Source of the DNA: a virus
Lineage: Duplodnaviria; Heunggongvirae; Uroviricota; Caudoviricetes
Virus record (IMG/VR): IMGVR_UViG_3300042934_000212
Reading direction: 5' to 3' (one strand)
DNA length: 64,000 bases
Shown: positions 1-64,000 of the stretch, one piece after another
How positions within the stretch are numbered: the first letter of the stretch is position 1
How the letters are laid out: the number at the start of each line of letters is the position of its first letter
Made by a program: the position numbers and the translations under genes
Notes under the pieces: model-generated
Seen by the model: the letters and a program-made list of their open reading frames with translations, nothing else
The model's database searches: none
Told to the model about the DNA's origin: nothing

Positions 1-247
1 TATCATACTGCTCAATCATTTGCAAGGCTACGGCAGCAACTTGTACCAATTCTTCACGTGCTGTGCCAGCATGGGAGCCACCAAATTCATCATGAAGAAT
101 CGCTTGACAAACTTCGCCAACTTCTTCACCTAAAATTGCCTGCCACACGAAAGGATGCTGATTGCGGTCGGCACCCCATAATTCATCTTGCCTGTTCATT
201 TCACCGATAACATCGAACATAGCATTAGTACTTGCATGATCTTTCAT
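1..247 (-). CDS. MazG-like NTP pyrophosphohydrolase, N-terminal part (gene continues beyond window start)
   Basis: ATG at 247-245 preceded by AGGGA SD. Translation MKDHASTNAMFDVIGEMNRQDELWGADRNQ...ILGEEVGEVCQAIL...REELVQVAAVAL shows the EExGE / ExxQ all-alpha NTP-PPase signature. Not in ORF track because truncated by window edge. Confidence 0.45.
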   Translation of the reverse strand, partial: MKDHASTNAMFDVIGEMNRQDELWGADRNQHPFVWQAILGEEVGEVCQAILHDEFGGSHAGTAREELVQVAAVALQMIEQYD

Positions 248-248
248 A

Positions 249-569
249 TTAAATCCCTTTATTGAATGCACTGGAACGTTGAGAACGCCCCGCAGGTACA
301 AAATTCCAGTACCTGTCTTTGCAGTTATTCTTTTTATGTGTTCTTGCATTTGAGCAGAACATCTTATTATATGTATTCTTTACAAATGCTTTATTACAAA
401 ACGGACAACGAATAGTGGCACCAGTTTCTGCATTAGTTGCAAGTACATATCGCTCTCGCATATCAGAACGTTTGTTCTCAATATCCCAAAAACGTTGCTC
501 AGCTTCTTGTTCTTCGAAATGATCGTCAGCTAAGCCGCCCCAATCTTCGTTATCCATTCCATAACCCAT
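249..569 (-). CDS. hypothetical zinc-ribbon protein
   Basis: 106-aa ORF with CPFCNK...C...C cysteine cluster; acidic N-terminus. Packed between two MazG-like genes. Confidence 0.4.
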   Translation of the reverse strand: MGYGMDNEDWGGLADDHFEEQEAEQRFWDIENKRSDMRERYVLATNAETGATIRCPFCNKAFVKNTYNKMFCSNARTHKKNNCKDRYWNFVPAGRSQRSSAFNKGI

Positions 570-570
570 A

Positions 571-1392
571 TTACTTCCCTACTACAGTACGCCATTTTTG
601 TAGTTTAATGTTCATATAACTAATGAACTTATCTTCAATTTCAGATGCAGTTAAACCCGGATGCTGCAAAGCAAACATATCCATAGCACAAATTGCAAGA
701 TCCACTGCTTCACCAGCAACACCATCTTTTCCAGGTTCTTTATAAGATAGTCCTGTTTCGATTTGTTCTTCTAGTGATAGCTCTCCTAGTTCTTCCATGC
801 ACTTTTTAAGTACATAATCATTTGTACGATATGCATCAGAATTAATTGGTCCAAGTTCAACTGATAGTTCAAACATAGCTGATAGTGAAGGTGCTGATTC
901 ACTGTCACTATCACAACCGTATTCATCTTCTTCTTCAGTTGTTTGGTTTTTTGACCAAATTTGCGTTTTATAATAACGCTGGAATGCTTCTTGTTCTTCC
1001 ATTGTTAGAAGCTTTACAAGATGATCAATTTCATTTTCATCGTACTTATTAAAAATTGAATACACCAAGTTACCAGTTGCGATGAAACTAATTTCAGAAT
1101 CAATACCTTCATTCCAAAATACTGCTAAGCGTGAACATAGTGAAAGTGCAGAACCAAGTTCAGTTAGCTTAATGAAGTGAATGACATTAATTTCATCCAT
1201 TTCATGAATATCATAACTGATGATCAAACCATTAAGTAGTAGCTGCTGAATAACAACACCATCGTACTTACTGAATCCTAAACATTCATCTGCTTGAAAT
1301 TGAACACCAACAGAAGATAGATTACCCGCCATTTCCTTCAGTAATTCACGTGCTTGCATGGTTTGCTGAACATCCAATTTAATATTTTGCAT
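571..1392 (-). CDS. hypothetical protein with C-terminal MazG-like NTP-PPase domain
   Basis: 273 aa. C-terminal MEELGELSLEEQ...GEAVDLAICAMDMFAL resembles the MazG/HisE EExGE...D motif. The N-terminal 150 aa is unassigned. Confidence 0.4.
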   Translation of the reverse strand: MQNIKLDVQQTMQARELLKEMAGNLSSVGVQFQADECLGFSKYDGVVIQQLLLNGLIISYDIHEMDEINVIHFIKLTELGSALSLCSRLAVFWNEGIDSEISFIATGNLVYSIFNKYDENEIDHLVKLLTMEEQEAFQRYYKTQIWSKNQTTEEEDEYGCDSDSESAPSLSAMFELSVELGPINSDAYRTNDYVLKKCMEELGELSLEEQIETGLSYKEPGKDGVAGEAVDLAICAMDMFALQHPGLTASEIEDKFISYMNIKLQKWRTVVGK

Positions 1393-1419
1393 TTTGTACC
1401 TATAAAAGAAAAGGAAGCC

Positions 1420-1977
1420 TTAGCTTCCTTTGTGTTGACGTTTGCGTTTGGTGCAATCTTTCCATGAAAGACTGCGACGAGCCATAATGTCATCCCACGG
1501 ATTAGGGATGCAGCGACGGCGACCGCGAAATTCTGGTTCACCTTCTTCTTTAACTACCCCAGCAATAGCCCTGCGTTCAGCAATAGTTTCCATACAACGA
1601 TCATATGTAGTACTGTGACTTTTGCGACCATGACGGGAACGGTACTGTAAGTATGTTTGACCCCGACGCATGTACCAATAAGATACTCCAGCTTTTTCAA
1701 GCTCTTTGCGACCTTCGGCAAAGTACTCATTCTTGAAAAGCTCTGGAGAAACCATAACATTGTTTTTAGTGTACAAAAAGAATGTTTGGGTTACATCAGT
1801 ATTGCGGTAGTAAGACCAACGTCCAAATTCACGTTCGTACTTACAAAGCCACTTCATGCGATAATAGAACTCTTGAACGCCACCATGAAAGTTTCCATGA
1901 ATCCACTCTAAGAGATTATCAGTCTCAATTACTTTACCATCGTCAAAAAAGATTTTGAATTTTTGTTTAAAGAACAT
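1420..1977 (-). CDS. hypothetical protein (basic C-terminus)
   Basis: 185-aa ORF, W/Y-rich with R/K-rich tail. Terminator-like hairpin downstream at ~1400-1425. No family recognised. Confidence 0.4.
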   Translation of the reverse strand: MFFKQKFKIFFDDGKVIETDNLLEWIHGNFHGGVQEFYYRMKWLCKYEREFGRWSYYRNTDVTQTFFLYTKNNVMVSPELFKNEYFAEGRKELEKAGVSYWYMRRGQTYLQYRSRHGRKSHSTTYDRCMETIAERRAIAGVVKEEGEPEFRGRRRCIPNPWDDIMARRSLSWKDCTKRKRQHKGS

Positions 1978-2180
1978 ATTTTTCTCCTATTATATTAACT
2001 TCATAATCGGAAAGTCATACGCCCCTTTATTAATGTGATCATGTTACTCCTTAACAAATATAAGCCCAATAACCAAAGGCTCCAATTGCAGCAAGTACTA
2101 ATAGGATGATAAGAATTGTACATCCAGTAGCACTCATTGCTATTAATTCAATTACAATCTCAAGGATTGCAAAAATGATT

Positions 2181-2369
2181 TCACCCACTGATAGCTCCAA
2201 TTGGGAAGTTCCAGATAATGGCTACAAAACCAAAGGTGAATGTGATAATGAAAAGACCATTTTCAATAATCATATCTTTAGTTGGTTCACGTTTAATGCA
2301 GAAAGCACTATAAACAATCATGCTCAACAAGATTACTAATGCAATTACACAAAGAATAATATCAGTCAT
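2181..2369 (-). CDS. small membrane protein
   Basis: 62 aa, two hydrophobic helices. Coupled to upstream small TM ORF. Confidence 0.35.
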   Translation of the reverse strand: MTDIILCVIALVILLSMIVYSAFCIKREPTKDMIIENGLFIITFTFGFVAIIWNFPIGAISG

Positions 2370-2370
2370 T

Positions 2371-2568
2371 TTATTTTACCACGAAGTAGAATGGAGCATT
2401 ATTATATGCCAACCAAAAACAAATTCCAGCAGCAGCGAATTGCACAATTGGCATCCACCATCCACCACCACCGAAAGCCATAATCATTTTTGAAACGATC
2501 AATCCAGCTAACGTCATTCCTAAACCGACAACAATTAGTACGATGAAACCAATCCAAACGAGAATCAT
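2371..2568 (-). CDS. small membrane protein
   Basis: 65 aa, two TM helices and a GGGGWW motif. Start overlaps the stop of 2565..3269 (ATGA). Confidence 0.4.
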   Translation of the reverse strand: MILVWIGFIVLIVVGLGMTLAGLIVSKMIMAFGGGGWWMPIVQFAAAGICFWLAYNNAPFYFVVK

Positions 2569-3269
2569 TTTTCTACCTTTTTAGGAAAGTCTATACGAAA
2601 TTGTGTCATTAATGAGTTGTGTAAAGGTTTAAACATCTCAATCAACTGTGTACAACGTTCTTCAATTGTACCAGTAGTTTCATCATAATTAGTGATGATC
2701 AAGTTATGAATTTCGTTTAGAGTTAAAATATCAACTTCTTTATCAGTTACATCGTACTGTTCTTTTAAATAGAACCATTTAGCGTACAATGGAAACTTAA
2801 ATGCGTGATAAAGATTCTTTAGTCCTAGTACTTTATCGTAGTCAGCTTCAATTTGCAACTTCTTTTTACCTTTATCAAAGGCTTTTGAAGTAATGGAACT
2901 GATACAAGAACGTACTTCATGTAGTTCTTTATTGTAGAATGCATCATCAATGTCTTTCATGATGGCTGGGTTGCCAATACACATGAAGTACTTTGGCTGC
3001 ATACTATTAAGTTCTGCTTCAAATGAACTACGTTGTAGGAATTCGACGTTAATCGTCAAACCCGTAAAGCCCAAATAGAAGGACTTGTGACGCGGCTCAG
3101 GAGGTGCTTCATCAGTGACAATAGTCACATCAATATCATTAGGAACAACGTCAAAACCGTGCATACGCTCGATATATGAGCCATAAATGATGATGTTATG
3201 AAACCCTAATTCGTTAAAGTACTCATAGATGTGGTCAACTACGAACTGTTCCGCTTCGGTAATTTTCAT
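2565..3269 (-). CDS. putative nucleotidyltransferase (Pol-beta superfamily minimal NTase fold)
   Basis: 234 aa. IIIYGSYIERMHGFDVVPNDIDVTIV matches the hG[GS]-x9-13-DhD NTase signature. Followed by two small TM proteins. Confidence 0.4.
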   Translation of the reverse strand: MKITEAEQFVVDHIYEYFNELGFHNIIIYGSYIERMHGFDVVPNDIDVTIVTDEAPPEPRHKSFYLGFTGLTINVEFLQRSSFEAELNSMQPKYFMCIGNPAIMKDIDDAFYNKELHEVRSCISSITSKAFDKGKKKLQIEADYDKVLGLKNLYHAFKFPLYAKWFYLKEQYDVTDKEVDILTLNEIHNLIITNYDETTGTIEERCTQLIEMFKPLHNSLMTQFRIDFPKKVEK

Positions 3270-3636
3270 TTTATTTTATTTTTCCAATAAAAAAGGCCAC
3301 ATTGCGTGGCCTAATAAAGAAAAATAAACAACATGGAGTCAAATATTGTTATTATTATGACTTATTTATGCTGTTTATAATCATCAAGGCCAGAAATGGA
3401 AAGCCATTCTGTGGGTTAATATCGATATTATACCACAATTTATTTTTTTGTTTCAAGAATTTTTTTAAGATTCTCACAGAGAGTGTGCATCTCGTGTTGT
3501 AAACCGTAGTTAATTTTCGAGTAATAATTAATCCACAACCACCTTTTGACGACATACAAAGTAGTGTAGACTTGTTTACCGTCGCCAGTTTGTTTGTCAT
3601 CCTCAGTAAAGTATGCAATAATCTTTGACTTAAACA

Positions 3637-4056
3637 TTACTCAAATCCGATAGAACAGATGCGATCAATCTTATCACCATCGAATGGAACTACATCAATT
3701 GAAATAATTTCAAGACCCGTAACAGTTTCGTCTGGTAGTAATGTAACAGTACCTTTAAGGCTGAACATTAGCTTAACATCACTCGCTAATTCTTTTACCT
3801 TTTTACCGTTGATGGTATCAATAACTTTAACTTCAGCATAAACAGTTTCATCTTGAACATAAAGACTAGTCACTACACCACCGATATTATCAAGATTAAC
3901 TTGAATAGTACGTTCAAGTGGTAGAAACTCTGATAGTTTTGTTGGTTTGTTATTGAATTTTTCGATAGCTGCTAGAGTAGATTCTCTGTCATAGATTCTA
4001 CCGTTTGCATTTGGTTTATCAAGGTAAAGTACTTTACCAGTTATCATAGTATCCAT
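3637..4056 (-). CDS. hypothetical protein
   Basis: 139-aa ORF with predicted beta-rich sequence (ANGRIY motif). No confident family. Confidence 0.4.
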   Translation of the reverse strand: MDTMITGKVLYLDKPNANGRIYDRESTLAAIEKFNNKPTKLSEFLPLERTIQVNLDNIGGVVTSLYVQDETVYAEVKVIDTINGKKVKELASDVKLMFSLKGTVTLLPDETVTGLEIISIDVVPFDGDKIDRICSIGFE

Positions 4057-4057
4057 G

Positions 4058-4300
4058 TTATTCCTTATATTTTGAACACAGTTGTCTTAACTTACTATTC
4101 AATTCTTCCGATGTACTGGCTGTAATTGAACCTATCTTTTTTGATTCAGATATTGTTCCCATTCGCACATCGAATTCATGATTATCAAATGAATCAACAA
4201 ACACGTACTTATTACTTGTGGTTGATTTAAATGAAGCAGAGTTATGTTCAATGCACATATCAAATTTAAACATTATTTTCTCAATTAAAAAGGGGAACAT
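4058..4300 (-). CDS. hypothetical small protein
   Basis: 80-aa ORF immediately downstream of 3637..4056 and upstream of a terminator. Confidence 0.35.
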   Translation of the reverse strand: MFPFLIEKIMFKFDMCIEHNSASFKSTTSNKYVFVDSFDNHEFDVRMGTISESKKIGSITASTSEELNSKLRQLCSKYKE

Positions 4301-4312
4301 AAAGTTCCCCTA
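4284..4312 (-). terminator. intrinsic terminator after phoH
   Basis: GGGGAAC-ataaa-GTTCCCC hairpin (4293-4310) followed on minus strand by a T-run (plus-strand A-run 4286-4292). Lies directly 3' of the phoH stop at 4317. Confidence 0.6.
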
Positions 4313-4316
4313 AGTG

Positions 4317-5744
4317 TTATAGATTTTCTTCTGCAAATGCTGCTAGTGGTGAACGTACTACACCTTCTAGCTCAATAATGCGACAACCTTCCCAATCTTT
4401 AAACTTCTCAGTTACATAAGTTAGACCAGAGTTGGTCGGACTGATAAACTTGTTATCGATCTGAGATAAGTTACCCATGATGATTACTTTACAGTTTTCA
4501 CCTGCACGAGTAAGAATAGTCTTAGCCTGTGCTGGAGTAATGTTCTGGAATTCATCAACAATAAGAATCGTGTTAATGAAACTACGACCACGTACAAAGT
4601 TCAATGCTTTAAACTGGAAGACATTACGTTTCATAATTTCTTCGATTGAGCCTTGTGGGTTCGCATCATCTTTATGCAAGTACTCTAGTGCATCGATTGC
4701 AGCACCACAGAATGGCATAACCTTTTCCATTTCAGAACCTGGTAAGAAACCAATTTCCTCGAATTGAGAATCCTGAGTTTTGGAGAAGATGATACGGTCG
4801 TATTTCTTCTTCTCTAGAATAAGTTCTAGTGAAGTTGCAATAGTAATTAATGTTTTACCTGTACCTGCTGAACCAAGTAGTACTGTAATATGTACGTCCT
4901 TGTCCATGATACTATTAATTGCCATCGCCTGTTGAATGTTCTTGGCTTTAATTCCCCAAACTTTACGAGCTAATGATTTTGATTGACCAACTTCGGTAAA
5001 ACAAATCATATCACGATCATCATCTTGATCTAGTACTGAAGCATAACCTTCAAATACGAATAGACCATCTGCTTCGTCATAGATGTAGTCACCAATACAT
5101 ACATTCGCAGGTAGAAGATGTTTAACATTTTCTTCTGGAATAAAGTGAGTTAGTTTCTGACCATCTTGATTAGCGTAAGAATCATCACCAACTTGTTCCC
5201 AAAAATCGCCATCAATTGCATGGTGACCAGTATGGATTAGGTCGGAATCTTCGATTGTTACATCATGACGATAATCCTGAACTTCAACACCATAAGCTAG
5301 TGCTTTGATACGCATGTTAATATCACGAGTAACAAGTACAGCTTGAGATAGTCGAGCAACTAGAATAATCTTGTCATCTGGAACAGTACTTTTAACTAGA
5401 GTATCAAGCTTATCATCATAGTTTTCACTTAGATGTGCAATTGCCTGTAGTTCTTCAACTGTAAGTACAAATAACTTAGTTTCAGGATTGATGTGAGGGT
5501 GGGATTTAAAAACTTCAACACCAGTAGTTGAAATTTCTTCGTGAGTTGCGTTTTCAAGAATGGTACTGATATTGCGAATTGCAACACGAGCATCACGTGA
5601 AATATCAACTTTACGACTCTTGATGGAATCTAATTCTTCTAGAACTGTGAATGGAAGAATTACATGTGCTCCTTCAAATGCTAGGACTGCATGTGGATCA
5701 CCAAGAATCACGTTTGTGTCAAGAACATATTTTTTCATAAACAT
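4317..5744 (-). CDS. phoH: PhoH-like ATPase with N-terminal PIN domain
   Basis: 475 aa. N-terminal YVLDTNVIL..D PIN-like motif. Walker A GSAGTGKTLIT and PhoH core (ILIVDEFQN, GRSF). PhoH is common in T4-like phages. Confidence 0.85.
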   Translation of the reverse strand: MFMKKYVLDTNVILGDPHAVLAFEGAHVILPFTVLEELDSIKSRKVDISRDARVAIRNISTILENATHEEISTTGVEVFKSHPHINPETKLFVLTVEELQAIAHLSENYDDKLDTLVKSTVPDDKIILVARLSQAVLVTRDINMRIKALAYGVEVQDYRHDVTIEDSDLIHTGHHAIDGDFWEQVGDDSYANQDGQKLTHFIPEENVKHLLPANVCIGDYIYDEADGLFVFEGYASVLDQDDDRDMICFTEVGQSKSLARKVWGIKAKNIQQAMAINSIMDKDVHITVLLGSAGTGKTLITIATSLELILEKKKYDRIIFSKTQDSQFEEIGFLPGSEMEKVMPFCGAAIDALEYLHKDDANPQGSIEEIMKRNVFQFKALNFVRGRSFINTILIVDEFQNITPAQAKTILTRAGENCKVIIMGNLSQIDNKFISPTNSGLTYVTEKFKDWEGCRIIELEGVVRSPLAAFAEENL

Positions 5745-5807
5745 CCTTTTTTGTTTGTGTTAAAACACTTTGTTTTCCTAACAGTATTTAATGTTCCTTA
5801 TAGACTG

Positions 5808-6107
5808 TTAGTTTTGGCTGGGTTCATAGTTTACGTAGCAACGATTACCTTTCGCTTCTTCGTACCAGCATTCCTGATAAACCAATTGACCTAAGCTAAC
5901 TGGTTTATCAGTGGAACCGTACTTTAGTTCGTTGTTTTTGTCAGTATATTGATATGAACATTCATTATCCTTACACTGACCAAGTGCAACAACTTTACCG
6001 ACATTGTACGTAACATTGGTATGTTCACCACTTGGTATTTGCATTAAACCATAAAGCATACCAGTGAATAATGTAGCATACACAACAGACGCAATGATAC
6101 GTTTCAT
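5808..6107 (-). CDS. secreted/periplasmic small protein
   Basis: 99 aa. N-terminal signal peptide MKRIIASVVYATLFTGMLYG. Cysteine pairs suggest disulfides. Confidence 0.45.
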   Translation of the reverse strand: MKRIIASVVYATLFTGMLYGLMQIPSGEHTNVTYNVGKVVALGQCKDNECSYQYTDKNNELKYGSTDKPVSLGQLVYQECWYEEAKGNRCYVNYEPSQN

Positions 6108-6110
6108 TAC

Positions 6111-7016
6111 TTACAAACTCCGAATAAAGTTAAAGGCGTTTTCTAGGTACGAAGTGATATTTTTCGCACCAACTGGATTTGCACTATGAACATTATAGGC
6201 AAATGGTTTAGCAATCTGATTATCCATCATGTATTCCACTAGGAATTTACAGAAGGTATAACCAGTTTCCTCATTTTCATTTTCAGTATCACCCAAATCA
6301 TGATCGAATGATACGAAGTTTGGTAGACCATGTTTCTGTACATAATCTACTGCTTCCCGATATGTCCTGCAAACTACAAACGGCTCATCTGGATAGTACT
6401 TCTCTACTTCACGTAGATCATCCAAGAACATTTTATAACCCTGCTCAGTCTTATCATCACCAACGTAGTTGATTAGCAGTTCTTCATCTTGAACCAATTG
6501 AAGTAGTTCAAGTTTTGCAGTACCAATGAAGTTCTGTTCGATTAGAGTATTCCATCCACATTCTACCTTGTTACCTTTTAGGTAACGGCAGATATGCAAT
6601 AAGTTAACTCCAGCATTTTCTGCTCCGAAATGCTCTCCATTAACTGCATTATTACGAATTTCAAGAAGTTCATCATAAGATACTTCAAGAGAAAACGAAT
6701 GATTGTGTGATGAAGTTGCAATATTTTTATAACTTGCCAATGGCTTCAAACGCTCAATCGGTAAGTTATATGCAATTTCTTCTTGTGCTTCACGCTGTAC
6801 TGCAATCTCCAGACTAGGGTCGTCGGATTCAACCAAACCACCAACTGCACCCATCAGACCATCATAGCGAAGTTCTGAAAGTACTAAACTCACATTCGGA
6901 ATATCGTTATAAGGATAGTTCTTGTATGGTGTGCAGTTCTTTGCATAAATCCAAACAAACACACAATCATAACGTGCAGAACGCTCACCGAACGGAATTG
7001 CTTCGTAGAGATTCAC
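6111..7016 (-). CDS. Nudix hydrolase with C-terminal uncharacterised domain
   Basis: GTG start at 7016-7014 (read from sequence). Nudix box GGLVESDDPSLEIAVQREAQEEIAY fits G-x5-E-x7-REUxEExGU. A ~120-aa C-terminal domain with DHDLGD motif is unassigned. Confidence 0.7.
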   Translation of the reverse strand: MNLYEAIPFGERSARYDCVFVWIYAKNCTPYKNYPYNDIPNVSLVLSELRYDGLMGAVGGLVESDDPSLEIAVQREAQEEIAYNLPIERLKPLASYKNIATSSHNHSFSLEVSYDELLEIRNNAVNGEHFGAENAGVNLLHICRYLKGNKVECGWNTLIEQNFIGTAKLELLQLVQDEELLINYVGDDKTEQGYKMFLDDLREVEKYYPDEPFVVCRTYREAVDYVQKHGLPNFVSFDHDLGDTENENEETGYTFCKFLVEYMMDNQIAKPFAYNVHSANPVGAKNITSYLENAFNFIRSL

Positions 7017-7018
7017 AA

Positions 7019-7798
7019 TTACACCATTTCCTGTACGCCCATACGAGCGGTAATATAATCTTCAAGAGTGCCAAGTACATCAGTCACTGGACTGTAAAGA
7101 TTGTAGTTAAATTTGTCGTCGTTATCATGCGGCTCTGGATTGATGTTCACAGTTTGTGAAGCAGTTGCCAGACCAGCATAGACCGACCACGGAATTACGG
7201 TGTCAGATGAACCGATAATAATAAAGGTATCACGAGCACGAGCACTGTCTAGTACTTTGTAAAGGTCATCGTAAATTGGTTTACGAACACCATCACTGAA
7301 CCAGAATGTCTCACCGAACATAACAATGTTAGGTTTAGAGAAAACTTTAGCTGGTGGTTCGAAGTCAGTATATCCAATCTCATGAACTTCATAGTCAGGA
7401 GAGTTTACTGAGAACGGACTGATTACTTCAGTCAGGCGACCATGTACGTGCATCGCAGTGCCGCCAGCACGTTCAACTAAGTCATCAACGTTAGCGGTGA
7501 TGTGCATTACACGATCATCACCATACAATTGTTGCATACGTGCAATGAACTCGTGACCTGCATTCGGTTCATAATTCTGAAGACCACGACGCATCTTGTT
7601 ATAGAATGCATGTACTGCATCATAGTGAGTAGGGAAGTGTGCAATATTGCAAACAATATCTACACTTACGTTATCCCACAAACCTTCGCCAGCGGCGTCA
7701 CGGAAAGTTGGAATACCAGATTCCTTCGACAGACCAGCACCAGTACAGAAAATCAGTCGCGGTGATTCATCATTATTCAAAAAACTATCGAGATTCAT
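7019..7798 (-). CDS. Sir2-family NAD+-dependent protein deacylase (sirtuin)
   Basis: 259 aa. GAGLSKESGIPTFRD is the canonical sirtuin NAD-binding motif. ATG at 7798-7796 verified. Confidence 0.8.
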   Translation of the reverse strand: MNLDSFLNNDESPRLIFCTGAGLSKESGIPTFRDAAGEGLWDNVSVDIVCNIAHFPTHYDAVHAFYNKMRRGLQNYEPNAGHEFIARMQQLYGDDRVMHITANVDDLVERAGGTAMHVHGRLTEVISPFSVNSPDYEVHEIGYTDFEPPAKVFSKPNIVMFGETFWFSDGVRKPIYDDLYKVLDSARARDTFIIIGSSDTVIPWSVYAGLATASQTVNINPEPHDNDDKFNYNLYSPVTDVLGTLEDYITARMGVQEMV

Positions 7799-7806
7799 TG
7801 TTTACC

Positions 7807-8025
7807 TTAAAGATGTGAAAAGTACAAACGGCAACCACATTTAGGACATGCGGGTTCCCTGATATAATATCCGTCAGTGCCAGGTACTGTACGGGGTGCG
7901 TCCTTAATTATATACGAACCGAAGCACTTAATGCAAGTAACTTCTTTATTTGCGAGTGGATGATCATCAACCCAATCGCCATTATACAGCCATTTTTGAT
8001 GTTCAGTTAAATCGCCGTGCTTCAT
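7807..8025 (-). CDS. small zinc-ribbon protein
   Basis: 72 aa with CIKC...CPKCGC motifs. Confidence 0.4.
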   Translation of the reverse strand: MKHGDLTEHQKWLYNGDWVDDHPLANKEVTCIKCFGSYIIKDAPRTVPGTDGYYIREPACPKCGCRLYFSHL

Positions 8026-8036
8026 ACTCAGCTCAC

Positions 8037-8483
8037 TTAAACAGTAGTTTTATTGACCTCATTCCCAAAAATTAATTCTTCTGGTAATACGCCAAGTTTA
8101 TAGATGAGTTCAATAAGATCTTCATCCGTGTCTTTTGGTTGGTATACAATGCTCATGTGACATTTTAATTTTGGAAACTTATGTGTGTAACCAGCATTTA
8201 CCAATTCTTTATGACGCTGTTCAATCTCTGGTGAATCTAGAAGAAGTACTATTGCTTCCCATTCTCCACCAGGTTTCCCCAACCTTTCAATTCCAGTAAT
8301 CTTCGCTTTATACGTACTATCATTTTTAAGTAGTTTGATTGAAGGGTTACTTTCATCTTGCATAACAGTAACATGAAACTTCGCTGCTGTCAAGCAGTCA
8401 ATGCCTGCTAATTTAAATATTTTGTGTATTTCCTTTGCTTGAACCGTGTCAAGCTTTAGACTGACGTATCCTTTCCCAGCCAT
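8037..8483 (-). CDS. acb1: 2H phosphoesterase, Acb1-like (candidate anti-CBASS cyclic-oligonucleotide nuclease)
   Basis: Two H-x-T/S motifs (FHVTV and CHMSIV) ~72 aa apart define a 2H/LigT-fold phosphoesterase. Length ~148-151 aa and His spacing match what I recall for T4 Acb1 (57B). Second in-frame ATG at 8483 has better AAGGA SD spacing than the ATG at 8492. Confidence 0.5.
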   Translation of the reverse strand: MAGKGYVSLKLDTVQAKEIHKIFKLAGIDCLTAAKFHVTVMQDESNPSIKLLKNDSTYKAKITGIERLGKPGGEWEAIVLLLDSPEIEQRHKELVNAGYTHKFPKLKCHMSIVYQPKDTDEDLIELIYKLGVLPEELIFGNEVNKTTV

Positions 8484-8494
8484 AATGTGCATCC

Positions 8495-8689
8495 TTACAT
8501 AGTTAAAATTAAATAACCCAATATAGATACAAACGTTCCAGCTACTATTCCTAAGAAACTAGCTGCACAAATATAAAGTACTTTTTTACTTTTCTTAGCA
8601 TCTTTGTATTTTACTTTGTATTCGCAATATGTAAGCCAAAGTAAAATGGCATACGCAACGATAGACATAATCAGTATTGTGGTTAACAT
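8495..8689 (-). CDS. small membrane protein
   Basis: 64 aa, two TM helices. Confidence 0.35.
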   Translation of the reverse strand: MLTTILIMSIVAYAILLWLTYCEYKVKYKDAKKSKKVLYICAASFLGIVAGTFVSILGYLILTM

Positions 8690-8708
8690 ATTTAATGCTC
8701 CGTCTAAA

Positions 8709-8735
8709 TTAAAAAGAAGGGGGCTATGCCCCCTA
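8709..8735 (-). terminator. intrinsic terminator after nadV
   Basis: GGGGG-ctatg-CCCCC hairpin (8719-8733) followed on minus strand by TTCTTTTT, 5 nt past the nadV stop. Confidence 0.6.
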
Positions 8736-8739
8736 AAGA

Positions 8740-10224
8740 TTACAAACCTTTGTTTGCACGTTCACGTACTTCATCGAAGGTACTGAGATTCATGATCTCA
8801 CCGTTCACGTACACATCAACCATCATATCACGTAGGAATGGGTTGACTTCTTGTAGTTCAATACGCTCTGCAATAATCTTATGAGTATTAGTACACTCAT
8901 AAGTAGTGACGCGACCACGTAAAGAACGCTTACCAACATCAGTGATTGGATCTTTGAATAGATCTTCCCAAACGCCAGTGTTTAGCTGTTGTGCGGAACC
9001 TTTCATTGCGAAGCTGTAAGTATCACGTCCTTTTTCTGGATGTACTAACTTACCACCCATACCAAATACGATGTTGGTAAGACAAAGCTTTTTAGCTTCC
9101 ATGTTTGCAACAATCTGACGAATACTGTCTTCGTTGATGCCGTCACCCTGAATTACACCAATGAATGAAGGTAATTCTTTATAACCATTTGCGTTTACGG
9201 TAAATCCGAACTTCTCCATCAAAATCTCTACGATTTCAATTGGCATTGTTAGTGGATCACCGCTATCTGGACGAAGAACTAACTTAGCTCCAGGGCAAAG
9301 TGCTGCGATTTCCATAATGGTAGCTTTCAAACGAGTACCAATGTATTCGCGGGTAAAACGATATGCATCATAGGTATCAATCACTACTGATACAATTGGT
9401 GGAACACCAATTGAACCTTTAGCAATATATGCACGTACTTTCATTTCCCACAAACGAACCATCTTAACTGCCATATTAAAGTCGTCGCGTTTGTCTGCGT
9501 CTGAGTTAGAACATGTTGCACTATGCTCACTCGCAGTAACTGAACTCAAATATGCATTAGTTGTGTGGTAGTATTGTTTAATGTAACGGTTAGCACTTAG
9601 ACAATCAGAACCGTTGAACAATGCCGCATGTGCCATACCTGCAATGATTGCAGATTCGAAGCTTGAAGCTCCGCGATCACCGAAGTTATGCAAGTGATAG
9701 TCCACAAAACGAGAGCCAGTATGACGCTCCATTGTATCAGCTAAGAATTCTTTAATGCTACGTGCATTACTAGCAACTGTAGTTGGGAACCAAACACCAC
9801 GCTGAAGCTGAGTTTCAATATAGCTTGCAATTACACAAACACGTGGATCAGTACTGAAAGAGCGTACTAATGGACTGCCAACAGGAACTAACGTACCTTC
9901 TGGAATTGCACGAATATGTAATGGAATTTTACCGCCATGTACTTCTACAATGTGTTCCCAAAAGCCGCGATCAAAATCATCGCCACGTTGTTCAGTTTCT
10001 AGTTGTGCTTCATCAATGTCATCAGTTGTGATTTCAATATCCAAATACTCTTGTAGATAATACTGAATACCCATCATCACGACATGTGTTGCGTACTTAC
10101 TTGGTTTACGTGCAATGATATTTGATTCAAGAGCTACAACACCCTCTTTCATCATAAAACCGTGACCAGTTTTGTACGAATCTACATTTAAGATAAAGTT
10201 TACATTTTTGTTAATTTTGTTCAT
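8740..10224 (-). CDS. nadV: nicotinamide phosphoribosyltransferase (NAMPT/NadV-like)
   Basis: 494 aa. N-terminal NVDSYKTGH motif typical of NAMPT/NAPRT type II PRTases. Size and overall similarity as in KVP40 NadV. ATG at 10224 with GGGAG SD. Confidence 0.85.
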   Translation of the reverse strand: MNKINKNVNFILNVDSYKTGHGFMMKEGVVALESNIIARKPSKYATHVVMMGIQYYLQEYLDIEITTDDIDEAQLETEQRGDDFDRGFWEHIVEVHGGKIPLHIRAIPEGTLVPVGSPLVRSFSTDPRVCVIASYIETQLQRGVWFPTTVASNARSIKEFLADTMERHTGSRFVDYHLHNFGDRGASSFESAIIAGMAHAALFNGSDCLSANRYIKQYYHTTNAYLSSVTASEHSATCSNSDADKRDDFNMAVKMVRLWEMKVRAYIAKGSIGVPPIVSVVIDTYDAYRFTREYIGTRLKATIMEIAALCPGAKLVLRPDSGDPLTMPIEIVEILMEKFGFTVNANGYKELPSFIGVIQGDGINEDSIRQIVANMEAKKLCLTNIVFGMGGKLVHPEKGRDTYSFAMKGSAQQLNTGVWEDLFKDPITDVGKRSLRGRVTTYECTNTHKIIAERIELQEVNPFLRDMMVDVYVNGEIMNLSTFDEVRERANKGL

Positions 10225-10282
10225 ACTAAGACTCCCTTAGATATTAATGTTAATGAAAGCTACATCGCTTTCGGTTTTTGGT

Positions 10283-10804
10283 TTATACCAAATGTGGTAG
10301 AAGAATTAAAGGTATCTTTGCCAATAAGTTACTTGGTTCAAATACATGTTTACCAAAGCTAAAGTACGAGTACATTGCATATGGATTACGCTTTTCTTCT
10401 GCAATTTCTTTCAATGTGAATTCGAATAAGTCACCGAACTCATCAGTTGTTGTGTAGTACAATACATCATCGCGTACCATAATGTACCTTGATTGTGGCT
10501 TAGATATATGTACTGCACCTTGATCTATACAAGCAAAGTACACTTGCACATATCGCATATTTTCATTTACTTCAAGTGCATCATATACACCAAAAGTTCG
10601 TAGTGCAAAGATGCTGTTCTCGTGAGTAGGCTGCTTCTTAATCATTTCAAGGATGTAAGATATTGGCTCTACATTAGTCAAATTACTTGGAATCTTATAT
10701 TCAGATTCTTCAATCTTCTGAATAAATTCAGGTTGATTTGTACTGATATATTTCAATTCATTATAAAATTCGGTTGGTTGACAGAACAACATATTACTTC
10801 TCAC
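10283..10804 (-). CDS. hypothetical protein
   Basis: 173-aa ORF between nadV and natV; no recognisable motif. Confidence 0.45.
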   Translation of the reverse strand: MRSNMLFCQPTEFYNELKYISTNQPEFIQKIEESEYKIPSNLTNVEPISYILEMIKKQPTHENSIFALRTFGVYDALEVNENMRYVQVYFACIDQGAVHISKPQSRYIMVRDDVLYYTTTDEFGDLFEFTLKEIAEEKRNPYAMYSYFSFGKHVFEPSNLLAKIPLILLPHLV

Positions 10805-10834
10805 TTAAAAGGAGTACCGAAGTACTCCAACAAC

Positions 10835-11950
10835 TTATAGAATACCTAAGAAAGTATCGATGATACTTAAATGGTCTTCGAAGAACTTATCACGGTTTTG
10901 AACAAGTTCACCTAGTGGCATCCAGAATGCTTTCTCTGCATCGTCAGCACCTTTTACCTTTGGTAAGGTATTGTCCTGAAGCTGAATATAAGAGCATTTG
11001 GTAATGATACGCCAGCGTTGTGAACGGTTGAAGTCCCCAAATTCCATACTTTCACGGATTGAACCTTCAAGTACTTTCATTGGAACATCAATCTTTGTTT
11101 CTTCTTTCAATTCGCGTAGTGCAGTTTGGATTTGATCTTTATCCTGCCACGCATCAAAGAAGCCGCCTGGTAGTGCATACAAACCTTTGCCTGGGAATGT
11201 GCGACGTTTCACAAGAAGAATGTGACCAGCACTGATTACCATTGCATCACCCGTTAAGAACGGAATGTTGTTGTATGGCAAACGCTCATTCATTTCTGCA
11301 CGATAACGTTGGACGAAGTTGAATTCACCAATTAAGTTTTCGAAAACAGTTGGTTTAGTTTGCATAAACTTCTGAAGGAACTCTTTAGTTTCTTCTGGAA
11401 GTGTTTCAGGAACTTCTTTAGTGCTAAAGAATTGCTGACGCATTGCAGTACTATTAATAGTGATTGGATTTGATTCTGCGTCCTTCTCACGATACTGCGG
11501 TGGGATACCAGCCTGTGATTTCTTTACTTCACCAATAAAATCTTGCTGCCACTGTGGGAAGAAGTTCAGATAGAAAGTACTTTCATCCGCTTCTTTACGA
11601 CAGCCAGTAATAAAGATATTATCACTTGTAGTTACGGATTTAACTTGTTCGTGTACTTCCATCAACCACTTGCTGTTGTTATATACGTAGTCGTGGATCG
11701 GTAGAATATCAATCTGTACCCGACGACCTTTAGCCCATTCATCCTGTGCCAAACGACTAGACATAGCATCCAGTACCTGTTTGCGTTCTGCGAACGTGAA
11801 CGGATTTTTTGAATCACGTGCAAGCTCAGAACTACCAACAAGAATTACCAAACGGTCGGAATTTTCTAATGCGTGTTTAATGGTGGCTTCATGACCTTTG
11901 TGTGCCATCTGAAAACGACCAATATACACATATACTTTTTCTTTACTCAT
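10835..11950 (-). CDS. natV: bifunctional NMN adenylyltransferase / Nudix hydrolase (NadM-Nudix, NatV-like)
   Basis: 371 aa. N-terminal YIGRFQMAHKGH (HxGH nucleotidyltransferase). C-terminal Nudix box ALPGGFFDAWQDKDQIQTALRELKEETKI. Same architecture as KVP40 NatV. Confidence 0.85.
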   Translation of the reverse strand: MSKEKVYVYIGRFQMAHKGHEATIKHALENSDRLVILVGSSELARDSKNPFTFAERKQVLDAMSSRLAQDEWAKGRRVQIDILPIHDYVYNNSKWLMEVHEQVKSVTTSDNIFITGCRKEADESTFYLNFFPQWQQDFIGEVKKSQAGIPPQYREKDAESNPITINSTAMRQQFFSTKEVPETLPEETKEFLQKFMQTKPTVFENLIGEFNFVQRYRAEMNERLPYNNIPFLTGDAMVISAGHILLVKRRTFPGKGLYALPGGFFDAWQDKDQIQTALRELKEETKIDVPMKVLEGSIRESMEFGDFNRSQRWRIITKCSYIQLQDNTLPKVKGADDAEKAFWMPLGELVQNRDKFFEDHLSIIDTFLGIL

Positions 11951-12134
11951 TCTAAGACTCCCTTAGTTATTTGTTATTCAAGGCTACATCACCTTGTATT
12001 CATATTATATCACAAAAAAGTTCAATGTTTCATTTTTTATTTTGTGTATAAACTCTTTAAGTACAGAAATCATACCAGAAGTTTTCAATTTTGCAAGTTC
12101 TTTTTTGTTAAAAAGTAAATATTAATAGAGATGC

Positions 12135-12165
12135 CTCATTTTTAACATCTCAATAAATATATAAT
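12135..12165 (+). promoter_or_regulatory. possible T4-type late promoter for Big_2 gene
   Basis: AATAAATATATAATATAAC upstream of AGGAGactaaaaATG. TAAATA core is one mismatch from T4 late consensus TATAAATA. Intergenic divergent region. Confidence 0.3.
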
Positions 12166-12188
12166 ATAACTTTCTTAGGAGACTAAAA

Positions 12189-13094
12189 ATGGGAAAACCA
12201 ATTGCTGGTCGTAATAAATCCCCATTCGGTGTAGATGGCATTAATGTTGATGCTGCTGTACTAGCCGATGGTACAAAATTAACTAACATTCGTATTAGTA
12301 AACAACGTTCTGCTAACGTATTTGATCTAATGAGTGTTGATGGTCTAACTCTTTATCCATTCATTGAAATCACTGGTGTTGATAAAAATGGTGTAGCTTT
12401 AGATGTAACTGCAACTGGTGCAGAACTTTCGGATAGTATTGCTCCAGGGACTTTCTGTATTAGTGCGGTTGATACAAATGGAGACATTGTTGGATTTACT
12501 GTAAAACTATTAAGTAATAAACTAATTCTTCAAAATGGTAGTGTATTGTTCTTATCTGATTATTCTAGTCAAGGTCAGGTAATTGTTGCAGTATCTTCTG
12601 TTGCAGTATCTCCACTCACTGCTGCTATTCGTGTTGGTGCAACTCAACAACTTACTGCTACTATTGCTCCTGCTGATGCAACCAATAAGTCGGTGACTTG
12701 GATTTCAAGTGCACCTGCAATCGCTACAGTAAGTGCTTCAGGTTTAGTATCTGGCGTTACCAACGGTACTGCTAACGTAACTGTTACCTCAGTAGACGGT
12801 TCGTTCACTAGTGTTTCTGCAATTACTGTAAGTACTGCGGTAACTGGTGTTACAATGACTCCAGATTCCGTAACTCTAAGTATAGCTGGAACAACTACAC
12901 AACAACTAACATCTACCGTAGCTCCTGCTTCAGCATCTGTTAAGACCGTTACTTATGTTTCATCTGATCCGGCGGTTGCTACTGTAAGTGCATCTGGTCT
13001 AGTTACTGCTGTGACTGCTGGCTCTGCAACTATTACTGTTACAACTACTGATGGTTCATTCACTGATACTACGTCAGTTACTGTTACTGCTTAA
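12189..13094 (+). CDS. Ig-like (Big_2) repeat protein, possible capsid/virion decoration protein (Hoc-like)
   Basis: 301 aa, T/S/V-rich. Two repeats of ~80 aa with the Big_2 pattern (VTWISSAPAIATVSASGLVSGVTNGTANVTVTS / VTYVSSDPAVATVSASGLVTAVTAGSATITVTT). Only plus-strand gene in the window. Confidence 0.6.
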   Translation: MGKPIAGRNKSPFGVDGINVDAAVLADGTKLTNIRISKQRSANVFDLMSVDGLTLYPFIEITGVDKNGVALDVTATGAELSDSIAPGTFCISAVDTNGDIVGFTVKLLSNKLILQNGSVLFLSDYSSQGQVIVAVSSVAVSPLTAAIRVGATQQLTATIAPADATNKSVTWISSAPAIATVSASGLVSGVTNGTANVTVTSVDGSFTSVSAITVSTAVTGVTMTPDSVTLSIAGTTTQQLTSTVAPASASVKTVTYVSSDPAVATVSASGLVTAVTAGSATITVTTTDGSFTDTTSVTVTA

Positions 13095-13104
13095 TATTAT
13101 TTTA

Positions 13105-13141
13105 ATTAAAAAAAAGGAGCCAATTGGCTCCTTTTTTTTAA
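13105..13141. terminator. bidirectional intrinsic terminator
   Basis: AAAAAAAA-GGAGCCAATTGGCTCC-TTTTTTTT, a perfect palindromic hairpin flanked by A- and T-runs, between the plus-strand Big_2 gene and convergent minus-strand genes. Confidence 0.75.
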
Positions 13142-13404
13142 TTCATCTTTTCTACGACGAACTCTGCTTTTGGTCGGTCTTTGTAATACACGCGATTACC
13201 AAAGAACGTAAGTACGTCTTCATCGTGAGTATCAAGTGCATTCGTGATGTAGTACTGTTCCTTTACTGGATCAAAACGTACAACGAAATTACGCACATTT
13301 TTCTTTGGAGCTTTTTTGGTCATGTTACCAAATGCCACCTTAATAAAGGTGAAGATAATTCCAATAACCACTACTGCGTAAAAAACAAAAATAAGTACTT
13401 TCAT
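13138..13404 (-). CDS. small membrane protein
   Basis: 88 aa with N-terminal TM helix MKVLIFVFYAVVVIGIIFTFI. Confidence 0.4.
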   Translation of the reverse strand: MKVLIFVFYAVVVIGIIFTFIKVAFGNMTKKAPKKNVRNFVVRFDPVKEQYYITNALDTHDEDVLTFFGNRVYYKDRPKAEFVVEKMN

Positions 13405-13407
13405 TAA

Positions 13408-13887
13408 TTAGTCCTCTAAGTCGGATAGTCTTTGAACCATTATACCAGCATTTCGCAGTACGTCAATGGCTTGTGATGGTGTTCTGTGATATTCATTATC
13501 AAAAATCACACGTTTAATTCCAGATCCTGCAATCAAAAGTGAGCACACATAACAAGGCTGTAACGTACAGTAAAGGGTCGCACCATCCCGGTCAGATGGA
13601 TTCGAAAACAAAAGTGCGTTGTGTTCTGCATGAAGTTCATGTAACTGACTCCATTCATGATGATGATGTTTCGCTTCATCACTAACCCAATTCTGAAACT
13701 CACCGTTATTTACTAAATGTTTATTAGCATCACAACAATTCAGTTGACCGGATGGTGAACCATTATAACCTGTACTGACAATACGATCATTCTTTACAAT
13801 AACTGCACCCACATGATGTGAGATGCATTTACTTTCATCAGCTACTATATGAGCTATCTTCATCCAAGTTGTATGCTTCATAATCAA
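13408..13887 (-). CDS. cd: dCMP deaminase
   Basis: 159 aa. HAEHNAL zinc-binding motif plus PCYVCS (PCxxC) of CMP/dCMP deaminases. T4 cd equivalent. Confidence 0.8.
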   Translation of the reverse strand: MIMKHTTWMKIAHIVADESKCISHHVGAVIVKNDRIVSTGYNGSPSGQLNCCDANKHLVNNGEFQNWVSDEAKHHHHEWSQLHELHAEHNALLFSNPSDRDGATLYCTLQPCYVCSLLIAGSGIKRVIFDNEYHRTPSQAIDVLRNAGIMVQRLSDLED

Positions 13888-14350
13888 TCCCTAATTGTTT
13901 TGCAATTTTTATTGAAGACAAATGCCAGTCCTGCATCGTTTGATAAAAGACTACATCACTTTCACTAATCTCAAATGGTTGTTTGGCATACATCGACCAA
14001 CGCTGGTGTGTCTTCTTGAATAAGTCTTCGGTTTTCTCGTCATATTCTTCAGCATACCATTTAAGTTGTTTTTCAGCTTCGGTAAGTTGATCAAGTAGAC
14101 GTAGTTTAAAGTACCCACCAAATGCGTAAGGAGTTCCGCCATAAGGTGTAATCCAATAACCATCATCTTCATAGAAGAATTTACGCCATCCAGTACGGTA
14201 ACGTTCTTTGTACTGTGCATCCATTAGTAATTGACGGTCAATCCATAAGTTATATAGGTAATCACCTAACATAATAGACTTTTCTAAATTACGTAACCAG
14301 ATGATTGTATCATTTTGAGATAATGTTTTATAGTTCATGTTTAATACCAA
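13838..14350 (-). CDS. hypothetical protein
   Basis: 170-aa ORF, W/Y-rich. Likely true start at an internal Met to avoid the 50-nt overlap. Confidence 0.4.
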   Translation of the reverse strand: MVLNMNYKTLSQNDTIIWLRNLEKSIMLGDYLYNLWIDRQLLMDAQYKERYRTGWRKFFYEDDGYWITPYGGTPYAFGGYFKLRLLDQLTEAEKQLKWYAEEYDEKTEDLFKKTHQRWSMYAKQPFEISESDVVFYQTMQDWHLSSIKIAKQLGIDYEAYNLDEDSSYSS

Positions 14351-14855
14351 TCACTTCCAATAGTTCAAGTCGTTTTAGATTTACTTCTTTTACTTCTTCG
14401 TACATCTTAAGAATCTCAGTATCAACTGTAAACGGCACTGTTCCGTATTTCAACAGAATATCATGCATCTCTTTTATTTCTTCAACTCTCTTTCCATAAA
14501 GGTAGGGAGTTTCGAGTGCAGCATGGACAACCTGATTAGCAATAGTTTCCTGTGAAACATTAAGCTGTTTTAGGAAATTAGGATTAAGTTCTGCACGGTT
14601 ATACGAATATACGTATTTCTTTTCAGATACTAATGTAGTACTAGTGTGTAAGCAAGTGCCGCGTTTGCAAATCCTGTCAAAGAAACGATCCTTCTTCATC
14701 GGTTTAAACAAACCTTTGTGGTTTCGTTTATACGAATTATAATAACGCTCCAGAATATCATAAGCCTGTTCATGAACAAGACAAATAATAGTTTCGTGAT
14801 TACCTAAATGTGTTAGTAAATCGTATGTCTGTTCTTCAGTTAATTTGAATTCCAT
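14328..14855 (-). CDS. hypothetical protein
   Basis: 175-aa ORF, translationally coupled. Confidence 0.4.
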   Translation of the reverse strand: MEFKLTEEQTYDLLTHLGNHETIICLVHEQAYDILERYYNSYKRNHKGLFKPMKKDRFFDRICKRGTCLHTSTTLVSEKKYVYSYNRAELNPNFLKQLNVSQETIANQVVHAALETPYLYGKRVEEIKEMHDILLKYGTVPFTVDTEILKMYEEVKEVNLKRLELLEVIGIKHEL

Positions 14856-15397
14856 TCAAGTGCCTTATTGTAAAAATAATCAATTCGTTCTAACCATTTA
14901 ATATCGGATTCATCAAACTCAAATGGTCGGTGAGCGTACTTAATTAGTACTGTGTACTTTTCACGCAAATCATAATTAAGATAGAAATCATCAGTAAGAG
15001 TACTAGCTTTGTTTAAAATATCGATTTCATCTTTATTGAATTTTTCGATACCATAACGTTCTAATATGCTACTATCTATGGTGTTGAAATACCCAAACCC
15101 ATAAACGAAATCACCTTCTTTAGAAAATAAATCATTCTCAAACAAACTTGAGCCGTATGAACCGTCAATAGAAATTATTCTAGGGTGATTGTAGCAGGTA
15201 AGTCTGTCGATGAAATCTTTTTCTTCAAGTGCTTTCCATGTGAATAATGATTTTTTAAAATTACGAATGTATTCGTAAAACTTATCAAGTAACATCACAT
15301 GTGCAGATGCATTAATGCTGTAACAGTAATCAGAAACTACCTTGAACTTATTAATGAGTTCATCAGTTTCTTCTGGTGTATACGGGCGTAGTTTCAT
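14840..15397 (-). CDS. hypothetical protein
   Basis: 185-aa ORF. Confidence 0.4.
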   Translation of the reverse strand: MKLRPYTPEETDELINKFKVVSDYCYSINASAHVMLLDKFYEYIRNFKKSLFTWKALEEKDFIDRLTCYNHPRIISIDGSYGSSLFENDLFSKEGDFVYGFGYFNTIDSSILERYGIEKFNKDEIDILNKASTLTDDFYLNYDLREKYTVLIKYAHRPFEFDESDIKWLERIDYFYNKALEWNSN

Positions 15398-15404
15398 AAT
15401 GTTC

Positions 15405-15432
15405 CTTAAAAATAAAGCCGCACAAGGCGGCT
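15405..15432 (-). terminator. intrinsic terminator
   Basis: GCCGC-acaa-GGCGGC hairpin (15417-15431) followed on minus strand by TTTATTTTT. Confidence 0.55.
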
Positions 15433-15439
15433 TTAAAAA

Positions 15440-15886
15440 TTACTTAGCGATGTAGTTGTATTGATAAAGATCTTTATCGTCAAGAATACCACTATCATAA
15501 CCGTACTGAAGAATAATATCGAACCCTTCATCTACCATACGAACAACATCTGAATAGCGACTAACTTTATCAGAGTTATCTTCAATTGACTTAATTAGCA
15601 TATTAAGTACTGGAGCCATATGTGGTGCATGTAGCTTCTGAAGACGTGGGCGACGTGTTGCTGCTAGAATATCGTTCCACGAAGGAACAAACTTCTCACC
15701 ACGAATCGGAATATTCGCAAGAGTCATTGGGAAGCTGCGGTTATTACGCTTCATGAAATCTTCTTGTGCCGTGCGGTAACCCCTACGGAACAATGGATGC
15801 ATTTGTTTTAGTTGTTCGTTTGATAGTACTTCATTTTTCTTTTCCTGGAAAAATTCATATCCAAGATTATAATGGTTGTTGCTCAT
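15440..15886 (-). CDS. hypothetical protein
   Basis: 148-aa ORF. Confidence 0.4.
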   Translation of the reverse strand: MSNNHYNLGYEFFQEKKNEVLSNEQLKQMHPLFRRGYRTAQEDFMKRNNRSFPMTLANIPIRGEKFVPSWNDILAATRRPRLQKLHAPHMAPVLNMLIKSIEDNSDKVSRYSDVVRMVDEGFDIILQYGYDSGILDDKDLYQYNYIAK

Positions 15887-15890
15887 TCAC

Positions 15891-16178
15891 TTAGTCCTTT
15901 GATACTGCCACTTTCTTTTGGAAAGTTCCTTTAATATTACGTACTTCTTCTGCGTGTTCAAAAAGTGATTCAGGATGAATATTCTTAGCCTTAAGGTATT
16001 CACACATTAATTCTAGAATATCAGACATTGCATCCAAAACTGGTTCAGCTTCATCTGCATCTTTTACACTTAGTGCTGAACTTGCAATTTGCTCTAGTGC
16101 TACACTCATAAACTCTGAAGTACTTAATGCTTCAGAGTTTTCGGGAATAACATTATCCCGAATTAAACTCTTATTCAT
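15891..16178 (-). CDS. hypothetical acidic protein
   Basis: 95-aa ORF. Confidence 0.35.
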   Translation of the reverse strand: MNKSLIRDNVIPENSEALSTSEFMSVALEQIASSALSVKDADEAEPVLDAMSDILELMCEYLKAKNIHPESLFEHAEEVRNIKGTFQKKVAVSKD

Positions 16179-16188
16179 AATTTATATT

Positions 16189-16872
16189 TTAAACCCAATC
16201 AAAAGAACCATCGCGACGTTTAACTTTGTACTGACCTTTTTCGTTACGTTCACCGACTAGAATACCATCGACAAAACCTTTAGTACCGTACTGTAGAGAT
16301 TCTTCAGCGTTCAACCAAAGATCACGATCTACATCACGTAGGAATTGTTTATAAGGTACACCAACTGCGTCAGCAATTTGTGAAGTTAAAAGTTCATTCA
16401 AACGATCAGAGTGTGCTAGTGCAATCTTCTGATCAGTAATTAGACCTTTAGTACCAGATGATACTTGGTGTGCCATGATAAATGCATCAGCACCCATTAA
16501 ACGCATACCTGGAGTACCAATTACTGACTGAGTATAGCAACCCATACTTGCAGCATAACCTAGTACAATGGTTTTGATTGGTGAACGGCAGTTTTTAGCT
16601 ACATCTTTAATACCTAGACCTGCGTGTACTGAACCGCCAGGGGAAGTAATGAAAAGAGTAATTGGTTCTGCTGAACGTGAATCAAGATACATTAGCTGCA
16701 TTTTGATTACGTGTGCCATTTGATCGTTGAAGTCAGTATCAATCATGATGATACGTTCTTGCATCATACGAGATGCTAGGTCATAGGAACGCTCACCATC
16801 GCTCGAACGCTCTAGAACAAATGGCATGGTTAGAGAGGTTGGGGTCATATCTTCAGTAGTTTTATCGAACAT
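16189..16872 (-). CDS. ClpP-like serine protease (S14 family)
   Basis: 227 aa. ITSPGGSVHAGLGIKDV...VLGYAASMGC matches the ClpP GGxV(T)AG...G(Q)AASMG catalytic-Ser region. Confidence 0.65.
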   Translation of the reverse strand: MFDKTTEDMTPTSLTMPFVLERSSDGERSYDLASRMMQERIIMIDTDFNDQMAHVIKMQLMYLDSRSAEPITLFITSPGGSVHAGLGIKDVAKNCRSPIKTIVLGYAASMGCYTQSVIGTPGMRLMGADAFIMAHQVSSGTKGLITDQKIALAHSDRLNELLTSQIADAVGVPYKQFLRDVDRDLWLNAEESLQYGTKGFVDGILVGERNEKGQYKVKRRDGSFDWV

Positions 16873-16881
16873 GTTGCTTCC

Positions 16882-17325
16882 TTAAGTTGAAATATCGCCA
16901 GAAATTGTACTGCAATTACCTGCAATCACGCCTGCGTCAACATCACCTGAAACTGTAGTGACATTACCCGCTACATCATTGCTATCTACATCACCGGATG
17001 TGGTTGTAATATTACCGTGCACGTCTTCACATGCTACATCACCGGAAATTGTTTTAATTCCATTGTGAACATTCGCACAGGTAATTTTACCTGCACCTAA
17101 TTCAATTGAATCAACGTCACCATTGATTTCAATATTAATTTGTACGTCATCGGCAAAGGCTGGAACACCATCAACCATTACTACAGTACCGCCATCGGAA
17201 GTTTTCTTGATAACAAGATCCTGTCCTGTGATGTTCTGACCGTTAATAATGATCTGAGTACTCTCACGTGTAACCATTTGCATCAGACGCATCAAGCTTT
17301 CATTACCAGCCATGTTACACCTCAA
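16882..17325 (-). CDS. beta-helical repeat protein (bactofilin-like)
   Basis: 147 aa with ~11-residue repeats SGDVxxxDVxGNxTT, typical of a right-handed beta-helix/bactofilin-like fold. Confidence 0.35.
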   Translation of the reverse strand: MRCNMAGNESLMRLMQMVTRESTQIIINGQNITGQDLVIKKTSDGGTVVMVDGVPAFADDVQINIEINGDVDSIELGAGKITCANVHNGIKTISGDVACEDVHGNITTTSGDVDSNDVAGNVTTVSGDVDAGVIAGNCSTISGDIST

Positions 17326-18109
17326 TAGTTAATGTACTGTCAAAGTTTCGATTCTCTGGTGTACCGTTACTGTTAGTGTAGCCATGTGGATTACATAAGA
17401 CACGAGTTTCGCCAATCATATAATCATGGGAAGAATGTACATGTCCGTGTAACCAGAAGTCTACACCTAAACTGTCAACGAAGTAATCCATATTAGAACA
17501 GTAACAACCGTTCAGATTATCGTCTTTAAAAAACGGGTCAACACTACCAAAGCTAGGAGCGTGGTGCGTCATTACCACCGTTTTAAAATTATCGCACGTT
17601 TCGCGTTGATTGTCAAGACAATTTTGCAAAAAAGTTTTAGTTTTATAATGCAAAAATTCCAGATCATCAGGGTTAACTTTACGCTGCCAGTACTGCTCCG
17701 GTGGTCCAGTCCTGATGTACTTATAATCGTTCATCCCAAGCTGTGCCTGGAGTTTAGTGATTGGGTTCGACTTATCATAGTCAGTCCACAAAGTGCCACC
17801 CAACACAAGAACATCCCCGAACATACGGAAATCATTATCAAGAAAATGAAAGTTACTGAATTCTTCTTCAAACGCTTTAAGTACACGATGTGACTTATTA
17901 AAGTTAGAGAAGTAATATTCATGATTACCACTAACCATGACAACTTCAGCATACTTTTCAGTCATTACCGAAATCATTTCACGGTACTTACCAGTGCGTC
18001 GGCTTTCATGTATATCACCAGGTACAAGAAGAATCGTATCTTTCTGCACTTCCTGATTTTCCATGAATCCGATTTCACCATGTAAATCAGAGATAATTGT
18101 AAATTTCAT
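17315..18109 (-). CDS. metallophosphoesterase (calcineurin-like)
   Basis: 264 aa. DLHG, GDIHE, GNHEY and GHVH motifs in MPE order. Confidence 0.7.
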   Translation of the reverse strand: MKFTIISDLHGEIGFMENQEVQKDTILLVPGDIHESRRTGKYREMISVMTEKYAEVVMVSGNHEYYFSNFNKSHRVLKAFEEEFSNFHFLDNDFRMFGDVLVLGGTLWTDYDKSNPITKLQAQLGMNDYKYIRTGPPEQYWQRKVNPDDLEFLHYKTKTFLQNCLDNQRETCDNFKTVVMTHHAPSFGSVDPFFKDDNLNGCYCSNMDYFVDSLGVDFWLHGHVHSSHDYMIGETRVLCNPHGYTNSNGTPENRNFDSTLTIEV

Positions 18110-18482
18110 CCATACACCTTAAATATTCTTCAATCTGCTCGATTGGTTTTGGCTCAACCGTAATGTACTTGTAAGGTGTAATATTTCGTGATGGACTACG
18201 AAGCTCATTGCCACAATACAAAGTTGCTAAATTAAACGGAGTATCCTCTAATCTATGTAGCATTGTACCACGAATCCATGATTTGTCAAGCTGATTGTTG
18301 CTATATCTGTTCTTAAGTGTGATAAACGAGTCTGCATCGTTAAAATGCTGCATCATTATCAGATGACTTTCGAGAAGAAATCTACGATCAACGTACTGGT
18401 TAATAGATGAACTATCTATCCAACTTTTATAAGGGGAGACGAAAACCGTCCTCCCCAAAATAGATTCACAATAAATTAACAT
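18087..18482 (-). CDS. hypothetical protein
   Basis: 131-aa ORF between ligase and phosphoesterase. Confidence 0.4.
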   Translation of the reverse strand: MLIYCESILGRTVFVSPYKSWIDSSSINQYVDRRFLLESHLIMMQHFNDADSFITLKNRYSNNQLDKSWIRGTMLHRLEDTPFNLATLYCGNELRSPSRNITPYKYITVEPKPIEQIEEYLRCMDEIYNYL

Positions 18483-19894
18483 TCCAACTTCGCTAGTTTC
18501 TCGCGTAGAACATGTACAGCAGATTCTTTAATCTCTAAGATACGCTCATAAGTATCAGCAGTATTTTTATCGAAACGGAATTCAACAAATACAGGTAAGA
18601 AGATACTCATTTTTCCAGTACGTTTATCTTTCGTTAGTGAAGTACTTTCAGCAGTTACGATTGCACCATCAATTTCATTCCAACGTTCCATCATTGTCAT
18701 TGGTGTCCATTCTGCATCTTTCTCTTTGAATCCAGTACCACAACCTACAACAATAATACCATCAGCAGATTCAAGAATTAACGAACCAATACCACCAGCA
18801 CGTTTACCTTCACCTGGATTATAACCAATAACGCGAAGATCAAACTGCATTTTCAACTTAAGTTTAAGTTGCTTAGGTGATGTATGTGATTTCCAAATAC
18901 CAGATTCACATTTAAGAATAGATCCTTCTTCACCCTTTTCAATCATTTCTGTATTGAAATCGAATGCCTGACCAATGTCGATACATTTTACATATTCAAC
19001 CATGCGAACGAATTCTGATTCTAAAGTACTGATAGCATTTTCAAGTAGTTCGCGACGTTCTTTACGCTCAACATCCCATAGACCATCTTTGAATGCATCG
19101 AATGGTAATACATCCCACAATACGAATACGACACGTATAGCTTCTTGTGGTGAAATAGAATCTTTACCAGCTTTCTGAATAATACCATTACCAGTTTCTC
19201 GGTTGAGAATTTTGCCATCATTATCGATAACAAGACATTCACCGTTGAATACAACACCACTTTCAAAACGAGAATCTAATGCTTGGACATTCTTAGCAAG
19301 CTGAACCATATCAGCATCTTTCATTCCTAAGAAGTCATACACCTTACCATTCCTGGAAGTACAAAGTAGTGAATCATTGACAACAGCACTGTTTAAGTAC
19401 TGTCCATCCATTTTCACTTCAGCAACTGCATATCCATGAGTTTTAAATGAAGTAATGTTTTGAACAGTTTTTTCATTAACCAATGAACAACGCATATATG
19501 GTTCATCTTTGATGAAACCTTTACCATATACATCATTAGCATTCTTTTCCTGAACACCACAGTCTAGATTCTTTAAAACTACTTTACGAAGTACTTCGGC
19601 ATCATCTTCAGATACAGAACCAAATAGTTCACCCAAGAATTGACGTGCAGCATTTCCCGTAACTTTGCGAGTATAGAGTGCATCAAGTGCATCAAGACCT
19701 TCGGACAAAGTTAGTGTTTTATCCGTTTCAATTGCATCAGGAAGTTTCTTAACACCACTGACAATAGAAGGCTCAAGTGCTAATTGGATTGCACGTTTGA
19801 GATCTACGTTATCAATATTTTCGGTGAGAATATCTTTCTTCGAATTAGTACTGGCTGTGTTTTTAATCTTTAAAATAATATCTAAAACTGACAT
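18476..19894 (-). CDS. 30: ATP-dependent DNA ligase (T4 gene 30-like)
   Basis: 472 aa. Adenylation motif AEVKMDG (KxDG). N-terminal region aligns by eye to T4 DNA ligase (ILKILN.., KKDIL..N.DN..LKR). Size similar to T4 gp30 (487 aa). Confidence 0.85.
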   Translation of the reverse strand: MSVLDIILKIKNTASTNSKKDILTENIDNVDLKRAIQLALEPSIVSGVKKLPDAIETDKTLTLSEGLDALDALYTRKVTGNAARQFLGELFGSVSEDDAEVLRKVVLKNLDCGVQEKNANDVYGKGFIKDEPYMRCSLVNEKTVQNITSFKTHGYAVAEVKMDGQYLNSAVVNDSLLCTSRNGKVYDFLGMKDADMVQLAKNVQALDSRFESGVVFNGECLVIDNDGKILNRETGNGIIQKAGKDSISPQEAIRVVFVLWDVLPFDAFKDGLWDVERKERRELLENAISTLESEFVRMVEYVKCIDIGQAFDFNTEMIEKGEEGSILKCESGIWKSHTSPKQLKLKLKMQFDLRVIGYNPGEGKRAGGIGSLILESADGIIVVGCGTGFKEKDAEWTPMTMMERWNEIDGAIVTAESTSLTKDKRTGKMSIFLPVFVEFRFDKNTADTYERILEIKESAVHVLREKLAKLEC

Positions 19895-19916
19895 TCAATT
19901 TCCTTATTACGGAGCC

Positions 19917-21155
19917 TTAGCCCCGTAGAGTGTAATAACCAACTTCAACTGTTTCTGGTAAATCAATAAGGTTTAGACGGGCTTTCCCACGACTATACCC
20001 ATAGTTATGAGTGTCAAATGGACTGTTGTAACCAATTAACGACTTACAACCATCATAATCAATGTTTGTGACAGGAATATTTGTTTCAGCAGTATATCCG
20101 AAAATTGGGCAAACTGCAAGTGATTCCGGTTCATAATCACTTCTGTAATTTCGTACTGAAAAGAATTCTTTTTGCGTGTTACGTGCAGTTGTATGTGTAC
20201 ACAAGTATCCGAAAATTTGATTGTCGCCAATTTTGTAAACTTTATTGATATTAACACAATTCACAATATCTAATGGAACTTCAACATATTCCATCTTTAA
20301 ATCTTCAGCCTTGAATGGCTTTAGATTAACACAAAAAGCACTGACGTAGTGAGGAACATAATTGTCGTAGTACATTTCATTAGAAACGGTTTCGTGGATA
20401 GTTTTGATTTGTTCATTCATTTCATGAACTACTTCATTCCTATCAATTCCATCGACATGTCCAGTTACAGTGAATCCATCAAACAACTTAGATACTGCAT
20501 AGTAACGTCCATCTTTTAAATCTTTAAGGATAAATCGTAAAGTACTTTTATCGTTAAGTTCAGCTACATTATTTTTATTATTACTGATAACGTGCATCTT
20601 ACCACAGAACACATAATTCCATGTTAGAGTTGGGCGGTAGTTGTTAGAAAATTCATAAACCATCCTAACCGTATCACCAATCTCAAGCTCTTTGGTTTTC
20701 TCAGCTTCAGCTTTCTTATGTTCTTCCTGCTCAATCAGACCAGCAAAAAGTTTTGTTTTCTGATTTACTAATTTCTTATTATGAGTGAAGAATAACGGAT
20801 CTTGAAACTCACCTTCGATAATAGTATTCGTCTCCAACAAATCACAAAGATTGTCTGAAGTAATTTCAAACTCAAAACCATCTGGATGCATAATTCGCCA
20901 TACCACGTTAGACGTACTGTAACGGCTCACATTCGTGACCATTCGGAATCCAGTACGTGGTTCATTACTTACGTAAATCGGCTCCATAGCGGGTGCTGTA
21001 CTGCTTCTGTATGGGGTAGCCCATTGGTCAGCTTTCTTCTTTGAGTTCTCAAACGCTTTAGTATGTTCTTTGTCTGCAACTACCATCCAGCCAAGTACTT
21101 CCTCGGCTGAACGATATACACGCGTAACATAGAACTTTGATGGTACTGCAACCAT
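19917..21155 (-). CDS. hypothetical protein
   Basis: 412-aa ORF, no motif recognised. Confidence 0.45.
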   Translation of the reverse strand: MVAVPSKFYVTRVYRSAEEVLGWMVVADKEHTKAFENSKKKADQWATPYRSSTAPAMEPIYVSNEPRTGFRMVTNVSRYSTSNVVWRIMHPDGFEFEITSDNLCDLLETNTIIEGEFQDPLFFTHNKKLVNQKTKLFAGLIEQEEHKKAEAEKTKELEIGDTVRMVYEFSNNYRPTLTWNYVFCGKMHVISNNKNNVAELNDKSTLRFILKDLKDGRYYAVSKLFDGFTVTGHVDGIDRNEVVHEMNEQIKTIHETVSNEMYYDNYVPHYVSAFCVNLKPFKAEDLKMEYVEVPLDIVNCVNINKVYKIGDNQIFGYLCTHTTARNTQKEFFSVRNYRSDYEPESLAVCPIFGYTAETNIPVTNIDYDGCKSLIGYNSPFDTHNYGYSRGKARLNLIDLPETVEVGYYTLRG

Positions 21156-21165
21156 GAAAGTTTCC

Positions 21166-21636
21166 TTATTTTGCTAGTGGTAGATATGCAATGGATTCAA
21201 ATACACCGAATGCGAACTTGCCATAAATGTCAAAGACTTCTAGCATTAGTGCTTCACGTTCTGGTGTGTCAGGTTTGGTAGACCGGATTAGACCCATATA
21301 TTCAATAGCATCTTCTGGCATAATAATACTGATACTCGTTAGTGCATTATTAATACCTGGCTCATAGAATGGTGCAAATGGTAGATAAACATCAGGATTG
21401 TGTTTAGCCCATACTTCCAAATTTTCTAGTAGTGTTACTAGATTATCATGCATACCACCAGTTAATACGATAGTAGTTTTATGATACTTAGCCCAATCAA
21501 AAATTACACACGCTTTATCAGACGTTGCAGAATTAGTCATTGGATATTTCACGAATAACTCAGCAGTACTGTGTTGTGTTTGAATGCCAGCATGAATACC
21601 AGCAGTGTACATATTTGTAATACTATAAAGACGCAT
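21166..21636 (-). CDS. hypothetical protein
   Basis: 156-aa ORF. Confidence 0.4.
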   Translation of the reverse strand: MRLYSITNMYTAGIHAGIQTQHSTAELFVKYPMTNSATSDKACVIFDWAKYHKTTIVLTGGMHDNLVTLLENLEVWAKHNPDVYLPFAPFYEPGINNALTSISIIMPEDAIEYMGLIRSTKPDTPEREALMLEVFDIYGKFAFGVFESIAYLPLAK

Positions 21637-22415
21637 TATGATTCCTTGATTGTAAATCCATACTCACTACCCCATTCATCTGGAACAATAGTATAGAACT
21701 TTATTAAATGTGTTTCATCATTCATTGTAGCAATTGTGAATTGACCACTTCTGAATTGTGTATCTAGCCAAACTCTATTACCAAATACCAACGGTTCTGT
21801 AACTCCAGTATGACCATGTATTACATAATCAACATCACGAATAACCGCTTCTAGTTTTTCTTTTTGCGGTACTTGATGATCATATACTGCATACTGAATC
21901 GCATCTCGATCCCAAATAAGTTGGTAACGATATTCACCACTATCTTCAGTCCATTGCTTAATTGTTTCCCAATCACTTACGTTTGAGTAGTGTGGGATTC
22001 CTGCATGTGCAATACCTAGTTTGTAACCCCTGTGGTTAACTTCAATTAGATATGGAACATCTTCTAGTAGTTTACAGAAGTGTGTGATACCTGGCTGACC
22101 AATTTCATCTAGAGTTTCTTGACCGCCATTATGTAGCCAGTTCAAATTCCACTCACGACTTGTTTGTGCACGAACCATCATATTCTCATGATTACCTAAA
22201 ACCATATGACGATTTTCTTTTGTAAGGAATTCGAATAACATCTTTGCATTATTCTTTCCACGGTCAACCAAATCACCAACGCTGATTAATACATCATCAT
22301 CAGTAATTCCCAATTCTTTTAATGTCTTTTCGAACAGACCGTAGTTTCCGTGAATATCACCAATTACAAATACACGTTTGTCATCAGGGATATTAAGTAC
22401 TTTTACATAGCTCAT
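21636..22415 (-). CDS. Ser/Thr protein phosphatase (PPP family, lambda-PPase-like)
   Basis: 259 aa. GDIHG, GDLVDRG and GNHE motifs in canonical order. Confidence 0.75.
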   Translation of the reverse strand: MSYVKVLNIPDDKRVFVIGDIHGNYGLFEKTLKELGITDDDVLISVGDLVDRGKNNAKMLFEFLTKENRHMVLGNHENMMVRAQTSREWNLNWLHNGGQETLDEIGQPGITHFCKLLEDVPYLIEVNHRGYKLGIAHAGIPHYSNVSDWETIKQWTEDSGEYRYQLIWDRDAIQYAVYDHQVPQKEKLEAVIRDVDYVIHGHTGVTEPLVFGNRVWLDTQFRSGQFTIATMNDETHLIKFYTIVPDEWGSEYGFTIKES

Positions 22416-22698
22416 TATCTTTCTCCACTTCCTTGTTTACTTCTTCGTCTTTCTTCTCACCAATAGGCATTAGATTCTTTGGTAAGTACATTGCAACTTC
22501 TCCATCAGATGCAACACACACCCACCAAGCAACAAAATCAGGTGGGAAATAATATGATTTACAATCAACTGGATCAAAATACCAATCCTGATTAGCGGGA
22601 ATAATTGATTTTAATTCTACACACTTACCATTATATGAAGTATGGGTGTGCAACCCAACCACTAATGCTAAAACACCAGGAGCTAATTCATTACTCAT
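22393..22698 (-). CDS. hypothetical protein
   Basis: 101-aa ORF. Confidence 0.35.
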   Translation of the reverse strand: MSNELAPGVLALVVGLHTHTSYNGKCVELKSIIPANQDWYFDPVDCKSYYFPPDFVAWWVCVASDGEVAMYLPKNLMPIGEKKDEEVNKEVEKDNELCKST

Positions 22699-23609
22699 TA
22701 CGCCACCTCATAAGGCTTAAGAACTTCAATGTTTTCGTTGAAGCGTTTAATGTAATCATCTTCACCAAATTTACGATACATAGAAATCACTGTATTAAAG
22801 TTCTCCCATGCGTATTCACGGAACCAGCCAGAAGTAATGCTACTACAAACCTTTACCAAAGCAGTTACAAAGCTCTGACGTGGGTCGATTTCAAAATTAT
22901 TAGGAATCTGCGAACGCTCCAACGCAAGCACACACGTTTCCTCATAAACACCCAAAAGTTTGATGTAATCATTTTGTGCAAAGAACTTCTCTTTACTGGT
23001 CATCACATCAGCACCATCTACTATGTAATTCATGTAAGCTGGTTTATCAGTAATCTTAATTGCTTCGTGAATGGTGTCATGGTCATAGATATAATCAACG
23101 CCATCTCCACTGAAGAATCCTGTCTTGCTCTGGTCAAGTACTGGATGCTTGTAGTTATATGTTTCTTTTTCACGCAATTTAAAGATTTCGTATAGTACTT
23201 GATCATCCATATTCGCACCTAATTTACGCATTTGCATAATATCACGCAACGTCTTCATAAAATGCGGTGAATTGCGTAAGTAACGATGCGACATTTTAAT
23301 TGCGTATAGTACATTTAAACCAGCCGTCTTAATTTCGTTATCTGCTTGACAATAATTAATTATCTGTTGAGTACTGTTATTATCATGTCCAATATAGATT
23401 TCCACATTGATATGATCATATGCATTTCGGATATGAACATAATCATCATTGAAGGTGTCAATCTTCATGTCAGGATATAACCGCATCCACGAGTTAATTA
23501 CTTTATCACATTCTTCACGATTCATCATTAAATCTAAATCAGATTCATGATTCATTGGTCGTGCTGGTTTAGCATATTCTTTATATGCAGTACTACCGAT
23601 AATTAACAT
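22698..23609 (-). CDS. hypothetical protein (weak NTase-like GS...DxD motif)
   Basis: 303 aa. N-terminal LIIGSTAY...SDLDLMM loosely resembles the minimal NTase motif. Confidence 0.4.
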   Translation of the reverse strand: MLIIGSTAYKEYAKPARPMNHESDLDLMMNREECDKVINSWMRLYPDMKIDTFNDDYVHIRNAYDHINVEIYIGHDNNSTQQIINYCQADNEIKTAGLNVLYAIKMSHRYLRNSPHFMKTLRDIMQMRKLGANMDDQVLYEIFKLREKETYNYKHPVLDQSKTGFFSGDGVDYIYDHDTIHEAIKITDKPAYMNYIVDGADVMTSKEKFFAQNDYIKLLGVYEETCVLALERSQIPNNFEIDPRQSFVTALVKVCSSITSGWFREYAWENFNTVISMYRKFGEDDYIKRFNENIEVLKPYEVA

Positions 23610-24262
23610 TAGTAATCCTCGTCGTAATCATTACCATCATAAGCATGGTTTTCAGAGATAAATTCAATTACATTTTCTAGAGATTTAGTTACATACACAT
23701 CACGTCGGCGATGCCACGAAATAATAGAAACCACCCATTCTTCACGATCAGTATCGAAGAACAAAGAATATGATCCATATTCAGATAAAGTGTATTCAAA
23801 AATACCAAACACTTTAATGTTAGGGCGTTCATCATCGATACCTTCAATAGTCTTCATATGTGGAAGTACTTTATTGATAATATCAATGGTTTGTTGATTT
23901 TTACTTTTATTGACGTACAACATTACCTTCAAACCCTGCTGTTGGATTGAAGGGTAGTAACCGCTAGGCCATAATCCCATGTCCTGCCAGAATTTCTCCT
24001 TAGCTTTATAGTGTTCCATACCTTTAGTATCGCCATCATTTTCAAGATAGAATGCAATACGTTGATCTTCTGACATTTCAGGATGATCCATTTCTTCACG
24101 TTCAATAGCAGCAAGCTTAGATTTCAAAGACTCAATTTCATTGTATAATGAAACTACTTTATTCTGCAAAGGTTCAATCTGTTCGAAAATTTCTTCACGT
24201 TCTTTCGTGAGTTCTTCGATTTTCATCTTTAGTGCATCTTTAAACATAGTATATCCTCTCAA
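23609..24262 (-). CDS. hypothetical coiled-coil protein
   Basis: 217 aa with N-terminal heptad-rich region. Confidence 0.4.
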   Translation of the reverse strand: MRGYTMFKDALKMKIEELTKEREEIFEQIEPLQNKVVSLYNEIESLKSKLAAIEREEMDHPEMSEDQRIAFYLENDGDTKGMEHYKAKEKFWQDMGLWPSGYYPSIQQQGLKVMLYVNKSKNQQTIDIINKVLPHMKTIEGIDDERPNIKVFGIFEYTLSEYGSYSLFFDTDREEWVVSIISWHRRRDVYVTKSLENVIEFISENHAYDGNDYDEDY

Positions 24263-24287
24263 TTAAAATGGGGAATAAAATTCCCCG
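24261..24287 (-). terminator. intrinsic terminator
   Basis: GGGG-aataaaatt-CCCC hairpin (24270-24286) followed on minus strand by ATTTTAATT, then the conserved TTGAGAGGA RBS of the next gene. Confidence 0.5.
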
Positions 24288-24291
24288 TCTG

Positions 24292-24534
24292 TTAGCAGAA
24301 ATCAGAACTGCTCATCCACTTACCGCTTTTACCGTATTGGTCAGCGTACCAATCATCTAGGTAAACGTAATTGTCATCATCTTCATTGCACATTTTAACG
24401 ATTTCAGAACCGGGATAGAAAGTTTGATCTAGTACTTCGAATAGCTCACCCTGTTCATTGGCAAGATCTTTACCTTCCTGAATTAGAGCACTAATTTCTT
24501 TTTCAATCTGTTTAATTGTACGTACTTTAGACAT
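24292..24534 (-). CDS. small acidic protein (paralog A)
   Basis: 80 aa; paralogous to 24545..24793 (shared C-terminal D..Y.D..G.W..SS..C). Confidence 0.4.
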   Translation of the reverse strand: MSKVRTIKQIEKEISALIQEGKDLANEQGELFEVLDQTFYPGSEIVKMCNEDDDNYVYLDDWYADQYGKSGKWMSSSDFC

Positions 24535-24544
24535 TTTATTTTCC

Positions 24545-24793
24545 TTAACAAGTCTGACTTGATGCTACCCAGCCACCTTGATCTGCATCAAGATAGTATT
24601 CGTCAACCAACCAAGAACCATCATCTTCATCTTGTAACATAGCTGGTGGGTAATATGTACCACCCATACCATAAGAAACATCTAGGGTGAATGAAATACC
24701 ATGTTCGTCGGCAATTGCAACTGCATCTGCAATAGCTTGATCAATTTTATTAACTGCTTCGTTTAGTAGTTGGTTTGCTTCTTTATTTGTCAT
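24545..24793 (-). CDS. small acidic protein (paralog B)
   Basis: 82 aa; paralog of 24292..24534. Confidence 0.4.
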   Translation of the reverse strand: MTNKEANQLLNEAVNKIDQAIADAVAIADEHGISFTLDVSYGMGGTYYPPAMLQDEDDGSWLVDEYYLDADQGGWVASSQTC

Positions 24794-24794
24794 A

Positions 24795-25028
24795 TTAATA
24801 ATCCTCGCGTTTCCAAGAGTCGTCGTACCAGGTAGACAACATTTCTTTTACTTGTTCAATTTCTTCGTCAGTTGTATCATCACTGAAAGCAGTCTGGTAT
24901 TCACATACTGGACAGTACCATTCCATTCCTTCATACAACTTAGATTTCACTACTTCAATTGTGTCATTGACGAATAGCTCAACGTAGCTATCACCAGATT
25001 CACTTTTAATATGCATTGCAATAATCAT
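24795..25028 (-). CDS. small hypothetical protein (CxxC pair)
   Basis: 77 aa, CPVCEY motif. Confidence 0.35.
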   Translation of the reverse strand: MIIAMHIKSESGDSYVELFVNDTIEVVKSKLYEGMEWYCPVCEYQTAFSDDTTDEEIEQVKEMLSTWYDDSWKREDY

Positions 25029-25291
25029 ACAATCACCAATTTTAGCTTTTTAGTTAGTACTGCATCTTCGAAACCGTCAACATAAATTTCAATAGTAGAT
25101 GAAGCTAACCATAAGCCCATATCAATATTTTTTCCTTCGTACTGTTTGATAAAATCTTCACCAAATACTTCAGGACGTAGTTTTACATTGTAGAAATAAA
25201 GGTCAGTCACACCGTGCTCATCCCAATTTTCCCATGATTCTAGTAGTGAGAATTCAATACCTGAATCTTCTTGTTCTGTTTTAATAGTCAT
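25025..25291 (-). CDS. small hypothetical protein
   Basis: 88-aa ORF, coupled. Confidence 0.35.
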   Translation of the reverse strand: MTIKTEQEDSGIEFSLLESWENWDEHGVTDLYFYNVKLRPEVFGEDFIKQYEGKNIDMGLWLASSTIEIYVDGFEDAVLTKKLKLVIV

Positions 25292-25293
25292 TA

Positions 25294-25656
25294 TTATCTC
25301 CGTATCACTTCAACACGTTTATCATTTCCATGCATACTGTACTTTGATTTATCTTGGTCTTCATCCCAACGCTTATTACAGCATTTACACTCAATAGTAA
25401 ACCAGTAACAATCCTGTGAACGATCATAGTTTCCAGTATCAGACTTAGGTTCAATAGTTACATATTCGTGAGAACATTCTTCTTGAAAACATAACTGTGC
25501 GTCTAATGCTCTTCCTAAATTTTCCTGTAATTTAAGGAATTCTTTTCTCTTTGCTGCAAATTCTTCACCAAGTTTATCAGCAGCCGTCTGATATTCCATA
25601 GCTGCTTCCTTTGAACTAAATTCACTACCGTCAGCAACTACATATATTTTTGTCAT
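25294..25656 (-). CDS. hypothetical Cys-rich protein
   Basis: 120 aa, multiple Cys (CFQEEC...C..C). Confidence 0.4.
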   Translation of the reverse strand: MTKIYVVADGSEFSSKEAAMEYQTAADKLGEEFAAKRKEFLKLQENLGRALDAQLCFQEECSHEYVTIEPKSDTGNYDRSQDCYWFTIECKCCNKRWDEDQDKSKYSMHGNDKRVEVIRR

Positions 25657-25856
25657 TATTTTTTCCTGTTTTTTCTATCTGACCAGTACTCTTTCAATAT
25701 CATTGGTAAGGATACAGGCCAAGTTAATGCAATTAGTGCCATAATACTAACACCAATAACACTATCCCAATCACGATTCCAAGTAGTAGCTCCGATAAAA
25801 ATAACCATCATCACTACTAGATATACCAAACTAATTTGTCCTAAAATTTCAATCAT
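25656..25856 (-). CDS. small membrane protein
   Basis: 66 aa, 2 TM helices. Confidence 0.35.
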   Translation of the reverse strand: MIEILGQISLVYLVVMMVIFIGATTWNRDWDSVIGVSIMALIALTWPVSLPMILKEYWSDRKNRKK

Positions 25857-25859
25857 ATA

Positions 25860-26048
25860 TCACTCATTTAACGCAAAATATATAACAATCACAGGCCAGA
25901 AGATTCCTGATAAAATAGATGCAAACGTACCTATCAACATCGGAATTAACCCATCAGAATCAAGTGTTAATTCAACTAACATATATCCAAATGTAACAAT
26001 CGCACCAATTACATATGCAATAGCTAGCATAATTAGAAAAATTGTCAT
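25860..26048 (-). CDS. small membrane protein
   Basis: 62 aa, 2 TM helices. Confidence 0.35.
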   Translation of the reverse strand: MTIFLIMLAIAYVIGAIVTFGYMLVELTLDSDGLIPMLIGTFASILSGIFWPVIVIYFALNE

Positions 26049-26278
26049 TTCTTTTCACCCGTAATCTTATCTTTAATTTTCACAAACCAGTACACAGGCC
26101 AGAATACAGCTAATAGACAAGCAATACCCATCATGAATATTGCAAAGACAAATACTAGTGGGTTGTCTTCACCCTCAATACCCATTTCCGTAATAACGTC
26201 ACCAAAAGTAATAATAGACATTACTACGTACAAAATACAGAATATTCCAACCCAAGATAAAATTTCCATTATTCCCAA
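26045..26278 (-). CDS. small membrane protein
   Basis: 77 aa, 2 TM helices; three consecutive small TM genes. Confidence 0.35.
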   Translation of the reverse strand: MGIMEILSWVGIFCILYVVMSIITFGDVITEMGIEGEDNPLVFVFAIFMMGIACLLAVFWPVYWFVKIKDKITGEKK

Positions 26279-26616
26279 CCTAAATGATAACGCCAGCCTT
26301 GTGAACCGAATGCATCATCCATATCACCAGCATTTAGCATATCGTACATGAAATCAATCTCACCAGAGATCATTTCACCATCAACTTTTTTACCAGCCGC
26401 AATGTCATCTAAAATTTCTGGTGTGATTGAAGCATAATTTACGAATAAATCTTCTTCTTCTGCACCATCATAATCATGATAATCATTATCATACTGAACA
26501 GTTAAATTATAGATAGTACGTAAATCCGCAGAAAATGCCGCACGTTCATCTGGATTAGCAATTACGCCATTGAATTCTAATTCACGTGTATAACGCCCAA
26601 AATTAAATTCACTCAT
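26269..26616 (-). CDS. hypothetical acidic protein
   Basis: 115-aa ORF. Confidence 0.4.
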   Translation of the reverse strand: MSEFNFGRYTRELEFNGVIANPDERAAFSADLRTIYNLTVQYDNDYHDYDGAEEEDLFVNYASITPEILDDIAAGKKVDGEMISGEIDFMYDMLNAGDMDDAFGSQGWRYHLGWE

Positions 26617-26876
26617 AGATATTTGTCCATTAGAAAATCATATACTTCTTTAATTGTTTTAGCTACATACCAGTCAACGAGTTCGTTTTCTTCGTCTTCA
26701 TCTTCTGGATGTTCATGAATTTCCACATGGAAATGACCTTGATAATCAACGTCAATTGAGAAAATAAGCTCACCGCATGTATTTTCTTCAACATCATCCA
26801 TCATGAAACAAACATATTCGAATTGTGCTGACTCATCGGCTTCTTCTGGAAACTTATAGGTAACTGCTTCAGACAT
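26613..26876 (-). CDS. hypothetical acidic protein
   Basis: 87-aa ORF. Confidence 0.35.
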   Translation of the reverse strand: MSEAVTYKFPEEADESAQFEYVCFMMDDVEENTCGELIFSIDVDYQGHFHVEIHEHPEDEDEENELVDWYVAKTIKEVYDFLMDKYL

Positions 26877-27032
26877 GACGCTTTCCTATTAGTAATAGAA
26901 CGATAAGTGATAGTAGTGGGGAGAATACAAGACCCACGAAAGACCATACTAGTACTGAACGGTTATTCTTTTGTGCAGTTGTGATTGTTAACATGAAAAG
27001 CACAATCCAAACGATTAGATATAAAAATCCCA

Positions 27033-27296
27033 TTATTCTTTCCCTACTGTAACGTGGCTTAGTACTGCTACAGTTTTAAATTCTTCTTCTGTATTGCCAT
27101 TAAGATCTACAATCTTAACTTTAAGACCTGATAGTGAATTGTTTGCGTGGTACTTTTCCATTAGGGCTTCATCAACGGTATCAGAAATAATCTCTACTTC
27201 TACGCCGGTACGTTCTGCAACGAACTTTGCAATTTCAACTGCTAGTGTAGTTTTACCTGAATGTACTTTATCTGATGTAATATTAACGGTAATCAT
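27033..27296 (-). CDS. small protein with P-loop-like motif
   Basis: 87 aa with VHSGKTTLA (Walker-A-like). Confidence 0.3.
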   Translation of the reverse strand: MITVNITSDKVHSGKTTLAVEIAKFVAERTGVEVEIISDTVDEALMEKYHANNSLSGLKVKIVDLNGNTEEEFKTVAVLSHVTVGKE

Positions 27297-27493
27297 TAAA
27301 TGTCCTCTATGTCTTCGATTATAATAACTTCACTTTGAATAAGTTTGTTTGGGTATTTGTATTGGTAATACTTTAGACCATCTGCATGATTACGAAAAGC
27401 ACTTAGATTGGTACGTACAGATTGATAAACAGCACCGTCTGAATCGTGGTCTACGATTTCGTACTGCTCATAATAAAAAAGATAAACTATCAT
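27296..27493 (-). CDS. small hypothetical protein
   Basis: 65-aa ORF. Confidence 0.3.
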   Translation of the reverse strand: MIVYLFYYEQYEIVDHDSDGAVYQSVRTNLSAFRNHADGLKYYQYKYPNKLIQSEVIIIEDIEDI

Positions 27494-27505
27494 ATATAAC
27501 CTCTC

Positions 27506-27532
27506 AATTAAAATGGGGTACTAAGTACCCCT
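27506..27532 (-). terminator. intrinsic terminator
   Basis: GGGGTAC-taa-GTACCCC hairpin (27515-27531) followed on minus strand by a T-run. Confidence 0.5.
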
Positions 27533-27536
27533 AGTA

Positions 27537-27749
27537 TTACTCAGCAGTTCCACCAGCAGATGTTACTGTACTTACTTTAATAACATACTCTGGTGATGGA
27601 TATTCACGCTCTAAATCAGCACGAATACCACCAGAAACAGACATCTTGCCTACCCAATGAGAATCAGTATGGGTAACAATATCATGAATACTGTAAGAAC
27701 GGTTTTCTTCATTGTTACTTTTATAAATGCTATATACTACATGAATCAT
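27537..27749 (-). CDS. small hypothetical protein
   Basis: 70-aa ORF. Confidence 0.3.
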   Translation of the reverse strand: MIHVVYSIYKSNNEENRSYSIHDIVTHTDSHWVGKMSVSGGIRADLEREYPSPEYVIKVSTVTSAGGTAE

Positions 27750-27758
27750 TTTTTATCC

Positions 27759-28682
27759 TTAGAAATTGCCGTCAGCTACTGCAAACACTTTAAGACGCAA
27801 TAGCTTACGCCACATTTCAACAACTTTTTGACGATCATCAAATACTTTTACTACTTTATATTCTTCGCGTACATGATTCATAAACAATTCGTACTTAACA
27901 ATATCGTCAGGACGATTATCATCAGCACCACGCATGTAGATATGATCGTATGGTACACCATACTTCTGTAACCACTTCTCAGTATCTTCTTTACAGGTTT
28001 CGTGACGACCACTCATGATGATTACTTTGCGACCGATGTAATCACTTTCAGCTTTCACGGAAAGAATTACTTCTTCGTCTGGATCATCAAGAAGAACTTT
28101 GTTTTCTTCATACGGACCACGTTTACCTTCCATATGAGCTAACGTACCATCAATATCTACAATGATTGCTTCTTCTAAACCAGCATCATAAGTGATTTCT
28201 GGTAAGGTACTGAAATAGTATTTCTCAGCCATACCATCAATTACTTCTTCTGGAACTGATTTTTCACGAAGTAAGTTACGTTCTTTACACTGCTTAACAT
28301 AATCTTTGATAGCAAAGAATTCATGAACGAAAGTTTTACCTTTCTTAAATTCTTCAAAGAAGTTTTGTTCTTTATAAGTGTAACCATGTTCACGAGCGAA
28401 CGCTTTCCACTTAGTACGAACCGCAGGGTTCAAGTTGGTATCACCAACTACAATGTTCCAATTGTTCAAAGCTGCATGTGTTGCTGCACTGTACTGAGCG
28501 TCTTGCACGTACTGTTCGTTGTCTTTGCGGAACTTATAGTTGCTGTGTGAACCAGCCATAGTCTGACGAATATCATCTAAGTTTACTACTACAGTCTTAG
28601 AACGTGAAGACTTCACATGTTCATTAGCCCATGTGGTTTTACCACAACCAGGCAGACCGACTGTTACTGTTAATACTGGCAT
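27759..28682 (-). CDS. pseT: polynucleotide 5'-kinase / 3'-phosphatase
   Basis: 307 aa. Walker A GLPGCGKTTWA, then DDIRQ, and a HAD-phosphatase motif (IVDIDGTLA). Alignable by eye to T4 PseT (301 aa) over the full length. Confidence 0.85.
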   Translation of the reverse strand: MPVLTVTVGLPGCGKTTWANEHVKSSRSKTVVVNLDDIRQTMAGSHSNYKFRKDNEQYVQDAQYSAATHAALNNWNIVVGDTNLNPAVRTKWKAFAREHGYTYKEQNFFEEFKKGKTFVHEFFAIKDYVKQCKERNLLREKSVPEEVIDGMAEKYYFSTLPEITYDAGLEEAIIVDIDGTLAHMEGKRGPYEENKVLLDDPDEEVILSVKAESDYIGRKVIIMSGRHETCKEDTEKWLQKYGVPYDHIYMRGADDNRPDDIVKYELFMNHVREEYKVVKVFDDRQKVVEMWRKLLRLKVFAVADGNF

Positions 28683-28894
28683 TTTTTTCCAATTCCAAAT
28701 TTGTTAGAGAAAGTTCTTAATACATCTTCAGTTACCCGAATACTTGCTGTATCGTTTCGTGAACTATACTTTAAAGGTGTCCATGACAATCCAGAAGCAT
28801 CTAGAAATTTCAAAGCACGAAAATAATCTTTAAGTGAATTGAATTTTATTACAGTCATATCCTGTTCAATGCTATGGGTCATTTCAACTTTCAT
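28670..28894 (-). CDS. small hypothetical protein
   Basis: 74-aa ORF. Confidence 0.3.
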   Translation of the reverse strand: MKVEMTHSIEQDMTVIKFNSLKDYFRALKFLDASGLSWTPLKYSSRNDTASIRVTEDVLRTFSNKFGIGKKCQY

Positions 28895-28903
28895 GGAGAT
28901 CTC

Positions 28904-29134
28904 CTAAATGATTATGTACTCGTCACAGTACTTCATCGTTAAATTAAAGAGTGCTCCGTCGTCGAAGTACAATTCATCATCAACGATAAAGGCTATGTCA
29001 CCAATATTCTTAACGTAAGCTAACATATCCCGCATTGTGCTGGGAGTTATATTAGATAATGTAATAACTGAAAATTCACGATCTTTATATAAGACTTTCA
29101 CGGTTTGTATCGTTGTAGGATTACTCACGTGCAT
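28904..29134 (-). CDS. small hypothetical protein
   Basis: 76-aa ORF. Confidence 0.3.
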   Translation of the reverse strand: MHVSNPTTIQTVKVLYKDREFSVITLSNITPSTMRDMLAYVKNIGDIAFIVDDELYFDDGALFNLTMKYCDEYIII

Positions 29135-29360
29135 ATCTTCCTAAATCATAAATCTTTGGTTTTTTGTTTTTGGGCTTGCGTTCCTTCTTATACATAGTAC
29201 TACTAACCCCGAAGGTATTCTTAAGACGCTTCTCGGATTTAGCGACCCCTTTCCTTGAGCGTTCACTTTGAGTTGCGTCTATTTCTTGTAGTATTCTTCT
29301 ATGTTCTTCAGGAGTTCTTGCATCGCCCTTTGTTGCTTTATACTTTGGTTTAGCCATCAC
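29121..29360 (-). CDS. small basic protein
   Basis: 79 aa, very K/R-rich; possible nucleic-acid binder. Confidence 0.35.
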   Translation of the reverse strand: MMAKPKYKATKGDARTPEEHRRILQEIDATQSERSRKGVAKSEKRLKNTFGVSSTMYKKERKPKNKKPKIYDLGRYARE

Positions 29361-29387
29361 TACTCCTTGTTAGGCTATGCTCGGAAC

Positions 29388-30536
29388 TTAAACTTCAAAT
29401 TCCTTAAGAACTTCTTTCATGTATTTCAACATGATTGCGTTATAATCTACGGGCTTAGAATTATAAAGCAAGAACGCAATACCTGGCATTCCAAGTTCAT
29501 TTGGTAGTACCTTCTGAACTTCTAATGCGTATTCTTTTCGTTCTAAATTTTTATTCTTATTGTAAAATGCTTCACTGTCATTTACTAGCTTATTATAGCA
29601 CGAAAATACAAGCTGTTCCATTTTTTCAATCTTTTTGATTGAGTACAAATCTGTACTAAACATCTGCTTTAGATCATCAGATGCTTTGTTGATGATGCAC
29701 TCATATAAGCGAGAATCAACATTAATGCTGTCCTTTGTAAAGTGCAATGCACTATACCAGTCAGTCTTAACCTTACAAATTCGTCCATCTTTTAGGATAA
29801 TGATATAACCCTCAATATCTTGCATCTTACGTACTGCTTCAATGCTTTCAATTAAAGTTTCTTTCATTGGGAAAGTACTATCAATATCACCGAATTTAGC
29901 CGACACAGAACGCTTGTACAAGCCTGGGAATGCTTCTTTAAGGCGTTCACCCACTAACATTTCACCCGTCTGACGATGGCGTACATTAAGCACAGTAAGG
30001 CCATCTTCTTGATATGGAAGTACGATACGATACTCAGGTGAAGTGTATTCCATGTTTACTGTAAAACCTAGAATCTCTGCCTGATAAATCTCTTCATAGA
30101 AATCTTTGTCTTTATGAAGCATTGCCGTACTGTTAATTGCATGATCAGAATGTAATGATGCCTGTGACTTAGTACGAACTTTATAATCAGCATCCATGAA
30201 GGTACTGATAATAGAGCCATCTAGTTTATCCATTACTACTGCGATTTCAGAACTTAAAGTACTTTTATCAAACATAGTAAATGGATTCTCGTATGCATTG
30301 AAAAACTTCAATGGTGGACGAGCGACAATAGTAACATAGTTTCCATTCTCATCGATCTTGAACATGCTACCACGACCTTCTAATGCACTTGGCTCTAGAA
30401 AATCACTGTAACTCGCAAGACGGTAAGAGAAGATACGATATGTACCACCACCAGCAGAAGTGAAGTCTTTCCATGAGAAAGCATCGTTATTTGCTGTTAG
30501 TGTCATTAGTTCATTAAAGATAGTTTCAGTACTCAT
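29388..30536 (-). CDS. rnlA: RNA ligase 1 (T4 gene 63-like)
   Basis: 382 aa. GGGTYRIFSYRLASYSDFL.P.ALE.RG.MF and DKLDGS (KxDG nucleotidyltransferase motif) match T4 Rnl1 (G.[31 protein letters not shown]). Confidence 0.85.
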   Translation of the reverse strand: MSTETIFNELMTLTANNDAFSWKDFTSAGGGTYRIFSYRLASYSDFLEPSALEGRGSMFKIDENGNYVTIVARPPLKFFNAYENPFTMFDKSTLSSEIAVVMDKLDGSIISTFMDADYKVRTKSQASLHSDHAINSTAMLHKDKDFYEEIYQAEILGFTVNMEYTSPEYRIVLPYQEDGLTVLNVRHRQTGEMLVGERLKEAFPGLYKRSVSAKFGDIDSTFPMKETLIESIEAVRKMQDIEGYIIILKDGRICKVKTDWYSALHFTKDSINVDSRLYECIINKASDDLKQMFSTDLYSIKKIEKMEQLVFSCYNKLVNDSEAFYNKNKNLERKEYALEVQKVLPNELGMPGIAFLLYNSKPVDYNAIMLKYMKEVLKEFEV

Positions 30537-30799
30537 TTTACTTCTCCAAAATATTTCGATACCAATTCATTATAAGAATCCTTCATCCATTCCTTATCGA
30601 AGTAGATTGTTGATTCTTCGTTTTGATGTGTTTCCAAGGTTTTACAAACTACTAGTTCATCAAAATATTCACTAGTTAGTTTCAATTCTTTTAGTTCATC
30701 CAAGAATTTCTCAGCAGTACTGTAATCAGGAAAATCTTTTTTAATTAAACCAAAATGATCGTGATACGTTAAATCAGCATAACTATAAATGGAAAACAT
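30533..30799 (-). CDS. small hypothetical protein
   Basis: 88-aa ORF. Confidence 0.35.
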   Translation of the reverse strand: MFSIYSYADLTYHDHFGLIKKDFPDYSTAEKFLDELKELKLTSEYFDELVVCKTLETHQNEESTIYFDKEWMKDSYNELVSKYFGEVK

Positions 30800-30807
30800 G
30801 GTTTACC

Positions 30808-31122
30808 TTATTGGGTTTCGTAGTCGTCGTTAATGTATGAATCTAAATCATAATATAAACTATCTGCACGAACATGTACGAGTAGTTCAGTACTATCTTT
30901 GATTTGATTAATATTACCTTCAGAATCTACAAGAAAAATATTATCAGCATCGGACTTAATTTCTTGGCGATTTTCACCATAAATTTTAATGCTGCGTCTA
31001 ACTGTATACTCTTTTTGTCCAGTTTTCTTCGTGACAACTGCACCATCTTCTAAATTAGAAGCTTGTACAATTACCTTGAAGACATTTGGAACTGTTTTAA
31101 AAGTTACCATTACTACATCCAA
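30808..31122 (-). CDS. hypothetical protein
   Basis: 104-aa ORF. Confidence 0.35.
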   Translation of the reverse strand: MDVVMVTFKTVPNVFKVIVQASNLEDGAVVTKKTGQKEYTVRRSIKIYGENRQEIKSDADNIFLVDSEGNINQIKDSTELLVHVRADSLYYDLDSYINDDYETQ

Positions 31123-31146
31123 AAAAAGCCCCGATTGAACGGGGCA
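31119..31146 (-). terminator. intrinsic terminator
   Basis: GCCCCG-attgaa-CGGGGC hairpin (31128-31145) followed on minus strand by TTTTTTT. Confidence 0.65.
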
Positions 31147-31152
31147 TAATAA

Positions 31153-31884
31153 TTAGTACAACTCTACCATTCCCATAAGAACCGATTCTTCTGGTCGTGT
31201 ATATTGTTGCTTAGCAATTTTGAAATAGAATGAATCTGCATCTACTAAACAGTAGCGTTTCTTCAAACATCTCGTGTATGTCTGATTATTAGGATGAACC
31301 CATTCATATACCTGAATGCCTTCGTCGTTATAACCAACAATTGATGTACGGTTTCCTTCATGTCTATTGAAGTTCTTACTTCTTTCAGTAAAATACTTAA
31401 CCTCCACAATAGTAGGTTCATCATAAACATAAGGCATTTCAGTTAAACGAAAATAGTAATAAGAATCATCTTCCGAATATCCTAAAAGAATTGTTTCAGT
31501 ACTCGTAATGCCGTAGTGAAGTAAGCTCTTATTCTCATTATCTTTAATATCCTCAAGAACCTCTCTAAGTACTTGAACTGGATCACCATTAGGATCAGTT
31601 ACCCCAGCTACCCTACGTTCTATAATAGGGTCGGTATATCTACGTTCTTCCTGAACATCACCGTTCATATATAGACCAACGAATTCATCCTTATATGTCT
31701 TTACTGAGTATTGAGTACTTTGTACAGCACTGTATACATCAGCTAGCATATTGGCTTGTCCACACTGAACACCACTAACTGATCCGGCAGTCGCGTATTC
31801 TGCCATTACGGATGTTAGTGTCTGAAAGTTAGACATGTTTAGTTCGTTAGCCATTTCAGTTGCAAATTTAATACGATCAATCAT
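31153..31884 (-). CDS. hypothetical protein
   Basis: 243-aa ORF. Confidence 0.45.
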   Translation of the reverse strand: MIDRIKFATEMANELNMSNFQTLTSVMAEYATAGSVSGVQCGQANMLADVYSAVQSTQYSVKTYKDEFVGLYMNGDVQEERRYTDPIIERRVAGVTDPNGDPVQVLREVLEDIKDNENKSLLHYGITSTETILLGYSEDDSYYYFRLTEMPYVYDEPTIVEVKYFTERSKNFNRHEGNRTSIVGYNDEGIQVYEWVHPNNQTYTRCLKKRYCLVDADSFYFKIAKQQYTRPEESVLMGMVELY

Positions 31885-31923
31885 CGCACCACACTCCTTG
31901 TGTTAATAAATCTGCCATCTCTC

Positions 31924-31950
31924 CCTTAAAAAGCCCCATATACGGGGCTG
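31924..31950 (-). terminator. intrinsic terminator
   Basis: AGCCCC-atatac-GGGGCT hairpin (31932-31949) followed on minus strand by TTTTTAA. Confidence 0.55.
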
Positions 31951-31954
31951 TAAA

Positions 31955-33049
31955 TCACTGTAAGACCTTTAAACCTAATAGCTTAATGTTGCCCTTAATG
32001 CATAAACCACTATGTCCAAAGTCCATAGAACCACCTTCCTGAAGCTCTAGTACAGCGACTTTAATACCAAATCGTGCATTAGTGAAATAGCTACTTGGTG
32101 CATCTTCAACATCAGGAACTACATCAACATAATCTTTAAAGTATACTGGCTCATTAAGTTTATATAATTCTTCATTATTATGTGGATGTGTGATTACACC
32201 ATCAGTATCTTTTACGTACTTAAAGAAAATACGTTGTTCCGCATATGGATTACCCATGATAGTGAAGTATAACATCTCAATAGTAGGGTGTGTAGCTGAA
32301 TTCTTCTCTGGAACTTCATAAACTAAATCCATCATATCGATAGCTTCTTCCATAGAAAAAGGAACGTTATGATCGAATATGTCAGTGATGTTTACACCAT
32401 AGAAACCGCTCAACTGGTCTTCTAGTTCTTTCCACGAATTAATATCTAGATTAGCAATAGCCATACCAATCTTAAACATCTCTTTCTTAGAGATCTTATA
32501 GCCACGCTCAAGATACTTCGACACACGCAAAGAGCTTATGATTGGATAAGCAGTACTAGGATTAAATGTTAATCTTCGTTCTGCAACATCAGTAATAAAC
32601 TTATCGTGTAAAACGAATCGTTCAGTACTGAAGTCATACGCAGCCATATTAATATGGAAATCATAACTTTTAAAAATATCACTAACTTCATTGAAGAAGT
32701 CGAAATGAATTAGTTGAAGTACTAGATCACCGTGAGTAAAGGTAATACTTCTAGAAGTATGATTCTGACAAATAAACTCATAACGACCAATATCTAAAAA
32801 GTCTTCTTCAGATAGAGGGTAGTGCTCGGTCAAACTATTTTCATCACCTTCTTCACAGAAAGCATTTCTGATGAAAGTAATAATATCTTTTCTGGTGCGG
32901 AAATAAATGTCGTAATCATTAACTTCAGTACCAGTAAAGATAGATGTTAATGCACCACCAGCAATAATAGCATTGGAAGTGGTTAACATCTTTATTGCAT
33001 CTTCTCCTAAATTACGAAGAAGTGTGTTCTTGTGACGTTGTAAATTCAT
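31955..33049 (-). CDS. hypothetical protein with NTase-like GG...DxD motif
   Basis: 364 aa. IIAGGALTSIFTGTEVNDYDIYF resembles the head-domain motif of class II CCA/poly(A) nucleotidyltransferases (GGAVRD...D.D). Confidence 0.35.
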   Translation of the reverse strand: MNLQRHKNTLLRNLGEDAIKMLTTSNAIIAGGALTSIFTGTEVNDYDIYFRTRKDIITFIRNAFCEEGDENSLTEHYPLSEEDFLDIGRYEFICQNHTSRSITFTHGDLVLQLIHFDFFNEVSDIFKSYDFHINMAAYDFSTERFVLHDKFITDVAERRLTFNPSTAYPIISSLRVSKYLERGYKISKKEMFKIGMAIANLDINSWKELEDQLSGFYGVNITDIFDHNVPFSMEEAIDMMDLVYEVPEKNSATHPTIEMLYFTIMGNPYAEQRIFFKYVKDTDGVITHPHNNEELYKLNEPVYFKDYVDVVPDVEDAPSSYFTNARFGIKVAVLELQEGGSMDFGHSGLCIKGNIKLLGLKVLQ

Positions 33050-33237
33050 TTATTAAGACTTTTCCATTCTTTAATTGTATTGTATAAGATAAATCCTGTA
33101 CCTAATGAGCTAATGCTCATTGCTGCCCCTGACAATAAGTGCGGAGCCGACAACTCTCCAGTACTCACATATAAGTAGATGGTACAAGCCCATAACAGTA
33201 TTAGTGTTAGGGCTTCAATTACTAAGATCGATTTCAT
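33046..33237 (-). CDS. small membrane protein
   Basis: 63 aa, 2 TM helices. Confidence 0.35.
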   Translation of the reverse strand: MKSILVIEALTLILLWACTIYLYVSTGELSAPHLLSGAAMSISSLGTGFILYNTIKEWKSLNK

Positions 33238-33881
33238 GATGCTTCACTTGGTGTTTCAAGCATCACTAGAAACTTACGAATTGTCCGTACCTGAGTCGTT
33301 AGCATGAACTTAAGCACTTCGTAAACTTCACGTTGATTGAAGTTGTTCTTTGCATCTTTCATCATGGTAAGGAAGTAAGTCTCTGCTTCATCGCAGTATT
33401 CACCCAATTTACGGTTAGTGAATACACCAGGTGCAGTACTTAGATTGTGTACACGGTCAATTAGCTTAACCACAGAACACACATCACAGCTTGCAAGTTG
33501 TTCGAAGTACAGATGATAGGTCTTTGTATCTTTAACCGGATCAATGAACTTCGCAAGCATACGGCTGTACTTTGCAGCTTCAGGGAACATTTCGTACAAG
33601 TCTCCCTGAACTTCTGGATAATCTTCAATAGTGTCATGGACAATGATTGCCATGTACACACCATATGGATTAATCAATGAGCTATGCATACTTAATGCAA
33701 GGCTTAGCATTTCCAGTTGATGAGAGAATTCTGGATTCCCATCTTTACGTTCGTTACAATGCACTTCTTCAGCAAAAGTAATTGCCCTGCGTACATCGAA
33801 GTACTTCGAATCAATTAACGTCAAACCTTCAATGATTCCAAATACTTTAGTACGAAGTTTGGTGTAATTTGTTTTTTCCAT
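33234..33881 (-). CDS. HD-domain (p)ppGpp hydrolase-like protein (small alarmone hydrolase, SpoT/Mesh1-type)
   Basis: 215 aa. H...H, IVHDTIED (HD motif) and KLIDRVHNLST match the RelA/SpoT hydrolase HD signature (LHDVIEDT ... KLADRLHNMRT). Confidence 0.6.
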   Translation of the reverse strand: MEKTNYTKLRTKVFGIIEGLTLIDSKYFDVRRAITFAEEVHCNERKDGNPEFSHQLEMLSLALSMHSSLINPYGVYMAIIVHDTIEDYPEVQGDLYEMFPEAAKYSRMLAKFIDPVKDTKTYHLYFEQLASCDVCSVVKLIDRVHNLSTAPGVFTNRKLGEYCDEAETYFLTMMKDAKNNFNQREVYEVLKFMLTTQVRTIRKFLVMLETPSEAS

Positions 33882-33884
33882 ATC

Positions 33885-34178
33885 TTACTCCTTAGTTGCA
33901 GAAATTGTAATGTAATTTCCGTCTTCTGTCAAGACTTTAATTGCATTTCCTGCAAGTAATAATTCAAGGTCTGTATCTGAAATTATACTTTCAACTGGAT
34001 CTTGAACGTACTTGTAATAGTTTTCATGATTAGGGTTCGGACGAACCGAACCTTCTACTTCAATGAATTCACCACTTTCAAGTTTCTTCTTTAGACTAGC
34101 AGCCGCAGCACGTTTGTGCCTGCGTTCTAGTGAAGCATAAAGTTCGTCAGCAGAAGGTACTTTATTTTGATTTTCCAT
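33885..34178 (-). CDS. small hypothetical protein
   Basis: 97-aa ORF. Confidence 0.35.
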   Translation of the reverse strand: MENQNKVPSADELYASLERRHKRAAAASLKKKLESGEFIEVEGSVRPNPNHENYYKYVQDPVESIISDTDLELLLAGNAIKVLTEDGNYITISATKE

Positions 34179-34334
34179 TCTTTAGTTTCTCTTTACCACG
34201 TTCAACTAAATCTTTAACCAAGTTTTCAAGTTCTTTTGCAGCATCGGCTAAACTACTAAGATGGTCAGAGAACGTCATTTGTTCAAGTTCTTTACGAGTT
34301 TTCTTACGATAGTTTGTTTTCTTTTTATTCATCA

Positions 34335-34880
34335 CTAGTTTCCATCGAGATTTAAAATCTCTACTAACGGATTATTAAAACCGTTGAATACTGACATGTC
34401 ACAACCTTGTACAGTCATAACATATCCTTGTACTGGCTCGAAGTCAGGTAGATTACCTAACTCATCACCGAAAATCCGGCGTAACTTTTCAACTGCTTCA
34501 TTGAAAAGTTCAGGTTCTACAAAGTCCAACATCAATGAACTAATAGAACCACGATAATCACCAAAAGTACAATTCAGTTGTAAGCCAGAATTAACACGAA
34601 CCCACACATCAGTGTTTAGTGTTGTCTTAATATGATTGTAAATGTCATTAACTAATTCATGGTTACGTTCAATAATCATGCTACGTGCTTTAAGACACTC
34701 CATGATGTAACTTACATCAGCATCAAATTCATAGTCGCCCATGTCATCAATGCAGTACTGCACACCGCTATGATAGATACTGTACATATGTTCACCACCA
34801 CGCCAGTTACCACGAACTGAACGGGGTACGATTCCCATACGCAAGTACTTTGCATATGTATTAGTCATGACACTCGTCAT
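34335..34880 (-). CDS. hypothetical protein
   Basis: 181-aa ORF. Confidence 0.4.
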   Translation of the reverse strand: MTSVMTNTYAKYLRMGIVPRSVRGNWRGGEHMYSIYHSGVQYCIDDMGDYEFDADVSYIMECLKARSMIIERNHELVNDIYNHIKTTLNTDVWVRVNSGLQLNCTFGDYRGSISSLMLDFVEPELFNEAVEKLRRIFGDELGNLPDFEPVQGYVMTVQGCDMSVFNGFNNPLVEILNLDGN

Positions 34881-34908
34881 TTTCTTTCTATTCCTTTTAA
34901 ATGTTTTG

Positions 34909-35208
34909 TCAAATAGTATCGACTTTATCTTGTATTGTCAAGATATAAGTTTGAATATCTTCGAACGAAAGCTCATCTTTAATAAGGAATTCCATGAACT
35001 CAGGGAGAACTGAGAACATGTTTGCGAACTGTTGTACTTCATCGTGGAAAAAATTAAAGCCCATTGGTACTACACTGGACTTCCAAACACCATCAGTTCT
35101 GTGCGATACAACTGCTAGTAGTACACGTTCATTGTACTCTACTGATATGTGCCTATAACCACTTCGTTCGTTATCATCCCAAAACATAGGACTAGTTTTA
35201 AAAATCAT
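34909..35208 (-). CDS. hypothetical protein
   Basis: 99-aa ORF. Confidence 0.35.
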   Translation of the reverse strand: MIFKTSPMFWDDNERSGYRHISVEYNERVLLAVVSHRTDGVWKSSVVPMGFNFFHDEVQQFANMFSVLPEFMEFLIKDELSFEDIQTYILTIQDKVDTI

Positions 35209-35732
35209 TAAAACACTCCCAAATGAGCTTTTAATAGTTCAAAGTTCTTTCTGTTTTTGCCGTAAGAGCCAGGTGGCATCAAAGAACAGTAACTAGCAAA
35301 ATCATTACGGAGAATAGTATCACGAACGTTAGTGCTTGAATAGCAATTATTATCACGTGGGCCAGCAGAAACTGAGGTAATCGATTGAAAACTGTACAAT
35401 TTGTCATTATATTTTCTAATGATCTCCCCGAATTTGCCGCTTCGGTCGTCACCGCTCACTACGATAATTTTATCGTAGAGTGGATCTAAATCTTCTAAAA
35501 CCCCAAATAACGTACTGGCATGATTTTCCTGAATAAATTCGGGAACCCACGGATAGTAATCTGCTATCATTTGGTGTTTGAACGAATAAGGTAAACTGGA
35601 ATCTGTCATATAGATTCTAAGATCCGAATTCGATTCAGTACTTCTTAAGTTGTTGGCATGGACAAAAAGCTTTCCATGCCCCAGGTGTACAGGACTGAAT
35701 CGCCCGTACACCATGATACATGTTTTATTCAT
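35208..35732 (-). CDS. cytidylyltransferase-like nucleotidyltransferase (HxGH; NMNAT/PPAT-like)
   Basis: 174 aa. MVYGRFSPVHLGHGKLF is the (H/T)xGH adenylyl/cytidylyltransferase motif, very like the N-terminus of natV (YIGRFQMAHKGH). Confidence 0.55.
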   Translation of the reverse strand: MNKTCIMVYGRFSPVHLGHGKLFVHANNLRSTESNSDLRIYMTDSSLPYSFKHQMIADYYPWVPEFIQENHASTLFGVLEDLDPLYDKIIVVSGDDRSGKFGEIIRKYNDKLYSFQSITSVSAGPRDNNCYSSTNVRDTILRNDFASYCSLMPPGSYGKNRKNFELLKAHLGVF

Positions 35733-35735
35733 ATA

Positions 35736-36287
35736 TTATTCGTTAATGTTATTCCAAGGACGAACAACGAAACCTAGACTTTCAAGTACTTCATATTTCT
35801 CTTTAGTAATGTTTGTATCATAGATAACTAACATGCTTGGGAATGGAGCACCGGATTTCTTATGAGAACCATCTTCTGTCCAAGAAGGAAGACTACGGTT
35901 ATCAAACTTCAAGCGACCTTTAACAAAACAGATAGCTTCTGCACATCCTTGGACATAATTGTGGAAGTACTTAGTATCAGTTCTTGCTGGTGGTAGTGCA
36001 ACGATGGTAGTACCGTTTTCACGATGTTCCTGCTCGAACTTTTTAAACCATTTACTAATTTCACGTCCATATGGTGGATTACACCAAACAGTTTCACCAT
36101 ACCAATCATGTGCAAGACCATCCGTTTCAGGAGTGTAGTACTTGCTGCATTTGGCAGTGTCATCCATCGCCGCAGGGTCTAGTGTGAAGTTCCATACAGA
36201 GTTAAGTTTCTGATAGAAATCATCTGGAGTATCCCAAGTGTTTGATGCTGAACTAAAGTGAACTGATTGTTTATTTTCTTCTTCCAT
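35736..36287 (-). CDS. dam: DNA N6-adenine methyltransferase (phage Dam family)
   Basis: NPPY motif (WCNPPYG), TP.DF...L...F.FTLDPAA and GT.IVALPPART.TKYF blocks typical of phage Dam. Start trimmed to the internal ATG at 36287-36285 (MEEENKQ) with AGGAAA SD to avoid overlapping the upstream ORF. ORF-track start is 36362. Confidence 0.8.
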   Translation of the reverse strand: MEEENKQSVHFSSASNTWDTPDDFYQKLNSVWNFTLDPAAMDDTAKCSKYYTPETDGLAHDWYGETVWCNPPYGREISKWFKKFEQEHRENGTTIVALPPARTDTKYFHNYVQGCAEAICFVKGRLKFDNRSLPSWTEDGSHKKSGAPFPSMLVIYDTNITKEKYEVLESLGFVVRPWNNINE

Positions 36288-36300
36288 GAAGTTTTCCTTT

Positions 36301-36825
36301 TTAAAATATTTGACAGTACTTGGTAATTTCGTCAAACTCTGAACTATCCCTATTCGACTCATAAGAGAACCGAAAGTGATTGCCGTACCTAATCATTATG
36401 TTGAATGCCTCATCTTCCCGAAAGGAGTAAAACATAAATGCAATGAGTGAATCTTTATAGCCAATAAAAGACATGATTTCTTCAGTAATATCTTTGTCTT
36501 CGTAGAAATACTTTCTAGATTGCAAATTTCCATGAATGTCATATCTTAAATATTCACCATATAGTTTTTTATCAAACATGTAGTACTTAGAACTGACTTT
36601 ATTATTATTGTATCTTTCTTCGACATGACCATTGTATTCAACTTTCTGAATGAGAGGTATTTTAGTAGGACGATAAATTATCCTTGCAAGCTCATCATTC
36701 TTAAAGAACTCTGAGATTTTGCTTATCTTATTATGGTCTATCTGAATGCGATAGCCAGAGAACTCATTCATATCTACGGAATCTTTCACAATACCGGACT
36801 GCTTGCACTTGTATACAATCTTCAT
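36301..36825 (-). CDS. hypothetical protein
   Basis: 174-aa ORF. Confidence 0.45.
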   Translation of the reverse strand: MKIVYKCKQSGIVKDSVDMNEFSGYRIQIDHNKISKISEFFKNDELARIIYRPTKIPLIQKVEYNGHVEERYNNNKVSSKYYMFDKKLYGEYLRYDIHGNLQSRKYFYEDKDITEEIMSFIGYKDSLIAFMFYSFREDEAFNIMIRYGNHFRFSYESNRDSSEFDEITKYCQIF

Positions 36826-36829
36826 TTCT

Positions 36830-37475
36830 TCTCACAAATTGGAATCAGGTATTAATCTGATTCATTATTACAAGGAACATCCTACGGACGTTCCAGTAAA
36901 TCACTTCTAGACTTCACTTACGTTACGTCTCCTTGTGATTTACGTTTCTTACTTAAAAGTACTTTAGATATTACTACTGACGAGATTTGTTGATGCATTT
37001 TCATCCCCCCAAAGGAGGGAAGAATAAAGAGGTCTGACGATGATAGTCTTAGCTTTTCATGTCACGAATTTCAAATTGAGCGGAAGCGGGTTGTCCTGTT
37101 TCTCCCTATCGCGGTTCTATACAACGGTCGTAGTCTTACTACACTGATTCTAATAGCTACATGAACAGCTTTAGAATTGTCAAATTCAAGACGGATCTAT
37201 ATTGTAATAAATCAATCGCAAAATTTAACTCCCTTATACATTAGGTAGGTGCGATCCTATATGTCTATCTAGGCATGAACTTATGTAGTACTGTCATGCT
37301 TTATACAGCCGCATTGCCGTGATTCGTAGACTTATGTCGCTTTGTTTGACTGCTAGTACTCTAACGGGTTTCTTTTGCTGTTCGTACTGAATGAACTACT
37401 CATCTGGTGTTTACTTTTCAACATCATCAGGTCTTCAACTATCCTTGCGTACAAGGTCATTCAGAGTTTTTCTCA
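36830..37475. other. ~650-bp ORF-free region (candidate structured ncRNA / degenerated mobile element / regulatory region)
   Basis: No ORF of 60 aa or more on either strand in an otherwise >90% coding genome. Contains GC-rich stem-like segments (e.g. TCCCCCC-aaa-GGAGGGA near 37003-37020). No tRNA-like T-arm found by eye. Confidence 0.3.
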
Positions 37476-37506
37476 ATTAAAAAAGGACAACACCATGTGC
37501 TGTCCT
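37476..37506 (-). terminator. intrinsic terminator
   Basis: GGACAACAC-catg-TGCTGTCC hairpin (37485-37505) followed on minus strand by TTTTTT; 3' of gene 37529..38347. Confidence 0.5.
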
Positions 37507-37528
37507 ACTTGTATTATACCACAAAAAA

Positions 37529-38347
37529 TCAAAACGTTTCATTTGATATTTGCATAATTTTTATACACAAACTTTTGATGAATTCCGTTTCAAGTGCATG
37601 TGTTTCCTTCATCTCTACTATATCAGGATCATCATTTTGATAAAGAACAACAGCTTGTACTATATGGTCTGCTCTAACATCAACTTTGTAAACATTAACG
37701 CTAGCCCGATCATCATAGTACTTCTCAAGATAATCAGAATATCTATTAGTGTTCATGTGTAACGAATTAGAAACATGGGCAAAAAAGAATTGCTTTTCGA
37801 ACTTAATGTAAGGTTCTAGTAATTCATATACCTGTGCATAAAATGCTTCTGGTGCCTGAAATTCAAGATGTTCTTCATTGCGTCTATCAACAAAACTAAA
37901 CATTTGCTTAGTTACGGGGATATAGGGTGCAAACCAAGAACCACCGCTAGTAGAACCTGAAGTACTAGAAGTACTAGAACCAGAAGTGAAGTAAGAAGTT
38001 GTAGCATTAGAAGCCTGTCTTTTGGACATACCAAAACCAATCTTCTTACTTTCGAGATTATAAGTACAATAACAATATTCAGGTACGGCTAATGTCATAA
38101 GCTGAAACATTGCTTCATCATCAACGTTGATCAGAATTTCTCGCGTAGTATTGTTCGCTCCAAATCCATCATGATCATTAACGTAACCAACTTTATAAGC
38201 TAGTGAATGAAGTACTGAACTAAAAGAGTTTCTTGATGATTCCGGTAGTTGGTATGTACCTTGTGGGTTGGCAATAGATTTGTTCCATGCACTAGCAGAT
38301 CCACTTTTTGAATCATCATCAAATGTAATAAAGAATTTTAAAAACAT
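37529..38347 (-). CDS. hypothetical protein (S/T-rich linker)
   Basis: 272 aa, contains an SGSSTSSTSGSTSGGS low-complexity linker. Confidence 0.45.
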   Translation of the reverse strand: MFLKFFITFDDDSKSGSASAWNKSIANPQGTYQLPESSRNSFSSVLHSLAYKVGYVNDHDGFGANNTTREILINVDDEAMFQLMTLAVPEYCYCTYNLESKKIGFGMSKRQASNATTSYFTSGSSTSSTSGSTSGGSWFAPYIPVTKQMFSFVDRRNEEHLEFQAPEAFYAQVYELLEPYIKFEKQFFFAHVSNSLHMNTNRYSDYLEKYYDDRASVNVYKVDVRADHIVQAVVLYQNDDPDIVEMKETHALETEFIKSLCIKIMQISNETF

Positions 38348-39117
38348 CAGTAATCATTTCCTAATTGGCTACGCAATCTTAAATTACCATCTATAGTAAA
38401 GTACGATTTGAATGTTGATTCTTCTTCGACAGTTTCAGTTTCAAGTACTTTTCTTAGAATAGCATGGCGTCTGATTGCAGTTTCATAGTTACCAGGTATC
38501 CGGTCGTCTTCAAATTTCGTAAGTGGGACAATATTGATTGGATAATCAAATGTATCCATAATACGTACTGACCGTTCCATTCTCTGTAGATTACTCTCAG
38601 GGAATGTCTTCGTGAATTTAAAACGGTTTAATGTGCAGAACTCCAATGGAGTTCCAGCAGAAGTAATAATTACTGTTTCATTGTTTCCGAATAAATTATA
38701 GTTATTCTGGTTCCAGAATGGGCGTATCTTAACATCGTACTGCATATCTTGAATTGCGTCATATACTGGCTGAATCTCTACGCACGGAATATAAGTACTA
38801 TCGAATGCATATTTAAACTCGTGTGTTTCTTCTCCAGTTCTAGTTAAGTAACCAGTATTAGGAAGGATGAGTGCCATATCATTAACAAAGTCTAAAAGAT
38901 ATGTTTGTGATGCTATAGTTAATTCCTGTTTGTAATTTCTTACTAACGGAAGTACTTTATCTTCGTACTGAATCTTTAAGTTGTTATCTGTGTAGTGGTC
39001 ATTGAATAGATCATCAAAGAATAACAACCCGATAAGTTTAGGGTCGATTTCTTTGGCAGCAGCATCGATTGTTTCACTCCACTGCTTTTGTAGTTCTTTT
39101 AATTTCTTTATAGACAT
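38347..39117 (-). CDS. hypothetical protein
   Basis: 256-aa ORF, coupled (ATGA overlap). Confidence 0.45.
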   Translation of the reverse strand: MSIKKLKELQKQWSETIDAAAKEIDPKLIGLLFFDDLFNDHYTDNNLKIQYEDKVLPLVRNYKQELTIASQTYLLDFVNDMALILPNTGYLTRTGEETHEFKYAFDSTYIPCVEIQPVYDAIQDMQYDVKIRPFWNQNNYNLFGNNETVIITSAGTPLEFCTLNRFKFTKTFPESNLQRMERSVRIMDTFDYPINIVPLTKFEDDRIPGNYETAIRRHAILRKVLETETVEEESTFKSYFTIDGNLRLRSQLGNDY

Positions 39118-39452
39118 TAACTATCCTGTTTAATACGAATACGTGCTTGTTCAATAGCCCTGTGTAAAATAACAAAAGAAAGACACGGCCATGCTACAAA
39201 ACTAATTAGCATAAACATTATAGCAAAGATTGTGCTTGAAAGAAGTACTTCAAACCATTCATCTGAATCCCATGTGTCATCGTGAAACTGCCATCCGAAG
39301 TAAGTACGGATTTCAGAAACATTGATTTCTTTTGCAGTAAAGACCCTGCGAAAATATGTACTCAATGCACGTAAATGTGAAATGAGAATATAAGATGCAC
39401 ATAAAATACTACCAACAAGATAGATCGATAGTGCGATTAAAGAAATGCTCAT
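39117..39452 (-). CDS. membrane protein
   Basis: 111 aa, 3 predicted TM helices. Confidence 0.4.
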   Translation of the reverse strand: MSISLIALSIYLVGSILCASYILISHLRALSTYFRRVFTAKEINVSEIRTYFGWQFHDDTWDSDEWFEVLLSSTIFAIMFMLISFVAWPCLSFVILHRAIEQARIRIKQDS

Positions 39453-39494
39453 AAAATTTAATCCAAAAAAAGGGGCAATAAAGCCCCTTAAAAA

Positions 39495-39842
39495 TTAATG
39501 GTTAGTACTGTAAGCGTAAGCTGGGCGTAGTAGTTCTTGTGGATTGATTTCTGGTTTAAGTACGGTAACTTTAACCTGATATTCTTCACCAGACTCTGGA
39601 TGAATTAGAGTCTCAAAGTGAGTTGACTCAACAAAGGTTTCATATTCTTCTTGTGATCTGGTAACTACTGCTGCTGAAAATTTCTTACGACTTTCGGTTT
39701 TCATTGTGATGCTAACGATCTCAACTTCTTCGTTGAATTCGTCAACTTCGTTTTCGTTGTATGAATCATCGTGTAGTACTTTATTAACTACAGGTTCTTC
39801 AAAGCCATCGAACATATTAAATTTGTCATTTCCTTTTGACAT
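39495..39842 (-). CDS. hypothetical acidic protein
   Basis: 115-aa ORF. Confidence 0.4.
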   Translation of the reverse strand: MSKGNDKFNMFDGFEEPVVNKVLHDDSYNENEVDEFNEEVEIVSITMKTESRKKFSAAVVTRSQEEYETFVESTHFETLIHPESGEEYQVKVTVLKPEINPQELLRPAYAYSTNH

Positions 39843-39868
39843 AATTTCTTCCTTTGTTTAAAAATTTA

Positions 39869-40282
39869 TTACTGTGATGCTGTTAGATTCGTAATAGTTT
39901 GCTTAAACAATTCAATTTGTTTTTCAACTTTCTTACGCTCGACAATTTCTGGTACTTCTTCTTGAAGTTGTTCACAAGCTGCAATTAGAAACTCGTAATC
40001 AGATTCACAGTTATTGTACGCAGAAGTTAACGCTTCCCAATCTTTAGATATAGTACTTTCATAACCTACACGATACTTAGGCCATAGTGAACCATAATCT
40101 TTTACTGATTTACCATTCAAAACACGAATAGCATTGAAAATTTGACCGATAGTAAAATGTTTTGTATTTTGTAGATCTTCAATACAACACAACATATCGT
40201 CACCGTCTTTACTGATTAGCAAGACGCCAGTGATGGTTTTTAGATAACCAGAATGTACATTACTCATATAAAGCCCTCTCAT
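39869..40282 (-). CDS. hypothetical protein
   Basis: 137-aa ORF. Confidence 0.4.
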   Translation of the reverse strand: MRGLYMSNVHSGYLKTITGVLLISKDGDDMLCCIEDLQNTKHFTIGQIFNAIRVLNGKSVKDYGSLWPKYRVGYESTISKDWEALTSAYNNCESDYEFLIAACEQLQEEVPEIVERKKVEKQIELFKQTITNLTASQ

Positions 40283-40320
40283 TTAGGTGTGTATATTATA
40301 CCACAAAGTTGTTTTTTGTT

Positions 40321-40632
40321 TCATTTTTCATTAACTAAAACTTCATGCCACTTGTTGAAATCCATCAATAGTAAAAAGAAATTATCTTCATCATCTTCAT
40401 CCAAGTACTGACATAATGCGTACATAAACTTCTCAGCATCTGAATGACTGAATGTTTTGGAAGATATGATAATCCTCTCCATTGCGTAGTAGTATGACTC
40501 TGGTTTGATTTCCTCTACTGCAATTTTCTGACCATTAGTATATTCAATATACGTAGCAGTTTTTGGAATACCACGATTCCCTAACCAAATATAAACCGGA
40601 ATATCATCCTTGAACTTCAGCTTTCTCTGCAT
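40321..40632 (-). CDS. hypothetical protein
   Basis: 103-aa ORF. Confidence 0.35.
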   Translation of the reverse strand: MQRKLKFKDDIPVYIWLGNRGIPKTATYIEYTNGQKIAVEEIKPESYYYAMERIIISSKTFSHSDAEKFMYALCQYLDEDDEDNFFLLLMDFNKWHEVLVNEK

Positions 40633-41494
40633 CTTCTTGTGCCTTTATTTGTCCTAACATATCGAGTAATAAACTCTTATTACCAATACAATTTGCCGCA
40701 GTTAATTCGATAGTACTTTTAAGTTTTCTCAATCCCCGCTGGTATGATTCGAACATTTCATTAGATGGCATCATTAAATCAATCTCAAAACAATTCATCC
40801 TGTTATAAAGATTAACAATAGAAGCATCTGGTATATTCGGAACTACTAATGTTTTAAACTGACCATCACGCCCACCATTAGCATTCGAGCACCAGAAAGT
40901 AACTCGCTTATGCTTAAAGTGCATTTGAATAGTTTCACCGTCACCGAAATGTAATAGACTGCAAGTACAAACACCCTTAGAGTTATAGTACTCTCTTATG
41001 GATTCACCCGAATTAAAGATGATTAAAAACTCAGATGTACCATTCTTATTAATCTTTTTAGTATATCGGTGATTATTATAATACCATTTGAATTCCTGTC
41101 TCGGTACATCAATCCGCAAGGTAGCATCTTTGAATTCATATCTCTTAGTACTTAATATTTTAGTACCATCTTTCTTAATTCGATAACTGTAACCGACATT
41201 ATCAAGTTCCAATCTTTCCTGATAACGTTCTAAAATATAATGCAATGGGTAATGACCATCTACTTCTTTTATTGAAAATTCGTAGTTGTCGTTTGGTTCT
41301 AACTTTCTGGTACTATGACAGAATGAATGGGCTTGGTAGGCGATACCATTAAACCGATAACTTTGATGTGATCCACTACGACCTGCGTAATAGTGAATCC
41401 TGTTTTCAGTAGTTCCTATTACAATTGGGTTGTTATATCTGTGCTTGGCATACTCTATTGCTTCATGTACAGAGTACTCTTTTAAATCAAACAT
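40604..41494 (-). CDS. hypothetical protein
   Basis: 296-aa ORF. Confidence 0.45.
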   Translation of the reverse strand: MFDLKEYSVHEAIEYAKHRYNNPIVIGTTENRIHYYAGRSGSHQSYRFNGIAYQAHSFCHSTRKLEPNDNYEFSIKEVDGHYPLHYILERYQERLELDNVGYSYRIKKDGTKILSTKRYEFKDATLRIDVPRQEFKWYYNNHRYTKKINKNGTSEFLIIFNSGESIREYYNSKGVCTCSLLHFGDGETIQMHFKHKRVTFWCSNANGGRDGQFKTLVVPNIPDASIVNLYNRMNCFEIDLMMPSNEMFESYQRGLRKLKSTIELTAANCIGNKSLLLDMLGQIKAQEDAEKAEVQG

Positions 41495-41676
41495 TATTAC
41501 TTTCCAGAAACGTCAAAGGACGCATCATAGCGTCCTTTATGTTTAGTGTTGCCCTTTTTAGATTCCTTCTTGCGGTCAATGTGAGTTGCAGCTTTGTTGA
41601 AGGTATTCATGTGCTTAGCCACGAAGTCATTAACCTGTGGTGCTTCCTGAGTTTTCTTTTTGGACTTTGCCATTTA

Positions 41677-42153
41677 TTACTCCAAGTTTGGGTTTTTAAG
41701 TGTTAGACTTTCAATGTCTTCAGCGGTGATCATAACATGTGGTTCACCTTCTGTAAAGAGAAAATCATGATAACTTTCACTAATAAAGAAATTATCCAGT
41801 ACATAACCCTTTGACAAAAACATTAGTACATGCTCGTCGTCCGGTTTAGTATAGGTGTTACGTAATTTTTCCACATCTGATTGTGGTGTATCGCCTGGGT
41901 TGTTTCTGATTACACATTCATTGTACTCAGAATTCATTGTCATTGGCGTTGCCATTACCCAGCGTTTAGAGCTGTTTACTGTTACTGCGAAACTATTACA
42001 TTTTGGATTGTTGAAAAATTCGTACATTGTTGCACTGCATAGAAAAAGGCATTGAATAATGTCCTTAATACTAAACATTAAATCGTGTACTTCAAAGGCG
42101 TCAGTAGTGATCACATCATCAATCGGCCCATTCTCTTTGTGAATAATATTCAT
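41677..42153 (-). CDS. hypothetical protein
   Basis: 158-aa ORF. Confidence 0.4.
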   Translation of the reverse strand: MNIIHKENGPIDDVITTDAFEVHDLMFSIKDIIQCLFLCSATMYEFFNNPKCNSFAVTVNSSKRWVMATPMTMNSEYNECVIRNNPGDTPQSDVEKLRNTYTKPDDEHVLMFLSKGYVLDNFFISESYHDFLFTEGEPHVMITAEDIESLTLKNPNLE

Positions 42154-42228
42154 GCGTTCACTCCTTGAACTCTTTTAATGCACGATCTCGTGCTCTAAAA
42201 GTATTTATGCTCATCCTTGAGCATAGTT

Positions 42229-42672
42229 TTAAGCCGTCGCAATTTTCCGCAAGAATTCACCATGAACTCTACGGCACATTTCTATAGTACTTTTCATTGT
42301 CTCGAAGTCAAATTCAACTGGTAGACCAAATACTTCTCCGTTGTTTTTGAATGCATCCGGTAGTTCTTCTAAACTGAAAGTACCTTCAAATAAATTAGTA
42401 CTCAAGTTCTCACCAGCCCCTACAAAGAAAAATTCAGGACTGTACCGGATAACAAGATTCTTCTTGTCAATTGCAATGTTACACAAATCCTGTAGGTTCT
42501 GTGTACGTACCTTTAGCTTGTATACGTTTTTACGTACTTCCTGTACATCAAGTGAATACCCTTCACCTATGTAGTAGTTATTACGTGCAACCAAATCACG
42601 CCCACTAATGTTACTCAAAACATCCTGGATGATATAGTTTATTGGATCGATGTTGTCGATTATATTAAGCAT
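42229..42672 (-). CDS. hypothetical protein
   Basis: 147-aa ORF at the distal end of the paralog array. Confidence 0.4.
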   Translation of the reverse strand: MLNIIDNIDPINYIIQDVLSNISGRDLVARNNYYIGEGYSLDVQEVRKNVYKLKVRTQNLQDLCNIAIDKKNLVIRYSPEFFFVGAGENLSTNLFEGTFSLEELPDAFKNNGEVFGLPVEFDFETMKSTIEMCRRVHGEFLRKIATA

Positions 42673-43220
42673 TAATTTAAATCCATTTCATCTATTAATT
42701 TATCAATTGCTTTGATATGATGTTCTTCTAAATCTCCGATAGAAACATTCATACTAACAATTTCTAAATCTTTTATTTCATCAAGTAACTTACATGATTC
42801 TTCGTAAAAGAATTCTTCAGGTAAGTCATGTCGTGTCAAGTTCTGGAAATACAACGCTTCATCATGAATAAAAGGATATTCAATACTGTACTCGTCGAAG
42901 TAAGCAACTCGGCACGTCTTATTTAATGGACTGTAATTTATCCATCTTGGGTTGACTGTATTAGATGAACTTATTTCCTGATAGTGCAACATACCAATGC
43001 AGTTAGTAGCTTTAAAACTTTCACTCCTGCTAGTACAAACCCTAATGGAAATATTATGGTCTTGGGAAATTATAATTTCTACGTTATCGCAGTCAGACAC
43101 TAGACTATGACTGTGGCTGTTCTTTTGAAAGTACTTATCCAACTTCATTAGATAATCGATTATCTTTCTACCTTCATCTAATCGCTGTACGTATTGCTCA
43201 CGTGTTAAATTTATTTTCAT
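42672..43220 (-). CDS. FQxxT-motif paralog family member 9
   Basis: 182 aa; motif EALYFQNLTRHDLPEE at the same relative position as the other paralogs. ATGA coupling. Confidence 0.45.
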   Translation of the reverse strand: MKINLTREQYVQRLDEGRKIIDYLMKLDKYFQKNSHSHSLVSDCDNVEIIISQDHNISIRVCTSRSESFKATNCIGMLHYQEISSSNTVNPRWINYSPLNKTCRVAYFDEYSIEYPFIHDEALYFQNLTRHDLPEEFFYEESCKLLDEIKDLEIVSMNVSIGDLEEHHIKAIDKLIDEMDLN

Positions 43221-43663
43221 TCTAATATTTCCAAATCATAACGGTACTGGTCTTCATGAATGCCACGCAAGTAATCTTCCGCTACATCCATATGCATTTT
43301 ATTACAATCCAGAATCTTAATCCTTGATGTTTCAAAGAAACAATATGAAGGGACTACATCAGGCTCGTATTCGTTAATGTACCTGATGTAATCATAGTCA
43401 ACTTCTTCGTTGAGTAGTTTGTAATATAATTTTTTCCAGCCAGAATCAGAACCTTGATCTTTTGCTTCGTATTCTTCACCCAATTCAACTAAACACCTAT
43501 GAATATAGATGCTGTCTAAAGTTAAGTCGCGAGTATGCCGCCGACCTTGTTTAAGTTTAAGTAGAGCACAATCAACTGCACTCATCAATCCACCTAAATG
43601 TAAGCCACCAAAAGGAATATAGAACTCCTTAATCTCTACAGTACTGGCATGGAAAACAATCAT
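43217..43663 (-). CDS. hypothetical protein within paralog array (motif not evident)
   Basis: 148-aa ORF, start/stop overlapped with neighbours. Confidence 0.4.
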   Translation of the reverse strand: MIVFHASTVEIKEFYIPFGGLHLGGLMSAVDCALLKLKQGRRHTRDLTLDSIYIHRCLVELGEEYEAKDQGSDSGWKKLYYKLLNEEVDYDYIRYINEYEPDVVPSYCFFETSRIKILDCNKMHMDVAEDYLRGIHEDQYRYDLEILE

Positions 43664-44256
43664 ATAAACCTGAACCCTTTAAGTGATTCTAAATTAAACA
43701 AACTAATATCACCAACATAGATAATATCATCCATCTGGTTTACGTTAAAAGTACTATACCAGTCATAACATAATGCAACTTCACATGAGAACTGCTCAAA
43801 TGGTATAATATCCTGTGCAGTCATCTGCTGGAAGAACCAAGCTTCATCGAACATCTCTAAAGTACTTTCTACATCATCACTCTGGTATACTACTATTTCA
43901 CGCCAGTTATTACCTTGTACTTTTTCACCTACTTCAATTTTAAAAGAATCATAAGGAGTATATGCAAACACATCATCTCTCATAAAACTGTAATCGAAGT
44001 GTGGATGTTCTCTGTCTCTGCGAATAATCTTAAACATCGCATCATCATCTGGTGTACCCGACGAATCATACATAAAGAATCCATCGCTACGCATAACTAC
44101 ATCTAATCCTAAACCTTTATAGTTAAAGAAAGATATGTTATACGGCTCATCGTTTTCATGAACATTAGGATAAGCTCTCTGCATTTCTTCGAATATTGCA
44201 TGTACTTTCATGATTTCAGCTTTTACTTCTGGTGTGTAAAATTCAATCCTGTTCAT
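43660..44256 (-). CDS. FQxxT-motif paralog family member 7
   Basis: 198 aa; motif EAWFFQQMTAQDIIP. Confidence 0.45.
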   Translation of the reverse strand: MNRIEFYTPEVKAEIMKVHAIFEEMQRAYPNVHENDEPYNISFFNYKGLGLDVVMRSDGFFMYDSSGTPDDDAMFKIIRRDREHPHFDYSFMRDDVFAYTPYDSFKIEVGEKVQGNNWREIVVYQSDDVESTLEMFDEAWFFQQMTAQDIIPFEQFSCEVALCYDWYSTFNVNQMDDIIYVGDISLFNLESLKGFRFI

Positions 44257-44756
44257 TAATAATTACCTCTGGAAGCTACAAGCATATCAAGATGTTTCTT
44301 CATTGCATTAAGAGTATTGTGACTGATCATCCGTTTAATGTATCCACGATAACCCCTTGTGTACAATAAACAACAAGAGTAATATTCAAGAAGTAAATTG
44401 TCATCCATTATAGTACTTAATTGGAAATCTAAATCTTCTTTAAATTCCTGAATTACCATAACGTTTCTAGGAACCCATACACAAGGATGATAATCATCAT
44501 CAGCAATCCTGTGATAAGAATCCCTGAGATTTTGCGGTGCCGACACTGCCAAAGAACCCAAATCCATTAACATCTGAATTTCAAATGAAGAATCCCGCGT
44601 TCTAGTCCTTATTGAAGAAGAAGTTGTGAGATAGTTTTTTCCAAATATTTTGTAGCTGCTGTTATCTATATAATCAAGTGCTTCAGTATGTGAATCTTTT
44701 ACTGACATAACCTTATCGACGTATCTTTGTGCACGTTCGAATATCTTAAAACTCAT
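44256..44756 (-). CDS. FQxxT-motif paralog family member 6 (divergent)
   Basis: 166 aa; weak motif EDLDFQLSTIMDD. Confidence 0.4.
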   Translation of the reverse strand: MSFKIFERAQRYVDKVMSVKDSHTEALDYIDNSSYKIFGKNYLTTSSSIRTRTRDSSFEIQMLMDLGSLAVSAPQNLRDSYHRIADDDYHPCVWVPRNVMVIQEFKEDLDFQLSTIMDDNLLLEYYSCCLLYTRGYRGYIKRMISHNTLNAMKKHLDMLVASRGNY

Positions 44757-45358
44757 ACTTTGTTTTTACCTCTGTATGTACCAATTAGGAGTTGCATATT
44801 TGAAGTTATTCTTTTGATAGTATCTGGTTCATTAAAAATATTACCTAATGTTCTGGTAGTTCCATCTTTATCATTGACCTGTACTGCAATAAGATAGTCG
44901 CGTACATCCTGTGCAAGCTCATCATAGAATTCTTCTTCAGCAAGTTCTTGTACTGTTAGTAACTGAAAGTACTCGCCCTCTTGAATAGGATATTGCATAT
45001 AACGTTCAACGCCACGACGACCATCTTCATCTAAGTCGATTAAACGTATAATACTCCTGTCAGCAACATTACCATATTCGATCTGAACATTAACAGGATC
45101 AGAATATACCAGTACGTTTTGAGTAGCATTATTAAAGTACATATGCATATAGTACACGCATGAATCATCTTTCAGTAGAAATGCAACACTATCACTGAAT
45201 ACCTTGAACCTAAAACCATATGAACCTACTGACCCACCGAAATCTGCAACTATTTCTTCTGCATCTCTCGCAGCAAGTGCAGTACGTAAATCAGATAAAG
45301 ACTGAAATACTTCTCCGAAATGTTTCGGTACTTCCCTGATTAAATCATAACGTTCCAT
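44753..45358 (-). CDS. FQxxT-motif paralog family member 5
   Basis: Start trimmed to the ATG at 45358-45356 (MERYDLIREV; GGTGGGAG SD). ORF-track start is 45460. Motif EGEYFQLLTVQELAEEE. Confidence 0.5.
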   Translation of the reverse strand: MERYDLIREVPKHFGEVFQSLSDLRTALAARDAEEIVADFGGSVGSYGFRFKVFSDSVAFLLKDDSCVYYMHMYFNNATQNVLVYSDPVNVQIEYGNVADRSIIRLIDLDEDGRRGVERYMQYPIQEGEYFQLLTVQELAEEEFYDELAQDVRDYLIAVQVNDKDGTTRTLGNIFNEPDTIKRITSNMQLLIGTYRGKNKV

Positions 45359-45490
45359 CGTGGCTCCCACCTTCGCCGCCGCCCACTTTATCTTGATAAC
45401 AATAATGAGAAGCGGAAATTTTTTTGTATGTTTTTTGAACGGAAAATTTTTTGATAACACTTATTTATGCAAACAAAAACAGGCCATTTT

Positions 45491-46111
45491 TCAATAGCCT
45501 TGCATCTTGAAACGTTCAATCTCTTCTTTCATTAAACCCTTCGTCGCATCCATAACGTATTGTACCACATTTTCTGTACTCGTTTCATTTAACAATGGAT
45601 TATCTAAATGTAACTGTGTATGGAACGATACATATAATGGTGTACTCTCAAGAACGTACTGACTCGTGTACATAAACTTGTCAATCCATTCTTCAGGAAC
45701 TAACTGTATTTGCGTCAAACGCTGAAAGTACTCACCCTCGTCTAAAGGGTATTTCAAGGTTACACTTTCACGATTCCATAAATTGACAATCTTCTCAATC
45801 TTGACTTCATCGGACAAACAACCCGTAACACTTAAAACACCTGGTCCGAATAATTTAATCTCAGACACACTGTAAGCTGTACTACTTTGATAATGCCACA
45901 CTGAATGAAATAATGGTAACTTCGCTCCGTCTTCACGGATGCTATGAACCTCGAATGTCATTCTGTCATGCATAAAACGTACTAACTTGGCATACAAATA
46001 TTCATTCTGATATTCTAAATCATCGGCTGTACCTGGCGTAAAAGTACCAACAAGCTTCTGTACTTCTGCTAGAGCCTGATACAGCTCTAAGAACTTTGTA
46101 CAGTTTTGCAT
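45491..46111 (-). CDS. FQxxT-motif paralog family member 4
   Basis: 206 aa; motif EGEYFQRLTQIQLVPEE. Confidence 0.5.
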   Translation of the reverse strand: MQNCTKFLELYQALAEVQKLVGTFTPGTADDLEYQNEYLYAKLVRFMHDRMTFEVHSIREDGAKLPLFHSVWHYQSSTAYSVSEIKLFGPGVLSVTGCLSDEVKIEKIVNLWNRESVTLKYPLDEGEYFQRLTQIQLVPEEWIDKFMYTSQYVLESTPLYVSFHTQLHLDNPLLNETSTENVVQYVMDATKGLMKEEIERFKMQGY

Positions 46112-46647
46112 AAAAATTCCTTAAGGATTTGTATTAGGTTCTTCAAATCATCTTCACTTAGAAGGTCGTACATGTTGAAATTAATCTGTACTCTAGGATG
46201 ATCAGGACTGTAATTACGGTACAAGTACTCTAGCATCATTGCATTAACTTCATTTTGGGTGTACTTTGTAAGTAACTGGAACTCCATCGATTCCAATTCA
46301 TCGTAACTTAATCGTTCACTTGGAGAGTAAGGTAAAGATGGAAAACTGTTCCTAGCCTTATATAATTCTTTAGTACTTTCTCGTACTATATCACCAAAGG
46401 TATTATATCGTGACTGTATCGTAAAACTATAGTCATCCCTCAAAGTACTATTAAGCGGTACACTAAAGTCCTGAAAAGAAATAAACTCAGTGTAAGTAAT
46501 AACGTACAATGCAATACTTGAACTTTCAGTGAAAATCCTAAAAGTCTTTTCTGATGGGAGTATCGTTATATCATCAACAAATGCTTGCTCATGATAATGC
46601 ATGTCTTTAAGCAAACATACCAATTCAGCTAGGAGTAATATCTTCAT
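46087..46647 (-). CDS. FQxxT-motif paralog family member 3
   Basis: 186 aa; motif ESMEFQLLTKYTQNE. Confidence 0.45.
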   Translation of the reverse strand: MKILLLAELVCLLKDMHYHEQAFVDDITILPSEKTFRIFTESSSIALYVITYTEFISFQDFSVPLNSTLRDDYSFTIQSRYNTFGDIVRESTKELYKARNSFPSLPYSPSERLSYDELESMEFQLLTKYTQNEVNAMMLEYLYRNYSPDHPRVQINFNMYDLLSEDDLKNLIQILKEFLCKTVQSS

Positions 46648-55369: not shown

Positions 55370-56224
55370 TTACTTAAGACTTACAAAAGGTACTGACGAA
55401 CCAGGAACGAACTGAGTAGGTAACACGCCGTCCCACTTGTCAACCGCTGCTAGCTGTACTAGCTGAGGATTGTTGTTTAGTGCATCTGCTTTAGCTTTAA
55501 TTGCTGCGGCATCTGCTTCACCTTGTAGGCGGGTAGCTTGTGCATCTGCTTTAGCCTGTGCAACTTTTGCATCAGCGGCAGCTTGTGCGTTAGTTACCTG
55601 GATCTGTGCGGTAACTTTCGATTCTTCCCACTGCTGCTGGCGTTTCGTTACTGCGATCTCCGCTTGCATACGTTCTTCAATTGACTTTTCATAAGCCGCA
55701 CTGAATGACAAGTTTTCGATCTGGACGCTTTCAATTAGTACCGGATAGTTAGCCATCGCTGCTTTAACCGCTAGGTTAAGATTGGTAACTAGCTTTTGGC
55801 GATCCTGTACAGCGGTAATTGCGTTGAATTGACCGAATACGTTTTCAAGTGCTTGCGGTACTTGACGATCAATTACACGGGCAACAAAGTTATCAATATT
55901 ACCGAACTGGCTATAAAGCTCGCCAACTTTACCAGGTGGAATAGAATACGAAACTGAAATATTCATATCTGCTGGTTGCTGGTCGCGGGAATATGCCTGA
56001 GTTTTTGGATAAGATTTACTTTGTCCAGAAACTTTAACTTCTACTACTGAATCAACAAACGGTTTTTTCCAGTGGAAGCCGGGATCGGCAATACCAGTTA
56101 ATTTACCGTTAGTAAGAATTACCGCACGATCTTGCTGGTCAACAGTGAACCACGATCCACCAGCTACACCTAGCCCAATTAGGACTAGAATTACAATAAC
56201 ACCCATACCCAAGTACTTACCCAT
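55370..56224 (-). CDS. SPFH/band-7 domain protein (HflK/C-prohibitin-stomatin-like)
   Basis: 284 aa. N-terminal TM helix. PGFHWKKPFVDSVVEVKVSGQS and the following region match the SPFH core. C-terminal Ala/Gln-rich coiled coil typical of HflK/C. Confidence 0.75.
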   Translation of the reverse strand: MGKYLGMGVIVILVLIGLGVAGGSWFTVDQQDRAVILTNGKLTGIADPGFHWKKPFVDSVVEVKVSGQSKSYPKTQAYSRDQQPADMNISVSYSIPPGKVGELYSQFGNIDNFVARVIDRQVPQALENVFGQFNAITAVQDRQKLVTNLNLAVKAAMANYPVLIESVQIENLSFSAAYEKSIEERMQAEIAVTKRQQQWEESKVTAQIQVTNAQAAADAKVAQAKADAQATRLQGEADAAAIKAKADALNNNPQLVQLAAVDKWDGVLPTQFVPGSSVPFVSLK

Positions 56225-56235
56225 TGTAACGCCTC

Positions 56236-56457
56236 TTAAGTTAATTTACCATCTTTATTATAAAGAAAAGAAGGAATATCCTTCCTGTTTAAATCGACAA
56301 CAAAACTACTATCGAATTCTTTTGCGAATTGCTCCGCATGTTCAACAGTCATCGGGGAACCATCAGGACGATTCGCCGCTTGATCTGCCTGAATAGTACA
56401 GCGAGGATAAAGATCATTTTGAGTAGAACGAATCTTACTAACTGGCTGTACTTTCAT
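56236..56457 (-). CDS. small hypothetical protein
   Basis: 73-aa ORF. Confidence 0.35.
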   Translation of the reverse strand: MKVQPVSKIRSTQNDLYPRCTIQADQAANRPDGSPMTVEHAEQFAKEFDSSFVVDLNRKDIPSFLYNKDGKLT

Positions 56458-56695
56458 TTTTTAAATCCTGCATCATTAAGTAAATGAGTGTAGAACAAAA
56501 CAACATCATCGCCGCGAATATTAGGAACATCGCATAACCATTCCCGACGATCATATAAGTTATAAAGTCTGCCTTATGACTATATGCAATCGCTGAGATT
56601 TTCCACATATAGTCATCATCATAGGTAATATAACACATACCCAAAGATAACAGTACAATCGCAATTAAAAGTAGAATGCCTTTTACTCTTTCCAT
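56438..56695 (-). CDS. small membrane protein
   Basis: 85 aa, 2-3 TM helices. Confidence 0.35.
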   Translation of the reverse strand: MERVKGILLLIAIVLLSLGMCYITYDDDYMWKISAIAYSHKADFITYMIVGNGYAMFLIFAAMMLFCSTLIYLMMQDLKNESTAS

Positions 56696-56724
56696 CAGTT
56701 TCCCTCTTAACTACAGACATTCTA

Positions 56725-57000
56725 TTACGGTTTGTCTGGATAGTCAATATCAAAATGATCTTTAATTGACTTTAAATTTTTAAATCTTGTTTTACCAGAT
56801 TCCATCATAAGCATAATGAACGGATAAACAACGCCCCACAAACCAGACTGAATACACGCGTTAAGCATAATAGCAAGCTGTTTCTGCCACGTAATGTACT
56901 CACCAAAATCCGTTACGATGGAAACTATTATACACAAAGCTATCGTAACTGTAAACGCTATTGCATAACCAATTACTAAACGTTGTAGAAAGATTCTCAT
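56725..57000 (-). CDS. small membrane protein
   Basis: 91 aa, 2-3 TM helices. Confidence 0.4.
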   Translation of the reverse strand: MRIFLQRLVIGYAIAFTVTIALCIIVSIVTDFGEYITWQKQLAIMLNACIQSGLWGVVYPFIMLMMESGKTRFKNLKSIKDHFDIDYPDKP

Positions 57001-57222
57001 TTAAAAGTACTTCCCGTTAATGTCTTCTTTGTTGATAATAGTAGCGTTTTCACCCTTTTGCATATAGCTGTCAATGTAACGCTGTGCTTGGGCTGGAGTA
57101 CTAAACAATCTAACATAGTTAGAGTTGAACGCTGGTTCTGTATTGCCGCCGACAAATGAACCTGATACTAATGATAACACGCCTGGTCTAAAAGCACTAC
57201 TAAAAGAAATCGCTACTGACAT
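57001..57222 (-). CDS. small hypothetical protein
   Basis: 73-aa ORF. Confidence 0.35.
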   Translation of the reverse strand: MSVAISFSSAFRPGVLSLVSGSFVGGNTEPAFNSNYVRLFSTPAQAQRYIDSYMQKGENATIINKEDINGKYF

Positions 57223-57274
57223 TTTGTTTTACTCTCTCTGTTTCAATAAGAGCATGATACCATAATCTAATGAT

Positions 57275-57400
57275 TGTGCAAGTACTTTTTAAATCGAAAG
57301 TATAATTTTAAATGCAAAATAGTTGTTGACACGCCAGCAGCAATAGGGCATAATTAGTACATAGACAGCGAAATGTCTTTGACCCATTGGGTGCGGAGTT
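57275..57400. repeat. long PeSL-like cassette (copy 4, truncated: promoter box + plus-strand TTGACA-N17-CATAAT + arm1 only)
   Basis: GTGCAAGTACTTTTTAAATCGAAAGTATAATT, then TTGACA (57326-57331) - N17 - CATAAT (57349-57354), then CCCATTGGGTGCGGAG (57383-57398). No downstream partner arm or terminator. Confidence 0.6.
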
Positions 57401-57470
57401 TTACCTGTAATATATAATGATCGAATAAGAAAAAAGTACTCGCAATTAGCAAGTACTTTTTGTTAATGTT

Positions 57471-57674
57471 TTACGCGGTCGCAGCGTGGTATTGTTTACC
57501 TTTAACTGGATGTTCGCCTGATTGTTTCCACCGGCAAACTTCCTGCTCCGCCTCATGGCGTGTCGCCCAATCATTAACATAACTATCGCAGAATCGAACA
57601 ACGAAACGTTTTTTTGCTGAGATATGTCCAGTGAATTCAGCAGTGATAGTATAACGACGATCTTTCTGTGCCAT
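57471..57674 (-). CDS. small hypothetical protein
   Basis: 67-aa ORF. Confidence 0.35.
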   Translation of the reverse strand: MAQKDRRYTITAEFTGHISAKKRFVVRFCDSYVNDWATRHEAEQEVCRWKQSGEHPVKGKQYHAATA

Positions 57675-57822
57675 GATGTGTATCTCTCAATTAATAAGGT
57701 TAGTTAAGTATTCAAGTACATTTAATAATACCGGTTGTACTTTATCCCAATTCATTAAAACCAGTACAGCGGCAATAAATCCAAATAAAAATTGCATTTT
57801 GAATCTCCTAGCCAGTAACTAC

Positions 57823-57851
57823 ATTATAAAGTACTCGCGTACATACTGCAA
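57823..57851 (-). promoter_or_regulatory. early sigma70-like promoter in short PeSL-type repeat (TTGCAG-N17-TATAAT)
   Basis: Minus-strand -10 TATAAT = rc of 57823-57828; -35 TTGCAG = rc of 57846-57851. Embedded in the repeat GTAACTACATTATAAAGTACTCGC-N-GCAAGTACTTTTGTTAATG. Confidence 0.5.
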
Positions 57852-57869
57852 GTACTTTTGTTAATGTTT

Positions 57870-58109
57870 TTACTTGCTGATTTCTACTAATGCATCAGCG
57901 TCGATGAAACCAACTACATTATAGCCTGCCAGGTTTACTACTGGCGTTTGATACTGTGCAATGTATTGAACGCTGGTATACTTGCCATAAACCGAACTGA
58001 TATAATCCTGGAGTTTATTGTGAACATCATCGGCGTTTTCGTCTTTGATAGTTACCGCCAGTACTTCAGCATGTCCGACAGTAGGCTGTACTTTAATAAT
58101 CTTCAACAT
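57870..58109 (-). CDS. small hypothetical protein
   Basis: 79-aa ORF. Confidence 0.35.
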   Translation of the reverse strand: MLKIIKVQPTVGHAEVLAVTIKDENADDVHNKLQDYISSVYGKYTSVQYIAQYQTPVVNLAGYNVVGFIDADALVEISK

Positions 58110-58176
58110 AATGTTTTTTCTCTCTCAATTAAAATGATAACTTAATTATACAGTGCTTTTCGATTAGTGCAAGTAA

Positions 58177-58431
58177 TTATTTTGTTTTTAAATGTACTTC
58201 CAATGCCTTTGTCATACGATTACGCATGACCTTTAACATTTGTCGCTTACATGATAACGCGGTCTTATCATCCAGTTTAGACAGTCCTGGGCGTTTCATG
58301 GAATAACTTTGCAGTACTCGCCAATTGGGGCCGCGTATACTATAGATCCTACAAGTGATACGATCACTAATACAGTCGAATAAAACAACTAATGACCGTG
58401 TACAATACAACACTGAATGACTATCCGACAT
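58177..58431 (-). CDS. small hypothetical protein
   Basis: 84-aa ORF. Confidence 0.3.
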   Translation of the reverse strand: MSDSHSVLYCTRSLVVLFDCISDRITCRIYSIRGPNWRVLQSYSMKRPGLSKLDDKTALSCKRQMLKVMRNRMTKALEVHLKTK

Positions 58432-58476
58432 TATACAACCTCCTGTATATGGGGGATTGATAATCCCCCTCAGTTG

Positions 58477-58797
58477 TTAATCGTCTGGATTTTCTACATC
58501 ATACGCGGGTTCAATCTTTTCACCCGTATGATCATCATAGAGATCATCATTTTCGTAATTCACTTCAACCCCGACGATATGCCACTGGCTATCATCTGGA
58601 TCATTAAAGTTGACTTTATGATACTCATTGATAACAGTATCAATAGCCAGGAAACCGCCATCAGCCGTAATAAAGTACTGGTACTTTTCATAACCGCCTG
58701 AATTGAAGCCCCAATTGATGGACGGCGTACCATCATCCAATCTGATAGCCTGGCCGATGAATTCATTTTCGAAATTGCTTTGAGTATTTGAAATCAT
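58477..58797 (-). CDS. hypothetical acidic protein
   Basis: 106-aa ORF. Confidence 0.4.
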   Translation of the reverse strand: MISNTQSNFENEFIGQAIRLDDGTPSINWGFNSGGYEKYQYFITADGGFLAIDTVINEYHKVNFNDPDDSQWHIVGVEVNYENDDLYDDHTGEKIEPAYDVENPDD

Positions 58798-58830
58798 TCT
58801 TTATTACCTCATATCGTTTAAAGTAACTAC

Positions 58831-58859
58831 ATTATAAAGTACTTGCTCACATATTACAA
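58831..58859 (-). promoter_or_regulatory. early sigma70-like promoter in short repeat (TTGTAA-N17-TATAAT)
   Basis: -10 = rc of 58831-58836; -35 = rc of 58854-58859; same repeat family. Confidence 0.45.
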
Positions 58860-59061
58860 GTACTTTTAATGTTTACTGATCCCAATATTTCTGCAAAGAT
58901 TGATATGTAATTCTGTACTGATTAGCCGCCAGCATTAAAGCATCAGTTTCGGTTCTTTCTTCTGTTTGCATAAGATGCCAGGCATAATCACTGGCTAACT
59001 CATAACTAGATGAATCAAATTCTTCTTCTCTCATATATCCCCCTGTTGTTAAAGTAAGTAC

Positions 59062-59089
59062 ATTATAAAGTACTCGCTAATAAGTGCAA
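59062..59089 (-). promoter_or_regulatory. early sigma70-like promoter in short repeat (TTGCAC-N16-TATAAT)
   Basis: -10 = rc of 59062-59067; -35 = rc of 59084-59089. Confidence 0.45.
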
Positions 59090-59111
59090 GTACTTTTAAT
59101 GTCTTTACCGA

Positions 59112-59381
59112 TTAATGTAATATATCACAAAGAATATTATCACGCTTAATCGCTTCTTTAACGTAATAACGATAATGAGTAACCGCTGCGATATAAGTTT
59201 CGAAATCGTGATACTCAGTTTTACCATTGATTTGAGCAGTTACATAATAACCAACTTTAATGTGCTCACCGTGAAAATTAAAAGAATCTTTTTGAGTCAG
59301 TGCTACGAAATCCTTTTGAGTAGACAATCTAGCAACTTCAGTATCTTTTGAATCAAACTCACAAGTATCTTTAAATGACAT
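59112..59381 (-). CDS. small hypothetical protein
   Basis: 89-aa ORF. Confidence 0.35.
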   Translation of the reverse strand: MSFKDTCEFDSKDTEVARLSTQKDFVALTQKDSFNFHGEHIKVGYYVTAQINGKTEYHDFETYIAAVTHYRYYVKEAIKRDNILCDILH

Positions 59382-59399
59382 TTTTCTTTCTCCGCTTTG

Positions 59400-59572
59400 T
59401 TTCGATATAAGTAAGTATACTCTCTTTTAGTTTATGTGCAAGTACTTTTTAAATTAAAAGTATAATTATATTTTTTAACAGATACAATTCAGCACCCTTG
59501 TGGGTTTGACCGTTTCGCCGGATTAAGATAAGTATACTAAAAGGGCTGACTTGCGTCAACCCCTTTTTTCAA
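59400..59572. repeat. long PeSL-like cassette (copy 5)
   Basis: GTGCAAGTACTTTTTAAATTAAAAGTATAATT box, CAGCACCCTTGTGGG box variant, and terminator GGGCTGAC-ttgc-GTCAACCC + TTTTTTC (59543-59570). Confidence 0.6.
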
Positions 59573-59998
59573 TTATTCTTCTACCAGGTCGCGAACATCA
59601 CCGCTTGCAATCCATAGCAGTTTAACATACAAATCATTGTCAGATTCCTGGGATAATTCTGCATCATCCCATCCACCAGTTTCTAACAGTACTGATACAA
59701 TCGTTTCGCGTGGGATCGCCTGCAATGTTTCCAGGAAGTAAGGCAGTTCTGCTTTTACAGATTCCTCACAATCCCCGGCATGATGCATAGTATAGACCTG
59801 TTCCAGATCCCGAAAGGTAAACTCAATCTTTCCGCAAGATGACGTGAACCAGATGCTTTCATCTTCTGTTTCAGGGATAGCAACGTGATTTGCATCAGCG
59901 TTATGATCTGTACAATCATCTGCATCAATATGATGCGATACGCCGTTATCCAGTACTTTGCAACGTTCACCACATTCTTTACAATAATCAATTCTCAT
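59573..59998 (-). CDS. hypothetical Cys/His-rich protein
   Basis: Start trimmed to the ATG 15 nt inside the ORF-track start (track begins at a TTG within the conserved TTGAGAGAA RBS). CKECGERC and H-rich segment suggest metal binding. Confidence 0.4.
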   Translation of the reverse strand: MRIDYCKECGERCKVLDNGVSHHIDADDCTDHNADANHVAIPETEDESIWFTSSCGKIEFTFRDLEQVYTMHHAGDCEESVKAELPYFLETLQAIPRETIVSVLLETGGWDDAELSQESDNDLYVKLLWIASGDVRDLVEE

Positions 59999-60034
59999 TT
60001 TGTATTCTCTCAATTAAAATAAGTCAGTAACTAC

Positions 60035-60062
60035 ATTATAAAGTACTCGCCAATAAGTGCAA
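60035..60062 (-). promoter_or_regulatory. early sigma70-like promoter in short repeat (TTGCAC-N16-TATAAT)
   Basis: -10 = rc of 60035-60040; -35 = rc of 60057-60062. Confidence 0.45.
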
Positions 60063-60080
60063 GTACTTTTGATAATGTTT

Positions 60081-60356
60081 TTACGGATTAATCAATCCTT
60101 CAGCAATAACAGTATTGATCGCAGAAATGATACGATTGTCAGATAAACCCTGCTCGGAATCACTATTATCAATATATGCCGCGACAATACGACATTCTTC
60201 GCGATCAAGTCCGATATTCATATCGCGAGCTACATCACGAATATCATCCTCGTCCCACATATCAGCAACAATAACCATGTTTTTATTTGGATACATGGTT
60301 TCAAGTTGTTGAATAAGATCAGCAACGGTCATTGATTTATTTTCATATGCTTTCAT
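60081..60356 (-). CDS. small hypothetical acidic protein
   Basis: ATG at 60356-60354 verified; the ORF-track TTG start lies in the RBS. Confidence 0.4.
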   Translation of the reverse strand: MKAYENKSMTVADLIQQLETMYPNKNMVIVADMWDEDDIRDVARDMNIGLDREECRIVAAYIDNSDSEQGLSDNRIISAINTVIAEGLINP

Positions 60357-60399
60357 TTTGTATTCTCTCAATTAAAAGTACTTCGGTTTCAGTAACTAC

Positions 60400-60427
60400 A
60401 TTATAAAGTACTCGCTAATTAATGCAA
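60400..60427 (-). promoter_or_regulatory. early sigma70-like promoter in short repeat (TTGCAT-N16-TATAAT)
   Basis: -10 = rc of 60400-60405; -35 = rc of 60422-60427. AAGTACTT palindromes centred 20 bp apart (60426-60433 and 60407-60412) overlap the -35 and spacer/-10. Confidence 0.5.
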
Positions 60428-60445
60428 GTACTTTTGATAATGTTT

Positions 60446-60790
60446 TTACGCGTCGTCTGCCATATTATCCACCAGCTCATAAACTGGATTTAGCAGATCA
60501 TCAAAGGCCGCATGATCACCACTTGCAGTATTTGCAATGAGATCTAAACCATCATTTCCGTTATTATAGATAAGCAGGATTGAACCGATTTGATAAGGAT
60601 CATCTTTCTTTAAGACGCGGAGCCAGTCCAGGCCAGAACTGTTAAGGGCTTCTTTGATTGTGGTAACATCACTTGAACGGCGTAACACAAACTCCTCACC
60701 GTCGAAAATGCTTACCTCATAGCCAGCAGCAAAAACAGTACTCAAAATGCAATCAATGATTCTGTTTTCTTTTTCCAGGAGTGCAGCCAT
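60446..60790 (-). CDS. hypothetical acidic protein
   Basis: 114-aa ORF. Confidence 0.4.
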   Translation of the reverse strand: MAALLEKENRIIDCILSTVFAAGYEVSIFDGEEFVLRRSSDVTTIKEALNSSGLDWLRVLKKDDPYQIGSILLIYNNGNDGLDLIANTASGDHAAFDDLLNPVYELVDNMADDA

Positions 60791-60831
60791 AATATCCTCT
60801 CAATTAAAAGTAATTCGTTTTCAGTAACTAC

Positions 60832-60859
60832 ATTATAAAGTACTCGCTAATTAATGCAA
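60832..60859 (-). promoter_or_regulatory. early sigma70-like promoter in short repeat (TTGCAT-N16-TATAAT)
   Basis: -10 = rc of 60832-60837; -35 = rc of 60854-60859. Confidence 0.45.
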
Positions 60860-60877
60860 GTACTTTTGTTAATGTTT

Positions 60878-61270
60878 TTACTTATTCAAATAACGATGAA
60901 AGTAATACATTGGGGAATGCTGGCGATCTTTTGCCGCTGGCACTTTATATTTGCAGAGTTCGTATACTTTCTGCATCATCTGGATCTCAGAAGCCCGCAA
61001 AGCATAGTATTCAGTGTTTTTAACATCAATCGCGAAATGTTGCAGTAGTAAAGCCCTGGCTGATTCAGCACTTAAGCCATTGTGAAGCACGGCGGCTTTT
61101 TCTTCAAACGCCTTAAGCATTTCCTCGTTAGGCAGATTCTTACGAGGTAACGCATTGATCGTCGCCTTATGGAACTTTTTACCATTGGCTAACAGCAATT
61201 CATGAACTGACATATCTTTGCCGTTGAACATAAAGCAAAAACCGTTTTTATAACCTCTGACTTCTAACAT
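60878..61270 (-). CDS. hypothetical protein
   Basis: 130-aa ORF. Confidence 0.4.
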   Translation of the reverse strand: MLEVRGYKNGFCFMFNGKDMSVHELLLANGKKFHKATINALPRKNLPNEEMLKAFEEKAAVLHNGLSAESARALLLQHFAIDVKNTEYYALRASEIQMMQKVYELCKYKVPAAKDRQHSPMYYFHRYLNK

Positions 61271-61350
61271 AATAGCCTCTCAATTAAAATTAACCAACTA
61301 AACAATATTGTATAGTACTATCACTTAATTAGCAATAGTACTACGGCAAT

Positions 61351-61647
61351 TTATTCAGTAACTTCTACAGTCCATCCTTTACAGATACTGATATAATTAA
61401 TCCAGTCCTGGTCATTCCATCGGGCAGTAGTTACGCCTGGAACACTGAAGCGATAAAGGTTAGCCGCGTAAGCCTGTTCCTTAGTGTAAGGAATAGTATT
61501 AAGTACTTCAGCAATTGCCACCGGATCAATATTACCCGCGTTTGCCTGGTTTTCGATAGCCTGGAAATGTTGCGAGTACATTGCCTTTTTGTAATGTTCC
61601 ATTACTTTAAGTGACAGTACATCTAAAGCACCATTTGAAATCGCCAT
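61351..61647 (-). CDS. hypothetical protein
   Basis: Start trimmed 15 nt to the ATG (MAISNGALDV). Confidence 0.4.
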   Translation of the reverse strand: MAISNGALDVLSLKVMEHYKKAMYSQHFQAIENQANAGNIDPVAIAEVLNTIPYTKEQAYAANLYRFSVPGVTTARWNDQDWINYISICKGWTVEVTE

Positions 61648-61737
61648 ATTAAATCCTCTCAATTAAAATTAACTACTAACAAATCAATAAGTTTATTATA
61701 TAGTACTCGCTTGTTATTGCAAGTACTATCGAACTAC

Positions 61738-62139
61738 TTAGAGATCTTTTTTACGCTTCACATCATTGCAGTTATCAAAATATGGAATTGATAACATGTT
61801 GCACAATGTGTAAAGAGTACGTACACGAACATTATCAAAGTCGATAAAGTTTCCTTGTACTGCTTCGCGGAAAATAGTATAGCCAGTGTATTCGTACTGA
61901 TTACCATAGCCGCACATTAACTCATTGCGTACTACATCGATCCAGATCTGTTCCCCTTCAGGCCGGTTATAGTGGTTAGCGTTTAACTCGTTTGCCTTTT
62001 CCACATCAACCAGGCAGGAAACGTAAGTACTATGATACGTTACGCCTAAAGAATCAGTCCAACGATTGCCTGTAAGAGTAATGCCCTTAATATCTTCCAG
62101 GGTTAAACGTGCAATTGTGATTCTAGTATCTTTGTCCAT
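61738..62139 (-). CDS. hypothetical protein
   Basis: 133-aa ORF. Confidence 0.4.
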   Translation of the reverse strand: MDKDTRITIARLTLEDIKGITLTGNRWTDSLGVTYHSTYVSCLVDVEKANELNANHYNRPEGEQIWIDVVRNELMCGYGNQYEYTGYTIFREAVQGNFIDFDNVRVRTLYTLCNMLSIPYFDNCNDVKRKKDL

Positions 62140-62164
62140 CTGGTAATCCTCTCAATTAAAATTG

Positions 62165-62345
62165 TGTTTCCCGTTTCGATATAAAAGATTATACGCGATT
62201 CTAATTCATGTGCAAGTACTTTTTAAAAAGAATTTATAATTATATTTTTTAATGGGTATACCTCTGCACCCTATGGGCTACGCCATTTCGCTGGCTTGCA
62301 AGTACTATAACAAAAGAGGCTAACTTTCGTCAACCTCTTTTTTCA
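62165..62345. repeat. long PeSL-like cassette (copy 6)
   Basis: GTGCAAGTACTTTTTAAAAAGAATTTATAATT box, CTGCACCCTATGGGCTACGCC box, GCAAGTACT, and terminator GAGGCTAAC-tttc-GTCAACCTC + TTTTTTC (62313-62345). Confidence 0.6.
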
Positions 62346-62346
62346 A

Positions 62347-62604
62347 TTATTTCCAATCTGCCGGATCTTCTTCGCAGACATAAACAACATCATCATTCAC
62401 CAGGTTAGCGGCTAACTCAACATCACCGCGTAACTCGTTTGTTTCGATAGTGATTGACGACATAGAAACATCGTGATTCTTTTCGTCATTGTAAAGCCTG
62501 GCCGGATCTGCTGCCAGTACTTTAACACTACCAGACAGAACCATCATATCCAGTACAGCTAACATCGTTGCCGCTGATTTGGTATACAGAGTTACAATAT
62601 TCAT
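62347..62604 (-). CDS. small hypothetical protein
   Basis: ATG at 62604-62602 verified (MNIVTLYT). Confidence 0.4.
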   Translation of the reverse strand: MNIVTLYTKSAATMLAVLDMMVLSGSVKVLAADPARLYNDEKNHDVSMSSITIETNELRGDVELAANLVNDDVVYVCEEDPADWK

Positions 62605-62642
62605 AAAGCCTCTCAATTAAAATTAACTACCGGATATAACTA

Positions 62643-62670
62643 ATTATAAAGTACTCGCAGAATTAAGCAA
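62643..62670 (-). promoter_or_regulatory. early sigma70-like promoter in short repeat (TTGCTT-N16-TATAAT)
   Basis: -10 = rc of 62643-62648; -35 = rc of 62665-62670. Confidence 0.4.
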
Positions 62671-62687
62671 GTACTTTTGATAATTAA

Positions 62688-62894
62688 TTATACTAATTCG
62701 ATTTCAGTAATGCTACCATCTGCCGAAATAACCTGAATTGTTTTACCGGCATCTTTTGCATTTTGAAAATATTCAAGTACTTTATATGCCTTTTGTGTAA
62801 CATCACCATAAGAGCTTGAATCGGTTTTTTGTTTCAACTCACACAAACGAGCAAAGGATTTCTCTGTAATATCGATCTGAATACGCTTTGGCAT
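62688..62894 (-). CDS. small hypothetical protein
   Basis: 68-aa ORF. Confidence 0.35.
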   Translation of the reverse strand: MPKRIQIDITEKSFARLCELKQKTDSSSYGDVTQKAYKVLEYFQNAKDAGKTIQVISADGSITEIELV

Positions 62895-62933
62895 GTTATC
62901 CTCTCAATTAAAATTAACTACCGGATATAACTA

Positions 62934-62961
62934 ATTATAAAGTACTCGCCGGGTAATGCAA
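62934..62961 (-). promoter_or_regulatory. early sigma70-like promoter in short repeat (TTGCAT-N16-TATAAT)
   Basis: -10 = rc of 62934-62939; -35 = rc of 62956-62961. Confidence 0.45.
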
Positions 62962-62978
62962 GTACTTTTGATAATTAA

Positions 62979-63434
62979 TTATAGATACTTTTCAGGGATA
63001 GAATCTTGCTGAATGATTTGCTTTTCAGCCGCAAGTTCTGTTACAAAATCTTTGAGCTTTTTAAAGTACTTGTCATAACCCGCGATGATCTTTGCCGTAT
63101 CGCCTTTAATCTTGCGTACTGATACTTTGCGGCTTTCGGCGTACATGTGCGGCTTCTCAGTAATGCAAGTAACCCACACGCCGTCAAATTCAACTTCCAG
63201 ATCCTGGAGTTCAACTTCTGAATCATTAAACTTGATTCCTTTGTGAATGTATGAACGAAACGTAATAGGATCATTGGCTCTGATTTTTGCGGAAACATCC
63301 TCAATATCACCAATCAAACCGCAGAAGATTGCAACACCGCCGCCTAGTGCTAGTGGGCTGATTCGAATACTTCCATTAGGAAAGTACTTGTGAAACGCGG
63401 TAGTTACTGCTGCCTGGAGTTCGTTAGCTGTCAT
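62979..63434 (-). CDS. hypothetical protein
   Basis: Start trimmed to the internal ATG (MTANELQAAV). Possible 1-nt uncertainty in my coordinate count here. Confidence 0.4.
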   Translation of the reverse strand: MTANELQAAVTTAFHKYFPNGSIRISPLALGGGVAIFCGLIGDIEDVSAKIRANDPITFRSYIHKGIKFNDSEVELQDLEVEFDGVWVTCITEKPHMYAESRKVSVRKIKGDTAKIIAGYDKYFKKLKDFVTELAAEKQIIQQDSIPEKYL

Positions 63435-63470
63435 GTTATGTTCTCTCAATTAAAAAGTTACTGTATAACT

Positions 63471-63498
63471 AATTATAAAGTACTCGCAGAATTAAGCA
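63471..63498 (-). promoter_or_regulatory. early sigma70-like promoter in short repeat (TTGCTT-N16-TATAAT)
   Basis: -10 = rc of 63471-63476; -35 = rc of 63493-63498. Confidence 0.4.
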
Positions 63499-63519
63499 AG
63501 TACTTTTGATAATTAATTA

Positions 63520-64000: not shown

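Follow-up and report, generated by a model that had tools for sequence, protein, structure and literature searches.

Two NAD+ genes of a Rak2/GAP32-like jumbo phage share a leader hairpin and adjoin Acb1 and sirtuin/Nudix-cREC genes

RESULTS

The window analyzed here, a 64,000-nt stretch of DNA, belongs to a Rak2/GAP32-like jumbo phage. Its NAD+ genes natV and nadV have in common an RNA hairpin that covers the ribosome binding site and is apparently undescribed. This leader hairpin is the new observation of the analysis, whereas the NAD+ pathway NARP2, the Acb1 family, and the sirtuin/Nudix/cREC set were already known. The region probably consists of three separately inherited modules, namely, NARP2, Acb1, and sirtuin/Nudix-cREC, which are juxtaposed and do not form one system. 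We infer all biochemical activities and phenotypes from homologues of 19 to 40% identity.

All features described below are on the minus strand. A sequence-only reading had placed five adjacent open reading frames here, and their coordinates are exact and all five domain calls correct, but the block counts eight genes. Overlooked were the genes for an orphan protein of 173 amino acids between natV and nadV (10283..10804; true start probably M5 at 10792), a 64-amino-acid membrane protein (8495..8689; PHROG 35006), and a 72-amino-acid phage zinc-binding protein (7807..8025; Pfam Phage_zn_bind_2, 6e-22; cysteine motifs CIKC...CPKC). The block is flanked on the same strand by the genes for a 99-amino-acid membrane protein (5808..6107; PHROG 14661), which is kept in every relative having the cassette, and a PIN-PhoH protein (4317..5744; Pfam PIN_4 and PhoH). 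A terminator scan identified a terminator-like hairpin 3' of the latter (4291-4311). Intergenic gaps measure 2 to 11 nt from the 64-amino-acid gene (2 nt to the following gene) to the 99-amino-acid gene (3 nt from the Nudix-cREC gene) and 42 to 63 nt around nadV, the orphan, and PhoH.

The natV product (10835..11950; 371 amino acids) contains Pfam CTP_transf_like and NUDIX domains and matches over its full length the NCBIfam bifunctional NMNAT/Nudix family (2.1e-85) and Synechocystis NadM-Nudix (PDB 2QJO; 2.5e-64), with the motifs HKGH at residue 17 and RELKEE at 279. The nadV product (8740..10224; 494 amino acids) contains NAMPT_N and NAPRTase domains, scores 421 bits with NCBIfam NF006629 (cutoff, 405), and matches NAMPT structures in the PDB at 8.6e-79 (human NAMPT, ~1e-68); its motifs are DSYK at 15, HNFG at 179, GSD at 205, and RPDSGD at 318. 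The NMNAT/Nudix and NAMPT assignments of the sequence-only reading were thus borne out, as was its view that the pair is the KVP40-type two-enzyme route from nicotinamide to NAD+, now published as NARP2. By homology, NadV would convert nicotinamide and PRPP to NMN, and NatV would adenylate NMN to NAD+, its Nudix domain splitting ADP-ribose. The pathway would rebuild NAD+ lost to host NADase defenses or to the NAD+ consumers of the phage itself. NARP2 defeats Thoeris and DSR2, as shown with KVP40 homologues (Osterman et al., bioRxiv 10.1101/2024.02.11.579819).

The leaders of natV (11946..11998) and nadV (10220..10274) each contain two hairpins. Hairpin 1 has the loop GAUGUA in both cases, closed by the stem CAAGGU/GCCUUG in natV and GAAAGC/GCUUUC in nadV, and is followed by a spacer and hairpin 2. 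The latter, of 15 nt (CUAAG-GGAGU-CUUAG), is identical in the two leaders (11952-11966 and 10226-10240, respectively), carries the Shine-Dalgarno sequence in its loop, and ends 1 nt before the AUG; no further copy was found anywhere in the 64-kb window. Minimum free energies are -10.8 kcal/mol (z, -2.27) for the natV leader and -11.7 kcal/mol (z, about -2) for the nadV leader, which score 65.3 and 60.1 bits, respectively, with covariance model R2. The stems covary (alignment A5). In diverse viral contigs, the hairpin was found upstream of natV in 41 of 64 cases and of nadV in 33 of 43, compared with only 8 of 307 upstream of other genes. A search of Rfam returned no family matching it.

The common leader would set or control translation of NadV and NatV coordinately. 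The two copies are identical within each genome, which suggests sequence-specific recognition; in addition, all 15 nt, including the loop, are unchanged between phages whose proteins are just 34 to 54% identical, and the loop is almost always GGA-N-N. These observations speak against a hairpin that acts without a dedicated regulator, as structural tuning that most likely lowers or equalizes initiation of two costly enzymes, to which we would nevertheless give slightly less than an even chance. That the hairpin simply travels by inheritance together with natV and nadV, as this alternative also holds, is tentative to the same degree. The alternative draws on the short, AU-rich stems (5 to 6 bp), the limited folding energies and z scores given above, the free variation of the stem sequence (29 distinct arms), the weaker version of the hairpin carried by some bacterial nadM genes, and the reported toxicity or cost of NARP2 (bioRxiv 10.1101/2024.02.11.579819).

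Transcription of natV would be driven from a putative strong sigma70-like promoter with an extended -10 element (TGATATAAT; 12004..12033), identified in a promoter scan solely by its match to the consensus (10 of 12 positions plus TG). The arrangement TTGAAAC-N17-TATAAT is kept in the natV leaders of relatives. Terminator scanning and folding revealed two further elements: (i) a terminator-like hairpin with a U-run directly 3' of natV (10811..10828; -11.0 kcal/mol; z, -4.05), which is kept in closer relatives but not in the more distant L009 and L011, and (ii) a GC-rich terminator hairpin with a U-run 6 nt past the nadV stop codon (8718..8734; -13.3 kcal/mol), which is present in 7 of 7 relatives examined, with compensatory stem changes. 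The next gene starts only about 28 nt past the nadV terminator, so that the genes beyond may be transcribed by read-through from nadV and share its regulation.

The 2H phosphodiesterase (8037..8492; 151 amino acids), previously called Acb1-like, is a genuine member of the Acb1 family. It matches Pfam Acb1 (PF23474) with 57.8 bits (cutoff, 27; 1.4e-15), PDB Acb1 9Q2G at 6.6e-5, and T4 57B in hhalign (88% probability; E, 3e-6), and it contains the motifs H40-V-T and H112-M-S. A Foldseek search with its AF2 model (pLDDT, 90.6) retrieved 9Q2G/9Q2Y as best matches (1.7e-8) and FBB1 Acb1 (7T26/7T27) at ~1e-6, with LigT and Usb1 ranking behind at 4.5e-4 or worse. The orthologues in GAP32, CBB, and BF are labeled "Anti-CBASS protein Acb1" in UniRef. 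The protein is predicted from sequence and model to degrade cyclic oligonucleotide signals; acting as a stand-alone enzyme, it would cleave those of immune systems. Virions of phage CBB contain its 78% identical orthologue CBB_118, for which 7 peptides covered 60% of the sequence (PMC5259590, Table 4).

The sirtuin call on 7019..7798 (259 amino acids) held, with full-length matches to CobB structures (1.6e-27), a Pfam SIR2 match (8.5e-22), and the motifs GAGLS at residue 20, TFRD at 31, and HVHG at 117. The NAD+ site and the catalytic His are retained, but the four zinc cysteines of CobB are gone. They are missing in 8 of 8 aligned phage sirtuins (four Rak2-like/jumbo-contig sequences plus rV5-, T5-, phi92-, and KVP40-like ones; alignment A3) and present in 2 of 3 cellular CobBs. 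The clade is set apart from cellular sequences by a score gap of 225 to 98 bits. In other phage lineages, it adjoins RNA ligase 1, cREC, a polynucleotide kinase-like protein, or a HAD "Swiss-army-knife" RNA-repair phosphatase, and not NARP2; FV3 has Rnl1-cREC-Sir2 plus an AAA_33 kinase, and SP01 has Sir2 plus HAD_SAK_2. It is unlikely that the protein is a host-takeover deacylase or ADP-ribosyltransferase that mimics CobB on host or phage proteins and plays no part in RNA repair. Such a role would be in line with its top full-length matches (the housekeeping deacylases CobB, Sir2Af, and SIRT5) and with the intact NAD+ pocket, catalytic His, and FGE motif. Against it stand the repeated linkage just described, an NCBIfam score of 115, far below every equivalog cutoff (243 or more), and the loss of all four cysteines from the zinc module, which gives the acyl-peptide cleft its shape. 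We are equally doubtful of the corresponding role for Nudix-cREC, the clearing of O-acyl-ADP-ribose or ADP-ribose products.

The 301-amino-acid protein encoded at 6111..7016 had been read as a Nudix hydrolase; it does have this domain and its box, but the fused cREC domain had been missed. The Nudix part (residues ~18-181; Pfam Nudt16-like, 1.7e-17; NUDIX, 1.8e-6) matches human NUDT16 structures at 1e-11 and has the Nudix box REAQEE at residue 75, and the cREC part (residues ~194-293; cREC_REC, 5.4e-23) has FLDD at 197 and DHDLG at 238. In the distant relatives L009 to L011, the two domains are encoded by adjacent genes. NUDT16-type Nudix enzymes have ADP-ribose conjugates and nucleotide caps as substrates. 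For cREC, the predicted activity is the opening of cyclic phosphates and of cyclic ADPr derivatives (PMC7824862).

For a sirtuin/2H/Nudix-cREC/PIN neighborhood in Serratia phage BF, Iyer, Burroughs, Anantharaman, and Aravind (2022, Viruses 14:1977; PMC9503650, sec. 3.7.3) predicted NAD+-dependent RNA repair and not counter-defense. In their proposal, the sirtuin works like KptA/Tpt1, consuming NAD+ to ADP-ribosylate the 2'-phosphates of RNA and strip them off; the ADP-ribose cyclic-phosphate that arises as a by-product is then cleared by cREC and Nudix (PMC9503650). Accordingly worded for the present phage, the zinc-less sirtuin, translationally packed with Nudix-cREC, would perform NAD+-consuming RNA repair. 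The module would use NAD+ and release nicotinamide, which NARP2 can recycle, and this provides a supply-and-demand reason for the adjacency. The phage also encodes, about 20 kb off, a T4-type PNKP and Rnl1, which heal 2',3'-cyclic ends without leaving a 2'-phosphate, so that it is not evident why a Tpt1-like step would be needed.

The gene order is kept in Serratia phage BF, Pectobacterium phage CBB, GAP32, and Yersinia phage fHe-Yen9-04, as well as in metagenomic relatives whose sirtuins are as little as 45% identical. The modules nevertheless differ in phyletic range: among 50,697 phage records searched, 998 matched the sirtuin (Escherichia, 374; Salmonella, 287), 461 matched NatV (Escherichia, only 10), and 169 matched the 2H protein. 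The syntenic relative L011 keeps natV, nadV, Sir2, Nudix, cREC, and PhoH but lacks Acb1, and in Salmonella phage Arash and Klebsiella phage N1M2 the 2H gene is found by itself. In the distant relative Vibrio phage 2.275.O, natV (50% identity), nadV (53%), and PIN-PhoH (44%) lie on the same backbone, PIN-PhoH at the same position in it, and no homologues of the sirtuin, Nudix-cREC, or Acb1 were found in this locus. Neither natV nor nadV was found within 6 kb of the sirtuin in KVP40-like D480. PIN-PhoH is a backbone gene flanking the cassette, and the content of the slot between nadV and PhoH differs among relatives.

The differing ranges, the lack of Acb1 in L011, the cassette-free relative, and the conserved terminator after nadV do not support the single enlarged anti-abortive-infection module proposed in the sequence-only reading; its use of the sirtuin and Nudix for counter-defense also departs from the published RNA repair prediction (PMC9503650) and from the RNA-repair neighbors of the clade. 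Such an integrated, multi-pronged island from natV to Nudix, with NAD+ refilled by NARP2, CBASS signals destroyed by Acb1, and immune signals or products derived from NAD+ (gcADPR, His-ADPR, ADPR, ADP-ribosylated targets) destroyed or diverted by the sirtuin and Nudix-cREC, appears improbable to us. Location on one strand, close spacing, synteny throughout the clade, the NUDT16 homology, the predicted cREC substrates, and the variable slot, which resembles an accessory or anti-defense hot spot, are in its favor. However, NAD+ use by the sirtuin opposes NAD+ refilling, the conserved partners of the sirtuin in three other phage lineages are RNA-end-healing/ligation enzymes, NatV is absent from most sirtuin-bearing phages, and neither the sirtuin nor Nudix-cREC gained PADLOC or anti-defense evidence. 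The three modules remain adjacent throughout the enterobacterial Rak2-like clade, an arrangement that functional coupling could also explain.

DISCUSSION

The locus in phage BF has orthologous sirtuin, 2H, Nudix-cREC, and PIN proteins in the same order, but Iyer et al. (2022) left the adjacent NARP2 genes unconnected, and the present data show PIN-PhoH to be a backbone gene that occurs without the cassette and the 2H gene to be dispensable. The sirtuin shares with bacterial CobB and class III sirtuins the Rossmann NAD+ site (GAGxS), the catalytic His, and alignment over its full length. It differs in the absent Cys4 zinc site, in the replacement, read from the alignment, of Arg95 of the Tyr/Arg acyl-recognition pair, and in belonging to a distinct phage clade. 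The closest structural neighbors of the 2H protein are Acb1-family structures, and it has the compact ~150-amino-acid 2H fold of T4 gp57B, Acb1 of Erwinia phage FBB1 (7T26/7T27), and the PDE of Burkholderia phage BCSR5 (9Q2G). H44 and H113 of T4 Acb1 align with its two HxT/S motifs, but the identity is 19%, and the C-terminal lid with W147 of T4/FBB1 Acb1 is not conserved, invariant F142/E145 being found instead, so that the substrate could differ. Further differences are that CBB virions contain its orthologue and that its gene adjoins a sirtuin gene.

NadV and NatV of Vibrio phage KVP40 were reportedly described by Lee and Miller. The pair analyzed here comprises the same two enzyme families, with the same NMNAT-Nudix fusion and both genes near each other, and KVP40-like NatV is ~32% identical over the full length. 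NadV and NatV are only 30 to 40% identical to experimentally tested NARP2 proteins, from which their function is predicted. They differ from KVP40 NARP2 in the clade-specific orphan gene between natV and nadV, in the separate leader on each, and in adjoining the sirtuin/Acb1 cassette. RNA sites with which the leader can be compared are CsrA/RsmA target hairpins, the MS2 coat protein operator, and the GGAG sites of T4 RegB. Like that of CsrA/RsmA targets and phage translational operators, its hairpin is short, covers the ribosome binding site, and presents GGA (GGAG in most cases) in the loop. In contrast to CsrA/RsmA targets, the Rak2-type leader lacks a second GGA site, the hairpin accompanies two particular gene families and not a host regulon, and 20 of 61 loops are without GGAG.

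Organization of the locus

The window phage is a Rak2-like jumbo myovirus. Its DNA is 78-83% identical to that of Pectobacterium phage CBB, Cronobacter phage GAP32, Serratia phage BF, and the Erwinia pEa_SNUABM phages, and one 355-kb IMG/VR contig shows 99-100% identity to the window at the protein level. A run of minus-strand genes spans 4.3-12.0 kb of the window and comprises, in transcription order, natV (10835-11950), a gene for a 173-aa orphan (10283-10804, with the start probably at 10792), nadV (8740-10224), and genes for a 64-aa membrane protein (8495-8689), a 151-aa 2H protein of the Acb1 family (8037-8492), a 72-aa zinc-binding protein (7807-8025), a sirtuin (7019-7798), a Nudix-cREC fusion (6111-7016), a 99-aa membrane protein (5808-6107), and PIN-PhoH (4317-5744). 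BF and CBB share this gene order with the window, and metagenomic relatives with as little as 45-47% sirtuin identity keep it too; these more distant phages encode Nudix and cREC in two neighboring genes. For the 173-aa orphan, no family in Pfam or NCBIfam and no PHROG function was found, only 7 to 8 homologues restricted to the clade were retrieved, and its AF2 model is poor (pLDDT of 57.7). Homology to this orphan was not detectable for the 174- and 184-aa genes that occupy its position in L009 and L011, two more distant relatives. No tRNA genes were found in the 64-kb window.

The sequence-only reading had recognized a Nudix hydrolase, a sirtuin, an Acb1-like 2H esterase, NadV, and NatV in this block and had interpreted them as one enlarged anti-abortive-infection module. 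All five domain calls and the quoted motifs were borne out by Pfam, NCBIfam, structure matches, and motif positions; the cREC domain, the NUDT16-like type of the Nudix domain, and three small or orphan genes in the block had been missed. The interpretation holds only in part, since six lines of evidence argue against a single system and for three modules.

Three modules side by side

The locus consists of three modules, namely, the NAD+ reconstitution pathway NARP2 (NadV plus NatV), the Acb1-family 2H protein, and the sirtuin with Nudix-cREC, which lie side by side and can be gained and lost separately. Among 50,697 phage records, the sirtuin matches 998, mostly T5-, rV5-, and phi92-like phages of Escherichia and Salmonella; NatV matches 461, of which Escherichia accounts for only 10; and the 2H protein matches 169, mostly jumbo phages of Vibrio, Erwinia, and Aeromonas. 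The gene order in the rV5-like phage FV3 is RNA ligase 1, cREC, and sirtuin, with a P-loop kinase beside them, and the sirtuin of the T5-like phage SP01 is followed by a fragment of a HAD "Swiss-army-knife" RNA-repair phosphatase. In the KVP40-like phage D480, neither natV nor nadV was found within 6 kb of the sirtuin, though KVP40-like phages encode NatV. The more distant relative L011 keeps natV, nadV, sirtuin, Nudix, cREC, and PhoH and lacks the 2H gene, so that Acb1 is dispensable to the locus; conversely, the 2H gene is stand-alone in Salmonella phage Arash and Klebsiella phage N1M2.

The same backbone occurs in Vibrio phage 2.275.O, with the phosphoesterase, ClpP, dCMP deaminase, natV (50% identity), nadV (53%), and PIN-PhoH (44%); the natV-nadV-PhoH locus of this phage, as fetched, contains no sirtuin, Nudix, cREC, 2H, or orphan gene. 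This assigns NARP2 and PhoH to the backbone and makes the sirtuin/2H/Nudix-cREC cassette an insertion in a variable slot, where CBB has an extra gene and L009 an HNH gene. The presence of PIN-PhoH without the cassette in this Vibrio phage also weakens the proposal that PIN-PhoH is a specific partner of the sirtuin. A NadR-like gene lies between natV and nadV in Vibrio phage 2.275.O, which therefore has a larger NAD+ synthesis cluster. The NadR-like protein (13483-14496 of the fetched locus, L018) combines a cytidylyltransferase-like domain with an AAA_28 kinase, and several membrane proteins are also encoded between natV and nadV.

The signals between the genes were also considered. A GC-rich hairpin with a U-run is found 6 nt past the nadV stop codon and is kept in 7/7 relatives checked, with compensatory stem changes, and a second terminator-like hairpin follows natV in closer relatives. 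With the next start codon only ~28 nt past the nadV terminator, the genes downstream of nadV may depend on read-through. The genes from that of the 64-aa protein through that of the 99-aa protein are separated by gaps of 2-11 nt and are thus probably cotranslated. The adjacency of the modules would be metabolically sensible without a common anti-defense role, because sirtuin products would feed NadV and the Nudix domains: the sirtuin is predicted to give off nicotinamide, used by NadV, and ADP-ribose derivatives, degraded by the Nudix domains. The three-module reading matters for the planning of deletion and plating experiments and for the adjacency-based mining of "anti-defense islands."

NadV and NatV

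From their sequences, NadV and NatV are predicted to constitute a KVP40-type NARP2 pathway. NadV matches the Pfam families PF18127 and PF04095, scores 421 bits with NF006629 (cutoff, 405), and matches NAMPT structures at 8.6e-79. Both the N-terminal NAMPT domain and the catalytic motifs of the NAMPT family are present; as read from the alignment, H247 and D219 of human NAMPT have their counterparts in the His of HNFG (179) and the Asp of GSD (205), respectively. NatV matches PDB entry 2QJO over its full length (2.5e-64) and contains the HxGH and RExxEE motifs, with a score below the NCBIfam equivalog cutoffs (287 versus 397). The same genome hence encodes NadV and a bifunctional NMN adenylyltransferase-Nudix protein (NadM/NatV), the combination that defines NARP2. 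NadV and NatV of KVP40 form NARP2, which abolishes type I Thoeris and DSR2 defense, raises NAD+, and is reported to be toxic and PRPP consuming (bioRxiv 10.1101/2024.02.11.579819). By analogy, the pathway of the window phage most likely works as published for KVP40. On another viral contig (L097), which has several tRNA genes upstream of natV, a group I intron (3674-3958; Rfam RF00028, 61 bits, E value of 4e-13) splits a nadV homologue.

The Acb1-family 2H protein

The 2H protein matches the Pfam family Acb1 at 1.4e-15, above the threshold of that family, compared to 0.0028 for 2_5_RNA_ligase2, and Acb1 entries are the best sequence matches among solved structures. Its AF2 model has a pLDDT of 90.6. 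Foldseek searches with this model retrieved 9Q2G (1.7e-8) and 7T26 (1.1e-6), whereas LigT, Usb1, and CPDases matched at 4.5e-4 or worse; the closest proteins were the Burkholderia phage BCSR5 phosphodiesterase and FBB1 Acb1 (E values of 1.7e-8 to 2e-6). No experimental work on the BCSR5 phosphodiesterase was found in the literature. A profile of 16 homologues matched T4 gp57B with 88% probability, and H40-V-T and H112-M-S, which are invariant in these 16 sequences, align with T4 H44 and H113. The protein has the compact 2H fold with two catalytic HxT/S motifs and is closer to Acb1 than to LigT, Usb1, or CPDase; the UniRef name of its GAP32, CBB, and BF orthologues is "Anti-CBASS protein Acb1." To judge from the family match and the model, the enzyme most likely degrades cyclic oligonucleotide signals.

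In T4 Acb1, the aromatic residues Y12, W74, and F107 stack on the bases, and a C-terminal lid carries W147 (Hobbs et al. 2022, PMC9117128). The window protein has Y9, W78, and F106 at comparable places, with W78 outside the alignment column of the T4 Trp. The C-terminal Trp lid of T4 and FBB1 Acb1 is not conserved: the protein stops short of the W147 position and has the invariant residues F142 and E145 instead.

CBB_118 (6162-6608 of the CBB locus, L002), the orthologue of the window 2H protein (78% identical), was detected in purified CBB virions by mass spectrometry, with 7 peptides and 60% coverage (PMC5259590, Table 4). Since the CBB orthologue is found in virions, the enzyme may be injected with the DNA and act before phage gene expression. 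The homologue in Edwardsiella phage pEt-SU is annotated as structural and, together with the virion detection of CBB_118, suggests that the 2H enzyme is packaged and injected.

Sirtuin and Nudix-cREC

The NAD+ Rossmann and catalytic motifs of sirtuins are present in the window protein (GAGLS at 20, TFRD at 31, HVHG with its second His at H119, GSS at 196, and NINP at 218). In contrast to Sir2/CobB, it lacks the Cys4 zinc small domain, with zero cysteines in that region. Zinc cysteines are likewise absent in 8/8 aligned phage sirtuins (four Rak2-like or jumbo-contig sequences plus rV5-, T5-, phi92-, and KVP40-like ones), CxxC...CxxC motifs were seen in 2/3 aligned cellular CobBs, and a gap in bit scores from 225 to 98 separates the phage sirtuin clade from cellular sequences. 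The window sirtuin therefore belongs to a distinct zinc-less phage clade and is not a CobB orthologue, which counts among the six lines of evidence for separate modules. The 72-aa protein (PF23903), which contains four cysteines, is encoded 8 nt upstream of this sirtuin lacking zinc cysteines and is absent in L011; it could conceivably supply a zinc module in trans.

The adjacent gene encodes a cREC domain (PF20274, 5.4e-23; defined in PMC7824862) fused to a NUDT16-like Nudix domain, which human NUDT16 structures match at 1e-11. In Serratia phage BF, the neighborhood of sirtuin (AQW88637.1), 2H, Nudix-cREC fusion, and PIN was described by Iyer, Burroughs, Anantharaman, and Aravind, who read it as NAD+-utilizing RNA repair in which the sirtuin acts like KptA/Tpt1 (PMC9503650, section 3.7.3). 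NAD+-dependent removal of the RNA 2'-phosphate by the phage sirtuin system is thus a published prediction, and no experimental paper on phage sirtuins or cREC was found in the literature. End-healing and ligation enzymes adjoin the sirtuin in FV3 and SP01. The corresponding pair of the window is not adjacent to the sirtuin: a T4-type PNKP (27759-28682, minus strand; AAA_33 plus HAD_PNKP) and a T4-type RNA ligase 1 (Rnl1; 29388-30536, minus strand) are located ~20 kb away on the same strand. The classical tRNA-repair pair is therefore present without a need for a 2'-phosphotransferase, which complicates the RNA-repair reading. Alternatively, the sirtuin and Nudix-cREC may clear ADP-ribose-derived immune signals or serve protein modification, and the NUDT16-like domain may remove NAD caps. 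That the sirtuin and Nudix-cREC would form an NAD+-consuming unit for the processing of nucleic acids or ADP-ribose, as Iyer et al. proposed, is the favored reading and a realistic possibility, although we stop short of calling it probable. Two calcineurin-like metallophosphoesterases (17315-18109 and 21636-22415, minus strand) are encoded on the same strand as the cassette; such phosphoesterases are occasional partners of sirtuin systems in other phages (Iyer et al. 2022, PMC9503650).

A Shine-Dalgarno hairpin before natV and nadV

The 15-mer CTAAGGGAGTCTTAG is located directly upstream of the natV and nadV start codons (11952-11966 and 10226-10240, respectively, minus strand) and was found nowhere else in the 64-kb window, even with two mismatches (0.06 expected). 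As RNA, it forms a 5-bp stem, CUAAG/CUUAG, with the Shine-Dalgarno (SD) sequence GGAGU as the loop. A general trait of ribosome-binding sites in this phage was rejected as an explanation, since the only perfect 5-bp stems with a GGAGN loop in the 64 kb are those before natV and nadV. A looser test added a single SD-loop hairpin to these two, namely, GUUCA-AGGAG-UGAAC, located 2 nt upstream of the ATG at 42153; the ORF behind it (41677-42153, minus strand) encodes a 158-aa product with no Pfam family.

In all close relatives, natV and nadV are both preceded by the exact 15-mer, and the same holds for Vibrio phage 2.275.O, whose two genes lie 4 kb from each other. When IMG/VR was scanned, every one of the 24 matches followed by a start codon and by an ORF that had a BLAST match to a window protein was located before natV or nadV. 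Among these were a nadV (54% identity; RaK2-sized contig) and a natV (34% identity; 172-kb contig); at the remaining matches, ORFs were short or absent. Hairpins with other arms lie directly before the AUG of natV in RB43 (AACGU-GGAGC-ACGUU) and in the KVP40-like phage D484 (UAUAG-GGAGC-CUAUA). Beyond the window, the observation covers the fetched loci L018, L035, L045, L048, L049, and L051-L130, in which the hairpin, with covarying stems, lies before the majority of phage nadV and natV genes and before few others. In other viral contigs, genes for 108- and 118-aa proteins just upstream of natV also carry an SD-loop hairpin, e.g., UGAAA-GGAUU-UUUCA (L089, 985-1341; L094, 713-1039; similar in L101, L110, L111, L112, L120, L121, and L125). 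Pfam assigns no family to these small genes, which may form one regulon with natV and nadV.

To quantify this association, we used 80 diverse viral contigs fetched with a NatV alignment and a strict test that required (i) at least 5 Watson-Crick pairs, (ii) a 4- to 7-nt loop containing the SD, and (iii) a distance of 0-3 nt between the 3' arm and the start codon. Distinct leaders passed in 41/64 cases for natV and 33/43 for nadV, compared to 8/307 for other ORFs of the same contigs (Fisher's P = 5e-46). When leaders were anchored on the SD only, without regard to pairing, the five inner pairs were complete in 61/86 leaders versus 8/140 controls (P = 7e-26). In this comparison, 29 different 5' arms were counted, and the loops included GGAGU (27), GGAAC (10), GGAUU (10), and GGAGC (7). 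Bacterial nadM and nadV carry the hairpin far less often than the phage genes, but an enrichment is still seen: under a test that admits GU pairs and a longer gap, 25 of 71 nadM leaders passed versus 13 of 502 other ORFs.

Phages of the Rak2-like clade carry the SD hairpin as the downstream half of a duplicated ~53-nt cassette, with one copy before natV and one before nadV; the upstream hairpin of the cassette (hairpin 1) consists of a 6-bp stem and the loop G(A/U)UGUA. In the leader alignment, 100% of cells pair, four pairs are changed on both sides, and the observed covariation was reached in 0/500 shuffles. The corresponding covariance model found only these two sites in the window (65 and 60 bits), the next best scoring 16.9 bits. 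Just upstream of hairpin 1, the nadV leader (10254-10300, minus strand) contains the palindrome UUUGGU-AUAA-ACCAAA, which is conserved in relatives and includes a possible extended -10 box, TGGTATAAA, making it a candidate promoter or RNA structure.

For the intergenic regions, a known RNA such as a riboswitch was rejected: Rfam 15, which includes the NAD+ riboswitches, gave no match at E values up to 1 over 4000-12600 of the window and no match over the leaders of 16 phage and bacterial loci. The palindrome was also considered as an NrtR or NadR DNA operator and rejected, because its arms vary, its loop is conserved, and its position is fixed relative to the AUG. The hairpin might instead tune translation intrinsically, be bound by a CsrA/RsmA-type protein (GGA in a hairpin loop over the SD), be cleaved by a RegB-type nuclease, or mediate autogenous control. 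Since NARP2 is reported to be toxic and to consume PRPP, a brake on it would be plausible. We tentatively propose, while considering it rather doubtful, that the SD-loop hairpin (5-nt loops GGAGU, GGAAC, or GGAUU; 3' arm ending 0-3 nt before the AUG) would be a dedicated, undescribed element for the translational control of nadV and natV across very different phages, weaker in bacterial nadM, that is read by a factor and provides feedback. Candidate readers would be host CsrA/RsmA, a RegB-type nuclease, or NadV/NatV sensing NAD+ or ADP-ribose. If so, phages would gain feedback control over a costly, PRPP-draining NAD+ reconstitution. A real operator would (i) represent the first control point known for phage NAD+ reconstitution, (ii) explain how phages restrain a reportedly toxic pathway, and (iii) offer a simple sequence handle to find NARP2 genes and their regulon.

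Comparison with known systems

The gene content of the locus, i.e., NARP2, Acb1, and the sirtuin/2H/Nudix-cREC neighborhood, has already been published, and our data add little to it. The locus is orthologous to the sirtuin-centered, predicted RNA-repair locus of BF, with a phage-clade sirtuin linked to cREC, Nudix, and 2H; it is in L011 that the neighborhood departs from the system of Iyer et al., through the missing 2H gene. The added value lies in the modular reading and in the leader hairpin. The NrtR operator is a 21-bp DNA palindrome with a GT-N7-AC core and conserved arms (PMC2330246), whereas the phage element measures 15 nt, has 5-bp arms that vary freely around a conserved loop, and is held at a fixed distance of 0-3 nt from the AUG.
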